Shown here: positions 1 to 64,000 of the stretch, one piece after another
Numbering within the stretch: the first letter of the stretch is position 1
How the letters are laid out: every line of letters begins with the position of its first letter
From: an uncultured Candidatus Saccharibacteria bacterium
GTDB taxonomy: Bacteria; Patescibacteriota; WWE3; UBA101185; UBA10185
DNA: 64,000 nt
NCBI GenBank assembly: GCA_964387275.1
Contig: CAYLVW010000002.1
Location: forward strand, 63,286-127,285
Direction: 5' to 3'
Translations under genes and position numbers: made by a program
Notes under the pieces: generated by a model
Databases searched by the model: none
Told to the model about the DNA's origin: nothing
Seen by the model: the letters and a program-made list of their open reading frames with translations, nothing else

Positions 1-81
1 TAGGAACCAATTTATGGCCCCTATCTTCATAAAATTTAATAAATTTTCTTAATAATTGTTCGGTAGTCATATTATTGACCT

Positions 82-156
82 TGGAGGCCTGGGCGGGAAT
101 CGAACCCGCGTATACAGGTTTTGCAGACCCGTGCCTTACCACTTGGCTACCAGGCC
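82..156 (-). tRNA. tRNA-Cys (anticodon GCA), CCA encoded
   Basis: Reverse complement reads GGCCTGGTAGCCAAGTGGTAAGGCACGGGTCTGCAAAACCTGTATACGCGGGTTCGATTCCCGCCCAGGCCTCCA. It has a 7-bp acceptor stem, a D-arm, an anticodon loop CT-GCA-AA, a T-arm GCGGG/TTCGATT/CCCGC, and a 3' CCA. Confidence 0.85.
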
Positions 157-289
157 AAAATCAATTTAGTAACCCTTAGCGTGTTAAAAACACACTATAT
201 AGCAAAATAGTCTTTTATGCGAACACAAAGCCACGCAAGACTAATCTGCTGTTGATATTTTAACACCTGCATGTTAATTTTAAATAACG

Positions 290-1522
290 ATGGCAATTTC
301 AACTATCCAACCAAAGAATAAATCCAACAATTTTAAAAGCTTGGCTTTATATCTTGGGGCTTCTTTTGCAGTAGGAGGTCTCGTTTTTGCAATAGGTTAT
401 TTTGGCACAAGTATTCAAAATCTATTAGGCAAATCTACTCTAAAAGTAACATCACCGTACGGAAACTACGATGTCTACAATGAAGGGAAATTATTAGGCA
501 CAACCCCTATAGAATTTAAAGAATTAAAATCTGGTGAGAATAATGTGAAAATAAGTGGTGACTACTATGACGAAACAATTGACCTTGATGTAGAAACAAA
601 TTCAATGGTAATTATTGAAAAAGACTTAGGTGTTTCAAAACAGTTTTCTTCTGGCCAAGTTTTTTGGGTTGAAAAAGACAAAACAGGCACTGTAGCAAGT
701 ATAATTTCAGACCCCCAAAACGCCAAAGTTATAATTGATGGTACTGAAGTAGGAAAAACACCATATACCTCAAATAGTTTAACAGAGGGAGGGTATGACT
801 TAAGGGTTGAGTCTCCTGGTTTTGAACCACAATCAGCCAGGATAGAGGTAAAGAAGGGACTAACTGTAAAAGGCTCAATTAAACTGTTTCCAAAACCGAT
901 TACAGAAAAAGTATCATTATTTGAAGGCAGCACAAACCTATACAATGGCACCATAGATAATACTAACGTCACATCTGATATCAGAGAGTGGGTCATGGCA
1001 ATTGCATACTGGAATAAAACAAGGGGAATTGCTTTAGGAGAATCAGGTTTAAAAAAAGATGTAGCATTTAATTACTTTTTAGATGCAAATGGAAACTATT
1101 ATGATAAAGATGGTAATGAGATTACAACAAAAGAAGGTGTAGAAACTCTAAAAGGTTCTACTAAAGGACTATATGTAGCCCAAGGACAAACATCCCAAGG
1201 CATATCAGAGCCAGCCAAAGCATCCCTAAGTCTAATTGGAGGTTCTACTAATAAAATGGCTGTGATTAAACAGACACCAACAGGTTGGTTAAGAGTACGG
1301 GATTTGCCCTCACTAAACGGTGTAGAGGTAGCAAGGGTGAATGTAGGAGGTAAATATGAGGTGTTGGAAGAAAAGGAAGGCTGGACAAAAATCAAAATAA
1401 CAGAAAGCTCATCTGGATGGGTGTCCTCAGAGTACATAGACCAAGATTCGCAGTCCGAAACACCTCCAACTACAACTCCCACACCAATACCATCAGCATC
1501 TCCAACCCAATTACCTAACTAA
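290..1522 (+). CDS. Membrane-anchored PEGA-domain protein with a C-terminal SH3b-like domain and Pro/Thr-rich tail
   Basis: There is an N-terminal TM. PEGA-like repeats include VIIDGTEVGKTPYTSNSLTEGGYDLRVESPGFEP. SH3b-like segment is GWLRVRDLPSLNGVEVARVNVGGKYEVLEEKEGWTKIKI...GWVSSEYI. The protein ends in a PTTTPTPIPSASPT tail. Confidence 0.55.
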   Translation: MAISTIQPKNKSNNFKSLALYLGASFAVGGLVFAIGYFGTSIQNLLGKSTLKVTSPYGNYDVYNEGKLLGTTPIEFKELKSGENNVKISGDYYDETIDLDVETNSMVIIEKDLGVSKQFSSGQVFWVEKDKTGTVASIISDPQNAKVIIDGTEVGKTPYTSNSLTEGGYDLRVESPGFEPQSARIEVKKGLTVKGSIKLFPKPITEKVSLFEGSTNLYNGTIDNTNVTSDIREWVMAIAYWNKTRGIALGESGLKKDVAFNYFLDANGNYYDKDGNEITTKEGVETLKGSTKGLYVAQGQTSQGISEPAKASLSLIGGSTNKMAVIKQTPTGWLRVRDLPSLNGVEVARVNVGGKYEVLEEKEGWTKIKITESSSGWVSSEYIDQDSQSETPPTTTPTPIPSASPTQLPN

Positions 1523-2101
1523 CAACGGGTGCCAATCTAAAACGTCCGGTCTAAGGTGTTTAATTCTAGTGACAATCTCCGTATAAGAATCTGTCATACC
1601 AAGTCTTGAATAGTAATTAGCTGTGGTAACTAGGACGCCTAAGTCATTGGGTACATAAGAAGTAAGTGCCTCCGACTTCTCGGCGAACAAATCAAGATAT
1701 TTGTAGTCAAGATTTTTAGCAGTTACAGGATGTGTAAGATCAGTAATTGTTAAATAAAAATAAACAGGAAGGGTATTTCTTAAAGTAGCAAGATTGGTTG
1801 GATTTAGTTTTATAGCTAAGTCTAAAGCATCTACTGCTGAACTTTTATAAACAGGGGACATTTCTCTATCCATAGCAGAAGCATACAATAGCAGATGCGC
1901 CCTGGTTTTGAGGTAGGAGGGTTCAAAAGGATTGAGATTTGTGGCATTTTCACTAAAACTTAACCCTAGAAGTACTTCTTTATTTTTTATCAGAGTGTCT
2001 GCCGCAAAATCAAATGAATCAGCAACAAAAAAAGTGACTCCGATTACAACCACCAGCATATAAATAGCACTTATCAATAAAAAAACTATTTTTTTAGACA
2101 T
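1511..2101 (-). CDS. Hypothetical membrane-anchored (N-terminal TM) protein, co-transcribed with the Wzy-like gene
   Basis: The start is trimmed to MSKKIVFLL (TM helix), so the track ORF carries a 30-aa unsupported N-extension. The CDS overlaps the stop of the upstream ORF by 8 nt. Confidence 0.45.
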   Translation of the reverse strand: MSKKIVFLLISAIYMLVVVIGVTFFVADSFDFAADTLIKNKEVLLGLSFSENATNLNPFEPSYLKTRAHLLLYASAMDREMSPVYKSSAVDALDLAIKLNPTNLATLRNTLPVYFYLTITDLTHPVTAKNLDYKYLDLFAEKSEALTSYVPNDLGVLVTTANYYSRLGMTDSYTEIVTRIKHLRPDVLDWHPLLVR

Positions 2102-3416
2102 GCTTAATTTCCAATCTAAATGATAACCCCAAGAATACCCAATATAGTAGTTCGTTATATGTGGAGGGCCAACCAAATATGTTACAAACAAAGTAACTTA
2201 CTAATACAGCTGAGTACAATAAATGTTTTTTCTTTAAAGCAAAGTAGCCAATACATAAATATAGGATCAAGCTTACCGCCCCCTGTTCTGTAAGTATTTC
2301 CAAATAATAGTTATGAGGTTTATTTAAAATATACTCCCATTCTGATGAGTAATTTAACTCAACAGGTCTGTAGGGTTGAAACGCGTAAGGAAAGGTCTCA
2401 GGACCACTTCCAATAAGAAAAACCTTTGCACTGGATAATGCCAGTCGTATGGAGCCTTCCCACATCCCAAGCCTAATACCACCAGTATCAGAGTAGACAT
2501 AGTTAGAATCCGCATATACTCTAATAGTGGAGGTTACAAGACCACTAAAATCCTCAAATACATCCAGCATCCTACCCTTAAAATAATTAAAATTAAGTAA
2601 AGAGATTATTAAGAAAGAAACCAGTACCCCCAATATCAAATATTTTTTTATTAATACAATTTTGTAATTCATGGCGAGTAACACTAAAATACCAACCCCA
2701 AAACCGATATAACCAGAATTGGAATATGTCCTCCAAAAGCTCAAAAAGGTAAATACTAGGTATATGAAGTAAAAGAAAACCTCTCTCTTATTTTCAGAGT
2801 TTAATAAAATATACATAGAAACTATTAGCACTGTAGAAAGATACATAGACAACCAGTTAGGTTGGCCAATGGTAGAATAAATTCTTGTTATTGAAGGATC
2901 TAGTATTTGTATAAGAGAGACTAAAACAACTGGTATGGAAGAAAGCGTCAAGACACGAATAAATCTTTTGGATTCAGAGTCAGACCATGTAACAGTGTAA
3001 ATAAAAATAGGCACGTATATGAATAAGGAAACCATACCACCGTTAAATCGTGAGAAATAGCCAAAAATAGAAGTATATAAATCTTGGGAAAAGGCTGTAG
3101 ATAGTATAAAAATACTAAAATATGCAAAAACAATCTGCATCCTTTTATCAAATTGTACGGAGATTTTTTGATTTATAGCATCCCATGCAAAAGATATTAC
3201 AAACAAACCCCCGACTAAGTACAAAAAAGTTACTTTTGGAAATTCATAGGATTCGTTTGTGAAACTAGTTGTAATAAAGGGCATAACCACAACAAGTAAA
3301 TAAAACAGTAGTTTTGTTGGATTTTTCAATAAAAACTTAATTGACTGTGCTGTAATCATGATAGTATTATCGTAGTAGTCCTGCTCTATGTTTTCAAGAA
3401 TATTAATAAAACTCAT
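2094..3416 (-). CDS. O-antigen ligase/polymerase (Wzy_C)-like polytopic membrane protein
   Basis: At least 10 predicted TM helices with a large loop, matching the general Wzy/WaaL architecture. The start codon is uncertain. Confidence 0.45.
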   Translation of the reverse strand: MSFINILENIEQDYYDNTIMITAQSIKFLLKNPTKLLFYLLVVVMPFITTSFTNESYEFPKVTFLYLVGGLFVISFAWDAINQKISVQFDKRMQIVFAYFSIFILSTAFSQDLYTSIFGYFSRFNGGMVSLFIYVPIFIYTVTWSDSESKRFIRVLTLSSIPVVLVSLIQILDPSITRIYSTIGQPNWLSMYLSTVLIVSMYILLNSENKREVFFYFIYLVFTFLSFWRTYSNSGYIGFGVGILVLLAMNYKIVLIKKYLILGVLVSFLIISLLNFNYFKGRMLDVFEDFSGLVTSTIRVYADSNYVYSDTGGIRLGMWEGSIRLALSSAKVFLIGSGPETFPYAFQPYRPVELNYSSEWEYILNKPHNYYLEILTEQGAVSLILYLCIGYFALKKKHLLYSAVLVSYFVCNIFGWPSTYNELLYWVFLGLSFRLEIKHV

Positions 3417-3969
3417 CGACCAAGCAATTGTACCTGCTGTGCTTCTAATAGCAGTTAGGGTTGTCTCTGTTCTTGCTATAGCAAACTACCTTCAACTTAA
3501 AATAACCTTAAGCGGAAGTGGGTTTAATATAACAGATCAAGCAAACGGAGCTTCTGTAACACCTGAAACATATGTAATTATTAACTCTTATTCTACTTTA
3601 TCCATAGTTATAACAATGGCGGTAATCTTATTTTTTATAATTACAAAGTCTTTGGTGCTTCATGACACACATATAAAACCTGGCCTTGCTGCCAAAATGT
3701 TCTCACTAAAACTTTCACACTTTATACAAAACTCGTTTCAAATATATTCTCAAGCACTAGTTTGGATGGCTTATCTATACATGTTAGGGGCTGTTTCTGG
3801 AGTAATGGCTCTAAATGGCACACTGTATACGTGGGTGTTTTTTGTGACACTGTCTTTAGCAATAATTTCTACTGTAGTATTTGTGATAGATGTTGAATAT
3901 GAGATTAATATGGATAAACTTGAAGTTCCCCAGTATGAAGAAGAGGAAACTCTAGTAACAATAAAATGA
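3388..3969 (+). CDS. Hypothetical 4-TM membrane protein
   Basis: ORF with four hydrophobic helices and an acidic C-terminus. Confidence 0.4.
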   Translation: MFSRILIKLIDQAIVPAVLLIAVRVVSVLAIANYLQLKITLSGSGFNITDQANGASVTPETYVIINSYSTLSIVITMAVILFFIITKSLVLHDTHIKPGLAAKMFSLKLSHFIQNSFQIYSQALVWMAYLYMLGAVSGVMALNGTLYTWVFFVTLSLAIISTVVFVIDVEYEINMDKLEVPQYEEEETLVTIK

Positions 3970-4241
3970 AAAAAATAAAGGCTATGCTTAAAATATCAAT
4001 AAACTCAATGCTGCTTCTTTTATTAAGTTCTTTTGTGGCCCTACCTGCAGTATCAATGGGAATGTTTAATATAGAGTCTTCTGCCTCAAGTGTACTATCC
4101 TCTACCAGCGCCAGAGAATCCACACCGACAATAACTGAGCAAAAACAAGTGTATGAACCAGAAGTAAAGACTCTTCAGGAAGAGCTACCTTTAATACCCA
4201 CAGCAGCGGAAACAACTGAAACATCATCAACTACAAACTAA
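3966..4241 (+). CDS. Small secreted Ser/Thr-rich protein
   Basis: It has a signal-peptide-like N-terminus (LLLLLSSFVALPAVSMG) followed by a S/T-rich low-complexity region. Its start is coupled ATGA-style to the upstream stop. Confidence 0.35.
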   Translation: MKKIKAMLKISINSMLLLLLSSFVALPAVSMGMFNIESSASSVLSSTSARESTPTITEQKQVYEPEVKTLQEELPLIPTAAETTETSSTTN

Positions 4242-4242
4242 T

Positions 4243-5187
4243 TTATAATGTTGGGTAAAGATAAATAATACCAAGGATGGAAAGCCCCCAAAGTACTATA
4301 GATGCCAGTAGTGGGAAATCTGAGAGCAGTACCCTCTCTGGAGACTCACCTTCTTCCTTCTCATATATAACATAGAGGTACCTTGCAACACCATATATCA
4401 CAAACGGAATTGTTAACATCATCCACCTTGGGCTACTAAGAATGGAGGGTAGTATATCTTTTAACCTATCAGTGGTTGTGTCGGGAGATATCTGAAAAGC
4501 AAACAATGAGTAGGTAATAATACATAAACTTGAGGACATAGAAATCATACTGTCTAAGAGAGTGTCTGGGTAGTGACGTAGTGTTTGTCTAGTAGACCCT
4601 TCTTCAATTAATTTCATATGTTTTTTAAGAAGAGTTCTTTCGGACCGTCTTTTACCAAAAGCTAGCAATAAAGATAATCCGATAGTTGCTAAAATCAACC
4701 AAGAGGATAGAGAGGTGTTGGTGGCAAACCCACCTGCGAACACTCTCAAAACAAAACCAGACCCTACAGCTAAAGAATCAAGAATAATTACATTCCTTAA
4801 ATACAGTGAGTAAGTTAGCTGAAGTATTATATAAATCATTAAAGCAACGGTGAAGAAAGTTCCTACACTAAACATACCAAAGTACAAACTAGATAGCATA
4901 AGAACAAAAGCGACAATCCAAGCTAATTTCTCTGAAAGTTTGCCAGAAGCAATAGGTCTATTTTTCTTTACAGGGTGTAGTCTGTCTTTAGGAGCATCTA
5001 TAAGATCATTCATTATATAGGTGGCAGACGAAACAAGACAGAAAACTAAAAATGCTGTTAAAGCTTGCGAAAATACCTTTTCATCAAAAAGATTCCCAAA
5101 AAATAGAGGGGCTGCAAAAAGGGAAAAGTTTTTCAGCCATTGACGAGGCCGCACTGTCCTAATAATTTGATACAGTTTTTCAGTCAT
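4243..5187 (-). CDS. UbiA-family prenyltransferase, decaprenyl-phosphate phosphoribosyltransferase (DPPRS)-like
   Basis: Contains NDLIDAPKDRLHPVKKNRPIASG, which is the NDxxDxxxD motif plus an RPIA(S/A)G segment, and has multiple TM helices. The start is placed at the internal MTEKLYQ (ATG at 5187), which leaves a 7-nt gap to the upstream gene. Confidence 0.65.
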   Translation of the reverse strand: MTEKLYQIIRTVRPRQWLKNFSLFAAPLFFGNLFDEKVFSQALTAFLVFCLVSSATYIMNDLIDAPKDRLHPVKKNRPIASGKLSEKLAWIVAFVLMLSSLYFGMFSVGTFFTVALMIYIILQLTYSLYLRNVIILDSLAVGSGFVLRVFAGGFATNTSLSSWLILATIGLSLLLAFGKRRSERTLLKKHMKLIEEGSTRQTLRHYPDTLLDSMISMSSSLCIITYSLFAFQISPDTTTDRLKDILPSILSSPRWMMLTIPFVIYGVARYLYVIYEKEEGESPERVLLSDFPLLASIVLWGLSILGIIYLYPTL

Positions 5188-6973
5188 TGTTACTATGATA
5201 TGGGTTTTCTCCGGTACATGCAAATTCGTAAGACCTGTAATCCCTATGCTCACTGCGTAAATACTTTATCTGCTTTAGGTACTTAAATCTCTCCCTGCGG
5301 AAGTAAGAAAACCTTGTACCTAGTTCTGACTCCACTTCACACAGTTTTTTCATAAACAACTGATCCAATTTTATTAAATTGTTAATAGATTTGGGCAAAA
5401 CCAATTTAAAGTAACTTTCAACAGAAATACTATTGTATCTAGAGTAATAGGACCTAACCACATTAACACCGTGTGAGGTATCATCAAAATAGTCGCTTAA
5501 GTCATCGAGATACTGCCTAATAATGAGTTGTATATCAAATAGGCAGGAAAAAACATTCGATATTGCGCAACGAGAAGAAAAAATGTAGTAGATAATAAAC
5601 CTGGATGAAATAGACGCCAGCTTACCTTTACTTAATAATGCCAACATCAACTTATTTATACCTGGGGCAACAATACCTATAAATTGATACTCAAAAGTTA
5701 AAGCTTTAATACAAGACACTAAGAAACGCTGGAAACTTTTGTGAGAATATTTATCTAAAACTTTTGAAGAGTAATCTAAATATGATTTCATGTAGTCCTT
5801 ATACATCAAAGATGTCACAAATATATTTCCTTTTGATTCATCCAAAAAATTATCAAGATCCGTAAATAAAGAAAATCCAACTACATTTAACATAGCTAGT
5901 GTATCTACCATATCTTTCGGTATAGAATTTCCCACTTCCCCAGGAAATGAGTTAAACAAATAGGTCGGCTCCATAAAACTATTAACCATACCGGTAGAAA
6001 TTTCTATAGGTAGGGTAGGTTTTACGATAAATTTTTGATGGTGGTTAATAAGTATTTTGCGGCACCTATTTTCCGCGGTAATTATCGAATTTTTATGTAT
6101 TAAAAGCATTTTTGCTGCTGTATCAACTGCAAACGAACCTACATAGGTATTAACACCGCCGACACTTCTTTCTATAAACAAACTAATAGGCAACTCCCCA
6201 CATGCGACAAAATTAGGATCACGCCGTAAATTATTCAGTGTGTTGCTATACAAGGGTGTAAATCTCTTAAGAAACTGTAAAGATAATAATAAATATGTGG
6301 TTTCAGTTTTATCTAAATTGGCTTTATTACTCAAGGCATTCTCAATTATGCTAAACAGCTTCGAATTACTTTTGTTGGTCAAAACTTCTGAAACTCTCGA
6401 TAGTAAAAAAACCTTAAAACTTAGGTTGCTATAGTACTTTGACTCTAAAGAACCGTTTTGAACTAACCTATTTAAAAATTTAATTAACCCCTCTGGGTAC
6501 AACTTACTCTTGATCAAAGTGTATAAAATGTTAGCGTTAACAAAAAGATCTGGATCTTCTTGGTTTTTGGTAATCCAAGTGTGATAAGGACCTCCAAACT
6601 CTATTGAATTTTTTAACAACAATTCTATGTAATCCCAACGTCTATTATTTAATAAATCAAGCCCATATATTCCGACAAAAGTGTCATCTAAATCATCTGG
6701 ATAAATAGGGTTTTCAAAATGGTAATTCAGGGTTAGTTTATGCTTGATATAAGTTTGAGTGATCTTATGTTTAAGTTTCTTGTACAAGGCGCTGTCTTCA
6801 AACCCAGAATCTCTTAGGAGCATTAATACTAAGTAATTAATAAAAGCATTTGAAGTTACCTCAGCACCAAAATTCACACGCATACTGATGGATTCAAATA
6901 CACCAGAAGAATTAGCTTTGGTAGAAAGTAAATTATATAACTCAGTTAACAATCGGTTGTCTGTGTACATCAA
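5180..6973 (-). CDS. Hypothetical 597-aa protein with a class II terpene cyclase-like DxDDT motif (alpha/alpha-toroid-like)
   Basis: IYPDDLDDTFVGIYGL aligns residue-for-residue with the squalene-hopene cyclase active-site segment YYPDVDDTAVVVWAL. There are no TM helices, and QW repeats are not clearly recognisable. Confidence 0.4.
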   Translation of the reverse strand: MMYTDNRLLTELYNLLSTKANSSGVFESISMRVNFGAEVTSNAFINYLVLMLLRDSGFEDSALYKKLKHKITQTYIKHKLTLNYHFENPIYPDDLDDTFVGIYGLDLLNNRRWDYIELLLKNSIEFGGPYHTWITKNQEDPDLFVNANILYTLIKSKLYPEGLIKFLNRLVQNGSLESKYYSNLSFKVFLLSRVSEVLTNKSNSKLFSIIENALSNKANLDKTETTYLLLSLQFLKRFTPLYSNTLNNLRRDPNFVACGELPISLFIERSVGGVNTYVGSFAVDTAAKMLLIHKNSIITAENRCRKILINHHQKFIVKPTLPIEISTGMVNSFMEPTYLFNSFPGEVGNSIPKDMVDTLAMLNVVGFSLFTDLDNFLDESKGNIFVTSLMYKDYMKSYLDYSSKVLDKYSHKSFQRFLVSCIKALTFEYQFIGIVAPGINKLMLALLSKGKLASISSRFIIYYIFSSRCAISNVFSCLFDIQLIIRQYLDDLSDYFDDTSHGVNVVRSYYSRYNSISVESYFKLVLPKSINNLIKLDQLFMKKLCEVESELGTRFSYFRRERFKYLKQIKYLRSEHRDYRSYEFACTGENPYHSNND

Positions 6974-8243
6974 GTGGAAAGTTCAGTTTAAATTTAGTTC
7001 CCCATGCTCCAGATTCATATGTAATGTCACCGTGAAAATGCTTTTGCATTATTTCTCTACATACAGAAAGCCCAAGGCCTGTACCGCCTACCGCAAGCTT
7101 GGTGGAATAGAATAAGTCAAAAACCCTGTCCCCGATCTCAGAACTTATCCCACAACCATTATCATAAACTTCAATTATTAATAAATCTTTAATACAGACA
7201 AACGAAACCTTAATAATGTTTTGACTCTGAGTAGATAACTTAAAGGAGTCTATAGAATTACTGAGTAGATTTTTCACTAACTGAAAAAACTTTACTGAAT
7301 TTCCATAAAGCTTTGGTGTAAATGTGGCATCAACTAGTACAGTTACCTTATTAGCCTTTATCTGATTCTTTAGAATAACAAGCACATTATCTACCTCAAC
7401 CATAGGAGCAAATAACTCGCTGCTGTCAATACAAGATACCTGTTTTCTAGCTGAATCTAGAAAATTTCTTAACTTACCCATATACTCAATGGTCGTAGAA
7501 ATGTCTTGATGTACAGATAGGTCGAGGTTTTTAGTTCGCAAGGCATTTGTGGATAAATTTTCTAAGCTCAAACTTACAGAAGTAAGTAAGTTAGATAGAT
7601 CGTGAAACAAACCTGAAGTATTTTTACCAACTTCAACCAGATTATTTATCTTGTTTATTTGTTCTGCTTTTAAGTACCTAACCTCTTCAGATTTTTTAGC
7701 CACAAGGTTCTCCAACATCTTATTTTGCTCTATCAAAAAATCTTGGAACTCTTTAGATCTTAGATATAAAGAATTTATTTTTCTTCTTGAATACCAGGAC
7801 AAAGAAGCTATAAATATTAATAATAAACCCACTACCAAAGCATCGCCAATATCAAACTTATCCTGTAACCACGAGCTATCATATAAAAGAATTCCATTAA
7901 ATTGGAGGTAGGAAATAAGACTAAGATAAATCCCAGTTAGGAGCGTTAAAACAAAAGATGCAGATATATCAAAAAGGATACTGGTTAGGGTTATTGTTAA
8001 CAGAAACAGTAGAGTACTTAGTGGAAGTAAAGACCCCCATTTCGCTGCAACCAAACTGGAAGTGATAAATAAAACTAATATAAGAAAACTCTTAACAAAT
8101 TTAAGATAACCCAGTTGCCCCAAAACATACATACAAATAAAAACTAAGGTAAATAATAAGTTGGTATTGGGATCTATACCTCGGAAGTCATAACTATTAA
8201 ATATTTGGTTATAAAGAGTGGAAATATAACAAAACGAGGACAA
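6942..8243 (-). CDS. Sensor histidine kinase with an N-terminal polytopic (5-6 TM) sensor domain
   Basis: H-box is FHDLSNLLTSV. HATPase G-box is GGTGLGLSVCREI. A coiled-coil linker is present. Confidence 0.8.
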   Translation of the reverse strand: MSSFCYISTLYNQIFNSYDFRGIDPNTNLLFTLVFICMYVLGQLGYLKFVKSFLILVLFITSSLVAAKWGSLLPLSTLLFLLTITLTSILFDISASFVLTLLTGIYLSLISYLQFNGILLYDSSWLQDKFDIGDALVVGLLLIFIASLSWYSRRKINSLYLRSKEFQDFLIEQNKMLENLVAKKSEEVRYLKAEQINKINNLVEVGKNTSGLFHDLSNLLTSVSLSLENLSTNALRTKNLDLSVHQDISTTIEYMGKLRNFLDSARKQVSCIDSSELFAPMVEVDNVLVILKNQIKANKVTVLVDATFTPKLYGNSVKFFQLVKNLLSNSIDSFKLSTQSQNIIKVSFVCIKDLLIIEVYDNGCGISSEIGDRVFDLFYSTKLAVGGTGLGLSVCREIMQKHFHGDITYESGAWGTKFKLNFPLDVHRQPIVN

Positions 8244-8361
8244 TATTATGAGACATACTAAAGATGCATTTAATATAATTTTCTTGAATTTTTCAATAGA
8301 GTCTATCTTTCTATCAAATTCTTGTATAAACTCCAGATATTTTTTTTTTTATTTTTTGTTT

Positions 8362-8390
8362 GGGGGGGGGGCTGCGTAGCCCCCCCCCCC
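8362..8390. repeat. G10-CTGCGTAG-C11 homopolymer hairpin preceded by a T-run
   Basis: Sequence tttttttttt atttttt gttt GGGGGGGGGG CTGCGTAG CCCCCCCCCCC, lying in the intergenic region between the response-regulator stop and the histidine-kinase start. Confidence 0.6.
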
Positions 8391-8552
8391 TACAACCCTA
8401 AATCACTAATCTTGCCAAGGCACTCCCACACCTGTTACTAAACTCTTAACAACACCCTTAGCACCCCCAACACTACCTGAATTAAGATATTTACTAAGCA
8501 ACTCATGCATATACCTCCAGTATCTAGTGCTACTCGCCGCGTAATAGCTAAA

Positions 8553-9221
8553 TTAAATAACTTTATACCTATAACCAAACCCATACACTGTATCAATTGG
8601 ATCAATACCCCGATATAAAAACTTCTTTCGAAGATTACGTATGTGCACATCGACAGAGTTTGAAGACATATCAATATTGTTTTCCCATAGCTTATTAAGC
8701 AGTTCATCCCGCTGAACAATACGTCCCTTGTTTTGCACAAGGTACTCTAGTATTCCGTACTCTTTTGGAGTAAACCTAACCTCTACATTATTTACACAAA
8801 CAGTTTTAGCGGTTGTGTCAATTTCTACTCCAAACGCCTTTAACACATTTGTCGTATCGAAGTTTTTGACTCTTCTATTAACAGCTTTAATCCTTGATAT
8901 TAACTCCGCGAAGACGAAAGGTTTAGTGATATAGTCATCAGCACCAAGATCTAAGCTTGAAACCTTATAACCCAGCTCTGATTTAGCTGTTAACATTATT
9001 ATCCCTACCCTGGAGCAAGAAGTCTTTATCAATTTGCACACCTCTGTTCCGCTCATATCAGGCAACCCTATGTCAACCAAGACTATGTCGTAGCTATTCA
9101 TCTGCGAATAATAGACTCCGTCAGAACCATTATCTACGTGGTCAACTATAAAGTGGTTTTTAAGCCCAAGCTTTGTCTGTGTCGCGACATCAAACTCGTC
9201 TTCTATTAATAAAACCCTCAT
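8553..9221 (-). CDS. OmpR/PhoB-family response regulator
   Basis: Receiver domain MRVLLIEDE...DIVLVDIGLPDMSG...KPF, with a winged-helix C-terminus (RFTPKEYGILEYL..VDVHIRNLRKK). Confidence 0.85.
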   Translation of the reverse strand: MRVLLIEDEFDVATQTKLGLKNHFIVDHVDNGSDGVYYSQMNSYDIVLVDIGLPDMSGTEVCKLIKTSCSRVGIIMLTAKSELGYKVSSLDLGADDYITKPFVFAELISRIKAVNRRVKNFDTTNVLKAFGVEIDTTAKTVCVNNVEVRFTPKEYGILEYLVQNKGRIVQRDELLNKLWENNIDMSSNSVDVHIRNLRKKFLYRGIDPIDTVYGFGYRYKVI

Positions 9222-9324
9222 TGTCGTAATCTCTGTACATATTTATACAATACAATAATTAAAAAATAATTAAGAATTGATCCAATTTTTATTTAAAAAA
9301 AGACCCTTGAAAAATCATAGTATT

Positions 9325-9558
9325 TCAAGGGTCAGATTCATAGCTCTTTAGCTCACGAAGAGTTCTATTAAAACCAAACAGACTAAGAATGAGCACAAAT
9401 ACACATCTAAGCATGTTTTCAGAATGATCCATGCCTGTTAACAAATAATTCAGCCCTAAAACTAATGCAAGTGTACTGGAAAACACGACTACAAAACAAA
9501 AAACCAACAACAGTGCATATACAAATTGCGCATATAGTGGCTTTTTAGGCTCTAGCAA
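9325..9558 (-). CDS. Small 2-TM membrane protein (paralog B)
   Basis: Two helices. The C-terminal LFGFNRTLRELKSY matches the paralog A motif. The two genes are separated by 1 nt. Confidence 0.4.
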   Translation of the reverse strand: MLEPKKPLYAQFVYALLLVFCFVVVFSSTLALVLGLNYLLTGMDHSENMLRCVFVLILSLFGFNRTLRELKSYESDP

Positions 9559-9559
9559 T

Positions 9560-9787
9560 TTAGACGTCGCCCGATTTGCTCAAACTGGTGAGATCCTTGG
9601 CAGCTCTATTTAAGCCAAATAAGGCCAAGAAAAGCACCACTGTTGCCCTAATAAGAGCATCGATGTCTATATCAACGAAAAACTCCAGGAATATAGACAC
9701 AATTATGAAAAGGCTGGCAGAAACAGTAATCACAACAAACAGAAAAGAAGCTATCAATATAATGGCTTCATATAGTCTTTGCACCAA
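9560..9787 (-). CDS. Small 2-TM membrane protein (paralog A)
   Basis: Two hydrophobic helices. The C-terminal motif LFGLNRAAKDLTSL is shared with the adjacent ORF. Confidence 0.4.
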   Translation of the reverse strand: MVQRLYEAIILIASFLFVVITVSASLFIIVSIFLEFFVDIDIDALIRATVVLFLALFGLNRAAKDLTSLSKSGDV

Positions 9788-9829
9788 ATTCTCCTTTGCT
9801 ATAGGGTAGGCAAATATTAATGTATAATA

Positions 9830-12697
9830 TTGATTATGTCAAAAAAGAAAACTGCACTAAATGAATCGCAAAAACGAGCGATAGAATTTGAGAAAGGCCC
9901 CCTACTAGTTGTAGCAGGTGCAGGTACAGGTAAAACAAAAGTAATAACTGAACGAATAAAATATCTTATCGAAAAAAAAGATGTAAAACCAGAGGAAATA
10001 CTTGCACTTACTTTTACAGAAAAAGCTTCGCAAGAAATGCTGGAGAGGGTTGGAGACATAATGCCCCTGGGTTATCAAGAACCATACATTTATACGTTCC
10101 ATTCTTTTGCAGATAGAATACTAAAAACTGAGGGAATTGAAATGGGACTTGATACATCCTATAAGATAATTCCCGACACCAGTCAGTGGTTACTTTTTAG
10201 AAAAAACCTATTCAACTTTAAACTTTCCTATTTTAGACCATTGGGAAATCCAACTAAATTTATTTCAGCAATTCTAAAATTCATCTCAAGACTTCAAGAT
10301 GAAAATATATCCCCAGCTAAGTTCACAGAATTTGTTAAAAACTCTAAAACTATAGAACCTGATGAAATAAACAGATGGGAAGAATTAAGTGCTGTATATG
10401 AAAAATACCAAGCGCTCAAAATAGCTCAATCGAAATTGGACTTTGGAGACCTTATAAATAAAACCATTGAGTTATTTCATACAAGACCAAATATATTAAG
10501 AAAATATCAAAATCAATTCAAACACATACTTGTAGACGAATTCCAAGACACCAACTATTCACAGTACGAGCTCATTAAACTACTGTACCCTATAACAGAA
10601 TCAACCAATGTAAGAAGCCTGGTTGTTGTAGGAGATGATTCACAATCAATATATAAATTTAGGGGCGCTGCAATTTCTAATATACTAGAATTCCAACAAG
10701 ACTACCCAAACGCAAACATGATAACGTTAACTCAAAACTATAGATCAAACCAACCTATACTGGATACATCTTACAATTTGATACAAAACAATAACCCGGA
10801 CACTTTAGAATCAAAACTAGGTATTTCAAAAAAACTCAAAAGTGCAAACCAAGAAGAATCTGTGAAACCTCAAATATATCAAGCTAATACACTTGAGGAA
10901 GAAGTGGAAGTGGTAATAGCTAAAATTTTGGAAATTCTTGGTAAAGAACCCAACTATACATATAAAGATTTTGCGATTCTATCAAGAGCAAATTCACATT
11001 TAGATCCGTTTGTTCTTGGGCTTAAAAAATATGGAATACCTTATCAACTTGTAGGAAATAGAGGTTTATACGATCAAGAAGAAATCAGAAACATCATTGC
11101 CTTAGTAAGGCTGATTGTTGATGTAGAAGATAATATCAATCTCTTTAGAGCTTTAAACATAAACGTTTTTGGAATACCTTTTGAGGACATCTCAAAAATA
11201 CTAAACCAAGCCAAATATAATAAATCCTCGATATGGAGTGTGTGTCAAAAATCGGAAAACCCAAAAATTAATAATTTTGTTGAGATAATCAACTCTTACA
11301 GACAAAAGATAACAAAATACCTGCCCTCAGAACTTATCTATGAACTTCTATACAGTACTAACTACTTAAAAAGTTTTACGGAGTCTGAGTCAATTGAAAA
11401 TGAACTGGCATTAAAAAATCTGGATATATTTTATAATATTGTAAAAAGATTTGAGGTGGAGTACAGACAAGATATAAGAGAAAACCCCACACTACTAAAC
11501 CTTGTAGAGCATTTGGATTTGATGATAGAAGCGGGAGATAATCCAGCGCAAGCAGAAATAGAAGATGTAGATACAATAAATCTGTTAACAACACATGCAA
11601 GCAAGGGCTTAGAGTTTAAAGTTGTTTTTATGATTAATTTAGTAAGTGATAGGTTTCCCTCTAGAAATAGAAGTGATGTTATTAACATACCGGATGAACT
11701 CATTAAAGAAGTGTTACCTGAAGGAGATCCCCATATACAAGAAGAACGTAGATTATTTTATGTAGGTATGACAAGGGCCCAAAAGTACCTATACATGACT
11801 CTTGCAAAAAACTATGGCGGCAAAAGAGACAAAACTCCCACAGGCTTCTTACAGGAAACAGGGCTAAAAATTACAGAAATTGATAGTAACGAAATAAACA
11901 AGACTGATTCACAAAATAGTTTGTTCGGTACTAAAACAAACTACAGAGAATCTGGTATGGACACACCATATGAACCCAGTTTTGTAAGCTATACTCAAAT
12001 ATCCAACTACAAAACTTGCCCTCTACAATATAAATACGGCTATGTATTAAAAATACCCGGGTCCCCTAGCCACGCTTTGAGTTTTGGAAATACTATACAT
12101 ACAACTTTAAAGGAGTTTCACACGCAACTATCCTCCGGAAAAAACGTAACCCTAAATGAATTACTAGAACTATATGATAAATTTTGGGATCCAATCGGTT
12201 ACATATCAGAGGAACACAAAAAAGAACGCTACCAAAGTGGAATCAACATACTCACTAAGTACTATGAAAAAGCCATGAAAGAAAAAACTAAACCAAAGGC
12301 CCTGGAACAATCCTTTAATATACGTATTGATGGAATGCGAATGTATGGAAGAATTGACCGTATAGACCCATTGCCTGAAGGCGGAGTAGAAATAATTGAC
12401 TATAAAACTGGTAGTCCTAAAGATCAAAAAGAAGTAGATAGTGATGATCAAGTAGCTGTCTATGCAATTGCTGCTAAAGAAGCTTTAAAACTAGACCCAA
12501 AAAAACTGTCTTTATATTTTGTAGAAACAGATCAAAAAATTTCTACTTCTAGAACAGAAAAACAGTTAGAAGACAAAAAAAAGGAAATAGCTGAAGAAAT
12601 TAGAAAAATAAGAAGTGGGGATTTCCACGCAACTCCCGGTATGCATTGTAACTACTGCGACTATAAACATATATGTCCGCATGCTTATAAAAACTAA
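9830..12697 (+). CDS. UvrD/PcrA-family SF1 helicase fused to a C-terminal PD-(D/E)xK (RecB/Cas4-like) nuclease with a 4-Cys cluster
   Basis: Walker A is AGAGTGKT, Walker B is VDEFQDTN, and UvrD motifs follow. The C-terminus has DRIDRID...EIIDYKTG plus cysteines at CPLQYKYGY and CNYCDYKHIC. Confidence 0.8.
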   Translation: MIMSKKKTALNESQKRAIEFEKGPLLVVAGAGTGKTKVITERIKYLIEKKDVKPEEILALTFTEKASQEMLERVGDIMPLGYQEPYIYTFHSFADRILKTEGIEMGLDTSYKIIPDTSQWLLFRKNLFNFKLSYFRPLGNPTKFISAILKFISRLQDENISPAKFTEFVKNSKTIEPDEINRWEELSAVYEKYQALKIAQSKLDFGDLINKTIELFHTRPNILRKYQNQFKHILVDEFQDTNYSQYELIKLLYPITESTNVRSLVVVGDDSQSIYKFRGAAISNILEFQQDYPNANMITLTQNYRSNQPILDTSYNLIQNNNPDTLESKLGISKKLKSANQEESVKPQIYQANTLEEEVEVVIAKILEILGKEPNYTYKDFAILSRANSHLDPFVLGLKKYGIPYQLVGNRGLYDQEEIRNIIALVRLIVDVEDNINLFRALNINVFGIPFEDISKILNQAKYNKSSIWSVCQKSENPKINNFVEIINSYRQKITKYLPSELIYELLYSTNYLKSFTESESIENELALKNLDIFYNIVKRFEVEYRQDIRENPTLLNLVEHLDLMIEAGDNPAQAEIEDVDTINLLTTHASKGLEFKVVFMINLVSDRFPSRNRSDVINIPDELIKEVLPEGDPHIQEERRLFYVGMTRAQKYLYMTLAKNYGGKRDKTPTGFLQETGLKITEIDSNEINKTDSQNSLFGTKTNYRESGMDTPYEPSFVSYTQISNYKTCPLQYKYGYVLKIPGSPSHALSFGNTIHTTLKEFHTQLSSGKNVTLNELLELYDKFWDPIGYISEEHKKERYQSGINILTKYYEKAMKEKTKPKALEQSFNIRIDGMRMYGRIDRIDPLPEGGVEIIDYKTGSPKDQKEVDSDDQVAVYAIAAKEALKLDPKKLSLYFVETDQKISTSRTEKQLEDKKKEIAEEIRKIRSGDFHATPGMHCNYCDYKHICPHAYKN

Positions 12698-12698
12698 C

Positions 12699-13652
12699 CT
12701 ATAAAGGCAGGTTGAGTAGGCCGCTCATACTTTTTAATACAGGATTATAGATTTTTATGTAGGGGTCAGGATACTGTGCCTCGTACCCATTAAATTTTCT
12801 CTTAAAATGGGTCAACCCCTCCCAGTTCATTGTATACAGCGGGAATCTAGGATCAGAAACTCCCTCAAAGTCGAAAATTTTCATACCCAGTTGTTTAAAA
12901 TAAAGTATAGTTTCCCATGTAAGTAGATAACCACTTTTATCCTTTTGACCGTGATCAGATGTACCCCCATGTAGATACCAAACCGCCTTCCCGTTAATCA
13001 GATGAAACTTTGCACCCGTAAGCTCCCCCAAAGAATCATATGAAAAAGCAAGCACACAGTTATCCAAAAACTCTGTAGCTTTTTTAAGGTTTTCGGTAAG
13101 AGTAGGTACATAGAACTTCTTTTTTAAACCTGTGCTTGCGGCTAGTTTTTGAAATACCTCAACTTGCTCTTTGGTTGGGTTTTTAATAATTTTAACAACT
13201 GTACCTTCACGGCGTGCTCGATTGATAGAGTACTTCGCGCTATGAGAAAGCCTAGACCACAGGTCAGTCTCAGACAAAGTTAAGTCCATAAACACAGTAG
13301 AAGGCGGTATGAGGGGAAACAAGCTTTTCTGATAACCATTTTTTACTAGCAATCCAACCTCTTGCATAATACTAGGTTCTATTTTTACAAAGGCTAAATT
13401 GTATTTCTTTGCAATCAGATCAATTTCAGACATATCGGATTCATTCAAAGGGTGGGGTCTCTGAATCTTGGCCACTTTCATAAAAACAGTATTTATTATC
13501 TGAACAAAAATACCACTACTGGTAATTTGAGTCTTCCATCCTAGGGTATTTAAAAAGTTTGACCAGCCCTGAGTCTGTCTTAAGTCAGTGTAGTTAAAAT
13601 CTAAAGTTGTTCCTTTGAGCTCTTCTAACGAATAAATCTTAGTATCTTCCAT
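12699..13652 (-). CDS. FemAB-family peptidoglycan interpeptide-bridge aminoacyltransferase (paralog 2)
   Basis: WYLHGGTSDHGQKDKSGYLLTWETILYFKQLGMKIFDFEGVSDP matches the FemX/FemAB core (YxxGGS...NxxxxW.I..a...G...yDfwG). Confidence 0.65.
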   Translation of the reverse strand: MEDTKIYSLEELKGTTLDFNYTDLRQTQGWSNFLNTLGWKTQITSSGIFVQIINTVFMKVAKIQRPHPLNESDMSEIDLIAKKYNLAFVKIEPSIMQEVGLLVKNGYQKSLFPLIPPSTVFMDLTLSETDLWSRLSHSAKYSINRARREGTVVKIIKNPTKEQVEVFQKLAASTGLKKKFYVPTLTENLKKATEFLDNCVLAFSYDSLGELTGAKFHLINGKAVWYLHGGTSDHGQKDKSGYLLTWETILYFKQLGMKIFDFEGVSDPRFPLYTMNWEGLTHFKRKFNGYEAQYPDPYIKIYNPVLKSMSGLLNLPL

Positions 13653-14566
13653 CTCATCTCATTCGCAAAACTAAATGTATTATAAGCGGGTTCGTTCAAT
13701 ATAAAATCATATGAATCCATATACTCAACAAACCTACCACCAAACCTAAGCTTGAAATTAGTAAAACCAAACCAAGGATCCAAAGTATTGCCAGGGTCGC
13801 TGGAAGCCCCCCACATATCAAACGCAGTGCAATTATTAGCCTTACCAAATTTTATGACTTCCCAAGCAAGAAGTGTGCTGGGAGAAAGGTTTCTATGCTG
13901 ATCAGAAGATCCCCCATAGGGATAATATAAAACCCCATCATACAAAAATAGCATCCAAGAAGCTAGTGGAGTCGTACCCTTAAAAGCAGTTAAAATTTTA
14001 ACCATTCCCTCCTTACCTAAAATTTCCCATATCATCTTGTAGTATCCTTTTGGATGAATAAAGTATTTCTGCCTCTCTGCAGTTTCTGATAGAAGCTTAT
14101 AAAATATCTCAAAATCCTCAGCGTTCTTACCCTCTACCACAATCACAGAATTCTTTTGAGCATACTTAATATTGTACCTATGCTTATGGTGCATATTAAC
14201 AAGTAATGTTTCTTCAGATGGAGTTATATCTAATAAAATGTTGTGTTTAGCAAATGTGTTCTTTTTTGCTTTCACACATCTCTCCTCAAAAATACTTACA
14301 ATAGACTTTATATTCGGATCGGTAGTAAGAATATTAGGAACGTCAAAATTTATCGCAATACAATTGTTTTCTATAAGTGAAGCTTTTACTTTCTCAAAAT
14401 TAATATTATGTGGGTTTACTTTAGGACAATATGCGTAGTAGTAATTTGTGAAAGGAATTTTATGTTTTGTGTACTGAATGCCTTCTACTAATACAGATGG
14501 GGTGCCATACTGAGATTTAAAATTTCCCCAAATCTGAGATTGAACTATGTGATCCGACATAAGCAC
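13625..14566 (-). CDS. FemAB-family peptidoglycan interpeptide-bridge aminoacyltransferase (paralog 1)
   Basis: QSQIWGNFK...VLYYPYGGSSDQHRNLSPSTLLAWEVIKFGKANNCTAFDMWGASSDP. It overlaps paralog 2 by 28 nt. Confidence 0.7.
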   Translation of the reverse strand: MLMSDHIVQSQIWGNFKSQYGTPSVLVEGIQYTKHKIPFTNYYYAYCPKVNPHNINFEKVKASLIENNCIAINFDVPNILTTDPNIKSIVSIFEERCVKAKKNTFAKHNILLDITPSEETLLVNMHHKHRYNIKYAQKNSVIVVEGKNAEDFEIFYKLLSETAERQKYFIHPKGYYKMIWEILGKEGMVKILTAFKGTTPLASWMLFLYDGVLYYPYGGSSDQHRNLSPSTLLAWEVIKFGKANNCTAFDMWGASSDPGNTLDPWFGFTNFKLRFGGRFVEYMDSYDFILNEPAYNTFSFANEMRWKILRFIR

Positions 14567-14674
14567 AGTATAACATTGACTATACCAACTACATACTTTA
14601 ATCTAAGCTTATGGAACATCTCACCCAGACGAGGGTGATTTGAGACAAAAAAGGTTAAGTTCCTAAAACCGGAA

Positions 14675-14714
14675 GGAGTCCGTTTAGGCTTCTAATACAA
14701 GTTAAACGGACTCC
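14675..14714 (+). promoter_or_regulatory. Perfect 12-bp inverted repeat that would sequester a Shine-Dalgarno-like AAGGAG, 12 nt upstream of the PPIase start
   Basis: GGAGTCCGTTTA-(16 nt)-TAAACGGACTCC. The left arm overlaps ccggAAGGAGtcc, and the start ATG is at 14726. Confidence 0.45.
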
Positions 14715-14725
14715 ATTTCTATCTT

Positions 14726-15439
14726 ATGGACAAAAATTCAATAACATCTATAGCAGTTATAATAATAATGATTACCCTAATAGGCGGGTTAATTTACTTT
14801 TCAAAAAATAATGAAAGTAATATAAGTTCTAGTAACAATGAACCAAATCAATTATCAAATTTGGAGTCAATTAATAAAACTCCGGAAAGCTCCCAAGCAG
14901 CAACTAACAATATGAATAATAAATATACTAAAGCTCCAGTACTAAATCTGGATGCAAAAGTCGACTACAAAGCAGTAATTCACACTACAAAAGGTGACAT
15001 AAAAATAGACCTATTCGAAAAAAAGACCCCGATAACAGTCAATAACTTTGTGTTTTTAGCCAAAGAAACCTTTTACAATAACACAGTGTTTCACAGAATA
15101 ATTAAAGATTTCATGATCCAAGGAGGAGACCCTTTAGGCACAGGTACTGGGGGTCCTGGGTATAAATTTGAGGATGAGCCTTTTGAAGGAGAATATATAC
15201 GAGGAACAATCGCCATGGCTAATGCAGGACCTAACACAAACGGCAGCCAATTTTTTATTATGCACAAGGATACCCCACTACCAAAAAATTACGTAATATT
15301 TGGAAATGTCATTGACAATGACAGCCTAAAGGTACTGGACCTCATTGCAAATTCTGAAGTAAAATCCAGCTTTACAGGGGAAAAATCTACACCCATAGAA
15401 AAAACCACTATAACCAGTGTGGAAATACTGGAAAACTAA
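14726..15439 (+). CDS. ppiB: Cyclophilin-type peptidyl-prolyl cis-trans isomerase, membrane-anchored or secreted
   Basis: FHRIIKDFMIQGGDP...GTIAMANAGPNTNGSQFFI. There is an N-terminal TM or signal sequence. Confidence 0.85.
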   Translation: MDKNSITSIAVIIIMITLIGGLIYFSKNNESNISSSNNEPNQLSNLESINKTPESSQAATNNMNNKYTKAPVLNLDAKVDYKAVIHTTKGDIKIDLFEKKTPITVNNFVFLAKETFYNNTVFHRIIKDFMIQGGDPLGTGTGGPGYKFEDEPFEGEYIRGTIAMANAGPNTNGSQFFIMHKDTPLPKNYVIFGNVIDNDSLKVLDLIANSEVKSSFTGEKSTPIEKTTITSVEILEN

Positions 15440-15440
15440 A

Positions 15441-16214
15441 TTACTGTGGCTTGCGCATTTTAAAAATACGCACCCACTCTTCTGTAGTAATGTTCTGAGG
15501 TCTTAGAGTAGGGTCAATATTAACTGTGGACAAAAATTCCGCATCAAAAACCTTGTTAAGCATTTTTCTGGGATTAGAGTACGCATGGTGTAAAAACTTT
15601 TCGTAGGAAAGTATCTCTCTATGGCTAATTTCTATAATAGACTTTCTAACAAACTTAACAATTCCCCCATCCACACCAGGTACCGGATCGAACCTATCTC
15701 TGGGCACTTTAGTAAGAAAGGTAATATCAAAAAATGTCTGCATAAAAACAGAAAGGTATGAGGAATCCGGAGCAACCTCACAAACCTTCCTAGCAACTTC
15801 ATACTGCACCATAAAAACACAAGAGGAAGGTAAGAAGGGCGACTTAGCTATAACATGAAAAATTGGCGAAGTAATATAATAAGGGAGCGACCCAAAAATC
15901 TTAAAATCAGAGGTCATAGGCTTAAAGTTTTGGTAGTAATCTAGAAAATTGGCGTAATCAATTTTAACATTTGGGAATTTTGAAAACTGATTCCTTAAGG
16001 TACTTATAAACCTAAAATCAAATTCAATTGCCTGCAAACTCCCTTTATCTCCCAAATTCTTGACTATCTCTTTTGTAAAGGCACCAAGCCCGGGACCAAT
16101 CTCTAAAACCTCATCATTTTTAAGGTCAAGAGCACTTACCATACTTTTAATGATTTCTGGATCCTTCATAAAATTCTGTCCCAATTCTTTTTTTGCTTTT
16201 ATCATAATAGTCAT
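15441..16214 (-). CDS. rsmA: 16S rRNA (adenine1518/1519-N6)-dimethyltransferase RsmA/KsgA
   Basis: KKELGQNFMKDPEIIKSMV..LEIGPGLGAFT matches SAM-MTase motif I, and the C-terminal domain is present. The true start is possibly 3 codons downstream (MIKAKK). Confidence 0.85.
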   Translation of the reverse strand: MTIMIKAKKELGQNFMKDPEIIKSMVSALDLKNDEVLEIGPGLGAFTKEIVKNLGDKGSLQAIEFDFRFISTLRNQFSKFPNVKIDYANFLDYYQNFKPMTSDFKIFGSLPYYITSPIFHVIAKSPFLPSSCVFMVQYEVARKVCEVAPDSSYLSVFMQTFFDITFLTKVPRDRFDPVPGVDGGIVKFVRKSIIEISHREILSYEKFLHHAYSNPRKMLNKVFDAEFLSTVNIDPTLRPQNITTEEWVRIFKMRKPQ

Positions 16215-16228
16215 TATACAATCTTTGC

Positions 16229-16708
16229 ATGGATAACATCTTCATCGCCTTGGAAAACATCAGAAGTTTATACAATGTAGGATCTATATTAAGATCGGCA
16301 AGCTTTTTTGGAATTAAAAAGATTCTGCTAGTTGGGTACAGTGGTAAATTGATACTACCAAATGGAAAAGCTGTACTAAATGAAAAACTTAAAAAAACAG
16401 CCCTCACTTCCGAAATGGACATTGAAATTATTATGCTCGATTCTTCAGAAGCAATGTATGATTTTGCTTTGGAAAACTCGCTAAAACTAATAGCTATAGA
16501 GCAAGAACAACACGCAAAACCTCTAATAGCAGAAAATATAGAAAATAACGCAATCTATGTATTAGGTAATGAAGTAGAGGGAGTGAGCAAACTCACTTTA
16601 ACAAAATCCAAAAAGGTATTAGAGATCAAACATACTACCGGACATAACTCACTTAATGTTGCTACAACTGCTGGGGTGCTTTTCCATGTAATTGCATCTA
16701 CCAATTAA
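16229..16708 (+). CDS. SpoU/TrmH-family SPOUT RNA 2'-O-methyltransferase
   Basis: NVGSILRSASFFG...IYVLGNEVEGVS...HNSLNVATTAGVLFH. Confidence 0.75.
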   Translation: MDNIFIALENIRSLYNVGSILRSASFFGIKKILLVGYSGKLILPNGKAVLNEKLKKTALTSEMDIEIIMLDSSEAMYDFALENSLKLIAIEQEQHAKPLIAENIENNAIYVLGNEVEGVSKLTLTKSKKVLEIKHTTGHNSLNVATTAGVLFHVIASTN

Positions 16709-18698
16709 AATTTGACCTATCAGAGTCTAAATCGTCTAAAAATTCGTTTACACCTCCGTCAAGATATGTATCATTTTTATTGTTACTTAAATACTTACCC
16801 AAGCTTCTGCGGTTTCCATTAACACTGCTTCCCCCACCAAATCTGCGAAGAAGTCCTACATAATCCACTAACTCTTGAGGTATTTCAGACAAAAACCTAC
16901 TTGGTATATTTGACTGCCAATTTCCAAAATACATCCTAGATTTTGCGTTCGTCAAAAAAAGTTGGGACATGGCCCTAGTTATTGCGACGTAACAAAGTCG
17001 CCTCTCTTCTTCCAACCCATCAATTTCCATTAGAGAGTTGTTATGCGGAAAAAGACCCTCCTCCATTCCAACCAAAAAAACTACTGGAAATTCCAAACCC
17101 TTGCTGGAATGAATAGTCATTAAAGTAATTGCGTTAAAATCTCCGGTATCTGCTCTGTCAGAACTCTCTATCAAAGTAACGTTCTCAAGAAAATCTTGTA
17201 ATTCTAAAAACTGCAATGCAACTGTTTTCAGCTCTTTAATATTTTCTACCCTTGTTGTGGCATCCTCACTACCATCATCTACCCATTGTATATAGCCCGT
17301 ATCTGACAAAACCATTTCCAAAATTTCTGCTGTGGATAAAGACTCTTTTTTCTCAAACCATTTCTTAATAGGAAGCTTTGTTTTTTGCTCAATCTCACTA
17401 ACATCCCAACCCCCTTCTTTAAGGAGCTGCTCAGACTTAGCCCCAATTCCCCTAGGAGGTACATTTATTATCCTATCCCAGGCAACAGTGTCTTTTGGGT
17501 TATATACAACCCTAAGAAATGCTATAACATCCTTAATTTCTTTTCGTGAATAAAACCTAACACCTCCAAAAATTCTATAAGGCAGATTTCCCTTTATCAG
17601 GTGCTCCTCAATATTTCTAGACTGAGCATTAGTTCTGTATAAAACGGCTATATCTTTATATTTAAGGTTCCCTTCGCCAAGAAGCTCTAAAATCTTTGCT
17701 ACCACAAAAGATCCTTCATCCTTCTCGTCGGTTCCTGTGTAACATATAATCTTTTCCCCTGTATGGTTATCTGTCCATAAGTCTAAGCTTATGTGGTTAC
17801 TATTATTTTTTATCACATTTTTAGCAGCATCTAGTATGTTTTGGGTAGATCGATAATTCTGCTCTAGATGATAAGTCACAACATCAGGGTAGTCGTTTTT
17901 AAAATTTAAAATATTTCTGTAATCAGCCCCTCTAAAGCTGTAGATTGCTTGAGACATGTCTCCCACAACAAAAATATTGTGGTGAAGCTCTGATAACATT
18001 TTTGCAAAAACGTATTGAGACTTATTTGTATCCTGAAATTCATCAATCATTATGAATTGAAAAAGGTTTTGATATTTTCCCAATATTTGAGGATTATGTT
18101 TAAACAAGTTAATCGTCTCAACAATCAAATCGTCAAAATCCAGTGCAAAATTATCCCTTAGTCTCTTTTGATATTCTGGGTAAACTCTTGCAACTATTTT
18201 CTGAAACAAGGAGTGAGAAAAATTAGCATATTCTTTAGCACTTACAAGTTCTGATTTAGCACTAGAGATTGTGGCCAAAACAGCATGTGGATTTGTTTTT
18301 TTTGGATCAAACTGAAAATCCTTTAGTATCTGTTTTATTAAATTTACCTGATCATCTGAATCATAAATTACAAAAGAGGGGGGTATTCCTATATTATGGC
18401 CGTCCTTACGCAAAATCTTGGAACATATAGAATGAAAAGTACCTCCCCAAGGAATTTTATAGTCAGGGTCTTGCAGTATCTCTGTTACCCTATGTTTAAT
18501 TTCAGCAGCTGCCTTATTTGTAAAAGTCACGCATAAAATATTGCTATCGTGTACTTCTTTATCTCTAATTAAAAAGGCAACTCTGTGCGTAAGTACACGG
18601 GTTTTCCCGCTCCCTGGACCCGCTACAACTAAGGCAGGGCCAGTATAATGCTTAAGTGCTTCTATTTGTTGTGGATTTAGTGATTCAAAAGAGCTCAT
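16698..18698 (-). CDS. uvrD: ATP-dependent DNA helicase PcrA/UvrD
   Basis: LNPQQIEALKHYTGPALVVAGPGSGKT, with DEFQDTN and the remaining SF1 motifs. The start is trimmed to MSSFESLNPQQ (ATG at 18698), so the 58-aa hydrophobic N-extension in the track ORF is unsupported. Confidence 0.85.
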   Translation of the reverse strand: MSSFESLNPQQIEALKHYTGPALVVAGPGSGKTRVLTHRVAFLIRDKEVHDSNILCVTFTNKAAAEIKHRVTEILQDPDYKIPWGGTFHSICSKILRKDGHNIGIPPSFVIYDSDDQVNLIKQILKDFQFDPKKTNPHAVLATISSAKSELVSAKEYANFSHSLFQKIVARVYPEYQKRLRDNFALDFDDLIVETINLFKHNPQILGKYQNLFQFIMIDEFQDTNKSQYVFAKMLSELHHNIFVVGDMSQAIYSFRGADYRNILNFKNDYPDVVTYHLEQNYRSTQNILDAAKNVIKNNSNHISLDLWTDNHTGEKIICYTGTDEKDEGSFVVAKILELLGEGNLKYKDIAVLYRTNAQSRNIEEHLIKGNLPYRIFGGVRFYSRKEIKDVIAFLRVVYNPKDTVAWDRIINVPPRGIGAKSEQLLKEGGWDVSEIEQKTKLPIKKWFEKKESLSTAEILEMVLSDTGYIQWVDDGSEDATTRVENIKELKTVALQFLELQDFLENVTLIESSDRADTGDFNAITLMTIHSSKGLEFPVVFLVGMEEGLFPHNNSLMEIDGLEEERRLCYVAITRAMSQLFLTNAKSRMYFGNWQSNIPSRFLSEIPQELVDYVGLLRRFGGGSSVNGNRRSLGKYLSNNKNDTYLDGGVNEFLDDLDSDRSNFNW

Positions 18699-18726
18699 AA
18701 CTGGTTCTCGCGATATAATATCATGT

Positions 18727-19212
18727 ATGCGTAAATATATTATTAAGGTTTTATTAATACTAACTATTATCGTCTTTGTGGTGATCGGATTTGTGATAGT
18801 AGCAATACTTAATAACAATAAAAATTCCGCTGGAAGCAGTAAGGCCATTAATGTCAACAATCGAATATTCAAAGTGGATGTCGCTGAAACTGATCTTGAG
18901 AAAACAATGGGATTGATGTATAGAAAAACCCTTCCGGAAAATGAGGGAATGTTTTTTATTTTTGATAGATCGGGGGTTTACACCTTCTGGATGGCTAATA
19001 CTTTTGTGGATATGGACATCCTTTGGATTGATGAAAATATGCAGGTGGCTTACATACAGAAAAACGCTAAGTCCTGCCCTGACCCAACGAAAACTACATG
19101 CAATATCTATAATCCTAAAATCTCTGCAAAGTATGTATTAGAAATTAATGCTGGTCTTTCAAGTAAATATGGCTTCAAAGTTGGGGATAGAGTAAGCAGG
19201 ATCAACTTCTAA
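18727..19212 (+). CDS. DUF192 (COG1430) family protein with an N-terminal TM
   Basis: FKVDVAETDLEKTMGLMYRKTLPENEGMFFIF...FWMANTFVDMDILWIDEN...YVLEINAG. Confidence 0.6.
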   Translation: MRKYIIKVLLILTIIVFVVIGFVIVAILNNNKNSAGSSKAINVNNRIFKVDVAETDLEKTMGLMYRKTLPENEGMFFIFDRSGVYTFWMANTFVDMDILWIDENMQVAYIQKNAKSCPDPTKTTCNIYNPKISAKYVLEINAGLSSKYGFKVGDRVSRINF

Positions 19213-19322
19213 CAAAACTTCTGATATGATTAAGATGTATTAATTTATTGACGCCGGAAAAACATTAGGCAGTTGTTTTGCTGCGCGTGTAGAAGTCGGG
19301 TACGTCAAATTAGGAGAAAAAT

Positions 19323-19589
19323 ATGTATCAGTTAATTGATTTCTTTGCGGAGTGGTGTGGCCCATGCCATGCTATGAAGCCAGTATTTGAAGAACTATCA
19401 AAAGAGTATTCAGGAAAAGTTGGCTTTAAATCTGTGGATGTAGATGCGGAGATGCAACAAGCAGGTCAGTTTGGTGTTTCTTCCATACCTACCTTTGTGC
19501 TATTAAAAGACGGTAAAGAGGTTTCTAGAAAAATAGGAGCCTCATCAAAAGAAGCTATGAAAGCTTGGATCGATTCCAACACAAAATAG
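19323..19589 (+). CDS. trxA: Thioredoxin
   Basis: WCGPC active site at FFAEWCGPCHAMKPVFEEL; 88 aa. Confidence 0.8.
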   Translation: MYQLIDFFAEWCGPCHAMKPVFEELSKEYSGKVGFKSVDVDAEMQQAGQFGVSSIPTFVLLKDGKEVSRKIGASSKEAMKAWIDSNTK

Positions 19590-19739
19590 CTTAAGGTTGG
19601 AAAAGCCAAGACAGACTCTGGGGACTAAACCCAAGTCTCTTTCTTGCAAGTGGAAGCTTAAGCTCTCGTCTCTTGGTTAAAAATCTAGAGAACCACTAAT
19701 ACAAAATAAAGTAGATAGTTAATGAAAGGACACTGCCCA

Positions 19740-20819
19740 ATGGCAATAAAAGTAGCAATAAATGGTTTCGGAAGAATAGGAAGAGCTGCCTTTAAAATAG
19801 CTCAATCAAAACCAGAACTAGAAGTTGTAGCGATTAATGATCTTGCTAATGCAAGAATACTTGCTCAATTACTTAAATATGATACTGCCTACAAGATATT
19901 TGATAAAGAAGTGGGGGTAGAAGAAGATGGAAAGTATACTAATATAACCCACAATGATGGAAATAAAGATTTCTTTAAGCCCACTAGTTCAAAAAACTAC
20001 TTGGTGGTTGAAGGAAAAAAAATCCTAATTACTGCTGAAAAAGAACCAAATCTTCTGCCATGGAAGGAACTAGGTATAGATGTGGTTCTTGAATGTACCG
20101 GTAGATTTACAGACCATGATAGCGCACAAGCTCATCTACAAGCTGGGGCAAAAAAGGTACTCATATCAGCTCCGGCAAAGGGAGATAAAACACAAATATT
20201 TTTGATGGGAGTTAATGAAGATAAGTATTTTATGAATGATTTGGTGTCAACAGCATCATGTACAACAAACTGTATTTCACCAGTAGTATCAATAATTCAC
20301 AATAAATATAAAGTTTTAAAATCCGTTATGACAACAGTACACGCCATAACAGCAGAACAAAACATTGTGGATGGACCACCACCAGCAAGACACCCAGATA
20401 TGAGAAGGGCTAGAGCTTCTGGACACAATATGGTTCCTACAACTACAGGGGCAGCCAAAGCTACCACCGAGATTATTCCCGAGCTAAAAGGTTTATTTGA
20501 TGGTATTTCAATAAGAGTTCCGATAATTACGGGTTCTTTATCTGATATAACAATGGTGCTGGAAAATAAAACTACTGTAGACGAGATAAACAAACTTTTT
20601 CTAGAAACAAAAAACAACCCAAGATATAAAGGTATTATAGATGCAACTTATGAACCACTTGTATCAAGCGATATAATTGGAAACCCCCACTCAGCAATTG
20701 TGGATCTAAGTATGACTAAAGTAGTTGGTGGAGACTTAGTAAAAATACTGGCTTGGTACGACAATGAATGGGGCTACAGTAACAGGTTAGTGGAAATGGC
20801 TATTCTTGTAGCTAAATAA
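19740..20819 (+). CDS. gap: Glyceraldehyde-3-phosphate dehydrogenase (type I)
   Basis: NGFGRIGR Rossmann motif, the ASCTTNC catalytic cysteine segment, and WYDNEWGYSNR. The start is placed at MAIKVAING because AAGGA lies 8 nt upstream; the ATG at 19722 has no SD. Confidence 0.9.
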   Translation: MAIKVAINGFGRIGRAAFKIAQSKPELEVVAINDLANARILAQLLKYDTAYKIFDKEVGVEEDGKYTNITHNDGNKDFFKPTSSKNYLVVEGKKILITAEKEPNLLPWKELGIDVVLECTGRFTDHDSAQAHLQAGAKKVLISAPAKGDKTQIFLMGVNEDKYFMNDLVSTASCTTNCISPVVSIIHNKYKVLKSVMTTVHAITAEQNIVDGPPPARHPDMRRARASGHNMVPTTTGAAKATTEIIPELKGLFDGISIRVPIITGSLSDITMVLENKTTVDEINKLFLETKNNPRYKGIIDATYEPLVSSDIIGNPHSAIVDLSMTKVVGGDLVKILAWYDNEWGYSNRLVEMAILVAK

Positions 20820-20861
20820 CAAATAGTGCTCGCCTTATTTACTCTGGTATATAATGAGTAA

Positions 20862-21818
20862 ATGAAAAAACTAACTGATGCCAAAATAGACTCTAACACT
20901 AAGGTATTTGTAAGATTAGATTTGGATGTACCGATAAAAGATGGAGTTATTCAAGATAATTCCAGAATCAAAGCAGCAATACCCACATTAAAATATCTAA
21001 GAGACCGAGGCGCTCAAATTGTTATAGCAGGGCACATGGGGAGACCAAAGGACAACGACCCAAAACTCAGCACCTCACAGCTAAAACCCTTGTTCGATAA
21101 AATGTTTAAAAATTACCCTTATAAACTCCTAGAAAACCTTAGATATGATGCAAGAGAAGAAACAGACTCCCCAGAGTATGCTAAAGAACTGATAGGTACC
21201 TGTAATATGTACGTAAATGAGAGCTTTGCAACATCCCACAGATCTCATACCTCAATTGTGTCTATCCCTAAACTAATACCAGGGTACGCTGGAATTAATT
21301 TCCAAAAAGAAGTAGAAAATATCAATAAAGTATTACAAAATCCAGAAAGACCGCTAACAGCCATAGTTGGTGGAGCAAAAATTGATAGTAAAAAACCTGT
21401 GATTAAAAAATTCCTAAAAGTGTGTGACCATGTATTGGTGGGAGGTAAAATTGGGTTTGATTGGGATGAGGACGTACCAACCAACCTCCATTTACCAAAA
21501 GACTATGAGGAAGATAAAAAAGACATAGGTATGCAAACGGTCATTTATTTCTCAGAAATAATAAAAAGATCAAAAACTGTTATCTGGGCAGGACCTATGG
21601 GACTTTTTGAACAGCAGATGTTTGCAAAAGGAACCCAACTTATTGCTGAGGCAGTTATTGCATCTGGTGCCTATTCAATAATTGGGGGCGGCGACACTGC
21701 TAGTGCAATTGAAGATTTTGGACTAACTGATAAATTCTCGTTTGTATCAACAGGTGGAGGAGCACTACTAGAGCTTATTATTAATGGCACGCTTCCAGGC
21801 GTAGAGGCTGTTAGCTAA
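20862..21818 (+). CDS. pgk: Phosphoglycerate kinase (compact, 318 aa)
   Basis: VRLDLDVP, VNESFATSHRSHTS, AIVGGAKIDSKK, and IIGGGDTASA...STGGGALLE. Confidence 0.85.
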   Translation: MKKLTDAKIDSNTKVFVRLDLDVPIKDGVIQDNSRIKAAIPTLKYLRDRGAQIVIAGHMGRPKDNDPKLSTSQLKPLFDKMFKNYPYKLLENLRYDAREETDSPEYAKELIGTCNMYVNESFATSHRSHTSIVSIPKLIPGYAGINFQKEVENINKVLQNPERPLTAIVGGAKIDSKKPVIKKFLKVCDHVLVGGKIGFDWDEDVPTNLHLPKDYEEDKKDIGMQTVIYFSEIIKRSKTVIWAGPMGLFEQQMFAKGTQLIAEAVIASGAYSIIGGGDTASAIEDFGLTDKFSFVSTGGGALLELIINGTLPGVEAVS

Positions 21819-21822
21819 ATTT

Positions 21823-22089
21823 ATGTCAAAAGTCCTGAAAGTAACATTCCCAGAAAATTGCATTGGCTGTGAGATGTGTGTAATGGAGGCTCAAAAGCAA
21901 ATAGGCAAAGTTGGGCTAAATGGAGCGCTAGTTAGAGTACTAAAATCGAAGTCTGAAACCGGGCTAGATTTCTTAGTAGAAGTCGACCCACAAGTCAATG
22001 AGCTTGATATAAAAAAAATAGCAAGAATATGCCCTAAAAGTGTATTTACAATAGAGGAAAAGGAAACCGACGATGGCCTTACTAGCTAA
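21823..22089 (+). CDS. Single-cluster [4Fe-4S] ferredoxin-like protein (Pyrococcus Fd-like architecture)
   Basis: CIGCEMCV...(about 50 aa)...ICPKSVFTIEEKE, a CxxCxxC...CP arrangement with an ITIEE-like end. Confidence 0.5.
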   Translation: MSKVLKVTFPENCIGCEMCVMEAQKQIGKVGLNGALVRVLKSKSETGLDFLVEVDPQVNELDIKKIARICPKSVFTIEEKETDDGLTS

Positions 22090-22966
22090 AAAAGTTTTGT
22101 ACATAAATCTCGAAGAAAAAACTTACGAATTAAAATCATTAACTGATTTATATAAATATATAGGTGGTGTAGGAATTGGGATAAAGTTGCTTCAAGAAGA
22201 GGCACAATATGACCCGATAATTTTCTCAACAGGACCTTTGAATGGGTTTTTCCCCTATGCTTCAAAAACATCGGTAGTATTAAACAGTGATGGGGTGATT
22301 GAGGATATTTATATAGGAGGTACTTTATCAAGCAGGATAAAATTTGCTGGACTGGACTCAGTAGTTTTAAGAGGCAGGTCTGAGGAACCTATAACCATAG
22401 AGATAATTGATGATGTTGTCAATTTTCATACCCCAAATATAGATGTTACAACACTAGGGTTACCCGGAAAACGAAGTACACTTACTTGGGACAATAAGGA
22501 TAACTCAAAAACAGATACAATCGTAGAGACAGGCCCAGAAACCAACGAAAAAAAGTTCTTACTTGATGGATATTTTTCAGCCCCAGAAAAGATACTAGAA
22601 AAAAAACTCTTACTAAAAAATATAAAAGGGTTGTCTATCACAGGTAACAAAACGATAGACATAAAAGACACAGAGGAATATGACAGACTGTACAAATTAC
22701 TCCTAGGAAGGATAAAAGATATGTGGATAGAGCCAAACAAATACCCATCTTGTAGCGGATGCCCATTAGGGTGTGTGGCATCCAAAAGAGGTGAAATTGG
22801 CGGAAATATAATTACCCACTCTCTTGTAGCATGTTCTTTCGCTGAAGGAATATATTCGGATCTTGGAATAACTTTTGCGTGCTTAAATTCACTTGGATAT
22901 CACTACAGACATGAAGATATACAAGCACTGCCGAAACTTATCGACCAAATCCTTAGAAAATTTTAG
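22073..22966 (+). CDS. Truncated aldehyde:ferredoxin oxidoreductase (AOR)-family protein: N-terminal AFOR_N domain plus a CxxCxxxC cluster motif, lacking the tungstopterin catalytic domains
   Basis: KVLYINLEEKTYE, YIGGVGIGIKLL, PIIFSTGPLNG and KFAGLDSVVLRGRSEEPITIEI parallel P. furiosus AOR residues 1-130. CSGCPLGC matches the AOR 4Fe-4S ligand spacing. The protein is only 297 aa. Confidence 0.5.
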   Translation: MALLAKKVLYINLEEKTYELKSLTDLYKYIGGVGIGIKLLQEEAQYDPIIFSTGPLNGFFPYASKTSVVLNSDGVIEDIYIGGTLSSRIKFAGLDSVVLRGRSEEPITIEIIDDVVNFHTPNIDVTTLGLPGKRSTLTWDNKDNSKTDTIVETGPETNEKKFLLDGYFSAPEKILEKKLLLKNIKGLSITGNKTIDIKDTEEYDRLYKLLLGRIKDMWIEPNKYPSCSGCPLGCVASKRGEIGGNIITHSLVACSFAEGIYSDLGITFACLNSLGYHYRHEDIQALPKLIDQILRKF

Positions 22967-22976
22967 AATTCTATTA

Positions 22977-23630
22977 ATGAAAAAAACTATAATCGCAAAC
23001 TGGAAAATGAATATGGATAAAAAAGGGGTGCTATCCTGGTTTGAAGAATTCCAACATCTATACACCCAGATAGACTTTGACAAAAAATCTATAATAATTG
23101 CCCCAAGTTTTACCCACCTAGAACTTGTTAAATCATTGATACAGAAACATGCATATAAAAATATCAGCCTAGCTGCTCAAGGCGCATCAGAATTTGAAAA
23201 AGGTGCATACACATCTCAAATCTCCATACCGCAAATAAAAGACTATTGTGATTACATAATTGTTGGACATAGTGAAACAGGAATTGATATTCATAAAAAA
23301 ATCTTAATCTCATCAAAAGCTCAGGAAATGGGAATTACACCTATAATATGTTTTACAAATCTCAGTGATGTTCCTACAACTTTGGAACCTTACGAATACG
23401 TAGCTTGGGAAGACCCAAATAACATCTCAAATAATGGCGTGTACAAACCAAAAGATCACAATGAAATAAAAGAAGCGCTCTCAAGTTACAAAAGTAAGAT
23501 AATATATGGTGGCTCAGTTAATGAAACAAACATCAGCAGCCTCTCAGAAATAACTAATATAAGTGGTTTCTTGGTTGGAAATGCAAGTTTAAACCCACAA
23601 AGCTTTTATGAGATAATGAAGCTCTGTTAG
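22977..23630 (+). CDS. tpiA: Triosephosphate isomerase (divergent)
   Basis: IIANWKMN, IIVGHSETG, YGGSV and FLVGNASL. The start is trimmed to MKKTIIANWKMN (ATG at 22977). The usual EPxWAIGTG loop is replaced by WEDPNNISNNG. Confidence 0.75.
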   Translation: MKKTIIANWKMNMDKKGVLSWFEEFQHLYTQIDFDKKSIIIAPSFTHLELVKSLIQKHAYKNISLAAQGASEFEKGAYTSQISIPQIKDYCDYIIVGHSETGIDIHKKILISSKAQEMGITPIICFTNLSDVPTTLEPYEYVAWEDPNNISNNGVYKPKDHNEIKEALSSYKSKIIYGGSVNETNISSLSEITNISGFLVGNASLNPQSFYEIMKLC

Positions 23631-23675
23631 AGTGCCCAAACAGTATATAATAACCTTATTTTGAAAGTTAGCTAA

Positions 23676-24755
23676 ATGAAATATGTTGATTTAAAAGCAA
23701 AAAATGAAGAAAAAATTAGCAGCCTGTCTGTATCTAAAGGTACCTCTTCGAAGAAAGTGTTAATATTCCTTGTTATTATTGTTGTTGCAGTAATAGGTTT
23801 AAGCACCCTGCTTAGTAAAAAGGTGTCTGCACTATTTAACCCAATAAGTATAGTGGCAAATTTCAAAAAAAACGACCTAAAGGACTCAGATGGAAGAACA
23901 AATATCTTACTTCTTGGTACAGATGGAAGAACTATAGGTAATATACAATCGAAGCTTACAGATACCATTATGGTTGCATCCATTGGTAAATCTTCGAAGG
24001 ATGTTGTCTTGATCTCAATACCCAGAGACTTGTGGGTCCAAGGAAAAATAGGTTCTTATCAAGGTAAGATAAACGCAATGTATACATACGGAGGTATAGA
24101 AGAAACTAAGGCAGTCGTGGAAGATTTTTTAGGAATACCGGTACATTATTATGGTGTAACTGGATTTGAATTATTTAAAGATGCTGTTGACATTGCAGGA
24201 GGAATCATCGTAAATGTTGAGCACTCTTTTACAGACTACGAATACCCCATTGAAGGTAAGGAGGATGCACCAGAAGATGAAAGATATGAAGTTGTTCACT
24301 TTGATGCAGGTGTGCAAACAATGTCAGGCGATAAAGCACTTAAGTACGTGAGATCAAGAAAATCGGCTGATTCCTCGGAAGGGACAGACTTTGCAAGATC
24401 GAAACGCCAGCAAAACGTAATTCTAGCCTTAAAAGACAAATTACTAAGCCCAGAGATACTTCTAAATCCACTAAAGCTAAGAAACTTATATGATACATAT
24501 GTAGATAATGTCGAAACAAACATTGATCTTGGAGCAACGCAATCTCTAGTGTTGGTAGCAAAAGATCTGGATTTCTCAAAAACCAAATCACTAATCATTG
24601 ATGATAGAAGTGATCCTTCAGCAGGAGGATTACTATATGTACCTGAAAATAGGGATTTGTATGGAGGTGCATATGTACTAGTACCAAGACAGGGCACTTT
24701 CGATCAAGTCCATGCATATGTACATAAATACCTGTTTGAAGCGCAGCAAGAATGA
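23676..24755 (+). CDS. LytR-CpsA-Psr (LCP) family cell-wall glycopolymer phosphotransferase
   Basis: There is an N-terminal TM, followed by RTNILLLGTDGR...DTIMVASI...LISIPRDLWV. Confidence 0.8.
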   Translation: MKYVDLKAKNEEKISSLSVSKGTSSKKVLIFLVIIVVAVIGLSTLLSKKVSALFNPISIVANFKKNDLKDSDGRTNILLLGTDGRTIGNIQSKLTDTIMVASIGKSSKDVVLISIPRDLWVQGKIGSYQGKINAMYTYGGIEETKAVVEDFLGIPVHYYGVTGFELFKDAVDIAGGIIVNVEHSFTDYEYPIEGKEDAPEDERYEVVHFDAGVQTMSGDKALKYVRSRKSADSSEGTDFARSKRQQNVILALKDKLLSPEILLNPLKLRNLYDTYVDNVETNIDLGATQSLVLVAKDLDFSKTKSLIIDDRSDPSAGGLLYVPENRDLYGGAYVLVPRQGTFDQVHAYVHKYLFEAQQE

Positions 24756-25492
24756 CCCTCCTATTACATGGAAATAATATACCCAAAATAAGCACACAAC
24801 TTACAAGTTTAAAAAAGCAGCTACAGGATAAAGGTGCAGAGAAGTTGGAATTCGATAAAAGTAATTTTGATAAAAACTTAGTCAGAAACGCCCTAAGCTC
24901 TCCTGATTTTTTTGGTAACACCCCTTGTATTATAGTTAATCTAACTGAAGTACAAAAAAAAGATGTTACAGACTTGTATGAAGTAGTAAAAAACAGCTCT
25001 CCAAATGCCAAAATAATCCTGTACTCATATAAAACACTACCGAAAACTAATGACTTTATAAAAAACCCTGACAAGTTAAAAATAAATACTGTTGTCATTG
25101 AAGAATTTGATAACAAAGATATATTTAAATATAGTGATGGGATTATTGGGGGTAACAGAAGTACAGTATATAAAGCTATTAAAAATTTGTTGGAAGACCC
25201 AACAGACCCAGACCCAATTCCCGTTATAGCGTATCTGCATACTGTAGTTAGGAATATGTTACTGATAAATATAGAGTCTCCAAAATCCAAAGAGATAAAT
25301 CCATTTATACTATCAAAAATCTCAGGTGTAGCTAAGAAAACACCTACAAATGATTTGAAGTATCTAATGAAGTCCTTCTATAATGTAGATAAAGATATTA
25401 AACAAGGCCGAACTACCCCCGAAATAGCCTTGAACTTAATAACAGAGAAAGTAATTACCTGCCTGTATGATAAAAAAATACATCAAAGATGA
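24752..25492 (+). CDS. Possible DNA polymerase III delta subunit (HolA)-like protein
   Basis: The C-terminal region VYKAIKNLLEDP...PVIAYLHTVVRNMLLI...KQGRTTPEIALNL resembles the HolA C-domain pattern. The similarity is weak. Confidence 0.35.
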   Translation: MTLLLHGNNIPKISTQLTSLKKQLQDKGAEKLEFDKSNFDKNLVRNALSSPDFFGNTPCIIVNLTEVQKKDVTDLYEVVKNSSPNAKIILYSYKTLPKTNDFIKNPDKLKINTVVIEEFDNKDIFKYSDGIIGGNRSTVYKAIKNLLEDPTDPDPIPVIAYLHTVVRNMLLINIESPKSKEINPFILSKISGVAKKTPTNDLKYLMKSFYNVDKDIKQGRTTPEIALNLITEKVITCLYDKKIHQR

Positions 25493-26180
25493 ATCTTTCG
25501 ATCCAATATATAACGAAAAAAGCAGAGCCTTTTGGGCAATAACCAGCCTTTTCCCAAAACTAGTTGTATTCGGCGGTTTGGTCTTATTGACAAGCCAGGT
25601 AGCTTTCCCACTCGTATATTTTAAAACGACGGACATAACAGTAAATCCAGGGGCCGCAGGAACAGTCTTGGGGACAACCTCTGGCTTTTCTGAATTCAGT
25701 TTTACAGAGTTGAATAATCATAATCGTGGGGGTGTAAATAACAATTATCCAAAATACTATAATCTTAGCGTTCCAAAATTGGGTATAAATAACGCTGTGG
25801 TAGAGACTAACCCCGCTACACTTAATCCAGACAGCGCGTTAGGTCATTACATAGGATCAGCCTTTCCAGGAGAAACAGGTAACGCCTTTATCTATGGACA
25901 CTCCGTGCTACCTTTTTTTTATAACCCTAAAAACTACAAGACTATTTTCTCTACGCTAGATAATTTAAAAATAGGGGATATCATTCATATTGAAGCAAAT
26001 GGGAAAAAATACAAATATGTAGTGGAATCAAAAAACATCATGGACCCAGAGAAAGTCGACCCGCTCGCAAAAGTAAAGCCTGACTACTTAAATGAGTCGA
26101 CTATAACACTTATGACTTGTACTCCACCGGGAACTAAAGAGAAACGATTATTAGTCAACGCTGTGATGGAAAAAAACTAA
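25467..26180 (+). CDS. Sortase-family transpeptidase (class A/E-like), membrane-anchored
   Basis: N-terminal TM, His in FIYGHSV, and catalytic Cys in ITLMTCTPPGT. Confidence 0.7.
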   Translation: MIKKYIKDESFDPIYNEKSRAFWAITSLFPKLVVFGGLVLLTSQVAFPLVYFKTTDITVNPGAAGTVLGTTSGFSEFSFTELNNHNRGGVNNNYPKYYNLSVPKLGINNAVVETNPATLNPDSALGHYIGSAFPGETGNAFIYGHSVLPFFYNPKNYKTIFSTLDNLKIGDIIHIEANGKKYKYVVESKNIMDPEKVDPLAKVKPDYLNESTITLMTCTPPGTKEKRLLVNAVMEKN

Positions 26181-26184
26181 TTTA

Positions 26185-26667
26185 TTATAGATCCTTATCT
26201 AAGCTTCTTATAACTTCTTTTTCAAAGGATCTTATAGCAATCCTCCTAGGACCGTACATGTAGATGAAGACACCTATACCCAATAGCAAGGAGGAACCAA
26301 TTAGGGCGTAGGTTATGGAGTCAACACCTGTTTCAGGCACTGAAGATTGAGATGTTTGGGTAGCCCCTGCCAAAACAGTTCGTTGCTTCGGAGAATCTTT
26401 CATTTTATTAATTTCTCCAAATAAACTTTCTGGGTTTGAAGAACCAACTGCTACCTTAGTATCTTCTTGCTTCATATCAGTAGTGCCTGCAACTTCCGGG
26501 GAGGCGATAGTCTCTGTAGTTGCAGAAACACTATCAGTATCCTCTATATTAAACTCATCTCTGGAATCAGTAACAACGTAATATACAAAACTAAATAAAA
26601 CTAAAGATACTGATAAAGTAATCAAGAATGTTTTAAAACCTTTTTTTGCTTGCTCTGATGTATTCAT
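26185..26667 (-). CDS. Putative sortase substrate with a VPETG sorting signal, hydrophobic segment and basic tail
   Basis: N-terminal TM or signal sequence, a low-complexity middle region, then SVPETGVDSITYALIGSSLLLGIGVFIYMYGPRR. Confidence 0.4.
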   Translation of the reverse strand: MNTSEQAKKGFKTFLITLSVSLVLFSFVYYVVTDSRDEFNIEDTDSVSATTETIASPEVAGTTDMKQEDTKVAVGSSNPESLFGEINKMKDSPKQRTVLAGATQTSQSSVPETGVDSITYALIGSSLLLGIGVFIYMYGPRRIAIRSFEKEVIRSLDKDL

Positions 26668-26706
26668 AGGCAGGTGGTTTTGCTTAAATTAACAAAACCT
26701 AGTACG

Positions 26707-26877
26707 TTAATTAAAGGTTTTTAGAGTTTCTTTGTCAAGACCTTCTGGTAGGGATTTTATGGCTTTTTCTATATCAGGATTGGTAGTCTCTAAAGTAACA
26801 AGGTATTCAGCATTAAATCTCAGGAAAATAGCAACACTGGCAATTATTAAAATAGCTAATAGTAATAATCTTTTCAT
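26707..26877 (-). CDS. Unannotated 56-aa signal-anchored small protein, ATGA-coupled to the pilO-like stop
   Basis: Hand-translated as MKRLLLLAILIIASVAIFLRFNAEYLVTLETTNPDIEKAIKSLPEGLDKETLKTFN. Its ATG overlaps the TGA of the upstream gene. It falls below the ORF-track length cutoff. Confidence 0.3.
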   Translation of the reverse strand: MKRLLLLAILIIASVAIFLRFNAEYLVTLETTNPDIEKAIKSLPEGLDKETLKTFN

Positions 26878-27446
26878 AGTACCTGCTTTGTATAAATTTC
26901 TATGTCTATAGTATAAGAATACTCCTTGCCAGAATCGTTAACATCGGCAAAAAATGAGATAGTCTGGACTTTTGCAATTCGTTTCAGAGATTCAATATTT
27001 TTAATATAGAGTGCAAGATCCTTGCTACTGCCAACTCCTGTAACTCTAATACCAATAACACCATCGCCAGGAGTAACTTGAACCTGCCGTGTTTCAAACC
27101 CAACAACACCGCCAGCAGCAACTAACTCAACAACAAACTCATCAATTCTCGGTAACTCAGGACGAAGGTTATAAACATTTGAAATAGCAGAGGCATTTTG
27201 AATCATAAATTCTTCATACTCTTTGAGAACAGCGAGTTTCTTAGTAAGAGTAGTTTGTTTATTCTTAATCTCTCTATACTGAACAACCTTATCTGAAATA
27301 GAAAGAATCTGAGGAAATACACCAAACACCCCGAGAATCATAAAAGTTATAAAAGTCATAACTCCGTATACGCGTAGAGTTCTACCGTGAGAAAAAAGTA
27401 GTTCGGTCTTATAAAATAATTTTAGTTTTTGCAATAATTTGTGCAT
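26874..27446 (-). CDS. Type IV pilus assembly protein PilO-like
   Basis: N-terminal TM, a coiled-coil stretch, then VVELVAAGGVVGFETRQVQVTPGDG...IGIRVTGVGSSKDLALYIKNIESLKRIAKVQTISF, which follows the PilO pattern. Confidence 0.5.
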   Translation of the reverse strand: MHKLLQKLKLFYKTELLFSHGRTLRVYGVMTFITFMILGVFGVFPQILSISDKVVQYREIKNKQTTLTKKLAVLKEYEEFMIQNASAISNVYNLRPELPRIDEFVVELVAAGGVVGFETRQVQVTPGDGVIGIRVTGVGSSKDLALYIKNIESLKRIAKVQTISFFADVNDSGKEYSYTIDIEIYTKQVL

Positions 27447-28087
27447 TAGTATTCCAAACCCAAACTAGAATAAACACGTTTTCTCGAAGAATCATAATTT
27501 ACCTCTGATATTACAATCTGTTTAATTCCTTTAGAGGTGAGGTAGGCGTCAATAACACTAGCCACTTGCAAAGCGTTATCAGATTCCAAGTACAAGGAAA
27601 TGCTCATGTTATCGTAAGTAAGTGCAATAATACGAACACCAGCAGGTAGTTTACTAATAACAGTATCAACTTTTGAATCTAAATTTAGAGATGCTTGCTT
27701 ACTTGTATTGTAAAAACTAAGTATCTCAGAAAGATCCCGTATCTTAACTTCTGTAGAACCCATGTTTAAAACCTCTGTTGCTTTTCTCTGCAAAATAAGG
27801 TTCTCTGTCTTAACAAGACCAGACATTAGGATACTTAAACCCAGTAAAACCAGGTATAAGCCTATTATGGTAAGGGTTAAGATCTGAAATACTAATAAAG
27901 TTTTGGAAAAGTAAAGTTCCGTAAAAATACCAAGAGTGGTTTTAAGTCTATTCCCTCCTGTAGATTCTTGAAGAAGGTTAGGACTTAGACTTAGTTGATT
28001 TTGGTTTTCTGGATTTGGCTCCAGAATCTTTTCCGGTGGATTCTGAAGATTTAATTTCTTTAGAAATTCCGGCAATTTTAAGGGCAT
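27446..28087 (-). CDS. Type IV pilus assembly protein PilN-like (start uncertain, overlaps the rpsT 3' end)
   Basis: TM helix LLVFQILTLTIIGLYLVLLGLSILMSGL followed by a coiled coil and a periplasmic domain. An AGGAGGG sequence lies about 20 nt upstream of the TM-proximal region, but no canonical start codon follows it. Confidence 0.4.
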   Translation of the reverse strand: MPLKLPEFLKKLNLQNPPEKILEPNPENQNQLSLSPNLLQESTGGNRLKTTLGIFTELYFSKTLLVFQILTLTIIGLYLVLLGLSILMSGLVKTENLILQRKATEVLNMGSTEVKIRDLSEILSFYNTSKQASLNLDSKVDTVISKLPAGVRIIALTYDNMSISLYLESDNALQVASVIDAYLTSKGIKQIVISEVNYDSSRKRVYSSLGLEY

Positions 28088-28325
28088 ACTTTGATTTTAA
28101 TCTATTTGCCTTGTTTTTATGAATAGCTTTTTCTTTGGAAGCCTTATCTAATACCTTCTGTAACATCTTAATTTCCGCGTCAATCTGGGATTTTTCGGCT
28201 TTTGAAGCAACAAGTTCTTTTACAGCTTTCAAAGCGTTTTTTACCCTCTTTTTCCAAAAAAGGTTGTGCTGTCTTTTTTTATCTGATTGTCTTACTGCTT
28301 TTTTCGCAGAGGAAGTGTTTGCCAT
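27978..28325 (-). CDS. rpsT: 30S ribosomal protein S20 with a Lys/Ser-rich C-terminal extension
   Basis: MANTSSAKKAVRQSDKKRQHN...IHKNKANRLKS aligns with the E. coli S20 segments MANIKSAKKRA and LIHKNKAARHK. The start is trimmed to MANTSS (ATG at 28325). Confidence 0.8.
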   Translation of the reverse strand: MANTSSAKKAVRQSDKKRQHNLFWKKRVKNALKAVKELVASKAEKSQIDAEIKMLQKVLDKASKEKAIHKNKANRLKSKYALKIAGISKEIKSSESTGKDSGAKSRKPKSTKSKS

Positions 28326-28412
28326 AACGGCTTGTATAATAACATATAACCCGCGTTTGTAAAGCTTTGACTCAGACACAGGGTAAAGAAGTATAATCAG
28401 ATAGTAAAACTT

Positions 28413-30044
28413 ATGAAATCCACAAATGTGTTTCTAAAAAGCCAAAACTCTATAGTATCCGCTGCAATAATAATTGCAGCAACGACGGGCATAAATGCAT
28501 TTTTGGGACTTATTAAAGGCAGACTTTTTACACATTACTACGGGGTCTCAGATCAGTTGGCAATTTTTTACACTGCGGATCGTATACCTAACATGGTGTA
28601 TTCATTATTAGTAGTGGGAGCACTATCAACAGTGTTTATACCAATATTTTCGGAGCTGGTTAAAAAAAATAAGGATGAAGCAAGCGAAACTGCATCTGCT
28701 GCTATAAATTTGTCACTAATTACTTTCACAATTCTTGGAACTATAGCTTTTATTTTTGCTAAACAAATTATAGAAATCCTATCTCTTGGGCAGTTTGACA
28801 AGGTAAATATAAGCTTGGGGGTAGATTTGATGAGAATAATGCTCGTAGGACAATTTATACTCATTTTGAGTAGTTTTATCAGCACGGTATTACAAACACT
28901 AAGAATGTTTGTGATACCAGCACTCGCTCCTGTACTGTACAACATGGGAATGCTAGTTACTACAATTATATTGCATGAGCAGTTAGGTATATATGCCCCT
29001 GCCATTGGAGTTGTTGTGGGAGCATTACTTCACGTCCTAATTCAAATTCCAGTAATAAATAAAACAGGGATCAATTATTTACCCACATTAAAAATTACAA
29101 AAGGTATCAACAAACTCAGCCACCTGGTTCCTTACAGAATACTTGCAGTATTTGCTGCAAACTCATTACAAACAATTAACAACTCTTTTGCTATATTAAT
29201 ATCTTCTTCGGCAGTGATACATTTAAAATTTGCCACACAGCTCCAAGCTTTACCTGTAAGTTTATTTGGAGCATCGATGTCTATGGCAGCACTACCCACA
29301 TTATCAGCAGAGAGTGTAGGCAAGACCCTAGATGACTTCAAAAAAACATTTACTACTTCCCTTTTACAGATGCTTTATATGGTAGTGCCAGCTAGTATCA
29401 TCCTGATTGTGCTTAAAGTCCCTATTGTTCGAATTGTTTATGGTGTTTCTCAATTTCCATGGGATGCTACAGTGAAAACTTCTTACGCTCTAGGGTTTTT
29501 TGGTCTATCTATTATATTTCAGAGTGTTATTTATCTACTGACCCGATCGTTCTACGCTCTAAAGGACACTAAGTCGCCGGTAGTGGTAAGTTTAGCAACT
29601 ATACCTGTAAATATAGCTCTAACTTATATATGTATTACATACCTAAAACTGGGTGTATGGAGTATTGCGATGACATATACAGTTACTTCGTTTGTAGACA
29701 TGATGGCACTAATGATTTTACTAAATAAGAGGGTTGGCGGATTTGATACTAAGGCTCTACTTAAACCAGTAGTTAAAATATCGTATGCCTCTTTGATAAT
29801 GGGTCTAGCACTATATTTACCACTAAAACTTCTAGATAACTTTGTGTTTGATACAGCAAAAACTGTAGGCTTAATAATGCTAACTGTAGTTGCTGGAACA
29901 TTGGGGTTAGCTACATATCTTGCTTTAACACATCTTATGAAAGTAGAAGAAATTCAAATGTTTTATAAACTACTGAGAAAACTTAATTTTACGACCTCAT
30001 CAAAAGACGTGATCCTAGAAAGTGACTCCGGGAACGAGAAATAG
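28413..30044 (+). CDS. murJ: Lipid II flippase MurJ (MviN)
   Basis: 14-TM MOP-family architecture, with the N-terminal segment SAAIIIAATTGINAFLGLIKGRLFTHYYG. Confidence 0.85.
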   Translation: MKSTNVFLKSQNSIVSAAIIIAATTGINAFLGLIKGRLFTHYYGVSDQLAIFYTADRIPNMVYSLLVVGALSTVFIPIFSELVKKNKDEASETASAAINLSLITFTILGTIAFIFAKQIIEILSLGQFDKVNISLGVDLMRIMLVGQFILILSSFISTVLQTLRMFVIPALAPVLYNMGMLVTTIILHEQLGIYAPAIGVVVGALLHVLIQIPVINKTGINYLPTLKITKGINKLSHLVPYRILAVFAANSLQTINNSFAILISSSAVIHLKFATQLQALPVSLFGASMSMAALPTLSAESVGKTLDDFKKTFTTSLLQMLYMVVPASIILIVLKVPIVRIVYGVSQFPWDATVKTSYALGFFGLSIIFQSVIYLLTRSFYALKDTKSPVVVSLATIPVNIALTYICITYLKLGVWSIAMTYTVTSFVDMMALMILLNKRVGGFDTKALLKPVVKISYASLIMGLALYLPLKLLDNFVFDTAKTVGLIMLTVVAGTLGLATYLALTHLMKVEEIQMFYKLLRKLNFTTSSKDVILESDSGNEK

Positions 30045-30110
30045 ACGTTACCAATAGATACTTTTTTACCAAAATAGGCACAAAGATGATAGAATCCAAC
30101 AGTTATTCAT

Positions 30111-31931
30111 ATGGAAACAAGAACCCTTCAAGAAAAAATCAGAAACTTCTGCATAATAGCTCATATTGATCATGGTAAATCAACACTAGCTGATAGATTT
30201 TTAGAAATTACAAAAACTGTAGAAAGAAGAAAACTCAAAGAACAGTTGCTAGACAGCATGGAACTTGAACGGGAAAAAGGAATTACAATTAAGCTTAAAG
30301 CCGTTCGAATGAGGTATGAGAAAGAAGGAGCTGAGTATCAACTCAATCTTATAGACACGCCGGGTCACGTTGATTTTTCTTATGAAGTTTCAAGATCGCT
30401 GGCAGCTTGCGAAGGAGCTATACTTGTTGTCGACGCTTCTCAAGGAATACAGGCTCAAACAGTTTCCAATGTGTACAAAGCAATTGATGCCAATCTCACT
30501 ATTATTCCGGTACTTAACAAAATAGATTTACCTGCAAGTGAAGTAGAGAAAGTTTCAGATGATCTTTGCAGGACATTTGGTTTTAGTAAAGACGAAATTC
30601 TACATGTTTCTGCAAAAACAGGACATGGGGTAGATATATTACTATCAGAAATAATAAAAAAAGTACCGTCTCCAAACGGCAAAGAAAACTTACCCACAAG
30701 AGCACTAATATTTGACACTTTTTATGATGAGTTTTTGGGTGTGGTTGCTGCAATAAAAGTAGTCGACGGTAAATTTACTTTCACACCCGAAGACTATGAA
30801 TCAAACAAAATAAAATTTATAGCAACTGACACTATATCTGTTATGCAAGAAATGGGAGTTTTTACACCAGAAAGAAAAAGGCTCGATGAATTAAAGGCAG
30901 GGGAAGTAGGATACATAGCAACGGGATTAAAAGATATTCACACAGCTAAAGTAGGAGATACAATAACTACGGCAACAAATCCTTCAGATAAACAGCTAGA
31001 TGGATATAAAGAAATAAAACCTTTTGTGTTTGTTTCAATTTTCCCAATAGAGAATGATAAATTCCCACAACTCAGAGACGCTTTGGAAAAGTTATCACTC
31101 TCTGACTCATCACTAACGTTTGAGCCTGAAAGTTCTACCGCTTTAGGTTTTGGTTTTAGATGTGGGTTTTTGGGATTACTCCATGCAGACATAATTCAAG
31201 AAAGATTAGAAAGGGAATACAATCTAGAGCTTATATCATCAACACCAACTGTAGAGTACCATGTCGGTCTAACTAATGGAGATAATATTCTTGTTAAAGC
31301 AGCGGATGAGCTTCCAGAGGTAACAAGAATAGATAAAATACAAGAGCCCTGGATAAGTACAACCATAGTTACCCCTACAGAGTATGTAGGGCAAATAATC
31401 ACCCTTTGTGAAGACAGGAGGGGTATCTTAAAAAAAATGGACTACCCTACAGAAAACAGAGTAATTTTTGAATATGAACTACCTCTTGCGGAACTTGTAT
31501 ATAATTTTTTTGATGATCTTAAGACAGTGTCCTCAGGATTTGCTAGCCTGGATTATGAATTTTTAAACTATAGAGAGGTTAATGCAGTTAAACTAGATAT
31601 CCTTGTACATGGGGAAGTAGTAGGCCCACTAGCCCAAATCGTATTAAAAACAAAAGCTACAGAGTTTGGTAAAAGAACCTTGGCAAAACTTAAAGAAGTG
31701 ATACCAAGACAACAATTTCAGGTTGCGCTACAAGCTGCAATAGGCGGAAAGATAATTGCCAGAGAAGACATACCAGCGCTTAGGAAAAACGTGTTGGCTA
31801 AAATGTCCGGAGGCCATAGAGAAAGAAAAGATAAGTTGTTGGATATTCAAAAAAAGGGAAAGCAAAGGATGAAAAGATTAGGCCGAGTTGACATACCACA
31901 AGAGGCTTTTAGAGAAATATTGCGGTCGTAG
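30111..31931 (+). CDS. lepA: Elongation factor 4 (LepA)
   Basis: IRNFCIIAHIDHGKSTLADR at G1, DTPGHVDF, NKIDL, and the LepA-specific C-terminal domain. Confidence 0.9.
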   Translation: METRTLQEKIRNFCIIAHIDHGKSTLADRFLEITKTVERRKLKEQLLDSMELEREKGITIKLKAVRMRYEKEGAEYQLNLIDTPGHVDFSYEVSRSLAACEGAILVVDASQGIQAQTVSNVYKAIDANLTIIPVLNKIDLPASEVEKVSDDLCRTFGFSKDEILHVSAKTGHGVDILLSEIIKKVPSPNGKENLPTRALIFDTFYDEFLGVVAAIKVVDGKFTFTPEDYESNKIKFIATDTISVMQEMGVFTPERKRLDELKAGEVGYIATGLKDIHTAKVGDTITTATNPSDKQLDGYKEIKPFVFVSIFPIENDKFPQLRDALEKLSLSDSSLTFEPESSTALGFGFRCGFLGLLHADIIQERLEREYNLELISSTPTVEYHVGLTNGDNILVKAADELPEVTRIDKIQEPWISTTIVTPTEYVGQIITLCEDRRGILKKMDYPTENRVIFEYELPLAELVYNFFDDLKTVSSGFASLDYEFLNYREVNAVKLDILVHGEVVGPLAQIVLKTKATEFGKRTLAKLKEVIPRQQFQVALQAAIGGKIIAREDIPALRKNVLAKMSGGHRERKDKLLDIQKKGKQRMKRLGRVDIPQEAFREILRS

Positions 31932-31939
31932 TGTTACCT

Positions 31940-31968
31940 TTGACAGTTTTTTAATTCTCGTGTAATAT
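31940..31968 (+). promoter_or_regulatory. Sigma70-like promoter TTGACA-17-TAATAT upstream of the 32002 ORF
   Basis: ttTGACAgttttttaattctcgtgTAATAT, with AAAGGAGAG as the SD before the ATG at 32002. Confidence 0.5.
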
Positions 31969-32001
31969 ACCCTATAGTCTTTGATGTGAAAAGGAGAGAG
32001 A

Positions 32002-32409
32002 ATGGCAAACCTAGCCCGCGATATGTGGCGTCTGGTTAGTCTTGCAATTATCGTAAGTATATCTTTTGTAAGACCTTCTGATGAGGTTATGTGGTTTCTA
32101 ATTGTGCTATGTGCGGTTTGTCTGTTGATCTGTGTTCTAGCTCTAAAATCCACAGCTTCAGATAAAACACTTAAAAGCTCGCACCCATCCTTGTTTAGCT
32201 ACCTAAAAACCTTTACGGGAATAATTCTTACTATCGGGGCAGTAACAAACCTCGTAACCCTTATTCTTGATACCACTAGCTTTGTGGCTACCTCAAACGA
32301 GGTATTGCTAGCAAGTGCAAAGTATTCGTTGGTTTTGTTGATTGGATGGGTTATGTATATTGTCGGAAGTTACATCAGCACGTTTAAGCCGAGTGCTCAA
32401 GCAGAGTAA
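32002..32409 (+). CDS. Hypothetical 4-TM membrane protein
   Basis: ORF with a strong promoter and RBS, and hydrophobic helices. Confidence 0.45.
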   Translation: MANLARDMWRLVSLAIIVSISFVRPSDEVMWFLIVLCAVCLLICVLALKSTASDKTLKSSHPSLFSYLKTFTGIILTIGAVTNLVTLILDTTSFVATSNEVLLASAKYSLVLLIGWVMYIVGSYISTFKPSAQAE

Positions 32410-32450
32410 GAACTGCAGATGTGCAAATGAATGAGGTCTAGATATAGAAA

Positions 32451-32493
32451 GGGGCGGGCGCAAATTTTGAAATTCATAATTTGCGCCCGCCCC
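32451..32493. terminator. GC-rich 16-bp stem-loop between convergent genes, a putative bidirectional terminator
   Basis: GGGGCGGGCGCAAATT-ttgaaattcat-AATTTGCGCCCGCCCC. Confidence 0.55.
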
Positions 32494-32530
32494 GAATTTG
32501 TACCAAACACCAAACCCTTAAGAAATAAAA

Positions 32531-33004
32531 CTACTTCAACTTAAAAGTAGTAATAACAAGACCCTTAAAAACAAGAAGGCATGATATAACCACCCCCGCA
32601 CTTAGTGAAAACACAAAAAAAAGTATGACGTTCTGATCAGAACCCACAGCATTAGCAACAAGGCTTATCTGCCAGGTAGCCCACATATACATTGCGAAAT
32701 GTACAAAAACACCAATTATAGAAACGACTCTCATAATCCGTGAAGGTACTTCCTTGGAAAAGAAATCAATTCCCCAAACATAGTAAACACCAAACCCCAA
32801 GCTAAAAACCGCACAAGCTAAACCTAGTCTTCCTAAAAGTGCGAAATCAATAGGATCTACCTGAGCAAAAGATCCAAACAGGGTAAAGATAATAAGTGCG
32901 ATAACTCCAACAAAAATTGTAGTAGGACCCCAGTAAGAGGTAGGTTTCATTGTGTTCACTCCTTTGAACAGGCAAGTTTTACAACAAAAATAGGATACAA
33001 ACAA
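32531..33004 (-). CDS. Hypothetical polytopic membrane protein
   Basis: ORF with about five TM helices. Confidence 0.4.
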   Translation of the reverse strand: MFVSYFCCKTCLFKGVNTMKPTSYWGPTTIFVGVIALIIFTLFGSFAQVDPIDFALLGRLGLACAVFSLGFGVYYVWGIDFFSKEVPSRIMRVVSIIGVFVHFAMYMWATWQISLVANAVGSDQNVILFFVFSLSAGVVISCLLVFKGLVITTFKLK

Positions 33005-33013
33005 ATTTAATAT

Positions 33014-33060
33014 CTTGACACTCTTAGCACTCGTGATATATTACTGATAATATGCTAAGT
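33014..33060 (+). promoter_or_regulatory. hrcA promoter (TTGACA-17-ATATTA) with an embedded CIRCE-like half site TTAGCACTC, near-leaderless
   Basis: cTTGACActcTTAGCACTCgtgatATATTActgataatATGCTAAgtg. There is a degenerate inverted repeat TTAGCA-N21-TGCTAA. Confidence 0.4.
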
Positions 33061-33774
33061 GACCGTCAGTTAGAATTACTAAAAGCCGTAATACAAGAGT
33101 ATATAAGCTCAGCAGAACCTGTTGGGTCTAATGACCTTGTAAATAAATACAACCTTAAATTCTCAGCAGCAACAGTTAGAAACGAGATGGCAAAATTGAT
33201 TGATCATGGACTCTTAGAGATGGTACATACATCCTCAGGTAGAATCCCTACCCCAAACGCCTACAGATTTTTCATACAAGAATTAATGGAAGAGGAAGAA
33301 ATTCCGGTTTTACAAGAAATAGCTTTTAAACAAAAGCTTTGGCCAAGAAGATTTGAATTTGAAAAAATGCTTAGAGAAGCAATGATTTCTCTATCGGATA
33401 TCACTAAAGAGCTCACAATAGCAACAACAGCTGATGGCTACCTAGTCCACGCAGGAGCAGTTAATGTACTGGATAATAAAGAGTTCTGGGACATTAATGT
33501 GGCAAAAGCAGCTTTGTACTTACTAGATCGTTATGAGTTACTAGAACAAATCCTAAGTAAAGCCCAGTATGGCGAAGACGTAAGATACTTACTAGGTGCC
33601 GAGATAGGAAATGAGCATCTTCAAGAATGTGGAATTGTTTTTACACCATATAATGCTGAAAATAAGTCAGGATTTATATGTGTTCTAGGACCAGCCAGAA
33701 TGAATTACCCAAAAATAATTCCGTCTGTTAGGTATGCCAAAAACCTTATTGAAGAACTCGCAGGATCTTGGTAA
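33052..33774 (+). CDS. hrcA: Heat-inducible transcription repressor HrcA (short form)
   Basis: MLSDRQLELLKAVIQEYISSAEPVGSNDLV...ATVRNEMAKL forms the winged-helix N-domain. Confidence 0.75.
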   Translation: MLSDRQLELLKAVIQEYISSAEPVGSNDLVNKYNLKFSAATVRNEMAKLIDHGLLEMVHTSSGRIPTPNAYRFFIQELMEEEEIPVLQEIAFKQKLWPRRFEFEKMLREAMISLSDITKELTIATTADGYLVHAGAVNVLDNKEFWDINVAKAALYLLDRYELLEQILSKAQYGEDVRYLLGAEIGNEHLQECGIVFTPYNAENKSGFICVLGPARMNYPKIIPSVRYAKNLIEELAGSW

Positions 33775-33821
33775 TCACAAATATATTTTTAATAAAATAT
33801 TTTAATTAGGTTTAATAAAAT

Positions 33822-34277
33822 ATGGATCAAAACGATAATAATCAACAAAATAACCTACAAACCCAAGTAGATGAATTAACTAAAAAGGTTGGGGAACTAG
33901 ACAATAGTTGGAAGAGAGCTTTAGCAGACTACAAAAATCTGGAAAAAAGGATGTTCGACGAAAAATTGGAGTTTGCCTCATATGCAAATTCGAATCTCTT
34001 ATACAAGTTGCTACCAATTATGGATAACCTGGAACTACTTGATATGCACCTAAATGACATGGGACTTAAATTAGTGCTAAAAGAACTAAAACAAATACTA
34101 ACAGAACAGGGTGTTACAGAGATAGAAACCAGAGATAAAGAATTTGATGCGGAGAAAATGGAAGCAATAGAGCTTGTGGATGGGCCCAAAAATATAGTTG
34201 TTGAGACTTTAAATAAAGGATATTTGATTAAAAATAAACTACTTAGACCGGCCAGGGTCAAAGTTGGAAAAGATTAA
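33822..34277 (+). CDS. grpE: Nucleotide exchange factor GrpE
   Basis: Coiled-coil N-terminus, LLPIMDNLE, and the C-terminal beta domain ending in PARVKVGK. Confidence 0.85.
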   Translation: MDQNDNNQQNNLQTQVDELTKKVGELDNSWKRALADYKNLEKRMFDEKLEFASYANSNLLYKLLPIMDNLELLDMHLNDMGLKLVLKELKQILTEQGVTEIETRDKEFDAEKMEAIELVDGPKNIVVETLNKGYLIKNKLLRPARVKVGKD

Positions 34278-34323
34278 TTATTTCGACTCTGTTATAGACA
34301 GAGCTAATAAATAGGAGGCTTTT

Positions 34324-36201
34324 ATGGCAAAAATCATAGGAATTGACTTAGGAACCACAAACAGCTGTATGGCCGTAATGGAAGGTGGTCAACCTAAAGT
34401 TATTGTAAATTTAGAAGGAGGTAATACAACACCATCAGTTGTCGCACCCTCATCAAATCTAGTTGGTGTCACAGCAAAAAGACAACAAGTAGTAAATCCA
34501 AAAAATACAGTATTCTCTGTCAAAAGACTTATAGGAATGAAGTTCAACGACAAAGAGATACAAGAAATCAAAAAAAGCTACCCATATAGCATTGTTGAAG
34601 GAGCTAATGGGATGGCCTGCGTTGAAATTGAAGGAAAAATATACACTCCCCAAGAAGTGTCAGCAAAAATACTAGCAAAACTCAAAGCGGATGCTGAAAA
34701 ATTTTTAGGCCAACCGGTTACAGAGGCAGTGATAACAGTCCCGGCGTACTTTAATGACGCTCAAAGATCAGCAACCAAAGAAGCCGGTCAAATTGCAGGT
34801 CTTGAAGTAAAGAGAATCATAAACGAACCAACAGCAGCAGCCTTAGCGTACGGTCTTGATAAAAAAACTGCTCAAAAAATTGCGGTGTATGATCTGGGAG
34901 GAGGAACATTTGATGTGTCTATCCTAGAAATTGGTGATGGCGTTTTTGAAGTAAAAGCAACAAATGGAGATACACATCTAGGTGGAGATGATTTCGATAA
35001 AAAAATTATAGATTGGTTAATCGAGTCGTTTAAACAAGAATCAGGTGTAGATCTATCAAACGATAGACAAGCCATGCAAAGACTTAAAGATGCTGCAGAA
35101 AAAGCAAAAATTGAACTATCCTCAGCAATGGAAACAGAAATTAGTATTCCATTTATTACGGCAGATGCATCAGGTCCAAAACACTTAAACATAAAATTAA
35201 GCAGAGCAAAACTCGAACAGCTCGTAGACGATCTGATACAAAGAACTGTCACACCTATTGTTAACGCCCTAAAAGATGCCGGTTTATCAAAGACTGATAT
35301 ATCTGAAATAGTTATGGTCGGTGGTATGACTAGGATGCCTAAAGTAGTTTCTGTAGTAAAAGAATTTTTTGGAAAAGAACCACATCAAGGTGTAAATCCT
35401 GACGAAGTTGTGGCGGTCGGGGCAGCCATACAAGGAGGTGTCTTAGGAGGAGATGTTAAGGATGTGCTTTTATTAGACGTAACACCGCTTACTCTGGGAA
35501 TAGAAACTTTAGGAGGTGTGAGTACACCTATAATTAAGCGAAATACTACCATCCCAACATCAGCTTCCCAAGTATTCTCTACAGCTGCAGATAACCAAAC
35601 CAGTGTAGAAATTAATGTTCTTCAGGGTGAAAGAGAACTTGCTGTATATAACAAATCTCTAGGCCGATTCATCTTGGACGGTATTCCCCCATCACCAAGA
35701 GGAGTTCCACAAGTAGAAGTCAAATTTGATATAGATGCTAATGGAATAATTCATGTAACTGCTAAGGATAAAGCTTCCAACAAAGAGCAAAAAATAACTA
35801 TACAAGGTGGGACAGGTCTCTCTAAAGATGAGATTGATAGAATGGTAAAAGAAGCAGAGGCTAATGCGGATGCGGACAAAAAGAAAAAAGAAGAAGTAGA
35901 AATTCGAAACACGGCAGACAATCTATGCTATACCGCAGAAAAAGCACTAAAAGACGCAGGAGACAAAGTATCATCAGACATTAAAACTGAAATTGAATCT
36001 AAGATAAAAGCAATAAAAGAAGTGCTTCAAACAGCTACCATAGAGGAGCTAAAGTCAAAAACGGAAGAACTTTCAACAAGTCTACAAAAAATTGGTCAAA
36101 GTATGTACGGTCAGCAAGGCCAACCAAACCAAGACCCTAACACAGGGCCTCAAAACACAGGGCCTTCAGACGGACCGATTGATGGGGAAATTGTTAAATA
36201 G
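34324..36201 (+). CDS. dnaK: Molecular chaperone DnaK (Hsp70)
   Basis: [26 protein letters not shown], and the full set of Hsp70 signatures. Confidence 0.95.
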
Positions 36202-36257
36202 ATTTCTGTTAGAAGTTTCTTAGTCATTAAGTGGGGTGGGTTTGCTGTAGAAGTAGG

Positions 36258-36288
36258 AAGAGGCGGGGGCCGAAGGCCCCCGCCTCTT
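36258..36288 (+). terminator. GC-rich hairpin downstream of dnaK (GGCCGAAGGCC-core family)
   Basis: AAGAGGCGGGGGCC-GAA-GGCCCCCGCCTCTT is a perfect 14-bp stem, but the following U-tract is weak. Confidence 0.5.
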
Positions 36289-36359
36289 TACAACCAAACA
36301 CACACTAAAAAACCAAACGCTCTAAACCTCAAGTCACTAACATCACCACCCCAAAGCAA

Positions 36360-36389
36360 TTGACTCAAAATACAAAATAACTCTATAAT
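36360..36389 (+). promoter_or_regulatory. Sigma70-like promoter TTGACT-18-TATAAT
   Basis: aaTTGACTcaaaatacaaaataactcTATAATtaatcactgcctATG. Confidence 0.5.
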
Positions 36390-36401
36390 TAATCACTGCC
36401 T

Positions 36402-36671
36402 ATGGATATTCAACTAGTACTAATAGTAATACTTGTTATTCTAACAATTAACCTAGTAATAGTCGGTTTCTATGTATTTTTAATACTTAGGGATCTCAGA
36501 GAAACTATTAAAAAAACAAACTCTGTATTAGATGATGCAAAAATAATAACCAAAACAGTTTCAAACCCACTTGGCTCTATTACAACTCTAGCAACATACC
36601 TAATTAAATCCTATAAATCTACCAAAACTGTAAATTCTTTGGTTGATTTCAAAGGAAGAAAGGGTGAATAA
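36402..36671 (+). CDS. Small N-terminal-TM protein
   Basis: ORF that directly follows the promoter. Confidence 0.4.
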   Translation: MDIQLVLIVILVILTINLVIVGFYVFLILRDLRETIKKTNSVLDDAKIITKTVSNPLGSITTLATYLIKSYKSTKTVNSLVDFKGRKGE

Positions 36672-36673
36672 AT

Positions 36674-37111
36674 ATGTGTGAAAAATGTGATAATAGTGGA
36701 TCATTTGTAACAGGTGCTGTTCTTGGAAGTGTGCTTGGATTTGCACTTGGGATCTTACTAGCCCCAGATTCGGGAACCAACACCAGGAAAAAGTTAAAAG
36801 ACACAAGTCAAAAGTATATAGAAGATGGAAAAGAAAAAGTCCAAAAAATAAGAGAATCAGCAGAACCCTATCTTGAAAACTTAGAAGAAAAATTAGAAGA
36901 AGTAAAAGACAAGGTTGAGCCGTATGTTGTAGATTTCCAAGAAAAAGTAGTACCAGCGTTGCAGGAGTTAGAAGAAAAAGCTAGAAACATGGCAGATCCT
37001 ATAGGTACAGAGATTGCTGAGAAAATCCAAGATCTAACTGGAGCCTTTGAGGATAAACCGGAAAAGCCAAGAAAAGCAGTAAAAAAGAAGTTATTCAACG
37101 GAATAAAGTGA
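36674..37111 (+). CDS. YtxH-like (DUF948) stress-associated protein
   Basis: GAVLGSVLGFALGILLAPDSGTNTRKKL followed by a charged helical tail. Confidence 0.55.
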   Translation: MCEKCDNSGSFVTGAVLGSVLGFALGILLAPDSGTNTRKKLKDTSQKYIEDGKEKVQKIRESAEPYLENLEEKLEEVKDKVEPYVVDFQEKVVPALQELEEKARNMADPIGTEIAEKIQDLTGAFEDKPEKPRKAVKKKLFNGIK

Positions 37112-37126
37112 TGCTATCATATAAGT

Positions 37127-37579
37127 ATGGTATTAGACTCAAAGCAGACAAGTGCTCCCACACAAAATGATCAGGCTGTAAACTCAGGGGTAACCCAGGC
37201 ACCGTCGCCAAATAACTTACCTACAAACCCAGCTACCGCAACCAGAAATACTATCAATTCTTTGTATGGTGGGTATGTGGAACAGGAATCACTACAACAA
37301 GCAACTGACCTAGAGAATATATCAATAGTCCCAGAAATAGTAAAAAACCCCGAAACTAATATACAAATAGAACCGACTATTCAACAAGAACCAAAAAAAT
37401 CCCCCACCACGCCAGAGGTGCAAATAGGTCAAAATGAAAAAGTCCCTAATGTAGAGGATCATTCAACTCACAAAGTGCAGCAGCACAGTGTAAATGCAAA
37501 AGCAGATGCGGTCACAAGCTTTGCAGACAAGGACGAAGAGGAATTTATTACAGGAATAGTACAACACCATGCAAACTAA
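37127..37579 (+). CDS. Hypothetical low-complexity protein (Gln/Pro/Thr-rich)
   Basis: ORF that overlaps the next gene's start by 11 nt. Confidence 0.35.
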   Translation: MVLDSKQTSAPTQNDQAVNSGVTQAPSPNNLPTNPATATRNTINSLYGGYVEQESLQQATDLENISIVPEIVKNPETNIQIEPTIQQEPKKSPTTPEVQIGQNEKVPNVEDHSTHKVQQHSVNAKADAVTSFADKDEEEFITGIVQHHAN

Positions 37580-39977
37580 TGACGTAGGATACATTGTTTT
37601 TTGGATAGTACTGTATCTAACACTTCTTTTCACCGTAATATTTAGTATTGTCTATCTCATATCCAGCTGGTGGCAAAAGCAAATGGATAAAAAGTACGGA
37701 TATGATTTTACGTTTCTTCAAGTTAAAATGCCTCCTTTAAATGAAATAGAAATCAAAAGTGCCGAACAATTCTTTGCAAGTCTTTCAGGATTTAGACGTT
37801 CATTTTGGGACTTTTTGCTAAAGGGAGAGTATAGGATCTCTTTTGAAATTGTATCTAAGGTAACTGGTATAGGGTTTTATGTTGTAGTGCCTGACGAAAT
37901 TGTCACTCTGGTAGAAAAACAAATTAATGGTGCGTACCCTGAAGCAGAAATAGATATTGTAGATCCAAATGAAATATGGGATAGAGGGACATATACCTCA
38001 GTGGCAGAACTTAAACTTGCGGGAGCCTCTTACTACCCAATAAAAAACTACGAAGATCTAAAAAGTGATGCTCTTAGCGCAATAACATCTACAATGAGCA
38101 AGTTACAAGATAATGAGGTCTTAGCAGTCCAGTATGTAATACAATCTGCAGGAGAATCATGGAAAAGAGAGGGCGAGAGGTTCGTGTCTGATGTAAAAAA
38201 CAAAGGAGCAAATCCAGAAAAGAAAACCAATATAGATACGTCATTTCTTGAAGGAGTAGAGAAAAAAATTGTTAAACCAGGTTTCTATGTCTCAATAAGA
38301 GTAATATCTATTGCAGACAGTAAAGTTGCGGCAGAGACACACATTAGAAATATTGTGTCCTCATTTGATCAATTTACAGATTTTAAATACAACAAGTTCA
38401 AACGTACTTGGCACTTTTCATCAAAAAAACTTGTAGATAATTTTATACACAGAAGAATATCTAATTTTGAAATAACAATTCCCATATTTGAAGTCAATCT
38501 TTTCAGATCTTCTTCTATTCTAAATATCGCAGAATTAGCAACAATATTTCACTTCCCTAACAAAGAGATTAAAACACCTAATATAATTTGGTTGCACTCA
38601 AGAAAATCTCAAGCACCAACTAATCTACCAGATGAAGGGCTTTATCTGGGTAAAAGTATATTCAGAGGGGTAAATAAAAAAGTTTTCATGGCTCCTAAGG
38701 ATAGAACAAGACACTTCTATATAATAGGCCAAACGGGTACAGGTAAATCCGAGTTTATGAAGTCTTTAGCATTACAAGATATCGCAAATGGTGAAGGACT
38801 AGCTTTTATCGATCCACATGGAAGTGACATAGACGATATCCTGTCTAAGATACCAGATCATAGAAAAGATGACGTAATACTGTTCGATTTATCAGATACA
38901 GAAAGACCCTTAGGGTTGAATCTACTGGAAGCAGAAAACGAAGAACAAAAACATATGATTATAAACGCGTTCATTGCACTTCTCTACAAACTTTATGACC
39001 CAAATCACCAAGGTATTATGGGACCTTTGCTTGAAAGAGCAATTAGAAATGTTATGTTAACAGCAATGGAAGACCCAAATGCAACTATGGTAGATGTAAT
39101 GAGACTTTTAATAGACCCAAAATATGTACAGAAGTTCATCCCCCTAATTAAGGATCCTATGGTTAAAAAATACTGGACCGATGAAGTTGCTAAAACCTCC
39201 GAAAACAGAAAAGGAGAAACAATGGGTTATTTTGTTGCTAAATTTGATAGGTTTGTAACGGACAAAACAATGAGAAATATTTTAGGACAACCAAAGTCGT
39301 CTTTCAGATTCTCGGACATAATGGCTCAGAAAAAAATTCTGCTTGTAGACCTATCAAAAGGTAAAATTGGTGAAGAAAACTCAAACTTCATTGGCTTATT
39401 ACTTGTTCCAAGAATACTAGCAACAGCATTAGCAAGAGCAAAATTCTTAGGAAAAGAGGATTTCCCAGATTTCTTCTTGTATGTAGATGAGTTTCAAAAC
39501 TTCGCAACACCTGATTTTGCAGTTATTCTATCCGAAGCAAGAAAGTACAAACTCAATCTTGTAGTGGCACATCAATTTATCTCACAATTGTCAGATGAAA
39601 TAAAAACAGCTGTCTTTGGTAACGTAGGTACAATGACAGTTTTTAGAATTGGTGTTGATGATGCCGAGTATCTTGAATCTCAATTTGAGCCCACTTTCAC
39701 AAAAACTGACCTAGCTAATAATCCAAACGGAGCAGCTTATGTAAAACTCCTTGTTAATGGGCATCCTACCCCACCTTTTTCAATGTCAGTAGATTGGGAC
39801 ATGATTACAAAAACACAAAAAAGCAGTGAAATGACAAACTACATAAGAGAAATGTCCCGAACAAAGTATGGAACACCTGTAGCAGAAGTTGAAGAGTATA
39901 TTAACAGAAGGGCGGGTCTTTATGATAAAGAAACCACACCAGAAGCACCGGCAAAATTGCCCAAACTTCCTTTCTAA
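37569..39977 (+). CDS. Membrane-anchored VirD4/TraG/TraD-type coupling-protein-like ATPase with a roughly 350-aa N-terminal extension
   Basis: N-terminal TM. Walker A is FYIIGQTGTGKSEF...AFIDPHGSD, which resembles TrwB (GATGTGKS...VDPNGD). The TraG-D_C-like region is FFLYVDEFQNF...KLNLVVAHQFISQL...AVFGNVGT. Confidence 0.55.
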   Translation: MQTNDVGYIVFWIVLYLTLLFTVIFSIVYLISSWWQKQMDKKYGYDFTFLQVKMPPLNEIEIKSAEQFFASLSGFRRSFWDFLLKGEYRISFEIVSKVTGIGFYVVVPDEIVTLVEKQINGAYPEAEIDIVDPNEIWDRGTYTSVAELKLAGASYYPIKNYEDLKSDALSAITSTMSKLQDNEVLAVQYVIQSAGESWKREGERFVSDVKNKGANPEKKTNIDTSFLEGVEKKIVKPGFYVSIRVISIADSKVAAETHIRNIVSSFDQFTDFKYNKFKRTWHFSSKKLVDNFIHRRISNFEITIPIFEVNLFRSSSILNIAELATIFHFPNKEIKTPNIIWLHSRKSQAPTNLPDEGLYLGKSIFRGVNKKVFMAPKDRTRHFYIIGQTGTGKSEFMKSLALQDIANGEGLAFIDPHGSDIDDILSKIPDHRKDDVILFDLSDTERPLGLNLLEAENEEQKHMIINAFIALLYKLYDPNHQGIMGPLLERAIRNVMLTAMEDPNATMVDVMRLLIDPKYVQKFIPLIKDPMVKKYWTDEVAKTSENRKGETMGYFVAKFDRFVTDKTMRNILGQPKSSFRFSDIMAQKKILLVDLSKGKIGEENSNFIGLLLVPRILATALARAKFLGKEDFPDFFLYVDEFQNFATPDFAVILSEARKYKLNLVVAHQFISQLSDEIKTAVFGNVGTMTVFRIGVDDAEYLESQFEPTFTKTDLANNPNGAAYVKLLVNGHPTPPFSMSVDWDMITKTQKSSEMTNYIREMSRTKYGTPVAEVEEYINRRAGLYDKETTPEAPAKLPKLPF

Positions 39978-39980
39978 TAT

Positions 39981-41738
39981 ATGAGTAAAAAAAATAAACT
40001 ATTTGAAGTAACAGAAGGTACAACAAGCGCAGAAGTAAGAGAACGTACTACGTTACTTGAAACGTCTGAAGACGAAATAAAATATGAACCCAACGCTATA
40101 GCAGAAAGAATATTAGAACGCATAGAAAAAATAAAAACAGGCAATACAGCCTTGGACAAAGCACTCCAAGATGCGGCTGATAAATTGGACGCACATGTAC
40201 ACGGACTAAATAGGTATAGCGAAGGAAGTGAAAAAAGTAGAGATGCGTACCATGAGCTTGAGAAGGATAACCCAGAAAAACTCCAAGAGGTATTTGGAAC
40301 CTACAAAACAATGGTAACAGACCACTTACTAATTGTAGAAAAGCTGTTAGATCAAACAGAAACAAATCCCCAGGGAGCCGCACTAGCAGTAGAACTTATA
40401 ACTGCTTCCACTGAAAACAGAAGAGGAAAAGAAGAGGAAACAAGAAAAAGGTTAAGAGAGTTTGGCATAAGCCAAGGGTTACCTCAAGGCGGAGAAGAGC
40501 AAGTAGTCGAACTACTTAATAAAATATCAGACGGTAGAATTGAATCCTTTGCAGACTATCTTGAGACAAGTGGCTTTGATTCTATTACAGTGGAAAACTC
40601 AGCAAACACCCATAGGGAAAACCTAGGAAAAATTATTAGTCTATCGGAGCGATTTGTAGAACCAAAGGATTATGATGATATATTTGCAACAACCACAAAA
40701 GTAAAAACTAAAGTTAAGGTAGAAAAAACATCCACCGAAGCCCACACAGATGAAACACTGAATAATTTAACAGTTGAACAAATACGTGAACGTATTGCAA
40801 AGCAATGGGATACAGAAAACCAAGACGGCAGTAACCTAATAGACACAACAAGTGGACCAAAACTAGCAGAGCGAACATTTCTCGGGGGAGAAAAGCTAAG
40901 GAAACCACGACAGTTTGCACAAGTTTTTGAAAGGTATATCACTACAAAAGATAAGGATGATATAACCAGATACGATAGAGTTGATGTACCTGTAATAACC
41001 TTGTACGCCGAAAGACAATTAAGTGATTTCACCAAATCAGAAAAAATCTACTCAAATAGAAAAGACCCCGTTGTAAGGATCCCTGTTCTTAATTTTGATC
41101 CAAAAGATTTTGATGAAATAGCCTTTATGAATGAGATGTTAAAAATGGCTCGAAATAACCCTGATGGCAGCTTCGATGTATTTGTAGCAAATGATAGTGG
41201 TAAAGCTGAAACATTTAGAGTGAATGCAGAAACGTATAACGCAATGAGGTATGTGGTACAACGATCAGTGGAATCCCATGCAAAAAAGGGCATAACTTAT
41301 AATCCAGAAGAGATACTTAAAAAGGGTTTAAAAAAGCTAGGACCAAATGAAACGACAACTGAAGAAGAAATAGAGATTGAAACAGAAACAATTACTACAG
41401 AAAGTCAAAACCCTAACGAATGGGTAAATCACAAGCGAGCTCTAGCTAGAATGAAAAGTTTAAGGTCTATTGCAGGCAAAAAATTAGATTTTACGGAAGA
41501 AGAAATGGATCAAACCGGAGAGTCTCTTACCAATTTGGAAAGGATATATACTGAATTTACATCACACATAGGAAGAGTGGAATCGTACTACTATATAGCC
41601 CAACAAAGATTAAAAACTCTTAGTGGAGTTTCTAAAGGACATCCTAGATACGAAGAAGGCTTGGAGATCTACTTACAAAACTATGTGTTGGAACTTGGAG
41701 AAATGTCCATAACATTAAAAAATGCTACAACAACTTGA
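39981..41738 (+). CDS. Hypothetical acidic cytoplasmic protein (585 aa)
   Basis: Start is 4 nt after the upstream stop. No recognisable domain. Confidence 0.4.
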   Translation: MSKKNKLFEVTEGTTSAEVRERTTLLETSEDEIKYEPNAIAERILERIEKIKTGNTALDKALQDAADKLDAHVHGLNRYSEGSEKSRDAYHELEKDNPEKLQEVFGTYKTMVTDHLLIVEKLLDQTETNPQGAALAVELITASTENRRGKEEETRKRLREFGISQGLPQGGEEQVVELLNKISDGRIESFADYLETSGFDSITVENSANTHRENLGKIISLSERFVEPKDYDDIFATTTKVKTKVKVEKTSTEAHTDETLNNLTVEQIRERIAKQWDTENQDGSNLIDTTSGPKLAERTFLGGEKLRKPRQFAQVFERYITTKDKDDITRYDRVDVPVITLYAERQLSDFTKSEKIYSNRKDPVVRIPVLNFDPKDFDEIAFMNEMLKMARNNPDGSFDVFVANDSGKAETFRVNAETYNAMRYVVQRSVESHAKKGITYNPEEILKKGLKKLGPNETTTEEEIEIETETITTESQNPNEWVNHKRALARMKSLRSIAGKKLDFTEEEMDQTGESLTNLERIYTEFTSHIGRVESYYYIAQQRLKTLSGVSKGHPRYEEGLEIYLQNYVLELGEMSITLKNATTT

Positions 41739-42280
41739 TGAATCAAATGACGCTTCTAGAATCCTATGAAGACCTACCAGAAGCTGAAAAGAAAGCGATT
41801 AGAAATCAAATAGTAACATTGCTAAGTTCAATAGATGGAATGGTCCTTGAGCAAAATCCAAACTGGAGAGGTGGTCTTAGGGAAATAAACTCTGTGGATG
41901 CAACTAACCCAAACCCAATAGAAACTAAAGACCCTGTATCACCGGCACCTATATCAGAAGACAGAGCCAAAAATACAGAAGACACAGCAACTGTACAAAC
42001 CCCACAATCTGAGACCGAGGCAGATACTATCCCGCTACTACAAGAGGCAGAAGAAACAACTACTATAGTAGAACCTATAGGTCAAGAAGTGGAAAGAGCA
42101 CAACAACCTGTGTTAGAAACAGTAAGCACTATAACAGAAAAAGGGCCAGTAACTGAAAACGAGCAGGAAGCACAAGAAACGACGCCAAAATCACGAAAAA
42201 CTACTAAAAGAAAAGGTAAGAATATCAGAAAAGAAGCAGACAGACAAAGACGGCAGGCGCGACGGGAAGAAGCCTATTAG
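41735..42280 (+). CDS. Hypothetical acidic protein with an Arg/Lys-rich C-terminal tail
   Basis: Overlaps the upstream stop by 4 nt. It ends KSRKTTKRKGKNIRKEADRQRRQARREEAY. Confidence 0.4.
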   Translation: MMNQMTLLESYEDLPEAEKKAIRNQIVTLLSSIDGMVLEQNPNWRGGLREINSVDATNPNPIETKDPVSPAPISEDRAKNTEDTATVQTPQSETEADTIPLLQEAEETTTIVEPIGQEVERAQQPVLETVSTITEKGPVTENEQEAQETTPKSRKTTKRKGKNIRKEADRQRRQARREEAY

Positions 42281-42311
42281 TTGATTAATCCATAATGCTA
42301 TAATCAATTTA

Positions 42312-43502
42312 ATGCTCAATCTACCTTTTTTTAAGACAACTTCCAAAAACAAATTCCTAACAATAGACTTCGGATCAGATAGCGTTAAATGCTTGGCTTT
42401 TTACAATGACGGAGAGATAAATAAAATTATTGGGTTTGGTAAACAACAAGTGGAAAAAGGACATATCCGATCAGGAGCTGTAGTTGATATAGAAGGCGTA
42501 GATCTAGTACTAAAAGAAGCTATTGCTCAAGCAACCCAAAATTCAGGAGAATCTATTGACCAAGCCATTATAGGTCTAAATGGAACATTTATCATCAACC
42601 AATTAGTTACAGCCAGGTTACTTAGAGGTAAAAGTTCTGATATATCAAATAATGAAATGGACGATATATATGAAAGAACGGTTAAATCATCAACAGAACA
42701 AGCTTACAGTGAACTAGTAAAGACCACTGGTAGCAATGATATGGATTTGGAACTCGTAACAGCGGAGAAAGCGTATGTGAGAGTTGATGATAGACCTATC
42801 CACAAAGATACAAAACCTGCAGGAAACAAAGTTGAAATGGCTGTATTCTCATCTTTTGCACCAAGCTATCAAATGAAAAATTTATCAAAGTTATTAAAAC
42901 GCAGTGGTTTAAAAATAATAGGTGTGGTACCGGAAATGTATTCGTTGGTTAAGTCTATCAACCATAAAAAGATTGGATCAAATGATTACCTAATAATAAA
43001 CATTGGTAGCGATAAAACTGAGATTGGCATAGTCTTTGGGGGAAATTTAATTTCCACCAAATCACTTCCTATTGGTGGATATCACTTTACTTATCAAATG
43101 AGTCATGTGTTAGGTTTATCAATAAAAGAAGCTGAAAATTTGAAACGTTCATATTCGCAAGGAAAGCTGCCTAATAGTGAAAGTCTAACAGTTCAAAACT
43201 GTTTTAGTGAAATACTGGAAACCTGGTTAAGTGGTATTGAATTAACTTTTGGAGAATTTACAGGAGTAAAAACTTTCTCATCTAAAATATACTTAACCGG
43301 TGGGGGAATTCATCTTCCTGACATATATGATTACCTAACTAGTGAACCTTGGACCAAATCGATACCATTTAAAGACACGCCAACATTCGAAAAAGTGACA
43401 GCCAAAGATCTACCAGGCATTCAAGATGAAACACAGATGGTAAGTGGGCCTGAGTGGGTAATGCCTGTTTCACTAAGTAATATATTTCATAATCTTGTAT
43501 GA
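42312..43502 (+). CDS. Actin-like ATPase of the FtsA/PilM family
   Basis: Phosphate-1 motif FLTIDFGSDSVKCLAF, and KIYLTGGGIHLPDI near the C-terminus. Confidence 0.5.
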   Translation: MLNLPFFKTTSKNKFLTIDFGSDSVKCLAFYNDGEINKIIGFGKQQVEKGHIRSGAVVDIEGVDLVLKEAIAQATQNSGESIDQAIIGLNGTFIINQLVTARLLRGKSSDISNNEMDDIYERTVKSSTEQAYSELVKTTGSNDMDLELVTAEKAYVRVDDRPIHKDTKPAGNKVEMAVFSSFAPSYQMKNLSKLLKRSGLKIIGVVPEMYSLVKSINHKKIGSNDYLIINIGSDKTEIGIVFGGNLISTKSLPIGGYHFTYQMSHVLGLSIKEAENLKRSYSQGKLPNSESLTVQNCFSEILETWLSGIELTFGEFTGVKTFSSKIYLTGGGIHLPDIYDYLTSEPWTKSIPFKDTPTFEKVTAKDLPGIQDETQMVSGPEWVMPVSLSNIFHNLV

Positions 43503-45016
43503 CTAAAATAGAACTAGAAATTTTTGACGACCTAATAGTTACACTAAACAAAATAAGAGCGGTTAATGATTCTGGGATTGAGCTCCACATACCAGAAGGC
43601 TCTCCTATTTTGGACAACATTGTTTCATTAAAACTTCTAAAAAAAGAGGCAGAAAACATGCAAAAAATCCTGCACTTTGTTACAAAAGATGTAGCAGGTC
43701 TTGAACTTTTATCGCAACTACAAGAAGAACAAACAGATACTTTAGTGGAGCAAGAAGTAGATAAAATATCAGAAGACGGCGCAATAGGAACAATCACAAA
43801 AAAACCTGCGTTTAGATTCCCTACATTAAAACTCCCAAAACTGCACGCAGGACTCCCAATAATTGCATTAATAATTGTAGTTGTTGGGGGAATCTTACTT
43901 GCAGGTGGTTGGTATTTGTATAACTTGCCGAAGGCTGAAGTCACAATTGTGGTAAGCTCAGAATCACTTTCCAAAGGATTACCGGTTAAAGTGAAAGACG
44001 GGGTTTCTACTTCAGCAGAACAAAAAACTCTAAGAGGGTACATATTTAAATCAACCCTAACAGAAACAAAAGAAGCGGATACTACAGGAGAGAAAATTGT
44101 AGGAAAAAGCGCCAAAGGTAAAATAAAGATCTTTAATAAAACTACTGAAGAAAAAACTTTTAAAAAAGGACAAACTGTAACATACGAAGATGACGAAGAA
44201 AACGATTTTACATTTACGACTGATGAAGAAATAACAGTACCTGCAAGAGTAGATAATATTGATGGGACTATTACCTCCGGGGAAAAGGAGGTTTCTGTAA
44301 CCGCATCAAATATAGGTGAGAACTATAATATTAAGTCTGGGAAAACACTTAGCGTTAAGGATCAGAAAAGCGCAGATTTTACCGCAATTTCTGTTGAAAA
44401 CTTCACTGGAGGAAAGAGTGAAAAAGTTAAAGTGGTCGCTCAATCCGATCTAACTAAATTATCAAGCGATGTAACAACCGCATTAAAACAAAAAGCTCTT
44501 GAGGATTTGAAATTCAAATTAGGTCTTACCCAAAAAATAATTGAGGGAACCATACAAACTAAGGTTGTTGAAGAAGCATTCAATCATAAAGTAAACGAAG
44601 AATCTGAAAAAATTATACTTACACAAAATGTCGAAGCCAGCGCCTTGGTATATTCTTCGGTAGATATGGATGAACTGCTAGATAATCTATTGGAGAGCTT
44701 TGTACCAAGTGGGTATGTGCTATCTTCAAAAGATAAGGTTGTTAATATTGAGGTTTTAGGAAACTCAGCAACAACAGTGTTAAAAGAAAACGAAGCTGAC
44801 GTACAACTTACTATTAAAACTTATATAGTCGCTGATATTACAGAGGAAGGCATTAAAGATGCGATAAAGGGAAAGGGGGTAGAAGAGGCTAAAAAAGTGC
44901 TAGACGAAGTTAAAAACGTTAACAGTTACGCTTTAAATCTAAACCCTTCTATCCCACTACTAAGTTTTATACCTAAAGACACCAATAGAATAACAGTTGA
45001 TATCAAAAGGGAGTGA
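43499..45016 (+). CDS. Hypothetical bitopic membrane protein (TM near residue 115, large Lys/Thr-rich ectodomain)
   Basis: Contains LPIIALIIVVVGGILLAGGWYLY. Overlaps the upstream stop by 4 nt. Confidence 0.4.
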   Translation: MTKIELEIFDDLIVTLNKIRAVNDSGIELHIPEGSPILDNIVSLKLLKKEAENMQKILHFVTKDVAGLELLSQLQEEQTDTLVEQEVDKISEDGAIGTITKKPAFRFPTLKLPKLHAGLPIIALIIVVVGGILLAGGWYLYNLPKAEVTIVVSSESLSKGLPVKVKDGVSTSAEQKTLRGYIFKSTLTETKEADTTGEKIVGKSAKGKIKIFNKTTEEKTFKKGQTVTYEDDEENDFTFTTDEEITVPARVDNIDGTITSGEKEVSVTASNIGENYNIKSGKTLSVKDQKSADFTAISVENFTGGKSEKVKVVAQSDLTKLSSDVTTALKQKALEDLKFKLGLTQKIIEGTIQTKVVEEAFNHKVNEESEKIILTQNVEASALVYSSVDMDELLDNLLESFVPSGYVLSSKDKVVNIEVLGNSATTVLKENEADVQLTIKTYIVADITEEGIKDAIKGKGVEEAKKVLDEVKNVNSYALNLNPSIPLLSFIPKDTNRITVDIKRE

Positions 45017-45471
45017 TAATGCCCAAACTAACACAGAAACATCGAGACAGACTCAAAAAAGAGGATAAGGAAATACTACTGGGGATAGACTACGGCAATA
45101 AAAATCTCGGAATTGCGTTCGGCAGAGATGGACTTGTTAAACCACTTAAAGTCCTAAAAGCTGAAGACATGCCCGCCCTACTTCATGAAATCACAAAATT
45201 TATCTTTGAAAATAAGGTAACAAAAATTGTTGTAGGACTACCCCTAACATATGAGGGCAAAGACACTCAAAAATCCAAAGAAATAAGAAACTTTGCTAAA
45301 CAAATTAAAGTATATCTTAAAAAACCTGTTGTTTTTGTAAATGAATACAGAAGTACCGAGGAAATACTTGAAGGTAGCTCTTTTGGAATACCACATAGAG
45401 GTAAGGATCCTGTAGATCACCTATCAGCAGCTGTGATCCTTAGACGGTTTTATGAAGAAGGTATAAAGTAA
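45013..45471 (+). CDS. ruvX: RuvX/YqgF Holliday-junction-resolvase-like pre-16S rRNA nuclease
   Basis: ILLGIDYGNKNLGIAFG...KIVVGLPLTYEGKDT...NEYRSTEE. Confidence 0.8.
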   Translation: MIMPKLTQKHRDRLKKEDKEILLGIDYGNKNLGIAFGRDGLVKPLKVLKAEDMPALLHEITKFIFENKVTKIVVGLPLTYEGKDTQKSKEIRNFAKQIKVYLKKPVVFVNEYRSTEEILEGSSFGIPHRGKDPVDHLSAAVILRRFYEEGIK

Positions 45472-45573
45472 ATAGATCATTATCTCAGTCAAAAAACAAT
45501 TCAGCAAAATCACTTATAACCTTAGCGTATCTCGAAAACAAAAATGATCATCAAGAGAGCATCTTCATTTTTC

Positions 45574-45975
45574 TGGTGGAGATGGCGAGAATCGAACTCG
45601 CGTCTTGAAAACCCAAAAACAAAAAACTACAAGTTTAGCTGTACTTAAGTGTCAGAAAATCATGGAGTACAACAACCTAAAATCTTCCTAAGACCTTCTT
45701 CTGTGAAAGGTGGAATTACATCCTAAAAATCAAAGTGGGTCAAACTCTAATTTCGCATCCGAAAATTATAAAGTTGTGGTCTTACATCTTTCGGAGGAAG
45801 TAAGGCAACTTAACCTAAGCTCTTTGAGCTGTGGTTAGGCTAAAGCACCGGCGTAAGCTGGTACTAAAGCTTCTGATTCAACATCAGCATTTATTTTTTG
45901 CAAATTTTTTGAAGCAGTTTTGCAACTTCTACTTGTTTCTGAGATTGGGAAATCCAATCAAAGCCGATCATCCCC
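45574..45975 (-). ncRNA. ssrA: tmRNA (SsrA)
   Basis: The 5' end GGGGATGATCGGCTTTGATTGGATTTCCC resembles E. coli GGGGCUGAUUCUGGAUUCGACGGGAUUUGCG. The 3' end GCGAGTTCGATTCTCGCCATCTCCACCA has a tRNA-like T-arm and CCA. The internal tag ORF GCT GAT GTT GAA TCA GAA GCT TTA GTA CCA GCT TAC GCC GGT GCT TTA GCC TAA translates to ADVESEALVPAYAGALA*. Confidence 0.85.
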
Positions 45976-46057
45976 TTGTTAAAGTGCCCATAGAACATAT
46001 TTAGTTTACAATGGTGTACCCTAAATAAACCTACAGTAAAATTTATAATACAGAAAA

Positions 46058-46510
46058 CTAATGCCAGATACTTTTTAACTCAACCTTTAGATCCTTGTCC
46101 ATCTGTTTCACCTTTTCTATATCTTTCTTCTCATATTTCTTAAGACCTCTTACTATACCAAGTTCCAATTTTATCAGATTGTGTGACAATATCAACGCAA
46201 GGGGCACCGCAGACTTCCCTTTCTGAGATAGTTCTTTTATTAAGATACTTACTTCTTTGGAAGTCAGTAGAAGTGAGCGTGTTTTTCTACTGTCTGCTTC
46301 ATTATGGGGTTGTGATTGATTTGAGTACCTACCTACGTACATATTCAATATAACAGGCTTCCCTGAAAGTACTTGTACAAAACTGCCATCAAAGTTAACT
46401 TTTCCTTCTCTTATTGCCTTAACCTCATAACCTTTAAGAACGAGTCCTGCTGTTAACGTCTCGAGTATTTCGTAATCGTGGAAAGCTTTTCTATTCTTAG
46501 CTAGTAACAT
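46058..46510 (-). CDS. smpB: SsrA-binding protein SmpB
   Basis: NRKAFHDYEILETLTAGLVLKGYEVKAIREG compares with NRKARHDYEILETYEAGIVL in the SmpB consensus. Confidence 0.9.
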   Translation of the reverse strand: MLLAKNRKAFHDYEILETLTAGLVLKGYEVKAIREGKVNFDGSFVQVLSGKPVILNMYVGRYSNQSQPHNEADSRKTRSLLLTSKEVSILIKELSQKGKSAVPLALILSHNLIKLELGIVRGLKKYEKKDIEKVKQMDKDLKVELKSIWH

Positions 46511-46554
46511 GTGGAGAGTATATCAAAAGACTGCTTACTTAGAAATTCCAGAAA

Positions 46555-47967
46555 TTATCTTCTACCGCCCTTTTTTTCACCCATTATCATTGCTTCAACT
46601 TTTGAAGGAGCAGAATTCGCAAAATAGAAACCCATCATTAAAATAGCAGGTAACATTACGAGAGTTACCATACCCCCAGCTGTATAACCAAATATAGCAA
46701 CACCAAAGAAGTTATCTACCCCAGTCATTACCTGAACAAAAATATTCATCGCAATCAAAAACGTCATTGCCAAGACCCCAGTCATAGCAGGTAAGCTTAG
46801 CATGTAAACTGCCATCTGCTTAAACCAATCAATGGTCATATTATCATTTCCCGGTATAGCACCAATAACAAATATTATAGGGGAGGTTATTATAGCCACT
46901 ATCATTTTGACGTAAGTAAAACCAATTTTTACAGCAATCCAAAGCATCCCAACCAAAGCCATTACTGCAAGAATTATTGGAACAAGAAAGATAAAACCCA
47001 CAGTCATTAAACCTAAAGAAGCCCCAGTTAAAAAGAAATAGAATATAGGTAAAGGCCCTAGATGAGAAAATAGGTCTGCTGCCTGTTGTAAGGAAGGTGT
47101 GTCACCTCCAGTCACAGCCGCTGTCATGATAATAGGAACTATACTTACCATTAAGGATCTACCGATAGTGGTCATAGTGGCCCCAATAGGATAACTGAAA
47201 GTTATTAGTATAATGGCTATAATAATTCTTGGTATTGCAAATTGAACTGTTACGATTGTTTGCTGATCTATCTTTCTCCTATTCATTATCATAAAACCAA
47301 GCACTAACATCACTATCGCTAATAAGCCGTAAGAAATGTTTCTAAACAACTTCCATGTACCTAAAACCATAGAAAGGGCTACTTGGTTACCCGGATCTCC
47401 GTAGGTTTGAGCTAAGGCTTTACCAATAAAAGGCACGTGGGCAACGGTGTCGTTAGCGTAGTAAGCTAGATTTACAGGAACCAAATCTGTGTGGGTAGTG
47501 CTGTTCACAAAACCTACCAACCCAGCAAAACTACCACCAACAGTGGATTTTGGATCCACTAAAGCGTAGTTATCAACAAACGCTGATGATATGTAACCAG
47601 GCTTTAAAGAATTTGCCAAATTCTGACAAAACTCTGCATCATATGTATCTGCTGTAGAGGGATCTAAACTGACTAAAGAGGGATCTACATCGTGAATAGC
47701 TTGAGCGCACCCACAAATTTGATCTATATTACCACCAAAAAAAGCTGCGCTAGGAATCTCTTGTATAAGAGTGGTTGCAATATTCATGGTAGTTCGGGTT
47801 ATATCTAAGTTTCTGAATATATCTACAACATTTATGTAGGTGTTCTCTCTGCTGTTGCAAGTAGCAACAACCTGAGCAGAAACACTTGGAGTTAAGTACA
47901 AAGCGATGGAAGTGAAAAGCAGTGTGAATACAGAGTATTTAATTAGACTTATTCTCTCAGTTAACAT
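46555..47967 (-). CDS. VirB6/TrbL-like polytopic membrane protein (signal peptide, roughly 200-aa ectodomain, at least 5 TM)
   Basis: Assigned on topology only. It has a signal peptide MLTERISLIKYSVFTLLFTSIALYLTPSVSAQ and a Cys-containing ectodomain, followed by multiple TM helices. Confidence 0.4.
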   Translation of the reverse strand: MLTERISLIKYSVFTLLFTSIALYLTPSVSAQVVATCNSRENTYINVVDIFRNLDITRTTMNIATTLIQEIPSAAFFGGNIDQICGCAQAIHDVDPSLVSLDPSTADTYDAEFCQNLANSLKPGYISSAFVDNYALVDPKSTVGGSFAGLVGFVNSTTHTDLVPVNLAYYANDTVAHVPFIGKALAQTYGDPGNQVALSMVLGTWKLFRNISYGLLAIVMLVLGFMIMNRRKIDQQTIVTVQFAIPRIIIAIILITFSYPIGATMTTIGRSLMVSIVPIIMTAAVTGGDTPSLQQAADLFSHLGPLPIFYFFLTGASLGLMTVGFIFLVPIILAVMALVGMLWIAVKIGFTYVKMIVAIITSPIIFVIGAIPGNDNMTIDWFKQMAVYMLSLPAMTGVLAMTFLIAMNIFVQVMTGVDNFFGVAIFGYTAGGMVTLVMLPAILMMGFYFANSAPSKVEAMIMGEKKGGRR

Positions 47968-48034
47968 TCTGAGGAAATTTTACAATAAAAACAAAATATC
48001 AACAACAACCTACTTATATACTATAATTCAGGGT

Positions 48035-51000
48035 ATGGCACGTAATCCATTCTATACAGGATATATACCTGGTGATGAAAACGATCCACTATATAAAATA
48101 AGGCCTAAGAGAGTTAAGCCCGGTACTCCTGTAAATTTTGGGTTTAATTTTGAAACACAATTAGTGCAGGAGCTTGAACATGAAGCAGACATTCCAGCCA
48201 AAGTAAAAGAATACATTATAGACGCGGAGGTAGACGAAATTAAGTCAGCATTTAAGGTGTCGGCTGGCATAGGTAAGAAAAGCTCGCTATCAAACCAAAA
48301 ACTAAACGATATTCAAAGAACTGGCGAAGAACCAGAACTACCCGGAGCAATGGGTCTTAGTGTAAATCTAATTGATCTTGTAACTAATCCGCAAGAAACT
48401 GTAGCAAAAGTTCTAACCGAGGGCTGGAAAAACATCACCAGCTGGGAGGAATTTGATCAAAACCTATCGCACAGAGCATTTGCAAGAATTTTAATGGATA
48501 AAGATGCTCCAATTGATGAAGAGAACGGGCCAAATACAGGTAAAGAACTTGAGCCAAGGCTACCTCTACAAAAACTTGCAGAAGATACATATACAAGAGG
48601 AACAATAAATCTCTCTGGTATAGAACTTCCCGATTATTCAGACCAAGGACAAAAAAACCCACTACAAATGTGGAGTGATAATAAATCTGGCTTTAGAAGA
48701 GGTAGAGGTAGATTCTTTGAAATCAAATATAAAAATTATGATGGAGACGAAGTAACAGAGAAAGTTGGTATGGAAACAATGTATAAAGAAGTTGCGGATA
48801 AAGCTTCTAAATTTGTGATGACCTCAAAATCCGCTTCAAGTAGGGATAGTGCTTATGAAGACTACCTAGCAACTTTACAAAAGGTACTCACCAAAGAGCT
48901 TGATCAATGGGACGGAACTCTAACAGATGACATGAAGGAAAGGTTAAAAAAGGCTGCAGCCATAAATCCTGCCCTTGCAATACCTGAAGATAAGGTTGTA
49001 GAGGTATTAAAACAAGCACGAAGTAATTTTGTGAATAAAGGGGGCTTAATAAACGCTGTTAGGGATTTGGGTGGAGATGAAGATAGTGGTCTGGGAGGAC
49101 TATCATCCCAGCTAAGTAGGTTTGTAGTCGAAGGACGCACAGACAATACAGCCTCCGAGATGGAAAAAACCATAGCAGGAATAGGTAGTGCAATAAAAAC
49201 CAGTGAAAAAAAGATAGATACACTAAGAAACGCATTATCAGGAGAAGCACTAAGCACTTTCAATAAACAAATCAGACCGTATGAAGAGTTGTTAACACAA
49301 ATTAAAGGTACAGTTTTTGATGTTAAAGAAGGTGAAACTCTAGCAGTATTTAATGCAACTACAGCAAGCCCAAATGTAAGAAGATTATTAAATAATATCA
49401 AGTCTGGCGTAGCAGGCCTTGGGGATAAAGCAGATGCTACATCAATATTAACTACCATAAATTTTGTAACTAGTGGTGGATTAGACCCCACTAAAAGCCC
49501 TCTTACAAACGGTACAGTTGTAAATCAAAGTCTTTTATTTAAGTTGCAAAGAGATCTTATTGAAGGTGGGTTTGATAGAAGTATCGGCGCCAGAGAAATG
49601 GTACACCTTGATGACATTGGAGTATTAACAGACATAATGGGTGTTGAAGATGCAAACGCTTTGAAAGTCCTCACTAAAAGACTCCAAAATATGAGGGAGT
49701 GGGACGCGTTTAGAGAAGCACTACAAAACTTTGATGGAGGAAAGCTTTGGAGAAACTATTACTATGTAAAAAGAATTAGAGACAACCTTACAATTCTCAC
49801 ACCTTCTTATTGGGTTAACCACGCACTAAAACGGGTTCAGTACTTTGGATTTAAGATTGATGAGAAAAACTTGGCTAAAAGTCCTAAATTAATCCAATAT
49901 CTAATAACAGGGTCTCCTCTGAGTGCTTTATTTGTAAACAGATTTTCATTAAATATTACTTTTGTAGGTGCTGGTAAAACTAAAGTTAAGCTTGAGGGTG
50001 GAAAACACTTTAATGGAGTAACAAGCCTATACAGCTTATACAGCTCAGAAAAATTAAGCAAAGCAGAACTTAAAAGTTTCCTAAGTTTTATAGCCTTTGA
50101 TGCAAAAGCACTCTACAAAGATCCCGCAAAGAAAATAATGAATGCTGATTGGGTTGAGTGGCATAAGAAACTAACAGATGTTTTTAAAGATAAAGATAAA
50201 GCCCAAAAGTTTTTAGAAGATATACAAGGCTTCACAACTTGGTTACAAACTAAAGGAAAATCAATTGTTGGTGAAAAAGTGCTTAGAGACGCCGAAAATC
50301 TATTTAAACTTCTAGGAGCTTTGGTAAATCACGAAAGCAAGGCAGGCACTTCAAGCATCACAACGACTTTCCTGGGTGTAATAGATAAGGTAGCCATTCA
50401 ATTTAATAAAGTTCAGTCCTATTTGTTAAATAAATTTGGTAAGTGGCTTGCACCAATCAGCTACCTAAAACAAGCTATTGCAGAGGGTGTGACGGATGCA
50501 TTAATGGGCATACTTGCTGCGATCACAGGGGGTCTATCTGCCACTGCAACTCCTATAATAAAGTGGGTCCTACAATGGACCGTCGTTAAAACCCTAGATT
50601 TCTTCGAAAAAATAATACAAGGCATATCAAAAGGAGATTTATCCTTCATATTTAAGGGATACGAAAAAACCCTAACCAGAATATTCAAATATGTAATGTA
50701 CGCTTCTATTGTCCCGTTCACATGTATGCTTCTGGTTTTGTTTGTTTTTAATGTGTTGCTTTCTTCGATAAACCCGGTTAATGTGGCTAGAAACACCGTA
50801 AGTTCTGCGTTTTCATCTGTAACAGGTAGTTTTTTTACTGGAGCTGTAGGGGCGATTGTAGGAGCACTCTTTGATGGAGGAAGTGATGGGCATTATCTAT
50901 CTCAAAGAGATGCAGCATGGGCTACAGTACTTATAGGTGCCTCAGGACTTACTTTATATGAAGTTGGTTGTTTAATTGTTAGTGTTGCTATGGTGTATAG

Positions 51001-51322
51001 CTATTACGGTATAAATATCTCTCCAGTGGAAATAGCCCTAAATGCAGCCAATTTCGCTGGAAATAGTGCTTTACTATATATGCCTTCTATCGGTGGGCAT
51101 ACTTGGGCAACCGCTACATCAATTGCAGGTGAGATTGCAGCAGGAAACCCTGTAATTCTAGGGATAAACACAGGCCCTTGGGGTACTCATTTTGTAGTAG
51201 CTATAGGCATGGACTCAAATGGATGTCCTATAATACATGACCCCTGGATTGGCCCTGATAGAAATTACTGCACTGAGTACGGCAGTATGAGCAAAATATT
51301 TACTACAAGAGTACTAAGATAA
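48035..51322 (+). CDS. Giant (about 1096 aa) envelope protein: soluble N-region, multi-TM region, and a C-terminal C39-like (Peptidase_C39_2) papain-fold cysteine peptidase domain
   Basis: The C-terminal YEVGCLIVSVAMVYSYYGINISPVEIA...GTHFVVAIGMDSNGCPIIHDPW matches the C39_2 pattern (nGCeitSLAMvLnYYG...HavVvtGyd...vnDP). The start is trimmed to MARNPFYTG (ATG at 48035), with TATAAT 8 nt upstream. Confidence 0.5.
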   Translation: MARNPFYTGYIPGDENDPLYKIRPKRVKPGTPVNFGFNFETQLVQELEHEADIPAKVKEYIIDAEVDEIKSAFKVSAGIGKKSSLSNQKLNDIQRTGEEPELPGAMGLSVNLIDLVTNPQETVAKVLTEGWKNITSWEEFDQNLSHRAFARILMDKDAPIDEENGPNTGKELEPRLPLQKLAEDTYTRGTINLSGIELPDYSDQGQKNPLQMWSDNKSGFRRGRGRFFEIKYKNYDGDEVTEKVGMETMYKEVADKASKFVMTSKSASSRDSAYEDYLATLQKVLTKELDQWDGTLTDDMKERLKKAAAINPALAIPEDKVVEVLKQARSNFVNKGGLINAVRDLGGDEDSGLGGLSSQLSRFVVEGRTDNTASEMEKTIAGIGSAIKTSEKKIDTLRNALSGEALSTFNKQIRPYEELLTQIKGTVFDVKEGETLAVFNATTASPNVRRLLNNIKSGVAGLGDKADATSILTTINFVTSGGLDPTKSPLTNGTVVNQSLLFKLQRDLIEGGFDRSIGAREMVHLDDIGVLTDIMGVEDANALKVLTKRLQNMREWDAFREALQNFDGGKLWRNYYYVKRIRDNLTILTPSYWVNHALKRVQYFGFKIDEKNLAKSPKLIQYLITGSPLSALFVNRFSLNITFVGAGKTKVKLEGGKHFNGVTSLYSLYSSEKLSKAELKSFLSFIAFDAKALYKDPAKKIMNADWVEWHKKLTDVFKDKDKAQKFLEDIQGFTTWLQTKGKSIVGEKVLRDAENLFKLLGALVNHESKAGTSSITTTFLGVIDKVAIQFNKVQSYLLNKFGKWLAPISYLKQAIAEGVTDALMGILAAITGGLSATATPIIKWVLQWTVVKTLDFFEKIIQGISKGDLSFIFKGYEKTLTRIFKYVMYASIVPFTCMLLVLFVFNVLLSSINPVNVARNTVSSAFSSVTGSFFTGAVGAIVGALFDGGSDGHYLSQRDAAWATVLIGASGLTLYEVGCLIVSVAMVYSYYGINISPVEIALNAANFAGNSALLYMPSIGGHTWATATSIAGEIAAGNPVILGINTGPWGTHFVVAIGMDSNGCPIIHDPWIGPDRNYCTEYGSMSKIFTTRVLR

Positions 51323-51443
51323 GCCACTGCCCTAAACCAACCCTAAATAGGTATTACAGCCCAATTAAATAAACCTAAAAAAGACGTTAGTAAAGATGAT
51401 ATTAATAGGCATTAACTGGAGGGAGCCGGTTATTGGTACAGGG

Positions 51444-51920
51444 TTATAAAGTGATTCCAAAATTACTCAACAAATTAACCAGTGAGGCATAAAAAGTGTT
51501 AACTATACCTTGGGGGCTGGATGCATTTATACCGACCATGCCAGCAGCAATACCAACAATAGAGAAACTTCCCAACACAGCCAAAAAACCCAAGAAAGCA
51601 TAAAATATTGTATCTTTTGCTCCTTGAAATCCTTTTGGGTCACCTAAGGACTGAGACATTTTAATACCACCATATGCTGCCATAATTGCGAAAACAAGGC
51701 TTGAAGAATATAAAGCTATATTTACTACCCTAAGCAAAGGACAAATTATTGCGGCAATACTTGGGGGGTCAGCATCTCCACTACCCGAACCCCAATCGAC
51801 GATAGAAGGACATGAATATGGTGTGGGGCTCATCGGAACCGCATAAACATTAGGGGTCAAAAAAAAGAGTGAAACTAATAAAGTTAAACTTATTATAATT
51901 GGGTTAAAACGTTTTCTCAC
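51444..51920 (-). CDS. VirB2/TrbC-like pilin paralog 4 (signal peptide plus TM hairpin)
   Basis: Signal peptide, a Cys-containing spacer, TM1, the loop SQSLGDPKGFQGAKDT, then TM2. Confidence 0.45.
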   Translation of the reverse strand: MRKRFNPIIISLTLLVSLFFLTPNVYAVPMSPTPYSCPSIVDWGSGSGDADPPSIAAIICPLLRVVNIALYSSSLVFAIMAAYGGIKMSQSLGDPKGFQGAKDTIFYAFLGFLAVLGSFSIVGIAAGMVGINASSPQGIVNTFYASLVNLLSNFGITL

Positions 51921-51922
51921 TT

Positions 51923-52243
51923 TTAGAACTCTGTATTTAAATTAGTAATATTTGGGTCAGTAACACCAAGAGCTTGGGTTATGGTTAATCTTGCCCCAAT
52001 AACCACAAAAGAAATTAAAATAGCAAAAGCACCATAAACAACAGCGTTCCAAGCCTGCTGTACCCCTTTTGGATCCCCTTTACTCATAATATATAAGTAA
52101 CAGGCCCATGCCAAGTTAACAATCGCAGCGCCAAACCCTACTCCCGCTAGGATATTTAGACCTACAATCAAAAAGTCCCTAATAGAATCAGGGGCTGATG
52201 CTGGATAAAATTGAGTTGCTAAGTTGTCTATTACGTTGAACAT
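51923..52243 (-). CDS. VirB2/TrbC-like pilin paralog 3
   Basis: TM1 is LIVGLNILAGVGFGAAIVNLAWACYLYIM, the loop is SKGDPKGVQQAWN, and TM2 is AVVYGAFAILISFVVIGA. Confidence 0.45.
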   Translation of the reverse strand: MFNVIDNLATQFYPASAPDSIRDFLIVGLNILAGVGFGAAIVNLAWACYLYIMSKGDPKGVQQAWNAVVYGAFAILISFVVIGARLTITQALGVTDPNITNLNTEF

Positions 52244-52270
52244 TGTTTCGTGTTTCTACCGTCCCGATTT

Positions 52271-52295
52271 CTGGGCGGGCCGAAGGCCCGCCCAG
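52271..52295 (-). terminator. GC-rich hairpin (GGCCGAAGGCC core) between pilin paralogs 2 and 3, a putative intra-operon attenuator
   Basis: CTGGGCGGGCC-GAA-GGCCCGCCCAG lies between the 52310 stop and the 52243 start. Confidence 0.45.
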
Positions 52296-52309
52296 CTCCA
52301 AGAACAAAA

Positions 52310-52645
52310 TTAGAATATTGCGGATCCTCCCGGTCCTGTGGCATTTCCACCGATCAAACCTGGGATAATAGTCCTCAATACTGTGATAAAGAAAAGACCC
52401 ACGCCTCCTACTACGGCATAAGTAAGCCATTGTCTGGCTGCATCAGTAGCTTTAACTTCTCCCTTGGATGTAACATACTGTACAAAACCCAAAGCTAACA
52501 TAACGAAAACTAAAGCCCATCCTATACCGATAATGAGGTTAATTACCATAGCGAATACCTGAGGCAAACTGGATACGTTTGGTAATGGGTTGCTCAACGT
52601 GGTACTAACCGCGGTTTGAGCATAAACTCTTTGTAATAATTCCAT
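52310..52645 (-). CDS. VirB2/TrbC-like pilin paralog 2
   Basis: Long leader, TM1 FAMVINLIIGIGWALVFVMLALGFVQYV, loop TSKGEVKATDAARQW, TM2 LTYAVVGGVGLFFITVL. Confidence 0.45.
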   Translation of the reverse strand: MELLQRVYAQTAVSTTLSNPLPNVSSLPQVFAMVINLIIGIGWALVFVMLALGFVQYVTSKGEVKATDAARQWLTYAVVGGVGLFFITVLRTIIPGLIGGNATGPGGSAIF

Positions 52646-52674
52646 AATTGTTTAAAGTTGTTACACCTCCTCTT

Positions 52675-53190
52675 CTAAAGTAATGCTGTTATTATAACCC
52701 TTAATAATCCTGCAGACAACAAAATAAACAAAGTGCCCATAATTGCGGAGGACATCTCCTCTACAGCTTCTTTATACTTCTGTGGATTGCCTTCACTCAG
52801 TTTTATAGAATAACCGGCTTTAATTATAGAAAATATTGCATATCCTATAGCCAACGGAAACGCTACTGCATAAAGGTTCTCTATAACGGTATTAAAATTA
52901 AGGATTGTATACCACTCACTTGCTGTTCCAGTAGGTAAGGGCATTGGGGGAACAGGAGTAGGCGTAGGGGTAATTACTACACAAGTACACATCTCAGACC
53001 CGGGAGGGTTTTCAACACAGCGTATGGGATTACCACCCCCATCGGGAACCACACCGCCAATTAAGGAACCCTGACAAGGACCACAACTAGTAGGCAAGCA
53101 CAGCTGCGCAAAGACACTTGGAGTGAAAAACACTAAAGATGCCAAAAGAAAAAGGAAAAACACTGTTAAGTTTTGGTATAATCTCTTCAT
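52675..53190 (-). CDS. VirB2/TrbC-like pilin paralog 1 with a Cys/Pro-rich N-region
   Basis: Signal peptide, then CLPTSCGPCQG...CTCVVITPTPTPVP, a hydrophobic helix, the loop KLSEGNPQKYKEAVEEM, and a second helix. Confidence 0.4.
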   Translation of the reverse strand: MKRLYQNLTVFFLFLLASLVFFTPSVFAQLCLPTSCGPCQGSLIGGVVPDGGGNPIRCVENPPGSEMCTCVVITPTPTPVPPMPLPTGTASEWYTILNFNTVIENLYAVAFPLAIGYAIFSIIKAGYSIKLSEGNPQKYKEAVEEMSSAIMGTLFILLSAGLLRVIITALL

Positions 53191-53248
53191 AAGTATGACC
53201 TGCCAAAATTATCAAGCACCCCAAAATAAACGTCAAGGTTTATTGATA

Positions 53249-55072
53249 ATGACTTTGATGATTATAACAACGATTGTGGTAATTACCATACCTCCAATGA
53301 TTGTTTATGCTGAAGACGACCTTGAGGATATCCAAAAAGAGATTGAAGAAAAAGAAGAAGATTATGAATCTACATCCAAAAAACTAGACAGTATTAAAAG
53401 CCAAAAAGACAATATTGCCCAAAAGATAGCAAATCTATCAAGCCAACTTACTGTAACAGACTCCGAAATAAAAGATCTAGAAAATGATATACAAAAACTC
53501 CAGTCTGATTTAGAAGTTATTAATAAAAATCTGTTGGACAGCAACACAGCACTTCAGGATCGAATTGATCTTAGAAATAAGGTCATTAGAAATTACTCAA
53601 AAAGAAGCACCGAAAATTACCTGCAGATGTTTTTATTAAATGGAAATGGACTAAATGGTTTCCAATTTAATACCTTAACCTATATTTTTGATAAAACTTT
53701 TTCTGACGAAAGTATCCAGCTAATTCAAAGCATAAACGTAGAGATTGATAATTTCGAAAAGGATAAGAAAGAATCAGAAGAATTAAAAAAGCAAATTGAA
53801 GAACAAAAAACCAAACTTGTAAATGCAAAAAATGTGCTTCTTGCTCAAAAAAGCTCTGCACAGGGTGAATTAGATAACCTACAAAAACAGCAAAGTTCCT
53901 TCGAAAATGAGCTAGCAAAAATTAGTGCTACTCTAGACAATCTGAACAAAAAACAACAAGAGATTCTAAAAGAAAAGTATGGATCCGAACAAGAAACGGT
54001 GGGAGACAACGAAACAGACTACTCAGAACTACCTGATCCAAGCTTTTCACCAGCGTATGCTTTCTACACTTATGGCTACCCACATAGAGTTGGAATGAGT
54101 CAATACGGAGCTTACGGCAGGGCAAAAGCAGGGCAAAAGTATAAAGACATTCTAAAAGCCTATTTTAACAATGTAAGTGTTGAGGAGAAGTGGGACGATG
54201 ACGATAAAATACCTGTACAAGGTTACGGAAATATAAAAATGCGCGACTACCTATATGGAATTGCAGAAGTTCCGGAAAGTTGGGCTGATCATGGGGGTTA
54301 TGAAGCTTTGAAAGCTCAGGCAGTAGCGGCGAGAACGTATGCTCTTAACTATATTTATTACACTTATGACTCGAAATCTGGAACTATCAAAGAAAAATCC
54401 CCGGTATCAATTTGCACTACTCAAGCATGCCAAGTATACAATGGTGGCAAAAAAACTGGTACTTGGAAAAAAGCTGTAGATGAAACGGAAGGTGAGGTAA
54501 TAACCTATGGCGGTAAACCCATTACCTCTTGGTTCGCATCGACATCGGGTGGTTACACCCGAACAGCAGCTCAGGTGTGGGGTAGCACAAGACCATGGAC
54601 AAAAAACATGAAAGATGCTTCCTGCTCAGGAAACCTTTCGGACTGTGCTTATGAAGGACCTAAATATGGTAATTCTCCGTGGTTCTATAAAGCCTGGAAT
54701 TCAGGATATTCTGCAAAAAATGCCTGGATGAAAGAAGACGAGGTTCAAGATATTATTAACTCTTATCTACTTTGGGATGACGACAACGACTTGATAGACA
54801 AACTCTCACCACCTTCAAAAGACGGAGATGCCTGGGACAAGGAGGAAGTTATAGAGGAGCTAGAGGACAGAGATATTGATCCTGTAGGTAATATATCGTC
54901 AATAAAAGCTTATGACGATGGAAACGGATATACCACAAAAATTGTTGTTAAATCGTCAAATTACTCAAACCTAGAGCTTGATGGATACGATTTTAGAAAT
55001 ATTTTTAACCTAAGATCACGAGAAAGTCTTTATATCTATACATCATTCTTTAATATCAGGGTTGAGAATTAA
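53249..55072 (+). CDS. SpoIID/LytB-domain protein with an N-terminal TM and a long coiled coil
   Basis: GYPHRVGMSQYGAYGRA...AVAARTYALNY...ICTTQACQVYNGG...SWFASTSGGYT. The start is trimmed to MTLMIITT (ATG at 53249). Confidence 0.7.
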   Translation: MTLMIITTIVVITIPPMIVYAEDDLEDIQKEIEEKEEDYESTSKKLDSIKSQKDNIAQKIANLSSQLTVTDSEIKDLENDIQKLQSDLEVINKNLLDSNTALQDRIDLRNKVIRNYSKRSTENYLQMFLLNGNGLNGFQFNTLTYIFDKTFSDESIQLIQSINVEIDNFEKDKKESEELKKQIEEQKTKLVNAKNVLLAQKSSAQGELDNLQKQQSSFENELAKISATLDNLNKKQQEILKEKYGSEQETVGDNETDYSELPDPSFSPAYAFYTYGYPHRVGMSQYGAYGRAKAGQKYKDILKAYFNNVSVEEKWDDDDKIPVQGYGNIKMRDYLYGIAEVPESWADHGGYEALKAQAVAARTYALNYIYYTYDSKSGTIKEKSPVSICTTQACQVYNGGKKTGTWKKAVDETEGEVITYGGKPITSWFASTSGGYTRTAAQVWGSTRPWTKNMKDASCSGNLSDCAYEGPKYGNSPWFYKAWNSGYSAKNAWMKEDEVQDIINSYLLWDDDNDLIDKLSPPSKDGDAWDKEEVIEELEDRDIDPVGNISSIKAYDDGNGYTTKIVVKSSNYSNLELDGYDFRNIFNLRSRESLYIYTSFFNIRVEN

Positions 55073-55982
55073 TTGTCTTCTTGGTCTGTGTTAAAAACAC
55101 GCTTTTAGCAACATAAACAAAAGAAACGCCTAAAACAATTCCTAGCAAAATGTCTAACACATAGTGCTCGGCACCATATAAAACAGAAAAACAAATCCCA
55201 AGCGGGATTAGAAAAAAGAAACCAAATTTTTTACTAACATTCTTAAATAAATAAGTGACTTGAAAAACTGTCCAAGCTACATGGAAAGAAGGCAAAGCAG
55301 CAAACAAATTATCACTAAGTAAATATCTAACAAAACCATAACCAACTAAACTTGAGTTCAAACCTTCTGTGTAAAGAATTCTAGTAAAACCCAAAGACAA
55401 GGCATCGCTCACATACCATGGAGGTGCTGTAGGAATCAAATAAAAAAAGGCTAACCCAACAACCATTAAACATATAAACCTTATAACATAATCTCTAAAA
55501 TAATAATCTTTATAAACCCAAATCCCAAACGGTACTGCCAAAATCATAAAAAAATACATGTTGTACAAAATAGAAGATACATACAAAACAATGGGGTTTA
55601 TACCAACTAACTGCTGAATAAACATACCTGCCTTTACACCAAGTAAGTCATACTCAAAATTATGCACCAGAAATAGGGTCGCTGATTTAAATGGCGCTAT
55701 ATCATCAACCACCCCTCTTGCCCAGGCATATAATAAAATTGAGCTAATTAGAAACGCCCAGTCAGAAAGAAATCTTCCAATCGCTTTATGTTTAAAAACA
55801 GCAAGTACTACTAAAAACTGAAGCAGCATAGACTCGGGTGTAGCTCTTAGCAAAAACACATTAACTACAACTAGAAGAACAACCACTAAAGTAATGATTA
55901 ATTGCTTTAATAACTTAGGGGTTAACAGAGGACTCATCAGAAAATTATAAAGTAAAAGCGAACAGAAAACACTTGATATCAA
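55056..55982 (-). CDS. PAP2-superfamily (PAP2_3/Aur1-like) integral membrane protein
   Basis: PPWYVSD, LPSFHVAW and YGAEHYVLDIL correspond to PAP2 motifs C1, C2 and C3. It has about 8 TM helices. Confidence 0.5.
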   Translation of the reverse strand: MISSVFCSLLLYNFLMSPLLTPKLLKQLIITLVVVLLVVVNVFLLRATPESMLLQFLVVLAVFKHKAIGRFLSDWAFLISSILLYAWARGVVDDIAPFKSATLFLVHNFEYDLLGVKAGMFIQQLVGINPIVLYVSSILYNMYFFMILAVPFGIWVYKDYYFRDYVIRFICLMVVGLAFFYLIPTAPPWYVSDALSLGFTRILYTEGLNSSLVGYGFVRYLLSDNLFAALPSFHVAWTVFQVTYLFKNVSKKFGFFFLIPLGICFSVLYGAEHYVLDILLGIVLGVSFVYVAKSVFLTQTKKTINSQP

Positions 55983-55994
55983 AGTAGATAAAGT

Positions 55995-56429
55995 TTATTT
56001 AGGTAGTTTTAACCCAGAAACATCGTACTCAAAACACACCCTACCTGTACCATGAATTGTTGGATCTGGGTAAGCTCCATAATAATAGCTCTTATTATTA
56101 TCCTTACTTACCTCAGTTAGAAATACACCACATAATTGGTAGCTCTGTGTATCCAAAACAGAATAACCAACTTTATTTAGAGCTTCTTTCTCCAAACCGT
56201 ATAGATATTTACCGACAGCGTCCAATGTACTTGGTAGTACCTGATTATTAGAATAATAAGCGTCAATGGAGGAGGCGATACTACTTATGGAGTTTGAAAG
56301 AGTCAAATCATGTTCGGAATTCTTTACAGAGATAGGATTGCCCAAAAAGATAAAACCTAAAATCAAAACTGCAACAGTATATATAGTTAAAACAATAATA
56401 CCCAAGTAAAAGTTTTGTGTGCCTCTCAT
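55995..56429 (-). CDS. Hypothetical signal-anchored protein
   Basis: ORF with an N-terminal TM. It is 4 nt-coupled to the upstream gene. Confidence 0.4.
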   Translation of the reverse strand: MRGTQNFYLGIIVLTIYTVAVLILGFIFLGNPISVKNSEHDLTLSNSISSIASSIDAYYSNNQVLPSTLDAVGKYLYGLEKEALNKVGYSVLDTQSYQLCGVFLTEVSKDNNKSYYYGAYPDPTIHGTGRVCFEYDVSGLKLPK

Positions 56430-57079
56430 TTCTCCCTAGCCTCTCGTATAAAGTATGTAAATATTATTGAGCACATAAAAATTGGTGAAAGAAAGTGCAG
56501 AAAATTAGTTAGCGCCAGATTACCAGTCAAAACCTGAAACAGCATACTCACAATATTACCCAATACAATCAAAAACGTCACACCAAGTGTAATGTACGTC
56601 AAGACCTTTCTGGATTTGAGAGATTTCAAGGCGGGATTTGCAAGAGTCTGTCTCTTAATTTTAATAAATAAGAAAACAAAAATAGGAAAAGTTATTATAA
56701 CAACGGACATCAAAGCCATCCCAAAGTACTGACCAAAACTATAGCTATAAAACTCATACCATGGAGCCTCTTTTGAAGGTAATAACCTCTCAAGCAATTG
56801 GTAAGTCAACATATCCAAAGCAGTTGCGTATATTGCCATTGTTAAAAACATTAAAAAATGCTGAAACGTGTCCCACAAAGTATAGTTATAAGCTAATGGC
56901 TGGGTTGCAGTGATATCTGAGTTAAATGTAGCATAATCAGGAGTAGGAACTATATCACCAGACAAAGCTGCTTCTATATCCAGCTCATTCCAGCCCGCCT
57001 TTTTAAGGCTTTCGGAAATGGAGCTATTTAATACACCTTTTTGTTTTTGAAGTAGCACGTAGTCAAAGAGCCTATTCAT
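56426..57079 (-). CDS. Hypothetical 4-TM membrane protein
   Basis: ORF with a cytoplasmic N-domain and four helices. Confidence 0.4.
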   Translation of the reverse strand: MNRLFDYVLLQKQKGVLNSSISESLKKAGWNELDIEAALSGDIVPTPDYATFNSDITATQPLAYNYTLWDTFQHFLMFLTMAIYATALDMLTYQLLERLLPSKEAPWYEFYSYSFGQYFGMALMSVVIITFPIFVFLFIKIKRQTLANPALKSLKSRKVLTYITLGVTFLIVLGNIVSMLFQVLTGNLALTNFLHFLSPIFMCSIIFTYFIREAREK

Positions 57080-57168
57080 TAAAATTAATACTACAGACCA
57101 CGAAGATTTGTTTCAAGTTTCCTAAGGTATTTTCCTACAACAACACCGTTTAATGCTATAATTCAGCC

Positions 57169-57738
57169 ATGGATTTTATTTTTAAGACTTTCATAAAAGA
57201 CCCAAAAGACACTTGTTATGATGGTGAAGATAGGGATGAAAGAATTTTATATGTGATTAGGAAAAGCTGGATCATAATTTTTAGATGGATGATTATTTTT
57301 GTATTAATGTTAGTAGCCCCCCAATTTATTTTTCCAATAATCTTTGATTCCTTTGGTGGAGCAAGTAATTTCTTCTCGCCTCAATTTTTATTTATAACAA
57401 ACGTGTTCTGGTACTTAGTAAGCTTAGGTTTTTTCCTACAAAATTTTATGAATTGGTATTTCAGCGTTAATGTCATCACCAACAAAAAAATTATTGATGT
57501 AGATTTCAAAGGATTACTATACAAAAATATTTCTGAGGCACCATTAGACAATATAGAAGATGTAACATCAAACATTAGCGGGACCTTAAAAGTAATTTTC
57601 AACTATGGCAACATATTAATTCAAACCGCCGCTGAAAAAACAGAGTTTGAGTTTGAAGACATAGATAACCCCTCTAAAGTCAGGGATATAATTTCAGACC
57701 TGATAGCGGAACTTGATAAAAACAGAAAGGATAAATAG
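57169..57738 (+). CDS. Bacterial PH-domain (bPH_2/YdbT-like) membrane protein
   Basis: Two TM helices, then GTLKVIFNYGNILIQTAAEKTEFEFEDIDNPSKVRDII. Confidence 0.5.
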   Translation: MDFIFKTFIKDPKDTCYDGEDRDERILYVIRKSWIIIFRWMIIFVLMLVAPQFIFPIIFDSFGGASNFFSPQFLFITNVFWYLVSLGFFLQNFMNWYFSVNVITNKKIIDVDFKGLLYKNISEAPLDNIEDVTSNISGTLKVIFNYGNILIQTAAEKTEFEFEDIDNPSKVRDIISDLIAELDKNRKDK

Positions 57739-57741
57739 CTT

Positions 57742-57969
57742 ATGGATTCTTTACCAACAACAATAAATATTGGGGCTACATTTGAACTACTAATTTTTGG
57801 TATGCAGTTGCTTTATGTTTTTTTTGCTTTCTTACTAACAAGACAGGCTGCACTTATGCACAGAAGTTTTACCACAAAAGCTTCCCCGCTTTTTATGGCA
57901 ATAGCTAATGTACACTTCTTTGCATCTTTCGGCGTTGCATTTCTTTCTTTTCTAATAATTTTCAAATAA
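57742..57969 (+). CDS. Small 2-TM protein
   Basis: ORF that sits immediately next to its neighbours. Confidence 0.35.
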   Translation: MDSLPTTINIGATFELLIFGMQLLYVFFAFLLTRQAALMHRSFTTKASPLFMAIANVHFFASFGVAFLSFLIIFK

Positions 57970-59631
57970 ATGAAAAAGTCGCTGCTAACAAAAATTCAAA
58001 AAATAACCCCTAACTACTCACAAAGAACCGGTTCTTTTTCGAACACAATAATCATAAACGCTGAAACCGAAGAACTATTGGAAAGAAAAGGTAATGTTTA
58101 TTGTGTTTTTTCAATTAGCAGCTCACAAGAAATTGATGCAAGCGTAACTACAAAAATAATACAAGATTATATTCACGATACTTATTACCAGTCTGACTCT
58201 GTATCCCCAACTCAAACTATAGAAAAGTGTATTAATGAAATTAAAGATAAAGTGATCAAAATAACCAACGATACGTCTACTGAACTTAATATGGTGTGTG
58301 GTGTGCTTTGGGGTAATGTCTTCTATTATGTTTTGTATGGATCTGGGTGTGGTTATTTAGTAAGAGATGGTGTCGATAAAACGATAAACCCAAACTCAGA
58401 AGGAAGGTTCTCATCTGCCTCAGGGATAATTAAGGATCAGGATGTTATCGTACTAGCCACCGAAAAATTTGCTGAAGAATACACACCAAGTAAACTCCTA
58501 AGCACCTCGATATCAATTCAAAACCTTACCCCACTATCCGCATGCCTAATAATCAAGGCTGTTGTTGATAACTCATTCTCTGAACAGGAAAAACTAAACA
58601 TTAAATCCCCGTCATCTCAAAAACAAACACAAAAAATTCAAAAACAAAAAAAACCACTTTCTCTGCTAGGTTTTCTTGCTAAAAGTAAAGCACTGATACT
58701 AATTCTGCCAATAGTAGCTACATTAAGTGCGATTGGAATTGGCATATATTTTTTCTTAAAACAACCATCTACTAACAAAGTGGCTCAAAACATCAACACC
58801 CCAAATAAAAGCACTGAGGTAATGGGGGTTGCTACAACACCTACCCCAACGCCAGTTCCAACGCCAACAGAAAAAACTACAAAAAATGATTTCCAAGTCT
58901 ATTATGACCTCACCTTAGTAACCTCAGCGGTTACTCCAAGTGAAATTGCTATATTAGGAGACAATATATTTATAGCAGATAAAACAGCTGGCAAAATCTA
59001 CACCAGCACCTTAGAAACCCCAAAATTCACAGAAATACCCACAATATTTCCGAGTATACGTAATTTAAGAACACGCAAAGACTCTCTAACCTTTCTGGAT
59101 AACACTGGGTATAAAATAGTAAACCCAACTGATGGTAGTGTTACTTTGTCTTATAATGCCGATTTTGAGGTCTCTTCAAACTACCTAGACTTTATTTATG
59201 CTAATACCGGTTCTAGCTTATATAGATACTCAATCTCAGGAGACACACTAACTCAGACTCTATGGGGAGATAGCAACTTGTTCAATAATATGAGAAGTAT
59301 GTCTATTGCAATAAACATTTATACAATTGACCAAAATGGTGAAGTACACAGATTCAGTAAAGGTGCACTCGAAGATTTTGAATTAAATGGCTTAGCCAAA
59401 AAACTTGTAAACCCAACCAAAATACTTACTCACATAGATTATGATCATTTATATATCCTAGACACGTCAGGCAATAAAATTTCGATTTTTGATAAAGATG
59501 GGGTATTTATAGCCCACGTGATGCATTCAAATCAAAACGCCTGGACAAATCTCAAAGACATAGCCATAGACCCAGACGAAACTAAAATGGCTGTTCTAGA
59601 CGGCACAAAGGTCTACCTATTAAATTTGTGA
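57970..59631 (+). CDS. Hypothetical bitopic protein: cytoplasmic N-domain, TM, Thr/Pro linker, and a large extracytoplasmic (beta-rich) domain
   Basis: TM is ILILPIVATLSAIGIGIYFFL, with a TTPTPTPVPTPTE linker. Confidence 0.4.
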   Translation: MKKSLLTKIQKITPNYSQRTGSFSNTIIINAETEELLERKGNVYCVFSISSSQEIDASVTTKIIQDYIHDTYYQSDSVSPTQTIEKCINEIKDKVIKITNDTSTELNMVCGVLWGNVFYYVLYGSGCGYLVRDGVDKTINPNSEGRFSSASGIIKDQDVIVLATEKFAEEYTPSKLLSTSISIQNLTPLSACLIIKAVVDNSFSEQEKLNIKSPSSQKQTQKIQKQKKPLSLLGFLAKSKALILILPIVATLSAIGIGIYFFLKQPSTNKVAQNINTPNKSTEVMGVATTPTPTPVPTPTEKTTKNDFQVYYDLTLVTSAVTPSEIAILGDNIFIADKTAGKIYTSTLETPKFTEIPTIFPSIRNLRTRKDSLTFLDNTGYKIVNPTDGSVTLSYNADFEVSSNYLDFIYANTGSSLYRYSISGDTLTQTLWGDSNLFNNMRSMSIAINIYTIDQNGEVHRFSKGALEDFELNGLAKKLVNPTKILTHIDYDHLYILDTSGNKISIFDKDGVFIAHVMHSNQNAWTNLKDIAIDPDETKMAVLDGTKVYLLNL

Positions 59632-59663
59632 GTCTCAATAAAACTCCCTTCTCCCCTAACCTT

Positions 59664-59692
59664 TTTACAACCTATAGTATTTGTAGTATAAT
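59664..59692 (+). promoter_or_regulatory. Consensus-like promoter TTTACA-17-TATAAT driving the GC-rich islet gene
   Basis: ctTTTACAacctatagtatttgtagTATAATagtgg. Confidence 0.5.
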
Positions 59693-59732
59693 AGTGGAAG
59701 GTCAAATTAACCTCAAAAGAAAGGTCACTCTG

Positions 59733-60101
59733 ATGAAGTTTTTCCTCCTAATCGTACTGTCCACATTTATTATGTGGGTTGGGGCCAGTGTTGCCATGGG
59801 CAACACCTCCCCACAAAGCGTCGTGGAGGCTCCCGAGCAGACGCTCGGAGAAGCCGTAAACATGAGTGTGATTGGGTGTGGAGACACCCAAATATATAAC
59901 AACCTCCCCATGAGGGAAGTTGTCGTCAGGAATACCAATGGGGCTGTCAATGCCTACGCCTATCAGCAAAAGGCTGATGGCAGCCGTCGGGAGTATTTTC
60001 TGGATAAGTTTACCGATATCGGGAAATACCAGGTTTCCTGGGATGCTCCAGGTGTCGGAACGTTAACGTTCGGTTTAATGATCGAGGAGATCTGCCGATA
60101 A
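59733..60101 (+). CDS. Small secreted protein (signal peptide, two Cys) encoded in a roughly 50%-GC islet
   Basis: MKFFLLIVLSTFIMWVGASVAMG signal peptide, with codon usage atypical for the window (GCC, CTC, CGG). The start is trimmed to ATG at 59733, with AAAGAAAGG upstream. Confidence 0.5.
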   Translation: MKFFLLIVLSTFIMWVGASVAMGNTSPQSVVEAPEQTLGEAVNMSVIGCGDTQIYNNLPMREVVVRNTNGAVNAYAYQQKADGSRREYFLDKFTDIGKYQVSWDAPGVGTLTFGLMIEEICR

Positions 60102-60339
60102 CCAACACCCCTGTTTTTAGATCTGTGCTTTGCACAAATTCTACTGACAGGGGCTTTCTATAACTATGGGGTATTTCATACTTTCTGGATGTGATAAAAT
60201 TACGTATCTAAAGTGTTGGTACGAATAAGTTAAATATTGACTTTAAGCCCTGTCATCAAGTAAAATGACACTCGCTTCTCTCGTTTTGCATTTGAAGAGA
60301 AAAATAAAGGTGAAAGTCACTTTTGGTTTTTAAAAACTA

Positions 60340-60693
60340 ATGTTAGAAAAAAAGTTTATTAAAGAAAATTTAGAAAAAACTTTTTGCTACAAATGCGGGA
60401 CTAGCTTAGCAAGCGCAAAAGTAAGCCCAATTACAGAAGCATCAATTGTAGTTATAGCTCATGCGGTTTGCACAAAGTGCCAAGCAGAAAGTATGATTAC
60501 AATAACTTCTAATGGTAGTGGTTCTGTGCCTCATATCTCTGATATGGGAAGTGAAGAAATTAAGAAGTTTATTCGTCTTAAGCCAGTAACTTACGACGAG
60601 ATAATTGACCTGCACCTAGCTTTAAAGAAAGAAAATATATGGAAATTAATGCACAAAAAAGATCCCATCTCGGGAAAAAAATTAAAGAAATAA
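60340..60693 (+). CDS. Doubtful small ORF with two CxxC pairs (zinc-ribbon-like)
   Basis: Contains CYKCG...CTKCQ. It overlaps the rplY start by 55 nt and may be spurious. Confidence 0.2.
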   Translation: MLEKKFIKENLEKTFCYKCGTSLASAKVSPITEASIVVIAHAVCTKCQAESMITITSNGSGSVPHISDMGSEEIKKFIRLKPVTYDEIIDLHLALKKENIWKLMHKKDPISGKKLKK

Positions 60694-61340
60694 AAACTCA
60701 TTTAGAGACACCAGCAGTTTTGTTTGGTAAGGGTCTTGAATCACAACCTTTGATGATAAACACTTTTCAATTCACTAAGGTTTTAAAAGAAGCCGGGGAA
60801 ACTACACTTGTTGATTTAATTATCCAAGACGGCAAAACAGAAAAAGTACTCGTTAAGGATGTTCAGCTAGATCCAATTACTTTAAAACCAGCTCACGTTA
60901 GTTTTTATAAAGTAAACTTAAAAGAAAAAATCAACGCTAACATACCTGTAGAAATTATTGGAGACGAAATAAACCCATTAATAAAATCTGGGGAGGGTGT
61001 TGTATTAATCTTGATGAATGAAATTGAAGTAGAAGCATTACCTTCAGATCTACCAAGAAAATTTGAAATAAACGTAGCAGAAATCGCAAACTTGGGAGAT
61101 GGTGTTACTTTTGGACAACTACAATATGATAGAAGTAAGGTAGAGGTATTAGGGCACGAAGAAGACGATCTGGTGGTAAAGATTGACCATGCAGGTATGG
61201 CCGAAGAAGAGGTTGTTGCAGAACCTGTATCTGAAGCGGATGCAATTGCAAAAGTAGCAGCAACTAAAGAACTAACTGAAGAAGAAAAAGCAAAAAGAGC
61301 TGCTGAAAAAACAGACGATAAGGGCAAAGATAAGAAATAA
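60639..61340 (+). CDS. rplY: 50S ribosomal protein L25/general stress protein Ctc
   Basis: MEINAQKRSHLGKK...PAVLFGKG, with the C-terminal Ctc extension carrying an acidic/Lys tail. Confidence 0.8.
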   Translation: MEINAQKRSHLGKKIKEIKTHLETPAVLFGKGLESQPLMINTFQFTKVLKEAGETTLVDLIIQDGKTEKVLVKDVQLDPITLKPAHVSFYKVNLKEKINANIPVEIIGDEINPLIKSGEGVVLILMNEIEVEALPSDLPRKFEINVAEIANLGDGVTFGQLQYDRSKVEVLGHEEDDLVVKIDHAGMAEEEVVAEPVSEADAIAKVAATKELTEEEKAKRAAEKTDDKGKDKK

Positions 61341-61365
61341 GTTAGTGTTCTTCCGACTTTTTTAA

Positions 61366-61408
61366 GCTCCGAAGTTCGGGGCTTTTTTTGTAAACAAAAA
61401 AAGCCCCT
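61366..61408. terminator. Tandem hairpins between convergent rplY and the M23/SLT gene: GCTCCGAA-G-TTCGGGGC plus T7 (plus-strand intrinsic terminator), overlapping GGGGCTTTTTTT-gtaaac-AAAAAAAGCCCC
   Basis: The stem and T-tract lie 26 nt after the rplY stop. Confidence 0.6.
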
Positions 61409-61444
61409 TGTAGATGAAAACTCACCTAAAAGGGGCATAACAAA

Positions 61445-62758
61445 CTATCTCTCATCGAGATACTTATCCAAGAAGATCTGAAAATCCCTATGATTTCGAT
61501 AATCCGACTGGGTAATACCCTTATACAAGGCTACCGCACAAAACCAACGTTCCTCTCCTTCATAAGTAGCTCCACAAACTCCATACTTCTGAAGGAAAAT
61601 CTCATCTGCATCCTGCATATGAGAATCCACATCATACAAAACCAGGTTAGGGTTTAGATGAGAATGGACGGCAAGATAAATTTGCCCCACACCAATAGCA
61701 CCCAACTCATTAATCTTAATGAATTCTGTACCTTCCCAACAGTGACTAAAATTACTCTCAGATTCCCAAAGAGCAAGTTGAATTCTTGTGGGAATACCAA
61801 GGCTTAAAGCCAAGGATCTTGCTTTTTCCCGCAACTCTTCTTTAGAAAAGGTACAAGAGGTACCACCATAAATCTGAGGCTTCTCCGTTCTAACCCCAGT
61901 TAGATTTACAGTCTCTGGGTCAATAAATTTACCGTCCTTCCAAAGCGCTTGGTGACAATGAGGGCCGGTAGAATTTCCCGTACTACCTTGTCTACCAATA
62001 ATCTGCCCTGAGTTTACGAAAGTTCCAACATCAGGCATATCTTGACCTGTTAGGTGACCACAAAGCCACATATATTCCGAGGGGTTTGACCCATCGGGGT
62101 TGGCCAAAATGCTCTTAAGAATTACTGTAAAACCAGATACCCACAGATCTACCGCCATCCTATCAGTTTTTTCATCAATGTAACCGGATCCTACAACAAC
62201 TGCAGGAAACGGTGCAACAATAGGAACATCGTAAAGACTTCTACCCACATCACTCAAACCACAAGATGTATCCAAACCAGGATGTGGTTGCGATATAGAA
62301 AATCTGTAACCAGTAATAACGGTGTTAACCCCCTTTTCACATGGAGGCATAATGACCCCACCATTGATTACAGGAACAACCACCTCAGGATCCACAGTTG
62401 AAAAACCGCCAGTACTACTAATACCAAAACCCCCATTATCAGATGCATACGCTACAATAAACTTTTTGATAGCATCCACTGAGTAAATTGAAGCATTAGG
62501 TGCAGCGCTTGAATCAAAACCAAAGTTAGGAAGCGCTGGTACTTCAACCGATACCTGAGTAGAAACAACTGTAGGTAACTGGGTCGCAGCAGTAGGACTT
62601 ACAGTTAACAAACTTGTGTAATCTTTAGTAGGTGAAATCTGTGATTCACTGGGTTTTGGTACGATAGATGGGTTGGTATAAGCTAGCACTCCCATTAAAA
62701 CCCCAAAAGCCAAACCAAGTACAACAATAATCTCTATAACATGAGATTGTTTGTTCAT
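61445..62758 (-). CDS. Bifunctional cell-wall hydrolase: M23/LytM metallopeptidase plus C-terminal lytic transglycosylase (SLT)-like domain, signal-anchored
   Basis: M23 motifs are PHPGLD and GSTGNSTGPHCH. SLT-like segments are LALWESESNF and GAIGVGQI. The start is trimmed to MNKQSHV (ATG at 62758), with AGGAG 8 nt upstream. Confidence 0.6.
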   Translation of the reverse strand: MNKQSHVIEIIVVLGLAFGVLMGVLAYTNPSIVPKPSESQISPTKDYTSLLTVSPTAATQLPTVVSTQVSVEVPALPNFGFDSSAAPNASIYSVDAIKKFIVAYASDNGGFGISSTGGFSTVDPEVVVPVINGGVIMPPCEKGVNTVITGYRFSISQPHPGLDTSCGLSDVGRSLYDVPIVAPFPAVVVGSGYIDEKTDRMAVDLWVSGFTVILKSILANPDGSNPSEYMWLCGHLTGQDMPDVGTFVNSGQIIGRQGSTGNSTGPHCHQALWKDGKFIDPETVNLTGVRTEKPQIYGGTSCTFSKEELREKARSLALSLGIPTRIQLALWESESNFSHCWEGTEFIKINELGAIGVGQIYLAVHSHLNPNLVLYDVDSHMQDADEIFLQKYGVCGATYEGEERWFCAVALYKGITQSDYRNHRDFQIFLDKYLDER

Positions 62759-62867
62759 TTCTCTCTTCTCCTGATTTTGATCTCTCGTCTCCACACACCT
62801 TAAGATGTATGAAAAAGAAAGGGTGAGAAGGTTGGTTTGTAACCAAATCCTTCTCACCACAGGTGAG

Positions 62868-64000
62868 CTAATCTTGCGCACCCAATAACTTAAGCAAATT
62901 GCTTAAAGAAACTTGATCACCAATGGTAAAAGGGTCCCCAAACCCAGAGTAAACAGTATAGAAAACAAACCATGTACCAATAGTACCCTCAGGGTCTGTA
63001 CAAAACGTATTTCCATACGACCTAGACGTTACTTGTTCGACGTAAGAATTACCATATCTGGAAAGATCCAAGTTAATTCTTAGTACTGTAGGACAGCTTG
63101 ATAACATGTATTGATACGCCGCTACCCCAGGCATAGAATCCGAAGTGTACTTCACATAATCCACAACCTTATAGGTTCTATCCAGGTTTTCATCCACACC
63201 CATACCAAGTATAGAACTTGCACTCCATACAAAAGAGGCAAGGCTAAAACCAGGCATGTTAACTTCACGAGGAACAGAAGCCGTAAAAGTTACTTTTGGC
63301 GAAGCTTGCGAAAGCTTACTTCCGGCGACATTCGGAACTTCCACAATTGTAGACATTTCCACAACTGAATAAGTATCCTGAGCTAACCCAGGTTCTAGAG
63401 GATTTTCCCTCTCATACAATATATCTTCTACCCTAGCAGCATTCGTTTGAATTTGGTCCTTTGCCTCATCCAAACCAATGGATCTCAATGCATACAACGT
63501 CCAGATAGAATTACTAATAATAATTTGGTTTTCAGGACTTACATCCCATCTGGAATGATCCAAAAACAAATTTACAGTACCCTCATAGACATCAAGACCT
63601 TCTTGATCAGTCTTAGATGCTCTCCAAAGTAAGTCAGAATAATAAACCAACTTATCTGGACTATCCTCTCCATAACCACCCAACCAAGCTTTAGCAATAC
63701 CGGCTTGGTATTGAGTTAAGGTATTTGAATACTGCTCAGGCGTAAGCCCAGTTGTATCCAAAAACCCAACAACTCGAACCTCCTTAACCTCTACTGTAAC
63801 AATCTCGGCATCAGGAACCGAAGAGATATCCAAATCAAAATCCGGCAAAGCAGAGCTTTCCGAAATGATGTCTGTACCTCTATACGGAGTATCTGTGTTA
63901 GCAATAGCCACAACAGTCGGAATAAGAGATTCGGGCTTCTTTCCAGTCATGCCCAAAATCTGAAAAGTTCCAAAAGCAATAACAACTACAAGAAAAATCA
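62868..64000 (-). CDS. Hypothetical secreted or envelope protein (5' end beyond the window)
   Basis: The ORF continues past 63956 into a hydrophobic stretch (FLVVVIAFGTFQIL) and is cut by the window edge. It overlaps the M23/SLT gene region by 14 nt. Confidence 0.4.
   Translation of the reverse strand, partial: IFLVVVIAFGTFQILGMTGKKPESLIPTVVAIANTDTPYRGTDIISESSALPDFDLDISSVPDAEIVTVEVKEVRVVGFLDTTGLTPEQYSNTLTQYQAGIAKAWLGGYGEDSPDKLVYYSDLLWRASKTDQEGLDVYEGTVNLFLDHSRWDVSPENQIIISNSIWTLYALRSIGLDEAKDQIQTNAARVEDILYERENPLEPGLAQDTYSVVEMSTIVEVPNVAGSKLSQASPKVTFTASVPREVNMPGFSLASFVWSASSILGMGVDENLDRTYKVVDYVKYTSDSMPGVAAYQYMLSSCPTVLRINLDLSRYGNSYVEQVTSRSYGNTFCTDPEGTIGTWFVFYTVYSGFGDPFTIGDQVSLSNLLKLLGAQD

Follow-up and report, generated by a model that had tools for sequence, protein, structure and literature searches.

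What does gene X, a reading frame of an uncultured Candidatus Saccharibacteria bacterium, encode, and with which genes does it belong? The window that we analyzed is the whole stretch of 64,000 nucleotides around it; all of the window features that are given below with coordinates lie on the minus strand. The initial annotation described a 597-amino-acid protein with a DxDDT motif that resembles class II terpene cyclases. This reading frame is real. From the ATG at 6970, gene X spans 5180..6970 and encodes 596 amino acids, and its product is identical to P0001; an alternative TTG start at 6973, one codon 5' of the ATG, gives a gene at 5180..6973 and the 597 residues first reported. The protein contains IYPDDLDDTFVGIYGL, and YPDDLDDTF is at residues 90-98 (6677..6703 in the window). 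Hydropathy analysis found no membrane-spanning hydrophobic segment in it. Our best reading is that X is a soluble two-domain protein, a beta-type domain followed by an alpha-type domain, which would make it similar to terpene synthases. The gene is kept by purifying selection (dN/dS = 0.10 in each half, as compared to a relative that is 76% identical).

When analyzed alone, the window protein had no match in Pfam, in NCBIfam, or among the sequences of the PDB. A word-indexed protein search found just two relatives, even with a profile; the family was found by an exhaustive search with HMMER. It includes 1329 clusters (50% identity; E <= 1e-3) and 244 species genomes. The initial annotation considered this kind of chemistry to be unexpected in a CPR-like genome, but most of the 80 loci that we retrieved are explicitly labeled as CPR lineages: the family is typical of CPR and is found almost only there. 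The closest relative of the window protein (P0002) is 76% identical and P0003 is 24% identical. The window protein is a long-branch member, with about 20% identity to most of the others. A literature search on this family in CPR returned nothing relevant and no assayed member, and we did not find a description of any terpene cyclase from CPR or Patescibacteria.

The N-terminal half of X (residues ~1-315; 6026..6970) matches the beta-type alpha/alpha-barrel domain of class II terpene cyclases, both by profile and by Foldseek. When the family's profile was compared to solved structures, it matched the cyclase domain of drimenol synthase AsDMS (E = 3.4e-17 / 4e-18) and AstC (1e-3), with a weak match to SHC; the Foldseek matches included AsDMS (2.9e-6), 8pak (3.8e-5), MstE (2e-4), and SHC (7e-4). 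The profile aligns PDDLDDT of X onto PDDLDTT of AsDMS, with the motifs in register. In AsDMS, the catalytic general acid is the aspartate after the leucine in DLD(323)TT (PMC12232559). In X, the DxDD(T) motif is D93-L-D95-D96-T97 (6680..6694), as assigned from conservation and from the alignment to the DLDTT of AsDMS, and D95 is the predicted general acid. Homologs keep this motif: P91, D93, and D95 are present in all 151 representatives of the family, D96 in 141, and T97 in 147. Because of this conservation, the motif in X is not due to chance. Conservation across the family also identifies GGPYHTW (126-132), D141, and VNAN (144-147), which are encoded at 6530..6595 (G126, G127, P128, Y129, W132, D141, and N145 are each kept in 149-151 of the 151 representatives), and YY179-180 is invariant as well. 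Of the previously defined families, TIGR01787 matches 22 of 54 members and SQHop_cyclase_C matches 47 of 129 (15/54 and 32/75); some members also carry a precomputed assignment to Pfam PF28380. The profile and model comparisons support the view that the N-terminal half folds as one beta barrel of the class II terpene-cyclase type and that its DxDD acid is conserved, which fits the class II terpene-cyclase reading of the initial annotation.

This barrel is not part of a canonical beta-gamma didomain: X has one barrel, an unrelated helical domain follows it, and there is no gamma domain. The beta-only layout is a rarer type of class II cyclase, as in MstE and AsDMS. QW repeats (Q.{2,5}G.[WFY]), another feature that the initial annotation had linked to its reading, do not occur in the window protein or in P0002; most other members have 1-3 of them, at conserved positions. 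The phosphate-binding arginines of AsDMS, R368 and R370 (PMC12232559), align with W and D in the X family; any diphosphate substrate of the beta domain is therefore only putative.

What the initial annotation missed is a further domain that resembles isoprenoid synthases and bears two Asp-rich motifs. The C-terminal domain (residues ~316-596, or ~330-560 in a narrower delimitation; 5183..6025) is all helical and appears to be distantly related to the isoprenoid-synthase (alpha) fold. When we compared the AlphaFold model of this domain (pLDDT 73) to the PDB with Foldseek, the top ~50 matches were all prenyltransferases or class I cyclases, save one (best E 0.029; TM 0.4-0.54). In hhalign comparisons to 19 polyprenyl synthases from neighboring genes, P was 4e-4 for the local alignment and 5.8e-5 for the global alignment, at a probability of about 35%; three controls gave P of 0.3-0.41. 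In these alignments, motif A falls on the first Asp-rich motif of the synthases (FARM), K449-S falls on their KT motif, and motif B falls on their second Asp-rich motif (SARM, FQxxDDxxD).

Both motifs are highly conserved. Motif A is D373-N374-F-L-D377 in the window protein (5840..5854) and DDFLD in the family consensus. D373 and D377 are present in 150 of 151 representatives; position 374 is D in 105 of them and N, as in the window, in 25. Motif B is D489-D490-L-S-D493-Y-F-D-D497 (5480..5506), with R485-Q486 just before it: Q486, D489, D493, and D497 are found in 151/151 representatives and D490 in 149/151. Across the family, the patterns are D-[D/N]-x-x-D for motif A and D-D-x-x-D-x-x-x-D for motif B, and the latter fits both patterns of second metal sites, the DDxxD of the SARM and the NSE/DTE with ligands at i, i+4, and i+8. 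In the AlphaFold model of X, which is of moderate confidence (pLDDT 73), both motifs are located at the C-terminal ends of long helices (helix 352-378 for motif A). The pLDDT is below 50 near residues 79-91 and 122-137, beside the catalytic motif of the beta domain, and in the last 40 residues. Many aromatic residues are conserved in the C-terminal half, and the window protein has changes at five near-invariant positions of the alpha domain (W366F, D374N, W426F, H492S, and W494Y).

A profile search at E <= 10 did not find a relative of the C-terminal domain among solved structures; matches to LegK7 and p14 were short motif coincidences, which we rejected. PF00348 (polyprenyl_synt) was absent from the Pfam families of the 129 members that were scanned. 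In the global hhalign alignment, the GK..R and Rrg positions of the synthases, which are the basic motifs for IPP or allylic diphosphate, face residues that are not conserved in X; the sole conserved basic residues of the alpha domain are K/R449 and R/K485. Seven members had weak matches to Terpene_syn_C_2, Terpene_synth_C, or SQS_PSY. The SQS_PSY match occurred once in 129 members and was weak, and we set aside a kinship with squalene/phytoene synthases. Similarly, we treat class IB (YtpB-like) enzymes as an analogy only: the likeness is to their DNxxD motif, and DUF2600 was absent from the members' Pfam families. Taken together, the structural and profile comparisons hint at a remote, collinear kinship between the C-terminal half and the isoprenoid-synthase fold.

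A histidine kinase (6942..8243; HATPase_c, 1.1e-20) lies upstream of X, and the two genes share 29 nt, at the 3' end of the kinase and the start of X. According to its hydropathy, the N-terminal ~150-190 residues of the kinase form a multi-pass membrane block without a large outside loop. Further upstream is an OmpR/PhoB-type response regulator (8553..9221; Response_reg and Trans_reg_C). The initial annotation mentioned this two-component system as scenery, yet it is the conserved partner of X: a homologous kinase is directly upstream of X in 83 of 86 loci, and a response regulator is upstream in 71 of 86. The genes for the regulator, the kinase, and X mostly overlap or are less than 60 nt apart. 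An OmpR-type regulator, a multi-pass membrane kinase, and X, in that order, form a conserved unit in CPR. Directly downstream of X, on the same strand, there is a bona fide polyprenyl_synt gene in 18 of 77 loci (or 20 of 86 by tblastn). These are short- or medium-chain polyprenyl diphosphate synthases. This adjacency links X to isoprenoids independently of sequence similarity. Within the 64-kb window itself, tblastn did not find a polyprenyl synthase.

Instead, the gene downstream of X in the window is a UbiA-family membrane protein (4243..5187; PF01040, 1.5e-21) that resembles prenyl-phosphate phosphoribosyltransferases (DPPRS). Its score for NF008978 (decaprenyl-phosphate phosphoribosyltransferase) is 228.9 bits, above the cutoff of 207, and its score for NF008977 is 231.2, just below the cutoff of 234. 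It has at least 7 hydrophobic segments, with NDLIDAPKD at 4984..5010 and DTLLD at 4552..4566; passing the equivalog cutoff and having the NDxxDxxxD and DxxxD motifs, it is like the decaprenyl-phosphate phosphoribosyltransferases of the Rv3806c type. The initial annotation was correct about this neighbor but placed its start 7 nt from the stop of X; in fact, its ATG overlaps the 3' end of X by 8 nt (ATGACTGA), and the gene is translationally coupled to X. The Wzy-like gene is also present, as a Wzy_C (O-antigen ligase/polymerase-like) membrane protein (2094..3416; PF04932, 1.3e-12). The adjacency that the initial annotation emphasized holds in the window, but it does not extend to the family: UbiA and Wzy_C are beside X in 3 of 86 loci, from the window and the 76%-identical relative (P0002) only, and both are absent at P0003 and at all 80 of the genome loci. 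They are lineage-specific neighbors, outside the conserved X unit. Among the window ORFs that were scanned, no DprE1/DprE2-type epimerase was found. The sole PAP2 phosphatase that we saw is 50 kb from the UbiA gene. Genes for an LCP ligase, a sortase, and MurJ are elsewhere in the window and show that polyprenyl carriers are used to build wall polymers.

We considered several other explanations for X. It might not be a terpene enzyme at all: the N-terminal toroid might be a glycoside hydrolase (GH76-like, with an adjacent pair of aspartates) or a thioester-domain or LanC-like binding module. Foldseek did give weak matches to GH76 mannanases, MmpH, and complement C3d/TED (E = 0.035-0.1), and Pfam's TED_complement matches 12 of 54 and 25 of 75 members. 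However, class II cyclases are better matches by at least 4 orders of magnitude by fold and by ~15 orders by sequence profile, and the acid motif of X is in register with that of the cyclases. No GH family recurred in the Pfam and NCBIfam scans of the members. With GH76 at a Foldseek E of ~0.07-0.1 (0.05-0.1 for GH76 and MmpH together), the (alpha/alpha)6 glycosidase that the initial annotation raised as an alternative is a much poorer candidate. The recurrent polyprenyl synthase neighbor also argues against a nonterpene role. The LanC-like and thioester-domain readings were rejected because the invariant columns lack conserved Cys/His or CGEQ-type residues. We therefore view a nonterpene X as highly improbable. 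It is also improbable, if less strikingly so, that X acts with the DPPRS-like UbiA and the Wzy-like protein in a pathway for a polyprenyl-phosphate-linked pentose or glycan, such as the modification of a lipid carrier. This would fit with the 8-nt coupling of X and UbiA in both the window genome and its 76% relative, with a DPPRS assignment above a curated cutoff, and with the LCP ligase, sortase, and MurJ genes, but the association is confined to a single lineage, and the partners of X across the family are the two-component system and the polyprenyl synthase.

The other alternatives concern the alpha domain. It might elongate IPP/DMAPP (to GGPP, for example), with the beta domain then cyclizing the product to a bicyclic diphosphate; X would then be a prenyltransferase-cyclase fusion, like PvCPS. 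In PvCPS, the cyclase is N-terminal and the alpha domain is C-terminal, which is the same order as in X. Also, the best fold matches of the alpha domain are the prenyltransferase domains of bifunctional synthases and human GGPPS, and motifs A and B have the DDxxD form that is typical of the FARM and the SARM, onto which they align. The GGKR-type and RRG-type basic motifs have no conserved counterpart in X, though, and polyprenyl_synt does not appear among the Pfam matches of the 129 members. In the 18-20 loci with a complete, separate synthase next to X, elongation by X would be redundant. We consider such a fusion to be doubtful. Less doubtful, but still unlikely, is that only the beta domain is enzymatic and that the C-terminal domain is a degenerate relic of an isoprenoid synthase, whose role is to bind a diphosphate lipid or to dock X to the kinase or the membrane. 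In that case, X would serve the two-component system as an accessory or feedback protein instead of being a two-step synthase. The near-constant location of X in the kinase operon, often with overlapping reading frames, is consistent with this, as are the missing basic IPP-binding motifs (by global alignment) and the failure to detect a sequence relative of the alpha domain among solved enzymes. On the other hand, the five acidic positions of motifs A and B are kept in 150-151 of 151 representatives, and Q486 and E427 are conserved as well; such conservation is typical of a metal-binding catalytic site and not of a docking surface. Furthermore, dN/dS is as low in the C-terminal half as in the N-terminal half.

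On balance, we lean toward predicting, from sequence comparisons and models, that X is a soluble enzyme that resembles beta-alpha terpenoid synthases and is controlled by a two-component system. D95 would start cyclization by protonating the C=C at the end of a polyprenyl chain. The alpha domain would grip the Mg2+-diphosphate end of the same substrate, or of an intermediate, and would probably ionize that end. It probably does not elongate chains, since it lacks the basic motifs with which true synthases bind IPP. The product would be a hydrophobic cyclic terpenoid that is bound for the membrane or the envelope, and the membrane-embedded kinase would set its synthesis. In the window's lineage, the DPPRS-like UbiA takes the place of the polyprenyl synthase. 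We do not count this enzyme among the steps of the pathway of X; its location in the synthase's slot would put a polyprenyl-phosphate sugar-carrier step under the same control as X. A more specific version, which we offer as a speculation that is rather unlikely to be right in full, is that CPR bacteria have a widespread, self-contained module in which the membrane-embedded kinase responds to the condition of the bilayer or to the terpenoid and signals through the regulator to control X, a hitherto unrecognized bifunctional class II/class I synthase, which would make a cyclic, hopanoid-like membrane terpenoid.

How does the predicted enzyme compare to known systems? By sequence profile and by fold, the nearest to X are AsDMS from Aquimarina spongiae (PDB 9mhs and 9m7d; PMC12232559, PMC12365925) and the other HAD-TCbeta enzymes, such as fungal AstC. 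Like X, these have one class II beta barrel, no gamma domain, and a fused second domain that looks catalytic. The partner of the barrel differs: it is an N-terminal HAD phosphatase in AsDMS and a C-terminal, isoprenoid-synthase-like domain in X. Also, the motif is DLDTT in AsDMS and DLDDT, the canonical DxDD, in X, and unlike AsDMS, the X family is specific to CPR and goes together with a two-component system. MstE and the single-domain SHC-like cyclases (PDB 6sbb, 8pak, and 8paj), which are among the best fold matches of X, are stand-alone beta-domain class II cyclases of ~350 amino acids, unlike the two-domain X. MstE has a DxD motif and acts on a meroterpenoid substrate that is not a diphosphate (PMC12324236).

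X shares the order of beta then alpha with the plant terpene synthases of beta-alpha or alpha-beta-gamma architecture (limonene/sabinene, abietadiene, and taxadiene synthases). Over ~580-650 aligned columns, the plant beta-alpha synthases match the full model of X with TM ~0.3 and 10-12% identity, which is a similarity at the level of the fold only. The beta domain of plant beta-alpha enzymes is not known to have a DxDD. In the bifunctional enzymes of the abietadiene type, one chain carries out both DxDD and DDxxD chemistry, as X would, but X has no gamma domain, and its second metal motif is DDxxDxxxD instead of NSE/DTE. In Bacillus, C35 terpenoids are formed by YtpB, a large class IB terpene synthase, and then by the class II enzyme SqhC. 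This is a functional analogy only: class I-type and class II steps act on one long polyprenyl chain to give a membrane-associated cyclic terpenoid, by two separate proteins in Bacillus and, as predicted, by a single protein in X. PvCPS, a fungal bifunctional copalyl diphosphate synthase that combines a class II cyclase and a prenyltransferase (PMC12393454), is like the predicted X in that a class II cyclase is fused to an alpha-fold domain, and prenyltransferases are the closest structural neighbors of the alpha domain of X. PvCPS joins a beta-gamma cyclase to a fully canonical GGPP synthase domain, whereas X lacks the synthase's basic motifs and often has a separate synthase gene adjoining it.

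If our prediction is correct, then the known domain combinations of terpenoid enzymes would be extended by X, a beta-alpha chain that has a DxDD acid as well as two Asp-rich metal motifs. If the more speculative bifunctional version also holds, a bacterial beta-alpha chain with both domains active would bear on how plant terpene synthases were assembled. For annotation, our analysis provides a name and testable residues for proteins that are mostly labeled "hypothetical." The conserved regulator-kinase-enzyme unit that it brings out is open to experiments in those few Saccharibacteria that can be cultivated. CPR bacteria scavenge most of their lipids, and they are thought to be minimal in their lipid and secondary metabolism; a terpene cyclase there would be new, as far as our literature search shows. 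The size of the family, its invariant catalytic-type residues, and its near-obligatory place behind a membrane sensor kinase point to an envelope terpenoid that may be physiologically important for these epibionts.

X, the flagged two-domain protein of the window (596 aa), had no match in Pfam, NCBIfam, or PDB sequences when searched alone, and a word-indexed protein search returned just two relatives: P0002, which is 76% identical and syntenic, and P0003, which is 24% identical. A profile of these three sequences, searched exhaustively against 1.84 billion representatives, identified 1329 proteins at E ≤ 1e-3 and 552 at E ≤ 1e-30. Nearly all of these are 600-660 aa long and align end to end, so the two-domain architecture is fixed in this family. 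In public sources, most members are described as "hypothetical protein" and a few as "terpene cyclase/mutase family protein." PF28380.1, perhaps a recently curated model covering part of the family, has precomputed matches in P0172, P0194, P0197, P0216, P0231, P0234, P0035, and P0042.

Relatives of X turned up in 244 genomes when one genome per species was scanned. Most of 80 retrieved loci bear explicit labels from the Candidate Phyla Radiation (CPR): Saccharibacteria, Paceibacterota, Nomura-, Taylor-, Magasanik-, Levy-, Shapiro-, and Doudnabacteria, or "Patescibacteria group." About 16 of the 80 are from MAGs with the automatic label "uncultured Gammaproteobacteria" (among them L008, L009, L032, L038, L057, and L060), and single loci are labelled Bdellovibrionales, Verrucomicrobiia, Dormiibacterota, or Methylomirabilota. 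The loci with non-CPR labels all have the same regulator-kinase-X layout as the rest; either these are CPR contigs that were wrongly labelled or binned, or the family has truly spread beyond CPR.

The sequence of X includes IYPDDLDDTFVGIYGL, and the DxDDT motif reported in the initial annotation is indeed present, as YPDDLDDTF at residues 90-98. Among 151 family representatives, P91, D93, and D95 are invariant (151/151), D96 is conserved in 141/151 and T97 in 147/151, and G126-G127-P128-Y129, T131, W132, D141, N145, and Y179-Y180 are invariant or nearly so. When compared with all solved-structure sequences, a 54-sequence family profile matched the class II cyclase (beta) domain of AsDMS, the drimenol synthase of Aquimarina spongiae (E = 3.4e-17), as did a 75-sequence profile (E = 4e-18); fungal AstC and squalene-hopene cyclases followed with weaker matches. 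PDDLDDT of the family aligns on PDDLDTT of AsDMS, whose general acid is the Asp after the Leu (PMC12232559), and D95 of X is the aligned counterpart of that residue. The phosphate-holding arginines of AsDMS, R368 and R370, face conserved W and D. Member-by-member scans found SQHop_cyclase_C in 15/54 and 32/75 members and TIGR01787 in 22/54. By these alignments, the N-terminal (beta) domain is homologous to class II cyclases, and the putative acid motif is in register.

An AlphaFold model of X (pLDDT 73, pTM 0.72; low confidence near residues 79-91 and 122-137) had AsDMS as its best Foldseek match (E = 2.9e-6). Also matched were single-domain SHC-like proteins (8pak, 8paj), MstE, A. acidocaldarius SHC, and bacterial class II di- and sesquiterpene cyclases. 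The glycoside hydrolase toroid that had been offered as an alternative fared poorly: GH76 mannanases and MmpH, like complement thioester domains, matched only at E = 0.035-0.1. The window protein lacks the QW repeats that the initial annotation proposed to look for; most other family members have QW-like motifs at conserved positions. As a single barrel is present, the domain is of the rare beta-only type.

Residues ~330-560, the C-terminal (alpha) domain, contain two invariant acidic motifs that had gone unnoticed. Motif A is D373-[D/N]-x-x-D377, followed by E379 in most members, and motif B is R/K485-Q486-x-x-D489-D490-x-x-D493-x-x-x-D497-x-x-x-G501; W426-E427, K/R449, and numerous aromatics are conserved as well. 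In class I terpenoid synthases, the metal-binding motifs lie at the C-terminal ends of long helices. Motifs A and B each lie at such a position, both in the full-length model and in a model of the alpha domain alone (from a 134-sequence alignment; pLDDT 73). Essentially all Foldseek matches of the latter have the isoprenoid-synthase fold, but the best E value was 0.029, with TM scores of 0.4-0.54. These include the prenyltransferase domains of fusicoccadiene, variediene, and copalyl diphosphate synthases, human and yeast GGPPS, E. coli FPPS, and many class I cyclases. The full-length model aligned with plant beta-alpha synthases over ~580-650 columns. We also used hhalign to compare the alpha-domain profile with 19 polyprenyl synthases encoded beside family members. 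The local alignment (P = 4e-4) placed motif B on the second Asp-rich motif of the synthases (SARM), and the global alignment (P = 5.8e-5) placed motif A on the first (FARM), K449-S on the KT motif, and motif B on SARM. Controls gave P = 0.3 with a reversed synthase profile, 0.41 with a kinase profile, and 0.33 when the N-terminal domain was aligned with the synthases. The alignments show two invariant Asp-rich motifs and suggest a remote, collinear similarity to isoprenoid synthases.

With moderate rather than firm confidence, we read the alpha domain as a highly diverged member of the alpha fold whose predicted metal and diphosphate site is intact. PF00348 is absent from the Pfam family lists of the 129 members scanned, a few of which have weak matches to Terpene_syn_C_2, Terpene_synth_C, or SQS_PSY. 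A noncatalytic alpha domain, which would have to be squared with the invariance of both motifs, seems unlikely. The prenyltransferase domains among the fold matches raise the idea of a prenyltransferase-cyclase fusion, which we consider improbable. The alpha domain has no conserved counterpart of the basic motifs with which synthases bind IPP and allylic diphosphate, and chain elongation is an unlikely role for it.

Gene neighbourhoods bear on the substrate. When 86 loci were searched by tblastn with window proteins, 83 had a homologous kinase immediately upstream of X in the same orientation, and 71 had the regulator upstream. In 77 loci whose neighbours were clustered, the kinase occupies position -1 in 74; the regulator occupies -2 in 53 and -3/-4 in another 14. 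Kinase and X mainly overlap or are < 60 nt apart. The family kinases share an N-terminal hydrophobic block of ~190 residues with short loops, so a large external sensor domain is lacking. A polyprenyl_synt gene follows X at +1 on the same strand in 18/77 loci (20/86 by tblastn). These genes match Pfam at E = 1e-49 to 3e-58; their best NCBIfam similarity is to short/medium-chain synthases, under those models' cut-offs. The regulator-kinase-X unit is conserved, then, and a polyprenyl synthase is often next. In 9/77 loci, a Crp/Fnr-like regulator gene (cNMP-binding and HTH) lies just upstream of the unit at positions -3/-4 (for example, L029 2854..3534).

The recurrent synthase argues for an isoprenoid substrate independently of fold or motif, and that X is no terpene enzyme at all is hardly credible. 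No polyprenyl synthase was found in the 64-kb window, where, as elsewhere in its lineage, the slot after X is taken by a gene resembling decaprenyl-phosphate phosphoribosyltransferase (DPPRS). It is very unlikely that X acts in a DPPRS/Wzy glycan pathway: the UbiA, Wzy, and small membrane-protein genes are beside X in 3/86 loci, all from P0002 and in the window's lineage only, and at the P0003 locus the kinase overlaps X and the UbiA gene is absent.

In the window, the OmpR-type response regulator (8553..9221), histidine kinase (6942..8243), X (5180..6973 from TTG; 5180..6970 from ATG), and UbiA-family gene (4243..5187) are all on the minus strand. Direct reading of the junctions puts the X ATG 26 nt before the kinase stop codon, so that kinase and X overlap by 29 nt. 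The end of X and the UbiA ATG overlap by 8 nt (ATGACTGA); the initial annotation had put the UbiA start 7 nt away, a distance that was wrong, and coupling is equally indicated. It was right about the DPPRS-like neighbour, which contains NDLIDAPKD and scored 228.9 bits against NF008978 (cut-off 207), and about a Wzy-like gene nearby (Wzy_C, 2094..3416). Between these, two small membrane-protein genes (3388..4241, plus strand), convergent with the UbiA gene, end 2 nt from its stop. Their products (193 aa with ~5 hydrophobic segments, and 91 aa) have no Pfam match, and they are kept in P0002 loci only; they may be part of the UbiA/Wzy glycan gene set. X has no membrane-spanning hydrophobic segment, and the N-terminal block of the kinase is multi-pass. 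The kinase's longest ORF is 433 aa (TTG start), versus gene calls of 469-498 aa in 76%-related loci (L004 6620..8029, L005 6533..8029), and a 309-nt gap separates it from the regulator, so the kinase may have a shorter or a miscalled N-terminus.

X of the window is a long-branch member, with ~20% identity to most others, while typical members are 30-36% identical to each other. Near-invariant alpha residues are altered (W366F, Y369F, D374N, W426F, H492S, and W494Y), and all invariant acidic residues are retained. Judging by a dN/dS of 0.09-0.10 against the P0002 gene in each half, with dS near saturation, it is under purifying selection. Its specificity has possibly shifted.

Elsewhere, the window's content is consistent with a CPR-like organism that has a Gram-positive-type wall. 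Encoded there are GAPDH, PGK, TIM, cyclophilin, KsgA, two UvrD-type helicases, two FemAB-like proteins, an LCP ligase, sortase, MurJ, SpoIID, an M23 peptidase, DnaK, HrcA, LepA, a tRNA-Cys (82..156, minus strand), and a tmRNA (45574..45975, minus strand; tag peptide ADVESEALVPAYAGALA). An AddA-like UvrD helicase fused to a PD-(D/E)XK nuclease (955 aa) precedes two tandem FemAB-family genes (9830..14566), an arrangement kept in P0002 loci. Between the PGK and TIM genes, a 297-aa ORF (22073..22966, plus strand) has only AFOR_N, the N-terminal domain of aldehyde:ferredoxin oxidoreductase (4.7e-22), an odd, truncated-looking insert in the glycolytic row. A 1138-aa protein (47906..51322, plus strand) has a C-terminal C39-like peptidase domain as its sole recognisable part, and large ORFs near it (39981..41738, 43499..45016, 46555..47967, and 57970..59631) have no Pfam match. 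In mycobacteria, the DPPRS product is dephosphorylated by a PAP2 enzyme. The window has a PAP2_3 superfamily phosphatase (55056..55982, minus strand; 2.7e-23), and since it lies 50 kb from the DPPRS-like gene, a functional link is speculative.

Nothing relevant came out of full-text searches for terpene cyclases or synthases in Patescibacteria, Saccharibacteria, or CPR, and these groups go unmentioned in a recent structure-based survey of terpene-synthase domain configurations. Since the literature covered is incomplete, this is a lack of evidence rather than evidence of absence. The closest characterised relative, AsDMS, also has a beta-only cyclase, but its partner domain differs. X recalls plant terpene synthases in its beta-alpha order and fungal PvCPS in pairing a cyclase with a prenyltransferase-like domain. 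None of these combines a beta-only cyclase with DxDD, a divergent DDxxD/DDxxDxxxD alpha domain, restriction to CPR, and two-component coupling.

We propose that D95, the putative acid, would protonate the terminal double bond of a polyprenyl chain, and that the alpha domain would bind the Mg2+-diphosphate end of the substrate and probably ionise it. The product would be a cyclic terpenoid for the membrane or envelope, and the membrane-embedded kinase would set terpenoid production.

Follow-up and report, generated by a model that had tools for sequence, protein, structure and literature searches.

A half-length relative of aldehyde:ferredoxin oxidoreductase encoded with a ferredoxin-like partner in the glycolytic operon of WWE3 bacteria

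Enzymes of the AOR/WOR superfamily (AOR, aldehyde:ferredoxin oxidoreductase) are defined by a tungsten-pterin site. Archaeal GAPOR is a monomeric protein of about 650 aa that contains pterin. The accessible part of a 2026 classification counts more than 4,000 AOR/WOR members, distributed over 92 clades and five classes, and has every class share a large subunit that contains pterin (PMC13328260). That source and a second one describe the GOR of Caldicellulosiruptor bescii as a bacterial two-subunit enzyme of the AOR/WOR family that works in glycolysis (PMC13328260, PMC12096430). The latter also identifies R182, D338, T243, E313, Y427 and H448 of AOR as pterin-phosphate contacts or second-shell catalytic residues (PMC12096430).

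In our literature searches, we came across neither a truncated AOR from CPR, Patescibacteria or Katanobacteria nor proteins matching PF02730 only. Kantor et al. 2013 possibly provide the sole earlier mention of the protein analyzed here, with the phrase "a ferredoxin oxidoreductase-like protein".

Gene layout of the locus

The window, that is, the whole 64-kb stretch of DNA that was analyzed, contains the following genes around the protein of interest, which we term mini-AOR, and its ferredoxin-like partner, fd.

19722..20819, + strand: gap (GAPDH), opening a tightly packed gene array; Pfam Gp_dh_N E=1.4e-32, Gp_dh_C E=1.9e-50
20862..21818, + strand: pgk (phosphoglycerate kinase), a short 318-aa form; matched by Pfam PGK in three pieces (E=4.3e-89)
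21823..22089, + strand: fd, a ferredoxin-like small subunit of 88 aa, predicted to have a single [4Fe-4S] site
22073..22966, + strand: mini-AOR, 297 aa, an AOR/WOR large-subunit derivative; domain 1 and the [4Fe-4S] cradle are kept, the pterin/catalytic domains are gone
22977..23630, + strand: tpiA (triosephosphate isomerase); Pfam TIM E=3.5e-36; gene call in the identical contig L001

An earlier note on this DNA had placed a ferredoxin and a 297-aa protein directly after gap and pgk and before tpi, and both ORFs were confirmed. The fd start follows the pgk stop by 4 nt, the fd and mini-AOR ORFs overlap by 17 nt, and the likely true tpi start, ATG 22977, lies 10 nt past the mini-AOR stop. The PGK is about 60 aa short of its Pfam profile. 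A promoter and terminator scan between 18.5 and 26.5 kb detected fewer promoter-like sites than in shuffled sequences, and nothing informative within gap..tpi.

The gene order (gap)-pgk-fd-miniAOR-tpi recurs across WWE3/Katanobacteria, with tight and often overlapping junctions. We recovered 80 genome loci from independent assemblies, all of which contain mini-AOR. The pgk gene lies directly 5' of fd in most of them (13 of the 80 have no pgk beside the module), tpi lies directly 3' of mini-AOR in all save two that stop at a contig end, and gap is found 5' of the module in most related loci. The pgk/fd junction has a median of -1 nt (60 junctions measured) and the mini-AOR/tpi junction a median of -2.5 nt, while fd overlaps the mini-AOR start in 62 of 75 loci. 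This operon structure suggests a functional coupling of fd/mini-AOR to glycolysis. However, synteny across WWE3 extends over the entire block trx-gap-pgk-fd-miniAOR-tpi-lytR-holA-sortase, so that adjacency to glycolytic genes is weaker evidence for a functional link than it appears.

Family identity, predicted clusters and descent

Residues 7-120 of mini-AOR matched Pfam AFOR_N (PF02730) at E=4.7e-22, with 79 bits against a cut-off of 29.8. AFOR_C (PF01314) gave no match in the Pfam search, even at E<=1. These were the two models that the earlier note had proposed searching. Positions 9-192 of the mini-AOR family profile aligned with 9-224 of the Pyrococcus furiosus (Pf) AOR. This takes in all of AOR domain 1, from which mini-AOR lacks a short internal stretch; profile matches in the PDB were to AOR-family chains only. 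The earlier note had likened only the first 130 aa to AOR. The AFOR_N match bears out the likeness, but the extent proposed was too small, since essentially the whole protein consists of retained AOR segments.

The structure prediction, also proposed in the note, yielded a confident fold. The AlphaFold (AF2) model, built on a 148-sequence alignment, showed a pLDDT of 91.6 and a pTM of 0.90, and a Foldseek search with this model returned nine AOR-family chains and nothing else (E 4e-15 to 8e-12). A run with 32 sequences gave pLDDT <50 for residues 217-276, the Cys region; this low confidence disappeared with 148 sequences and should not be over-read. The alignments and the model define the following features of mini-AOR.

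22073..22708, + strand: residues 1-212, AOR domain 1 (beta-sandwich), by profile alignment and confident AF2 strands and helices
22499..22546, + strand: residues 143-158, a lineage-specific disordered insertion (NKDNSKTDTIVETGPE...), the sole region with pLDDT <50
22751..22774, + strand: C227-x2-C230-x3-C234, three predicted [4Fe-4S] ligands, equivalent to C288/C291/C295 of Pf AOR
22832..22834, + strand: C254 in "HSLVAC", the predicted fourth cluster ligand, equivalent to C494 of Pf AOR (DxxGLC motif)
22880..22918, + strand: C270 and H280-E281-D282, conserved non-ligand residues (counts over 148 sequences)

The insertion is common only to the closest relatives, P0002 and P0003. The CxxCxxxC motif aligns with residues 284-298 of Pf AOR, whereas the assignment of C254 to C494 is transitive, leading from residues 228-270 of mini-AOR to 487-527 of P0169 and then through P0364 to Pf AOR. 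Down to 28% identity, C227, C230 and C254 occur in all 148 sequences and C234 in 147 of them, in agreement with the earlier statement that a 4Fe-4S motif is retained. Conservation extends to non-ligand positions, namely H280 (148/148), C270 (146/148), K65 (143/148), E281 (142/148) and D282 (131/148), and to the further polar residues E77 and D78. H280 is shared with the longer WWE3 relatives described below and is absent from outgroup AORs, while C270 is restricted to short forms.

Based on the alignment, the segments excised from mini-AOR correspond to roughly AOR 225-284, 299-486 and 531-605, which cleanly removes about 320 residues of the pterin-binding/catalytic domains. These deletions keep the reading frame and leave exactly the four ligands in place. 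T243, E313, D338, Y427 and H448 fall in the deleted segments, and mini-AOR has F168...EKILE in place of R182 and the R186-GGxG loop, the pterin-phosphate contacts. The placement of Pf AOR H448/K450 was ambiguous in MAFFT (gaps in all), and the phmmer pairwise alignment and alignment A2 were used instead. The earlier view that the tungstopterin catalytic domains are missing is thus upheld by both the unmatched AFOR_C and the deleted segments. A scan of 30 large ORFs of the window, which represents part of the genome, detected no moa, moe, mob or tup genes, and no PFOR, hydrogenase or other ferredoxin.

The small subunit fd carries the motif C13-x2-C16-x2-C19...C70-P71, with the predicted ligand codons at these positions.

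21859-21861, + strand: C13
21868-21870, + strand: C16
21877-21879, + strand: C19
22030-22035, + strand: C70-P71

Across 28 aligned homologues, C13, G15, C16, C19, C70 and P71 are invariant, and the four Cys are the only conserved ones, enough for one cluster. The four-Cys motif occurs 5' of the AOR-like gene in 82/82 related loci, the final CP being CV in one, and fd also accompanies long and micro AOR-like forms. Its score against Pfam Fer4_15 is 19.6 bits, under the cut-off of 22.4; within the family, 6/28 members match Fer4_15 at E<=0.01 and 15/28 match the generic Fer4. By hhalign, fd resembles the N-terminal half (residues 1-74) of a 139-aa multi-cluster subunit that precedes outgroup AORs, with a probability of 94%, and its weak profile matches in the PDB are HycB3, 9mqx_E and WOR5-S. 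On these similarities, fd is best read as a putative remnant, with one cluster, of WorS, the polyferredoxin that serves as small subunit in two-subunit AOR/WOR enzymes. The designation "Pyrococcus-Fd-like" used earlier fits the CxxCxxC...CP motif and is otherwise loose; fd aligns better with the multi-cluster small subunit, in its N-terminal half.

A database search identified 332 mini-AOR homologues, the best 120 of which are all 276-309 aa long, and more than 300 intact orthologues of about 280 aa are present in WWE3/Katanobacteria genomes. The median dN/dS values are 0.042 for mini-AOR, 0.049 for fd, 0.044 for gap and 0.108 for tpi, showing that purifying selection on mini-AOR is as strong as on gap. 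Furthermore, tpi starts 10 nt 3' of the mini-AOR stop, leaving no room for lost frames. Mini-AOR is a working protein and not a dead remnant.

Full-length versions at the same position, which the earlier note had recommended looking for, were found in sister WWE3 lineages, where AOR-like genes encoding 537-578 aa lie between fd and lytR. A rarer lineage has a micro form of 198-217 aa, so that the large subunit occurs in a size series of about 585, 540, 280 and 215 aa. In a rough NJ tree, all WWE3 forms grouped together in 99/100 bootstraps, and the short forms grouped together in 96/100, nested among the long ones. The short forms go back to a single origin from full-length genes of this locus. 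Adjacency to pgk and/or tpi holds across long, mini and micro forms, including locus L089, whose downstream synteny is otherwise different. In long relatives the four cluster Cys are retained or missing as a set, and some proteins lack all four, yet their fd partner keeps its own Cys. Some lineages can therefore do without cluster-to-cluster transfer. In the outgroup, a multi-Fer4 gene encoding 127-139 aa precedes and overlaps the full-length AOR gene, and the nearest named relatives are from Clostridia, Peptococcaceae, Treponema and Desulfonatronovibrio.

Proposed role and alternatives

The reading that we prefer, at a probability of about 0.5, is that fd and mini-AOR constitute a pterin-free, two-cluster electron-transfer heterodimer, derived from a two-subunit Class II AOR-family enzyme and co-expressed with lower glycolysis. 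The ancestor would have been a two-subunit (WorS + WorL, "Class II") tungsten enzyme of the aldehyde:ferredoxin oxidoreductase family. Its large subunit was probably cut from about 585 to about 540 and then to about 280 aa, losing the approximately 320 residues responsible for binding the two pterins and for the substrate site. AOR domain 1, two short segments with the four Cys ligands and a few C-terminal helices would be what is left. The small subunit, in turn, would have been cut from a multi-cluster polyferredoxin of about 130 aa to a one-cluster protein of about 80 aa. Judging from sequence alone, the two proteins would pair up as a heterodimer with two [4Fe-4S] clusters, one that presumably no longer oxidizes aldehydes or GAP and may serve as a low-potential electron-transfer module, either a composite ferredoxin or an adaptor.

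Such a heterodimer could plausibly take electrons from the pyruvate:ferredoxin oxidoreductase (PFOR) of these fermenters and hand them on to a hydrogenase or another sink. The complete WWE3 genome RAAC2 encodes PFOR and a group 3b hydrogenase, and its list of electron carriers includes "a ferredoxin oxidoreductase-like protein" and no ordinary ferredoxin (PMC3812714). RAAC2 corresponds to our locus L011 and has the mini form; in this genome (RAAC2_WWE3_1, CP006914) the two genes lie near positions 658,900-660,050. The fd/mini-AOR pair is a candidate low-potential electron carrier of WWE3 fermenters, and a small, easily expressed target for studying redox balancing in ultra-reduced CPR bacteria.

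Two observations argue against a carrier role. The approximately 200 aa of AOR domain 1 are not obviously needed by a mere electron carrier, and the conservation of K65, E77, D78, C270, H280, E281 and D282 hints at a binding or catalytic site. An alternative with an appreciable, though minor, chance is that mini-AOR is a neo-functionalized enzyme, in which the exposed [4Fe-4S] cluster serves as a new active site, possibly together with C270, H280, E281, D282, E77, D78 and K65. The substrate would be a triose-phosphate-related or other small molecule, and the small subunit would supply or remove electrons. The strong conservation of the polar non-ligand residues, in particular H280, C270, K65 and E281, the maintenance of about 200 aa of domain 1 at a dN/dS of 0.04, and the persistence of pgk and/or tpi adjacency through long, mini and micro forms, L089 among them, are consistent with this alternative. 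Nevertheless, no substrate-binding domain is left, we know of no precedent for pterin-less catalysis in the AOR family, and H280 did not arise with the short forms, since the long ones already have it.

In its most specific version, which we consider doubtful, fd/mini-AOR would be the first catalyst of the AOR/WOR superfamily without pterin, with the exposed cluster and the Cys/His/Glu/Asp residues forming a ferredoxin-linked site that might act on GAP, DHAP, methylglyoxal or a similar intermediate or by-product of lower glycolysis. If true, it would represent an obligatory and previously unrecognized redox step of the WWE3 glycolytic operon.

A non-redox role for the pair, structural or regulatory, is improbable. 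The pair would then be a redox- or O2-sensing module or a scaffold that binds one of the neighboring enzymes PGK, TPI or GAPDH, with the cluster as a sensor or structural element. The overlapping junctions with pgk and tpi and the unusually short PGK, about 60 aa under the Pfam profile, would fit such a partner. Additionally, some long relatives function without the cluster Cys, which shows that members of the clade can have a role independent of the cluster. The near-absolute invariance of the ligands in the short forms and in fd argues instead for a redox role; moreover, pgk is not beside the module in 13/80 loci and tpi is absent from the long-form loci.

A ferredoxin-dependent GAP oxidoreductase (GAPOR/GOR-like) that still functions, bypassing GAPDH and PGK, is very improbable. 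The family does include archaeal GAPOR and the two-subunit GOR of C. bescii (PMC13328260, PMC12096430), and the module adjoins gap and pgk, with 13 loci lacking pgk at the site. However, the tungsten-pterin and substrate-binding domains are absent, and gap and usually pgk are kept in the same operon under strong selection. A specific link to archaeal GAPOR, an enzyme that the earlier note had mentioned as a family member, is not supported either: mini-AOR gave no match to the NCBIfam model GAPOR_Arch (NF040818) at E<=1, which rules out GAPOR membership, and the long WWE3 and outgroup relatives scored 28-44 bits against a cut-off of 1300.

That mini-AOR is a full-length AOR in decay, be it a remnant or a pseudogene, or an assembly truncation artefact, is scarcely credible: sister lineages do have full-length versions at this locus and the protein has about half the normal length, but its architecture of about 280 aa recurs in 332 database proteins and 80 independently assembled loci, its dN/dS equals that of gap, the in-frame deletions spare four essentially invariant ligands in a confidently predicted fold, and ORF integrity, orthologue length and the lack of spare sequence before tpi rule out a frameshifted gene. 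Between the two options offered in the earlier note, a remnant or a repurposed module, the latter was the correct one.

Comparison with known systems

Single-cluster [4Fe-4S] ferredoxins (Fer4_15; Thermotoga/Pyrococcus type) share with fd the CxxCxxC...CP motif in a small acidic protein. They differ in that the spacer between the motifs is about 25 aa longer in fd, and in that fd is always encoded as the partner of an AOR-like gene, overlapping it in 62 of 75 loci. Furthermore, fd stays below the Fer4_15 threshold of Pfam and aligns with the N-terminal half of a WorS-like multi-cluster subunit. Archaeal GAPOR resembles mini-AOR in belonging to the same superfamily and in its glycolytic context.

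The long WWE3 proteins (e.g. P0162 and P0273) share with mini-AOR the locus pgk-fd-X-lytR-holA, a partner of about 79 aa, the clade (99/100), the lineage-specific His (H280) and, usually, the four Cys. Unlike mini-AOR, they keep AFOR_C, although weakly (E from 1e-10 to 1e-26), together with T243, E313 and Y427, and tpi is not adjacent at their loci. The changes R182->F and D338->W/Y and the loss of the H448 motif are already present in them. The size series of about 585, 540, 280 and 215 aa offers a natural display of which part of AOR can stand alone.

The best match of mini-AOR in both structure (Foldseek E=4e-15 with TMq 0.60) and sequence (E=5.5e-12 by profile) is P. furiosus AOR (PDB 1AOR). 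The two have in common domain 1 (AOR 9-224), the C288/C291/C295 triad and the correspondence of C494 with C254. Their lengths differ (297 aa for mini-AOR versus 605 aa), their identity is 17-20%, and R182, T243, E313, D338, Y427, H448 and K450 are missing or replaced in mini-AOR. The label "aldehyde:ferredoxin oxidoreductase" attached to such genes in some metagenome annotations misleads metabolic reconstruction.

Class II WORs (WorL + WorS; P. furiosus WOR5/ASOR, PDB 6X6U/6X1O; C. bescii GOR) have the same two-gene layout, with an overlapping small-subunit gene upstream, and their large subunit likewise combines AOR domain 1 with a C-x2-C-x3-C...C [4Fe-4S] site. The large subunit of the C. 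bescii enzyme, GOR-L (Athe_0821), is a member of WOR clade 20. The profile similarity of fd to WorS/HycB-type proteins is weak but repeated. In comparison with the Class II large subunit, mini-AOR is without about 320 aa of domains 2 and 3, and no tungsten site is possible. Likewise, fd has about 80 aa and one predicted cluster, versus 130-190 aa in WorS, for which the accessible part of the 2026 classification gives four clusters (PMC13328260). A whole candidate-phylum lineage appears to have dropped the tungsten-pterin site and kept the iron-sulfur half of both subunits, encoded in the middle of a glycolytic operon.

Gene array and conservation

The ferredoxin-like gene (fd) and AOR-like gene (mini-AOR) that the earlier note placed between pgk and tpi are both present there, and mini-AOR lies within a lower-glycolysis array:

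Gene array of the window (all but fd and mini-AOR are Pfam-confirmed)
19323-19589, co-directional with gap to tpi: trx
19722-20819, +: gap
20862-21818, +: pgk
21823-22089: fd, 88-aa ORF starting 4 nt past the pgk stop
22073-22966: mini-AOR, 297-aa ORF overlapping the 88-aa ORF by 17 nt
22977 (likely start)-23630, +: tpi, 10 nt past the mini-AOR stop
downstream of tpi, co-directional, tightly packed: lytR-cpsA-psr, holA-like and sortase genes

Among 5.8 billion proteins searched, 332 were homologues of mini-AOR. The best 120 of them are all 276-309 aa long with AFOR_N alone; where a source is named, it is candidate division WWE3 or a Patescibacteria MAG. Exhaustive HMMER searching of 1.84 billion cluster representatives gave ~40 short-type clusters, followed by a score drop to full-length AORs. 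Scanning one genome per species, we found 80 mini-AOR loci, including the complete genome RAAC2_WWE3_1; nearly all are labelled WWE3, generic Patescibacteria or 'Saccharibacteria' MAG. Most often the genes run trx-gap-pgk-fd-miniAOR-tpi-lytR-holA-sortase, with tpi directly after mini-AOR at every locus except two ending at a contig end, and a CxxCxxC...CP ORF lies immediately 5' of mini-AOR in 82/82 loci. The order gap-fd-miniAOR-tpi without pgk occurs in 13/80; pgk is missing from this place at L012, L013, L035, L038, L045, L057, L062 and L076-L082 (locus positions ~4400-6900). Median pairwise Nei-Gojobori dN/dS over 43 moderately diverged locus pairs was 0.042 for mini-AOR, 0.049 for fd, 0.044 for gap and 0.057 for pgk; tpi, at 0.108, evolves at about twice the rate of the other four. 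Mini-AOR is under strong purifying selection.

The junctions, whose lengths rest on heuristic start-codon assignment, are tight: fd and mini-AOR overlap in 62/75 loci (median -14 nt), and the median distance is -1 nt from the pgk stop to fd and -2.5 nt from the mini-AOR stop to tpi. Consensus scans detected no promoters or terminators inside the array, which is probably co-transcribed and translationally coupled. By itself, gene adjacency says little for a role in glycolysis, since synteny across WWE3 extends to the entire block, with lytR, holA and sortase as well. The glycolytic link is somewhat strengthened by L089, a locus carrying a shorter relative of mini-AOR, where pgk-fd-micro persists despite different downstream genes.

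Several other features of the window were recorded. The NAD-binding domain of the GAPDH (19722-20819, +) matches Pfam Gp_dh_N as two stretches, indicating a ~30-aa insertion after residue ~70 (DGKYTNITHNDGNKDFFKPTSSKNY...). The PGK (20862-21818, +) has only 318 aa, and three separate stretches match the 379-position Pfam PGK profile; PGKs of related WWE3 loci have 336-344 aa. On visual inspection, parts of both lobes seem absent in comparison with typical ~390-aa PGKs such as that of E. coli. The TPI (22977-23630, +) is divergent, its top NCBIfam equivalog score reaching 103 bits where the cut-off is 298. Some Katanobacteria TIMs group with archaeal sequences (Jaffe et al. 2020, PMC7304191). 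No Pfam match at E<=1e-5 was obtained for six large ORFs (362-597 aa): 5180-6973 (-), 39981-41738 (+), 43499-45016 (+), 46555-47967 (-), 57970-59631 (+) and 62868-63956 (-). The ORFs at 37569-45016 adjoin a HerA/DUF87-like ATPase as well as a PilM/FtsA-like protein, possibly as parts of a cluster for pili or secretion.

Anatomy of mini-AOR

AFOR_N homology without the catalytic domains, as the earlier note had proposed, was confirmed by Pfam: residues 7-120 match AFOR_N (E=4.7e-22), and AFOR_C has no match in the 297 residues. In the PDB, the family profile matched AOR-family chains only (1AOR, FOR, WOR5, BamB, AorB and others). Residues 9-224 of Pyrococcus furiosus AOR (1AOR), all of domain 1, correspond to profile positions 9-192, with a short internal deletion in the family. 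Within this retained domain, F168...E-K-I-L-E stands in place of the pterin-phosphate loop R182...R186-G-G-x-G. CxxCxxxC falls on AOR 285-298, home of ligands C288, C291 and C295, and residues 228-270 ('HSLVAC...') pair, via intermediate sequences, with the DxxGLC494 stretch in full-length AORs, which makes C254 the predicted fourth ligand. Across 148 members of the family, with identities as low as 28%, C227, C230, C254 and H280 are invariant; C234 is conserved in 147 and C270 in 146. Deletion has removed roughly AOR 225-284, AOR 299-486 and some 75 residues at the C-terminal end. With them went the motifs for pterin binding and four second-shell residues, T243, E313, Y427 and H448, described as mechanistically important in a recent review (PMC12096430).

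AlphaFold left the Cys region unresolved with a shallow alignment; with 148 sequences it gave a mean pLDDT of 91.6 and a pTM of 0.90, the only disorder being a lineage-specific insertion at residues 143-158. This low-complexity insertion (window 22499-22546, +; NKDNSKTDTIVETGPE...) is shared by this genome with its two nearest relatives only (P0002, P0003). Foldseek matched the model to AOR-family structures only (1AOR, E=4e-15, TMq 0.60). The confident model and these matches suggest that mini-AOR folds as a compact, single-unit 'domain 1 plus cluster cradle'.

Relatives and the small protein

The earlier note asked about full-length versions at the same position, and these exist: the closest full-length relatives (long forms, 537-578 aa, AFOR_N plus a weak AFOR_C match, at least some from WWE3 MAGs) lie between pgk-fd and lytR-holA, in the order trx-gap-...-pgk-fd(79 aa)-AOR545-lytR-holA, where tpi is absent. 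Micro forms of 198-217 aa (P0190 is labelled WWE3) occur as pgk-fd(79)-micro and fd(80)-micro-tpi. At L089 6001-6648 and L091 466-1119 all that they keep is the Cys module and ~100 aa from the start of domain 1, still beside an fd-like gene and pgk or tpi; one micro form, P0230, is without CxxCxxxC. In a simple neighbour-joining distance tree (275 shared columns, 100 bootstraps), all WWE3 forms group together in 99/100 replicates and mini with micro forms in 96/100; micro forms fall inside mini forms, and long forms are a paraphyletic grade. In the long forms, R182->F, D338->W/Y/N and the loss of 'ARHSH' (the H448 motif) are already in place; T243, E313 and Y427 remain, as the four Cys usually do. 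We infer that weakening or loss of cofactor binding came first, and that domains no longer of use were then trimmed away. Four long proteins (P0164, P0168, P0171, P0297) have lost all four cluster Cys together. In the two cases checked, P0164 (L084 6001-7653) and P0297 (L088 10001-11659), the upstream 78-79-aa partner keeps CxxCxxC...CP. This all-or-none loss points to a cluster-independent role in those lineages.

Next in similarity, at ~30% identity, are proteins of 578-607 aa from Clostridia, Peptococcaceae, Treponema, Desulfonatronovibrio and other taxa. Upstream of every one is an overlapping gene for a multi-Fer4 protein of 127-139 aa, and one has MobB and ThiF-like genes nearby. At the Clostridia locus L093 (4702-10248), the full-length AOR and its 139-aa Fe-S subunit neighbour ThiF-like, MobB and ECF/ABC transporter genes, a normal pterin-enzyme context unlike the WWE3 loci; a nearby 83-aa ORF may be a ThiS-like 'WorX'. 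The outgroup small-large layout corresponds to the two-subunit 'Class II' WorS-WorL of the current WOR classification (PMC13328260).

The window's 88-aa protein carries C13-x2-C16-x2-C19...C70-P71 and falls just under the threshold of ferredoxin-type Pfam models; C13, G15, C16, C19, C70 and P71 are invariant in its family. Top PDB matches of its profile were weak (E from 5e-4 to 9e-3) and include HycB3, the Fe-S subunit of a bifurcating AOR complex (9MQX_E) and WOR5-S (6X6U_B), which are partner subunits of AOR-type enzymes. By hhalign it aligns to residues 1-74 of the 139-aa outgroup small subunit (probability 94%), whose extra second-cluster Cys are missing from the WWE3 version. These matches, with the Cys kept beside Cys-less long forms, argue with moderate confidence for a one-cluster WorS remnant; the motif seen earlier stands, and its attribution to a free Pyrococcus-type ferredoxin is the poorer reading.

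Function and relation to known systems

By its sequence, mini-AOR qualifies as a pterin-less AOR derivative with an intact predicted [4Fe-4S] ligand set, always paired with a putative one-cluster Fe-S protein. The two would form a two-cluster heterodimer able to transfer electrons and unable to oxidise aldehydes. A complete WWE3 genome with a mini-AOR encodes PFOR, ADP-forming acetyl-CoA synthetase and a group 3b hydrogenase; its published electron-carrier list holds 'a ferredoxin oxidoreductase-like protein' and no ordinary ferredoxin (PMC3812714). On the simplest model to follow from this, the pair may act as an adaptor or low-potential carrier that links PFOR to an electron sink, with expression that keeps pace with glycolytic flux (probability about 0.5).

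A new cluster-based catalytic site using C270, H280, E281, D282, E77, D78 and K65 would suit the conservation of C270 and H280; we consider it unlikely. A redox-sensing or structural partnership with the neighbouring glycolytic enzymes is less probable again. Mini-AOR partially matches the generic AOR model of NCBIfam and gave no match to its archaeal GAPOR model; it is not GAPOR, and residual GAP oxidoreductase activity is very improbable. The least credible reading, a remnant or pseudogene, fails on the 332 homologues, conserved length and order, and a dN/dS near that of gap.

Full-text literature searches found no description of truncated AOR forms in CPR or elsewhere; in NCBI their sole name is 'AOR N-terminal domain-containing protein', while JGI labels some of them 'aldehyde:ferredoxin oxidoreductase'. 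Mini-AOR lacks the pterin-binding domains and catalytic residues that define the AOR/WOR superfamily; it is a member by descent, domain 1 and cluster site, and the fd-mini-AOR gene layout is similar to that of Class II WOR (WorS-WorL). The evolutionary and structural case for a pterin-less AOR derivative is strong.

Follow-up and report, generated by a model that had tools for sequence, protein, structure and literature searches.

What does a protein of nearly 1100 residues, ending in a papain-like peptidase, do beside a row of pilin genes in a patescibacterial chromosome? The 64-kb stretch of DNA in which it lies (the window) is ordinary chromosomal DNA and encodes DnaK, MurJ, LepA, SmpB and tmRNA. 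The original prediction was of a giant envelope protein of about 1100 aa, and the reading frame is real, coding for 1095 aa with the stop codon inside the coordinates of the gene (Table 1). The frame called mechanically is longer (47906..51322). Nevertheless, sequence comparison confirms 48035 as the true start, because a 48%-identical homologue, P0002, begins at the same residue (MANDT..., against MARNPF... here), because the longer frame would overlap the divergent upstream gene, and because a promoter-like site precedes the ATG. In a consensus scan such sites were not more numerous in the region than shuffled sequence would give, so the promoter-like site counts as weak evidence. The mRNA is possibly leaderless or nearly so.

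Table 1. Features of the giant gene, its protein and its neighborhood; coordinates are those of the window.
Feature	Coordinates	Strand	Basis or remark
VirD4/TraD-like (T4CP-type) ATPase	37569..39977	+	8 kb upstream of giant gene; Pfam DUF87, TraG-D_C, TrwB_AAD_bind
470-aa polytopic membrane protein with signal peptide	46555..47967	-	divergent from giant gene; 10 loci
Promoter-like TCAACA-17-TATAAT	47999..48027	+	consensus scan; ends 8 nt before ATG of giant gene
Giant gene	48035..51322	+	ORF list; start by homologue P0002; identical P0001 in public assemblies
N-terminal motif MAxxNPxYxGY(Y/I)PG	48035..48082	+	family alignments
All-helical scaffold, aa 39-866, with two small beta hairpins and no Cys	48149..50632	+	AF2; predicted cytoplasmic
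Hydrophobic helical-hairpin tip, aa 822-851, ALMGILAAITGGLSATATPIIKWVLQWTVV	50498..50587	+	hydropathy ~1.5; AF2 loop
Single strong TM helix, aa 886-910	50690..50764	+	Kyte-Doolittle 2.45; within model helix 870-910
Gly/Ser-rich linker, aa 911-950	50765..50884	+	pLDDT <50 in full-length model
Peptidase_C39_2 papain-fold cysteine peptidase domain, aa 951-1095	50885..51319	+	Pfam, AF2, Foldseek
Gln957 codon	50903..50905	+	79/80 relatives; predicted oxyanion-hole residue
Cys979 codon	50969..50971	+	79/80 relatives; predicted nucleophile
His1052 codon	51188..51190	+	80/80 relatives; predicted general base
Asp1069 codon	51239..51241	+	80/80 relatives; predicted third catalytic residue, DP motif
Four pilin-like genes (51444-51920, 51923-52243, 52310-52645, 52675-53190)	51444..53190	-	convergent with giant gene
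Membrane-anchored EnvC-like coiled coil + SpoIID (lytic transglycosylase-type)	53123..55072	+	Pfam SpoIID 68 bits

The identity of the catalytic head is confirmed. The last ~150 residues had been assigned to Peptidase_C39_2, and that family (PF13529) matches aa 975-1071 with 38.2 bits (E 2.7e-9), against a Pfam gathering cut-off of 24 bits. An AF2 model of aa 940-1095 (pLDDT 92.9) matches papain-like folds at Foldseek probabilities of 0.99-1.00, among them the C39 domains of PCAT1 and ComA, a CdiA-CT toxin, a papain-like toxin and AvrRpt2. For the first four of these the TM scores are 0.52-0.59, with E values of only 1e-3 to 4e-2, and no Foldseek match is stronger than 1e-3. In fold the head stands closer to C39 domains that cleave leader peptides, and to papain-like toxins, than to Tse1 and Tae1, amidases of the NlpC/P60 type (TM ~0.35), which is a point against the wall-cutting role favored below. 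The motifs quoted in the original prediction do hold the catalytic residues, with Cys979 in GCLIVS, His1052 in THFVVA and Asp1069 in HDPW, to which Gln957 in YLSQRD can be added; the conservation counts in Table 1 refer to 80 relatives of the domain, clustered at 50% identity. Membership in the bacteriocin-processing Peptidase_C39 family (PF03412) was considered and rejected, as the score of 15.2 bits is under the cut-off of 22, the peptidase is C-terminal, after the TM helix, and the protein has no ABC domain. Pfam likewise finds no SLT, CHAP or NLPC_P60 domain in the protein.

The nearest relatives of this head are not the C39 heads of other giant proteins. They are secreted proteins of ~400 aa, 29-42% identical to it, in which C39_2 follows an EnvC/PcsB-like coiled coil (EnvC 8hd0, E 1.6e-16; PcsB 4cgk, E 3e-7). 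A signal-like N-terminal segment is present in 57 of the 66 stand-alone relatives of the domain, so this C39_2 subfamily acts extracellularly.

The full-length AF2 model (pTM 0.70; pLDDT 80-92 across aa 250-830) has no fold match to its scaffold in the PDB (Foldseek, best E 0.04, TM <0.1), nor does the scaffold match any Pfam, PHROG or NCBIfam model. It is an 885-aa soluble, all-helical and probably cytoplasmic domain, which one TM helix and a hairpin tip fasten to the membrane. Its motifs HYFGL, KLNxxQ and KGD are conserved across the family described below. At the N terminus, the stretch around the MAxxNPxYxGY(Y/I)PG motif has a pLDDT below 50, but family alignments of 44 and 72 sequences show G9 and G13 conserved at 90% or more, and the motif is a candidate docking or recognition peptide. 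The hairpin tip is the loop joining H782-831 and H839-866 and coincides with a hydropathy peak at aa 814-842 (~1.5). A comparably weak peak occurs across the family (mean 1.57), with the motif ATGGxG and, in the same two alignments, at least 90% conservation of G833; the tip is probably a monotopic or re-entrant membrane contact. The TM helix is followed by a conserved SINPVN, of which the family version is ISPxD/N.

One strong TM helix is present in all 73 family members examined and an N-terminal signal peptide in none. Within the 15 aa flanking the helix, Lys plus Arg average 2.66 upstream and 1.01 downstream, the upstream count being the higher in 61 of the 73. Because the family lacks signal peptides and follows the positive-inside rule, hydropathy and charge bias together place the helical N-region of 885 aa in the cytoplasm and, by prediction, the peptidase outside. 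Of the earlier description of a long soluble region followed by about five TM helices, the soluble region stands and the five helices do not. Apart from the one strong helix and the hairpin tip, the remaining peaks are linker or peptidase core: those at aa 962-998 come from the helix that carries Cys979, buried inside the peptidase, and that at aa 924-947 is a moderate one (1.58) in a Gly/Ser-rich segment of low model confidence. This linker segment could conceivably be a second TM helix, and if it did span the membrane, the peptidase would be cytoplasmic.

The pilus/T4SS-like character attributed to the locus is borne out by its neighbors. Against the T4SS_pilin family PF18895, three of the four pilin-like proteins directly downstream score 18.5, 22.1 and 27.4 bits, of which only the last exceeds the 26.6-bit cut-off; the fourth, of 158 aa, is a weak NCBIfam match to an ICE pilin-like model (Mbov_0395 pilin-like). 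Ordinary signal peptides are found on the pilin-like proteins of 158 and 171 aa and on neither of the other two. The VirD4/TraD-like ATPase resembles the NCBIfam SXT_TraD and CD1115 VirD4-like models, both under cut-off, and no VirB4 gene lies within the window. The divergent polytopic protein has no Pfam or PDB sequence match and is VirB6-like by position only. Beyond the pilin genes, the SpoIID protein (PDB 4rwr, E 3e-19; coiled coil 8i6o_E, E 1e-3) is a likely glycan-cutting partner enzyme.

This arrangement recurs. In the window and in 13 homologous loci (L001-L013), the giant gene sits between the gene of ~470 aa and the VirB2-like pilin array wherever the contig extends far enough, and the linkage holds across scaffolds of merely 20-25% identity. 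The polytopic gene is divergently upstream in 10 loci (27-73% identity), the pilin array follows in L001-L004, L007-L009 and L011-L013, and the SpoIID gene is syntenic in L001-L004, L011 and L012. Further T4SS genes adjoin the giant locus in L008 (PrgI and a TraG P-loop VirB4-type ATPase) and L011 (TraC-like and PrgI). What follows the giant gene directly is more variable. In the window there is only a 121-nt gap before the convergent pilin gene, and L001-3, L012 and L013 likewise have no small gene there. Some other giants are followed by a small TM-anchored gene from one of two unrelated families that track head type, type 1 behind C39_2+CHAP giants in a single clade, and type 2 (Big_5-like) behind giants with LAS-like heads in L004, L008 and L010, which are only distantly related.

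A profile search of 1.84 billion representatives returned 1452 matches, ~75 of them scaffold proteins of 800-1500 aa, homologous over the central and TM region (HMMER E 1e-47 to 1e-17) and sharing the motifs TPxY...HYFGL, G.L.K...KLN..Q, ATGGxG and KGD. On these alignments the giant protein is a member of a widespread, unnamed Patescibacteria family (P0003-P0150) of 1000-1500 aa, and it has the family architecture of ~800-900 non-hydrophobic residues without a signal peptide, one strong TM helix and a tail of 180-450 aa. It is the tails that differ. Among 74, 41 are of the P0003 type, whose consensus contains HxH and whose family profile weakly matches M23 in the PDB; three are of a separate type exemplified by P0007, which itself matches Pfam Peptidase_M23 (E 1.9e-7). 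Eight carry C39_2, four of them together with CHAP (P0010, P0051, P0081 and P0169, the L009 protein), and at least four more carry CHAP alone. About 15-20 tails have no recognizable hydrolase domain (the P0080 type, which occurs in L012, a syntenic locus, is one example), and therefore the head is not always a known wall enzyme. The scaffold in the window is closest to that of a WWE3 protein, P0003 (171-180 bits), whose own tail is of the LAS-like P0003 type. As judged from the family comparison, the catalytic head is an exchangeable module on a conserved scaffold, M23/LAS-like in most members, CHAP or C39_2+CHAP in others, and C39_2 alone in the window.

Taken together, the reading frame, fold, catalytic residues, family membership, synteny and head swapping lead us to favor, with reasonable though far from full confidence, a bitopic, T4SS-dedicated cell-wall peptidase of Patescibacteria, a functional analogue of VirB1 on a different chassis. 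The ~885 N-terminal residues would form a novel all-helical cytoplasmic scaffold, anchored by the hairpin tip and the one TM helix, and a flexible linker would hold a predicted-active Cys-His-Asp papain-fold (C39_2-type) peptidase on the outer face. There the peptidase would most likely cleave peptidoglycan at its peptide stems or cross-links, the SpoIID-type enzyme encoded nearby would cleave the glycan strands, and the local opening of the wall would give passage to the secretion channel or VirB2-like pilus encoded alongside. At the contact site the peptidase may also attack the host's own wall. We favor a wall-cleaving role because the peptidase is predicted to lie outside the membrane, because homologous scaffolds bear classic peptidoglycan hydrolase modules (M23/LAS-like, CHAP or C39_2+CHAP) at the same position, because the closest C39_2 relatives are the secreted EnvC/PcsB-type coiled-coil hydrolases, and because the giant gene is fixed beside pilin arrays and T4SS genes in 13 loci. 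The presence of MurJ, SpoIID and M23 genes in the window indicates that the organism makes peptidoglycan. Of the two functions originally proposed, cell-wall cleavage for apparatus insertion is thus supported, whereas pilin processing gained no positive support.

If the protein were a processing protease, its C39-type head would cut at a Gly-Gly-type site in the VirB2-like pilins or in some other secreted substrate, much as ABC exporters use their C39 domains on bacteriocin leaders. Some T4SS pilins need terminal trimming or cyclization, four pilin genes adjoin the giant gene, and the best fold matches are the C39 domains of PCAT1 and ComA. But the sequence falls outside PF03412 and lacks an ABC transporter fusion, prediction puts the peptidase outside rather than in the cytoplasm, the pilins with signal peptides have ordinary ones, and homologous scaffolds at the same genomic position bear wall enzymes, M23/LAS or CHAP, and not pilin peptidases; moreover, the closest domain relatives have EnvC/PcsB architecture. 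We regard protein processing as very improbable. That same likeness to EnvC/PcsB-type division hydrolases, together with the ordinary chromosomal setting, could point to a general wall-remodelling or division hydrolase that lies near pilin genes by chance and has no dedicated role in secretion. This also seems improbable in view of the linkage, at each of the 13 loci, to the membrane gene and the pilin array despite the divergence of the scaffolds, and of the PrgI and TraC-like or VirB4-type genes that adjoin where contigs are long enough. Also against it, Patescibacteria as a rule have their T4SS loci on the chromosome (PMC12102498).

The remaining alternative is a weapon for delivery, in place of a wall-cutter with a housekeeping role. 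The giant protein, or a head released from it, could be a T4SS-associated anti-host effector resembling a polymorphic toxin or a phage tape-measure protein: the host envelope would be entered or spanned by the helical body with its hydrophobic hairpin, the variable hydrolase would digest host peptidoglycan, and the small membrane protein encoded downstream in some lineages would serve to protect the producer or to regulate it. Xanthomonadales are known to deliver peptidoglycan hydrolase effectors by T4SS. The variation of C-terminal heads on a conserved body fits such a weapon, as do the CdiA-CT toxin and the papain-like toxin/immunity pair among the best structural matches of the head, the small downstream genes that track head type, and the tape-measure or minor tail proteins that head the BFVD matches of the full model. 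However, the strong TM helix, the positive-inside bias and the missing secretion signal argue for stable insertion in the producer's membrane. In addition, the window and five of the loci lack the small gene, the co-variation of small gene and head may be phylogenetic given that type 1 is confined to one clade, and the BFVD matches are not significant. Delivery into the host as a weapon is therefore unlikely, but it is the alternative that we take most seriously.

The favored reading, a T4SS-dedicated wall peptidase, can be set against several known systems. The VirB1-type hydrolases of monoderm conjugation (PrgK of pCF10, TraG of pIP501, TcpG and CwlT) pair or combine a peptidase (CHAP, NlpC/P60 or LytM) with glycan cleavage and open the wall for the channel (PMC12102498). 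Like them, the giant protein is membrane-anchored, with its catalytic domain predicted outside, and is encoded with a T4SS: the window has a pilin array and a T4CP-like ATPase, and L008 and L011 have PrgI, TraC-like or VirB4-type genes. Its build is inverted, however, since a short N-terminal anchor precedes the catalytic domains in the VirB1 type, whereas here an 885-aa scaffold and TM helix precede a C-terminal one. The SLT/lysozyme, CHAP or NlpC-P60 domains of that type are replaced by C39_2 (CHAP does occur in some family members), and glycan cutting falls to the separate SpoIID-type protein.

As for the head alone, PF13529 is listed among the catalytic domains of endolysins from phages of Gram-positive bacteria (PMC8223927) and resembles the N5 domain of mycobacteriophage LysA (PMC3314691). 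The PF13529 domains of phage endolysins and the C39-like peptidase of B. anthracis (3erv) share the Gln/Cys/His/Asp set of the giant head, but endolysins are small soluble proteins with wall-binding domains, whereas the giant head is tethered to a membrane scaffold in a secretion locus. Similarly, the nearest head relatives have the coiled coil of the FtsEX-controlled EnvC/PcsB-type hydrolases, and the giant protein has neither coiled coil nor signal peptide. Phage tape-measure proteins with muralytic heads exist, for example Pb2 of T5, and they share the layout of ~1000 aa of helices, hydrophobic segments near the C terminus and a C-terminal wall hydrolase. Identity with them was rejected, the likeness being one of layout only: nine of the ten best BFVD matches do not exceed a probability of 0.28 (up to 0.57 at rank 12), TM scores are 0.05-0.22, there is no PHROG match, and no tail genes lie nearby.

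The closest parallel may lie in Candidatus Southlakia epibionticum ML1, whose T4SS cluster encodes SEML1_0007, a protein 1113 aa long and labelled "hypothetical" (Wang et al. 2023, Cell). In SEML1_0007 a Hedgehog/DD-peptidase domain at aa 951-1105 follows ~950 residues without a recognizable domain (PMC10633639). As in the giant protein, a wall-peptidase-type domain occupies the last ~150 aa behind a long domain-less region, and the cluster has the same kinds of neighbors, namely PrgI, a pilin array, a PEGA protein and a separate glycan hydrolase, a component set found also in L011. The two differ in the head, which is an LAS metallopeptidase in SEML1_0007 and a C39_2 cysteine peptidase here, and in gene order, SEML1_0007 lying directly downstream of virB4. 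By length, domain layout and cluster content, rather than by sequence, the giant protein is probably the counterpart of SEML1_0007, which is essential for epibiotic growth (PMC10633639; PMC12102498).

The C-terminal head of the giant protein (aa 951–1095) is a papain-fold peptidase with a conserved catalytic Cys and His, as the original prediction had held. Residues 975–1071 match Peptidase_C39_2 in Pfam (38.2 bits; gathering cut-off 24), and Peptidase_C70 (AvrRpt2) and the canonical Peptidase_C39 appear as sub-threshold matches of the head. Searching 1.84 billion cluster representatives with a profile gave 1452 matches; of the best 150, 80 share the C39_2 domain of the window protein. Gln957, Trp962, Gly978–Cys979, His1052, and Asp1069–Pro1070 are kept in 79–80 of these 80 relatives, which indicates that the Gln/Cys/His/Asp set of a C39-type papain-fold enzyme is intact. 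For the AlphaFold2 model of aa 940–1095 (73-sequence alignment; pLDDT 92.9, pTM 0.88), the top Foldseek matches in the PDB are papain-like folds only (probability 0.97–1.00, TM-score 0.44–0.59). These comprise a Citrobacter CdiA-CT toxin, the C39 domains of PCAT1 and ComA, a papain-like toxin, and AvrRpt2, with the T6SS amidase Tse1/Tae1 lower in the ranking. The E-values, none stronger than 1e-3, are modest, which makes the head a divergent representative of the fold. In phages of Gram-positive hosts, Peptidase_C39_2 is recognised as a catalytic domain of endolysins (PMC8223927), and it is similar to domain N5 of the mycobacteriophage protein LysA (PMC3314691).

The window is ordinary low-GC chromosome (36% GC) of a Patescibacteria/CPR-type bacterium, with genes for DnaK, MurJ, LepA, GAPDH, UvrD-type helicases, tmRNA, and SmpB. 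A six-frame ORF list gives one long frame for the giant, 47906..51322 on the forward strand, within which the ATG at 48035 (MARNPFYTGY...) is the correct start, for a product of 1095 residues. Three points argue for this start. P0002, the only close homologue in a search of 5.8 billion proteins (48% identity, full length), begins at the same residue; a longer frame would run into the divergently transcribed gene upstream, whose end is at 47967; and a promoter-like TCAACA-17-TATAAT, whose −10-like element ends 8 nt before the ATG, precedes it, a weak argument, since the region shows no enrichment of such sites. No clear Shine-Dalgarno sequence occurs in 47999–48034, and the transcript may have little or no leader. 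The otherwise disordered N-terminus opens with the motif MAxxNPxYxGYYPG, of which G9 and G13 are at least 90% conserved in both family alignments (44 and 72 sequences).

The first description of the giant was largely right, but its count of about five transmembrane (TM) helices was not. The single strong hydrophobic segment is aa 886–910 (Kyte-Doolittle 2.45). Of the remaining hydropathy peaks, 814–842 (about 1.5) is, in the full-length model, the tip of a hairpin between helices H782–831 and H839–866 that bears the family-wide ATGGxG motif, 924–947 (1.58) is a low-confidence Gly/Ser-rich linker, and 962–998 covers the buried helix carrying Cys979. A second TM helix at 924–947 is unlikely, as the linker is Gly-rich and modelled with low confidence, has no counterpart in giants with other heads, and precedes a domain whose relatives are secreted.

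All 73 family members examined have a single strong TM segment and lack an N-terminal signal peptide, and in most of them no further hydrophobic segment follows the TM. Lys and Arg among the 15 residues flanking the TM average 2.66 before it and 1.01 after it, with the excess on the N-terminal side in 61 of the 73. From the positive-inside rule, we infer that the N-terminal region lies in the cytoplasm and the tail outside. Two independent points agree with this topology: of 66 stand-alone C39_2 relatives, 57 have a signal-like hydrophobic N-terminal segment, and cysteine is missing from the scaffold (aa 39–866) and present in the tail as Cys979, Cys1064, and Cys1079. An ISPxD/N motif directly after the TM helix is conserved in both family alignments.

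The scaffold is modelled as almost entirely helical (44-sequence alignment; pTM 0.70, pLDDT 80–92 over aa 250–830) and has no resemblance to PDB structures by Foldseek (best E 0.04, TM-score below 0.1). A PDB sequence search with the single scaffold sequence found no relative, a search with the family profile found generic coiled coils only and, in the tails, weak similarity to M23, and Pfam, PHROGs, and NCBIfam gave no match. The family becomes visible in the profile search: about 75 of the best 150 of the 1452 matches are proteins of 800–1500 aa whose alignments cover the central and TM region (E-values 1e-47 to 1e-17) and which share the motifs TPxY...HYFGL, G.L.K...KLN..Q, ATGGxG, and KGD. 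Where named publicly, they are “hypothetical protein” of candidate division WWE3/Katanobacteria, and fragments are called “C39 family peptidase” or “CHAP domain-containing protein.” In word-indexed protein searches, the full giant retrieved itself and P0002, the isolated C-terminal domain nothing, and the 72-sequence family alignment only P0002 and the publicly deposited identical protein, P0001. A scan of the genome collection with patterns from one alignment (A1) found no relative, and a scan with another (A5) found four loci. Homology of the giant to tape-measure proteins is unsupported, with no PHROG match and insignificant BFVD fold matches.

What the family members carry after the TM is variable. 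Iterative HMM searches placed 41 of 74 tails in one homologous group, with an HxH motif in its consensus and a family profile that weakly matches solved M23 enzymes, and three in a separate group with P0007, which matches Pfam Peptidase_M23 (E 1.9e-7). Eight tails are C39_2, four of them with CHAP behind it; a 1474-aa giant from a Saccharibacteria-labelled MAG has C39_2 at 39.5 bits and CHAP at 35.8 bits. At least four are CHAP only, one matches NlpC/P60 weakly, and about 15–20 have no recognisable domain. All recognisable heads are of peptidoglycan-hydrolase types.

In the window protein, the closest relatives of scaffold and head are different. The scaffold is closest to P0003 of WWE3 (171–180 bits), whose tail is of the LAS-like type found in the majority. 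The head is closest not to the C39 heads of other giants but to secreted proteins of ~400 aa in which an EnvC/PcsB-type coiled coil (EnvC 8hd0, E 1.6e-16; PcsB 4cgk, E 3e-7; RipA) precedes the same C39_2, and the C39 domains of the giants are not monophyletic in a neighbour-joining tree that has no bootstrap support. The simplest history, which these relationships suggest, would be that the window lineage swapped a metallopeptidase head for a C39_2 domain from its own division-type wall hydrolases.

Outside the window, about 72 representatives (P0014–P0151, ~250–440 aa) join a secreted EnvC/PcsB/RipA-type coiled coil to C39_2, here in the position of LytM or CHAP, and look like a cysteine-peptidase version of an FtsEX-controlled division hydrolase. 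The giants P0080 (in locus L012), P0083, and P0105 have a ~185-aa tail without a recognisable hydrolase domain, in a locus nearly identical to the window in synteny (SmpB, membrane gene, giant, four pilins, SpoIID, DUF5657, L25).

Features of the window and of related loci (L004–L012)
Feature	Location	Strand	Remarks
Second gene block	37127–45016	+	
VirD4/TraD-like ATPase	37569–39977	+	802 aa; strong phrog_5156 match
PilM/FtsA-like protein	42312–43502		In second gene block
tmRNA	45574–45975	−	109.9 bits
SmpB	46058–46510	−	Beside tmRNA
Polytopic membrane gene, 470 aa	46555–47967	−	Divergent from giant; signal peptide, Cys-containing ~190-aa outer domain, multiple TM
Giant	48035–51322	+	1095 aa
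N-terminal motif of giant	48035–48082	+	
Four pilin-like genes	51444–53190		Convergent with giant
Membrane-anchored EnvC-like coiled coil/SpoIID protein	53123–55072	+	Coiled coil 8i6o_E, E 1e-3; SpoIID 4rwr, E 3e-19
Peptidase_M23 protein, 478 aa	61445–62881	−	34.5 bits; 10 kb downstream; syntenic in L001, L002
Giant P0080	L012 7817–11125		
Very large gene (1345–1407 aa)	L007 3182–7219; L009 826–4884; L012 2049–6272		Upstream of polytopic gene
Type 1 small gene	L005 6569–7075; L006 7095–7631; L007 12665–13171; L009 10833–11348		After C39_2+CHAP giants
Type 2 (Big_5-like) small gene	L004 3382–3912; L008 12268–12837; L010 5115–5840		After LAS/M23-like giants

A cassette of polytopic gene, giant, and pilin array, often with SpoIID, is present in all 13 related loci fetched (L001–L013), with scaffolds only 20–25% identical. 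The polytopic partner is always divergent from the giant (27–73% identity in 10 loci). It has no match in Pfam or in a PDB sequence search, even with the 10-sequence set; homology to VirB6 is not demonstrable there, and the partner is “VirB6-like” by position only. The EnvC-like/SpoIID protein consists of an N-terminal membrane anchor, a regulatory coiled coil of the FtsEX type, and a domain of the lytic-transglycosylase type, and its gene also lies beside the pilin array in L001–L004, L011, and L012. Directly upstream, L008 encodes a VirB4-type ATPase (TraG P-loop) and a PrgI (VirB3-like) fusion, and L011 has the order DnaN, 918-aa gene, TraC-like, PrgI, 464-aa membrane gene, giant (M23 head), PEGA protein, pilins, SpoIID.

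This component list matches that of SEML1_0005–0019, the essential T4SS cluster of Southlakia epibionticum. In that cluster (PMC10633639), SEML1_0007 is a 1113-aa “hypothetical protein” that adjoins virB4, is essential for epibiotic growth, and has a Hedgehog/DD-peptidase fold (951–1105) as its sole recognised domain; the genes after it encode a lysozyme-type protein and a PEGA protein. By architecture and context, the giant would be the equivalent of SEML1_0007. In Southlakia, so far the sole species tested, the Patescibacteria T4SS is essential for epibiotic growth. A survey found that most Patescibacteria genomes with VirB2 pilins have no detectable VirB1 wall hydrolase (PMC12102498), and it is plausible that the giant family supplies this apparently missing function.

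The window protein is a C39_2-headed variant of a conserved, unnamed giant protein, a probable component of Patescibacteria T4SSs, and we consider it probable that it serves as a wall peptidase dedicated to that system. The helical N-terminal region in the cytoplasm could contact the ATPases, with the conserved NPxYxGYYPG peptide as a candidate docking motif; anchoring in the membrane, beside the polytopic partner, would be by the hairpin tip and the TM helix; and the linker would display the predicted active cysteine peptidase at the wall. There it would cut peptide stems or cross-links of a putative peptidoglycan substrate, in the wall of the epibiont or of its host, and the adjacent SpoIID-type enzyme would cut glycan strands. 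The SLT and CHAP domains of PrgK and TraG share wall cutting in the same way, and the peptidase and lysozyme pairing of Southlakia follows the same proposed division of labour (PMC12102498).

Two functions had originally been offered, and cleavage of the wall for the apparatus is the one that the evidence supports, given that all recognisable family heads are of peptidoglycan-hydrolase types and are linked to T4SS and pilin genes. The other, processing of pilins or leader peptides, agrees with the fold neighbours of the head and with no other evidence, and we regard it as highly improbable. A general division hydrolase is also very unlikely, as the linkage to T4SS and pilin genes is invariant. 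The giant could instead be an effector or polymorphic-toxin-like weapon, as its variable heads, the toxin-like structural neighbours of the window head, and a small downstream gene that tracks head type in some loci would allow; however, the firm membrane anchor, the lack of that gene in the window, and the insignificant tape-measure matches make this unlikely.

A dedicated T4SS wall hydrolase is of a known kind, and the advance is incremental rather than a new kind of system. What is unusual is the chassis, since classical systems have no counterpart to a cytoplasmic helical scaffold with one TM and an exchangeable wall-hydrolase head, together with the evidence of modular head exchange. It suggests a candidate link between assembly of the secretion machine and wall chemistry in ultrasmall symbionts. 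A bolder reading, which we think distinctly unlikely, is that the family is a new core T4SS element coupling cytoplasmic ATPases to wall breaching. The giant would then span from cytoplasm to wall or be ejected like a tape measure, with the hairpin able to insert in the host membrane and the head matched to host wall chemistry; in some lineages, a small membrane partner would co-vary with the head. If so, the giant would help to determine host range and the feeding channel.

The small TM-anchored gene directly 3′ of the giant belongs to either of two unrelated families that track head type. Phylogeny may explain part of this, because the type 1 loci form one clade. The gene is absent from the window, L001–L003, L012, and L013; its product could be an immunity factor, regulator, or partner. 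Three loci have a very large gene without a Pfam match upstream of the polytopic gene, a position at which the window has none of that size. The second gene block of the window encodes, besides the VirD4/TraD-like ATPase and the PilM/FtsA-like protein, a 150-aa ORF, 585-aa and 181-aa ORFs without matches, and a 505-aa ORF that matches Baseplate_J below threshold (17.5 bits; cut-off 21.1), and may contain further secretion or pilus components. The tmRNA and SmpB genes lie immediately upstream of the secretion cassette, and SmpB is near it in L001–L004 and L012 as well. Downstream, the 478-aa M23 protein is a third wall hydrolase of the neighbourhood.
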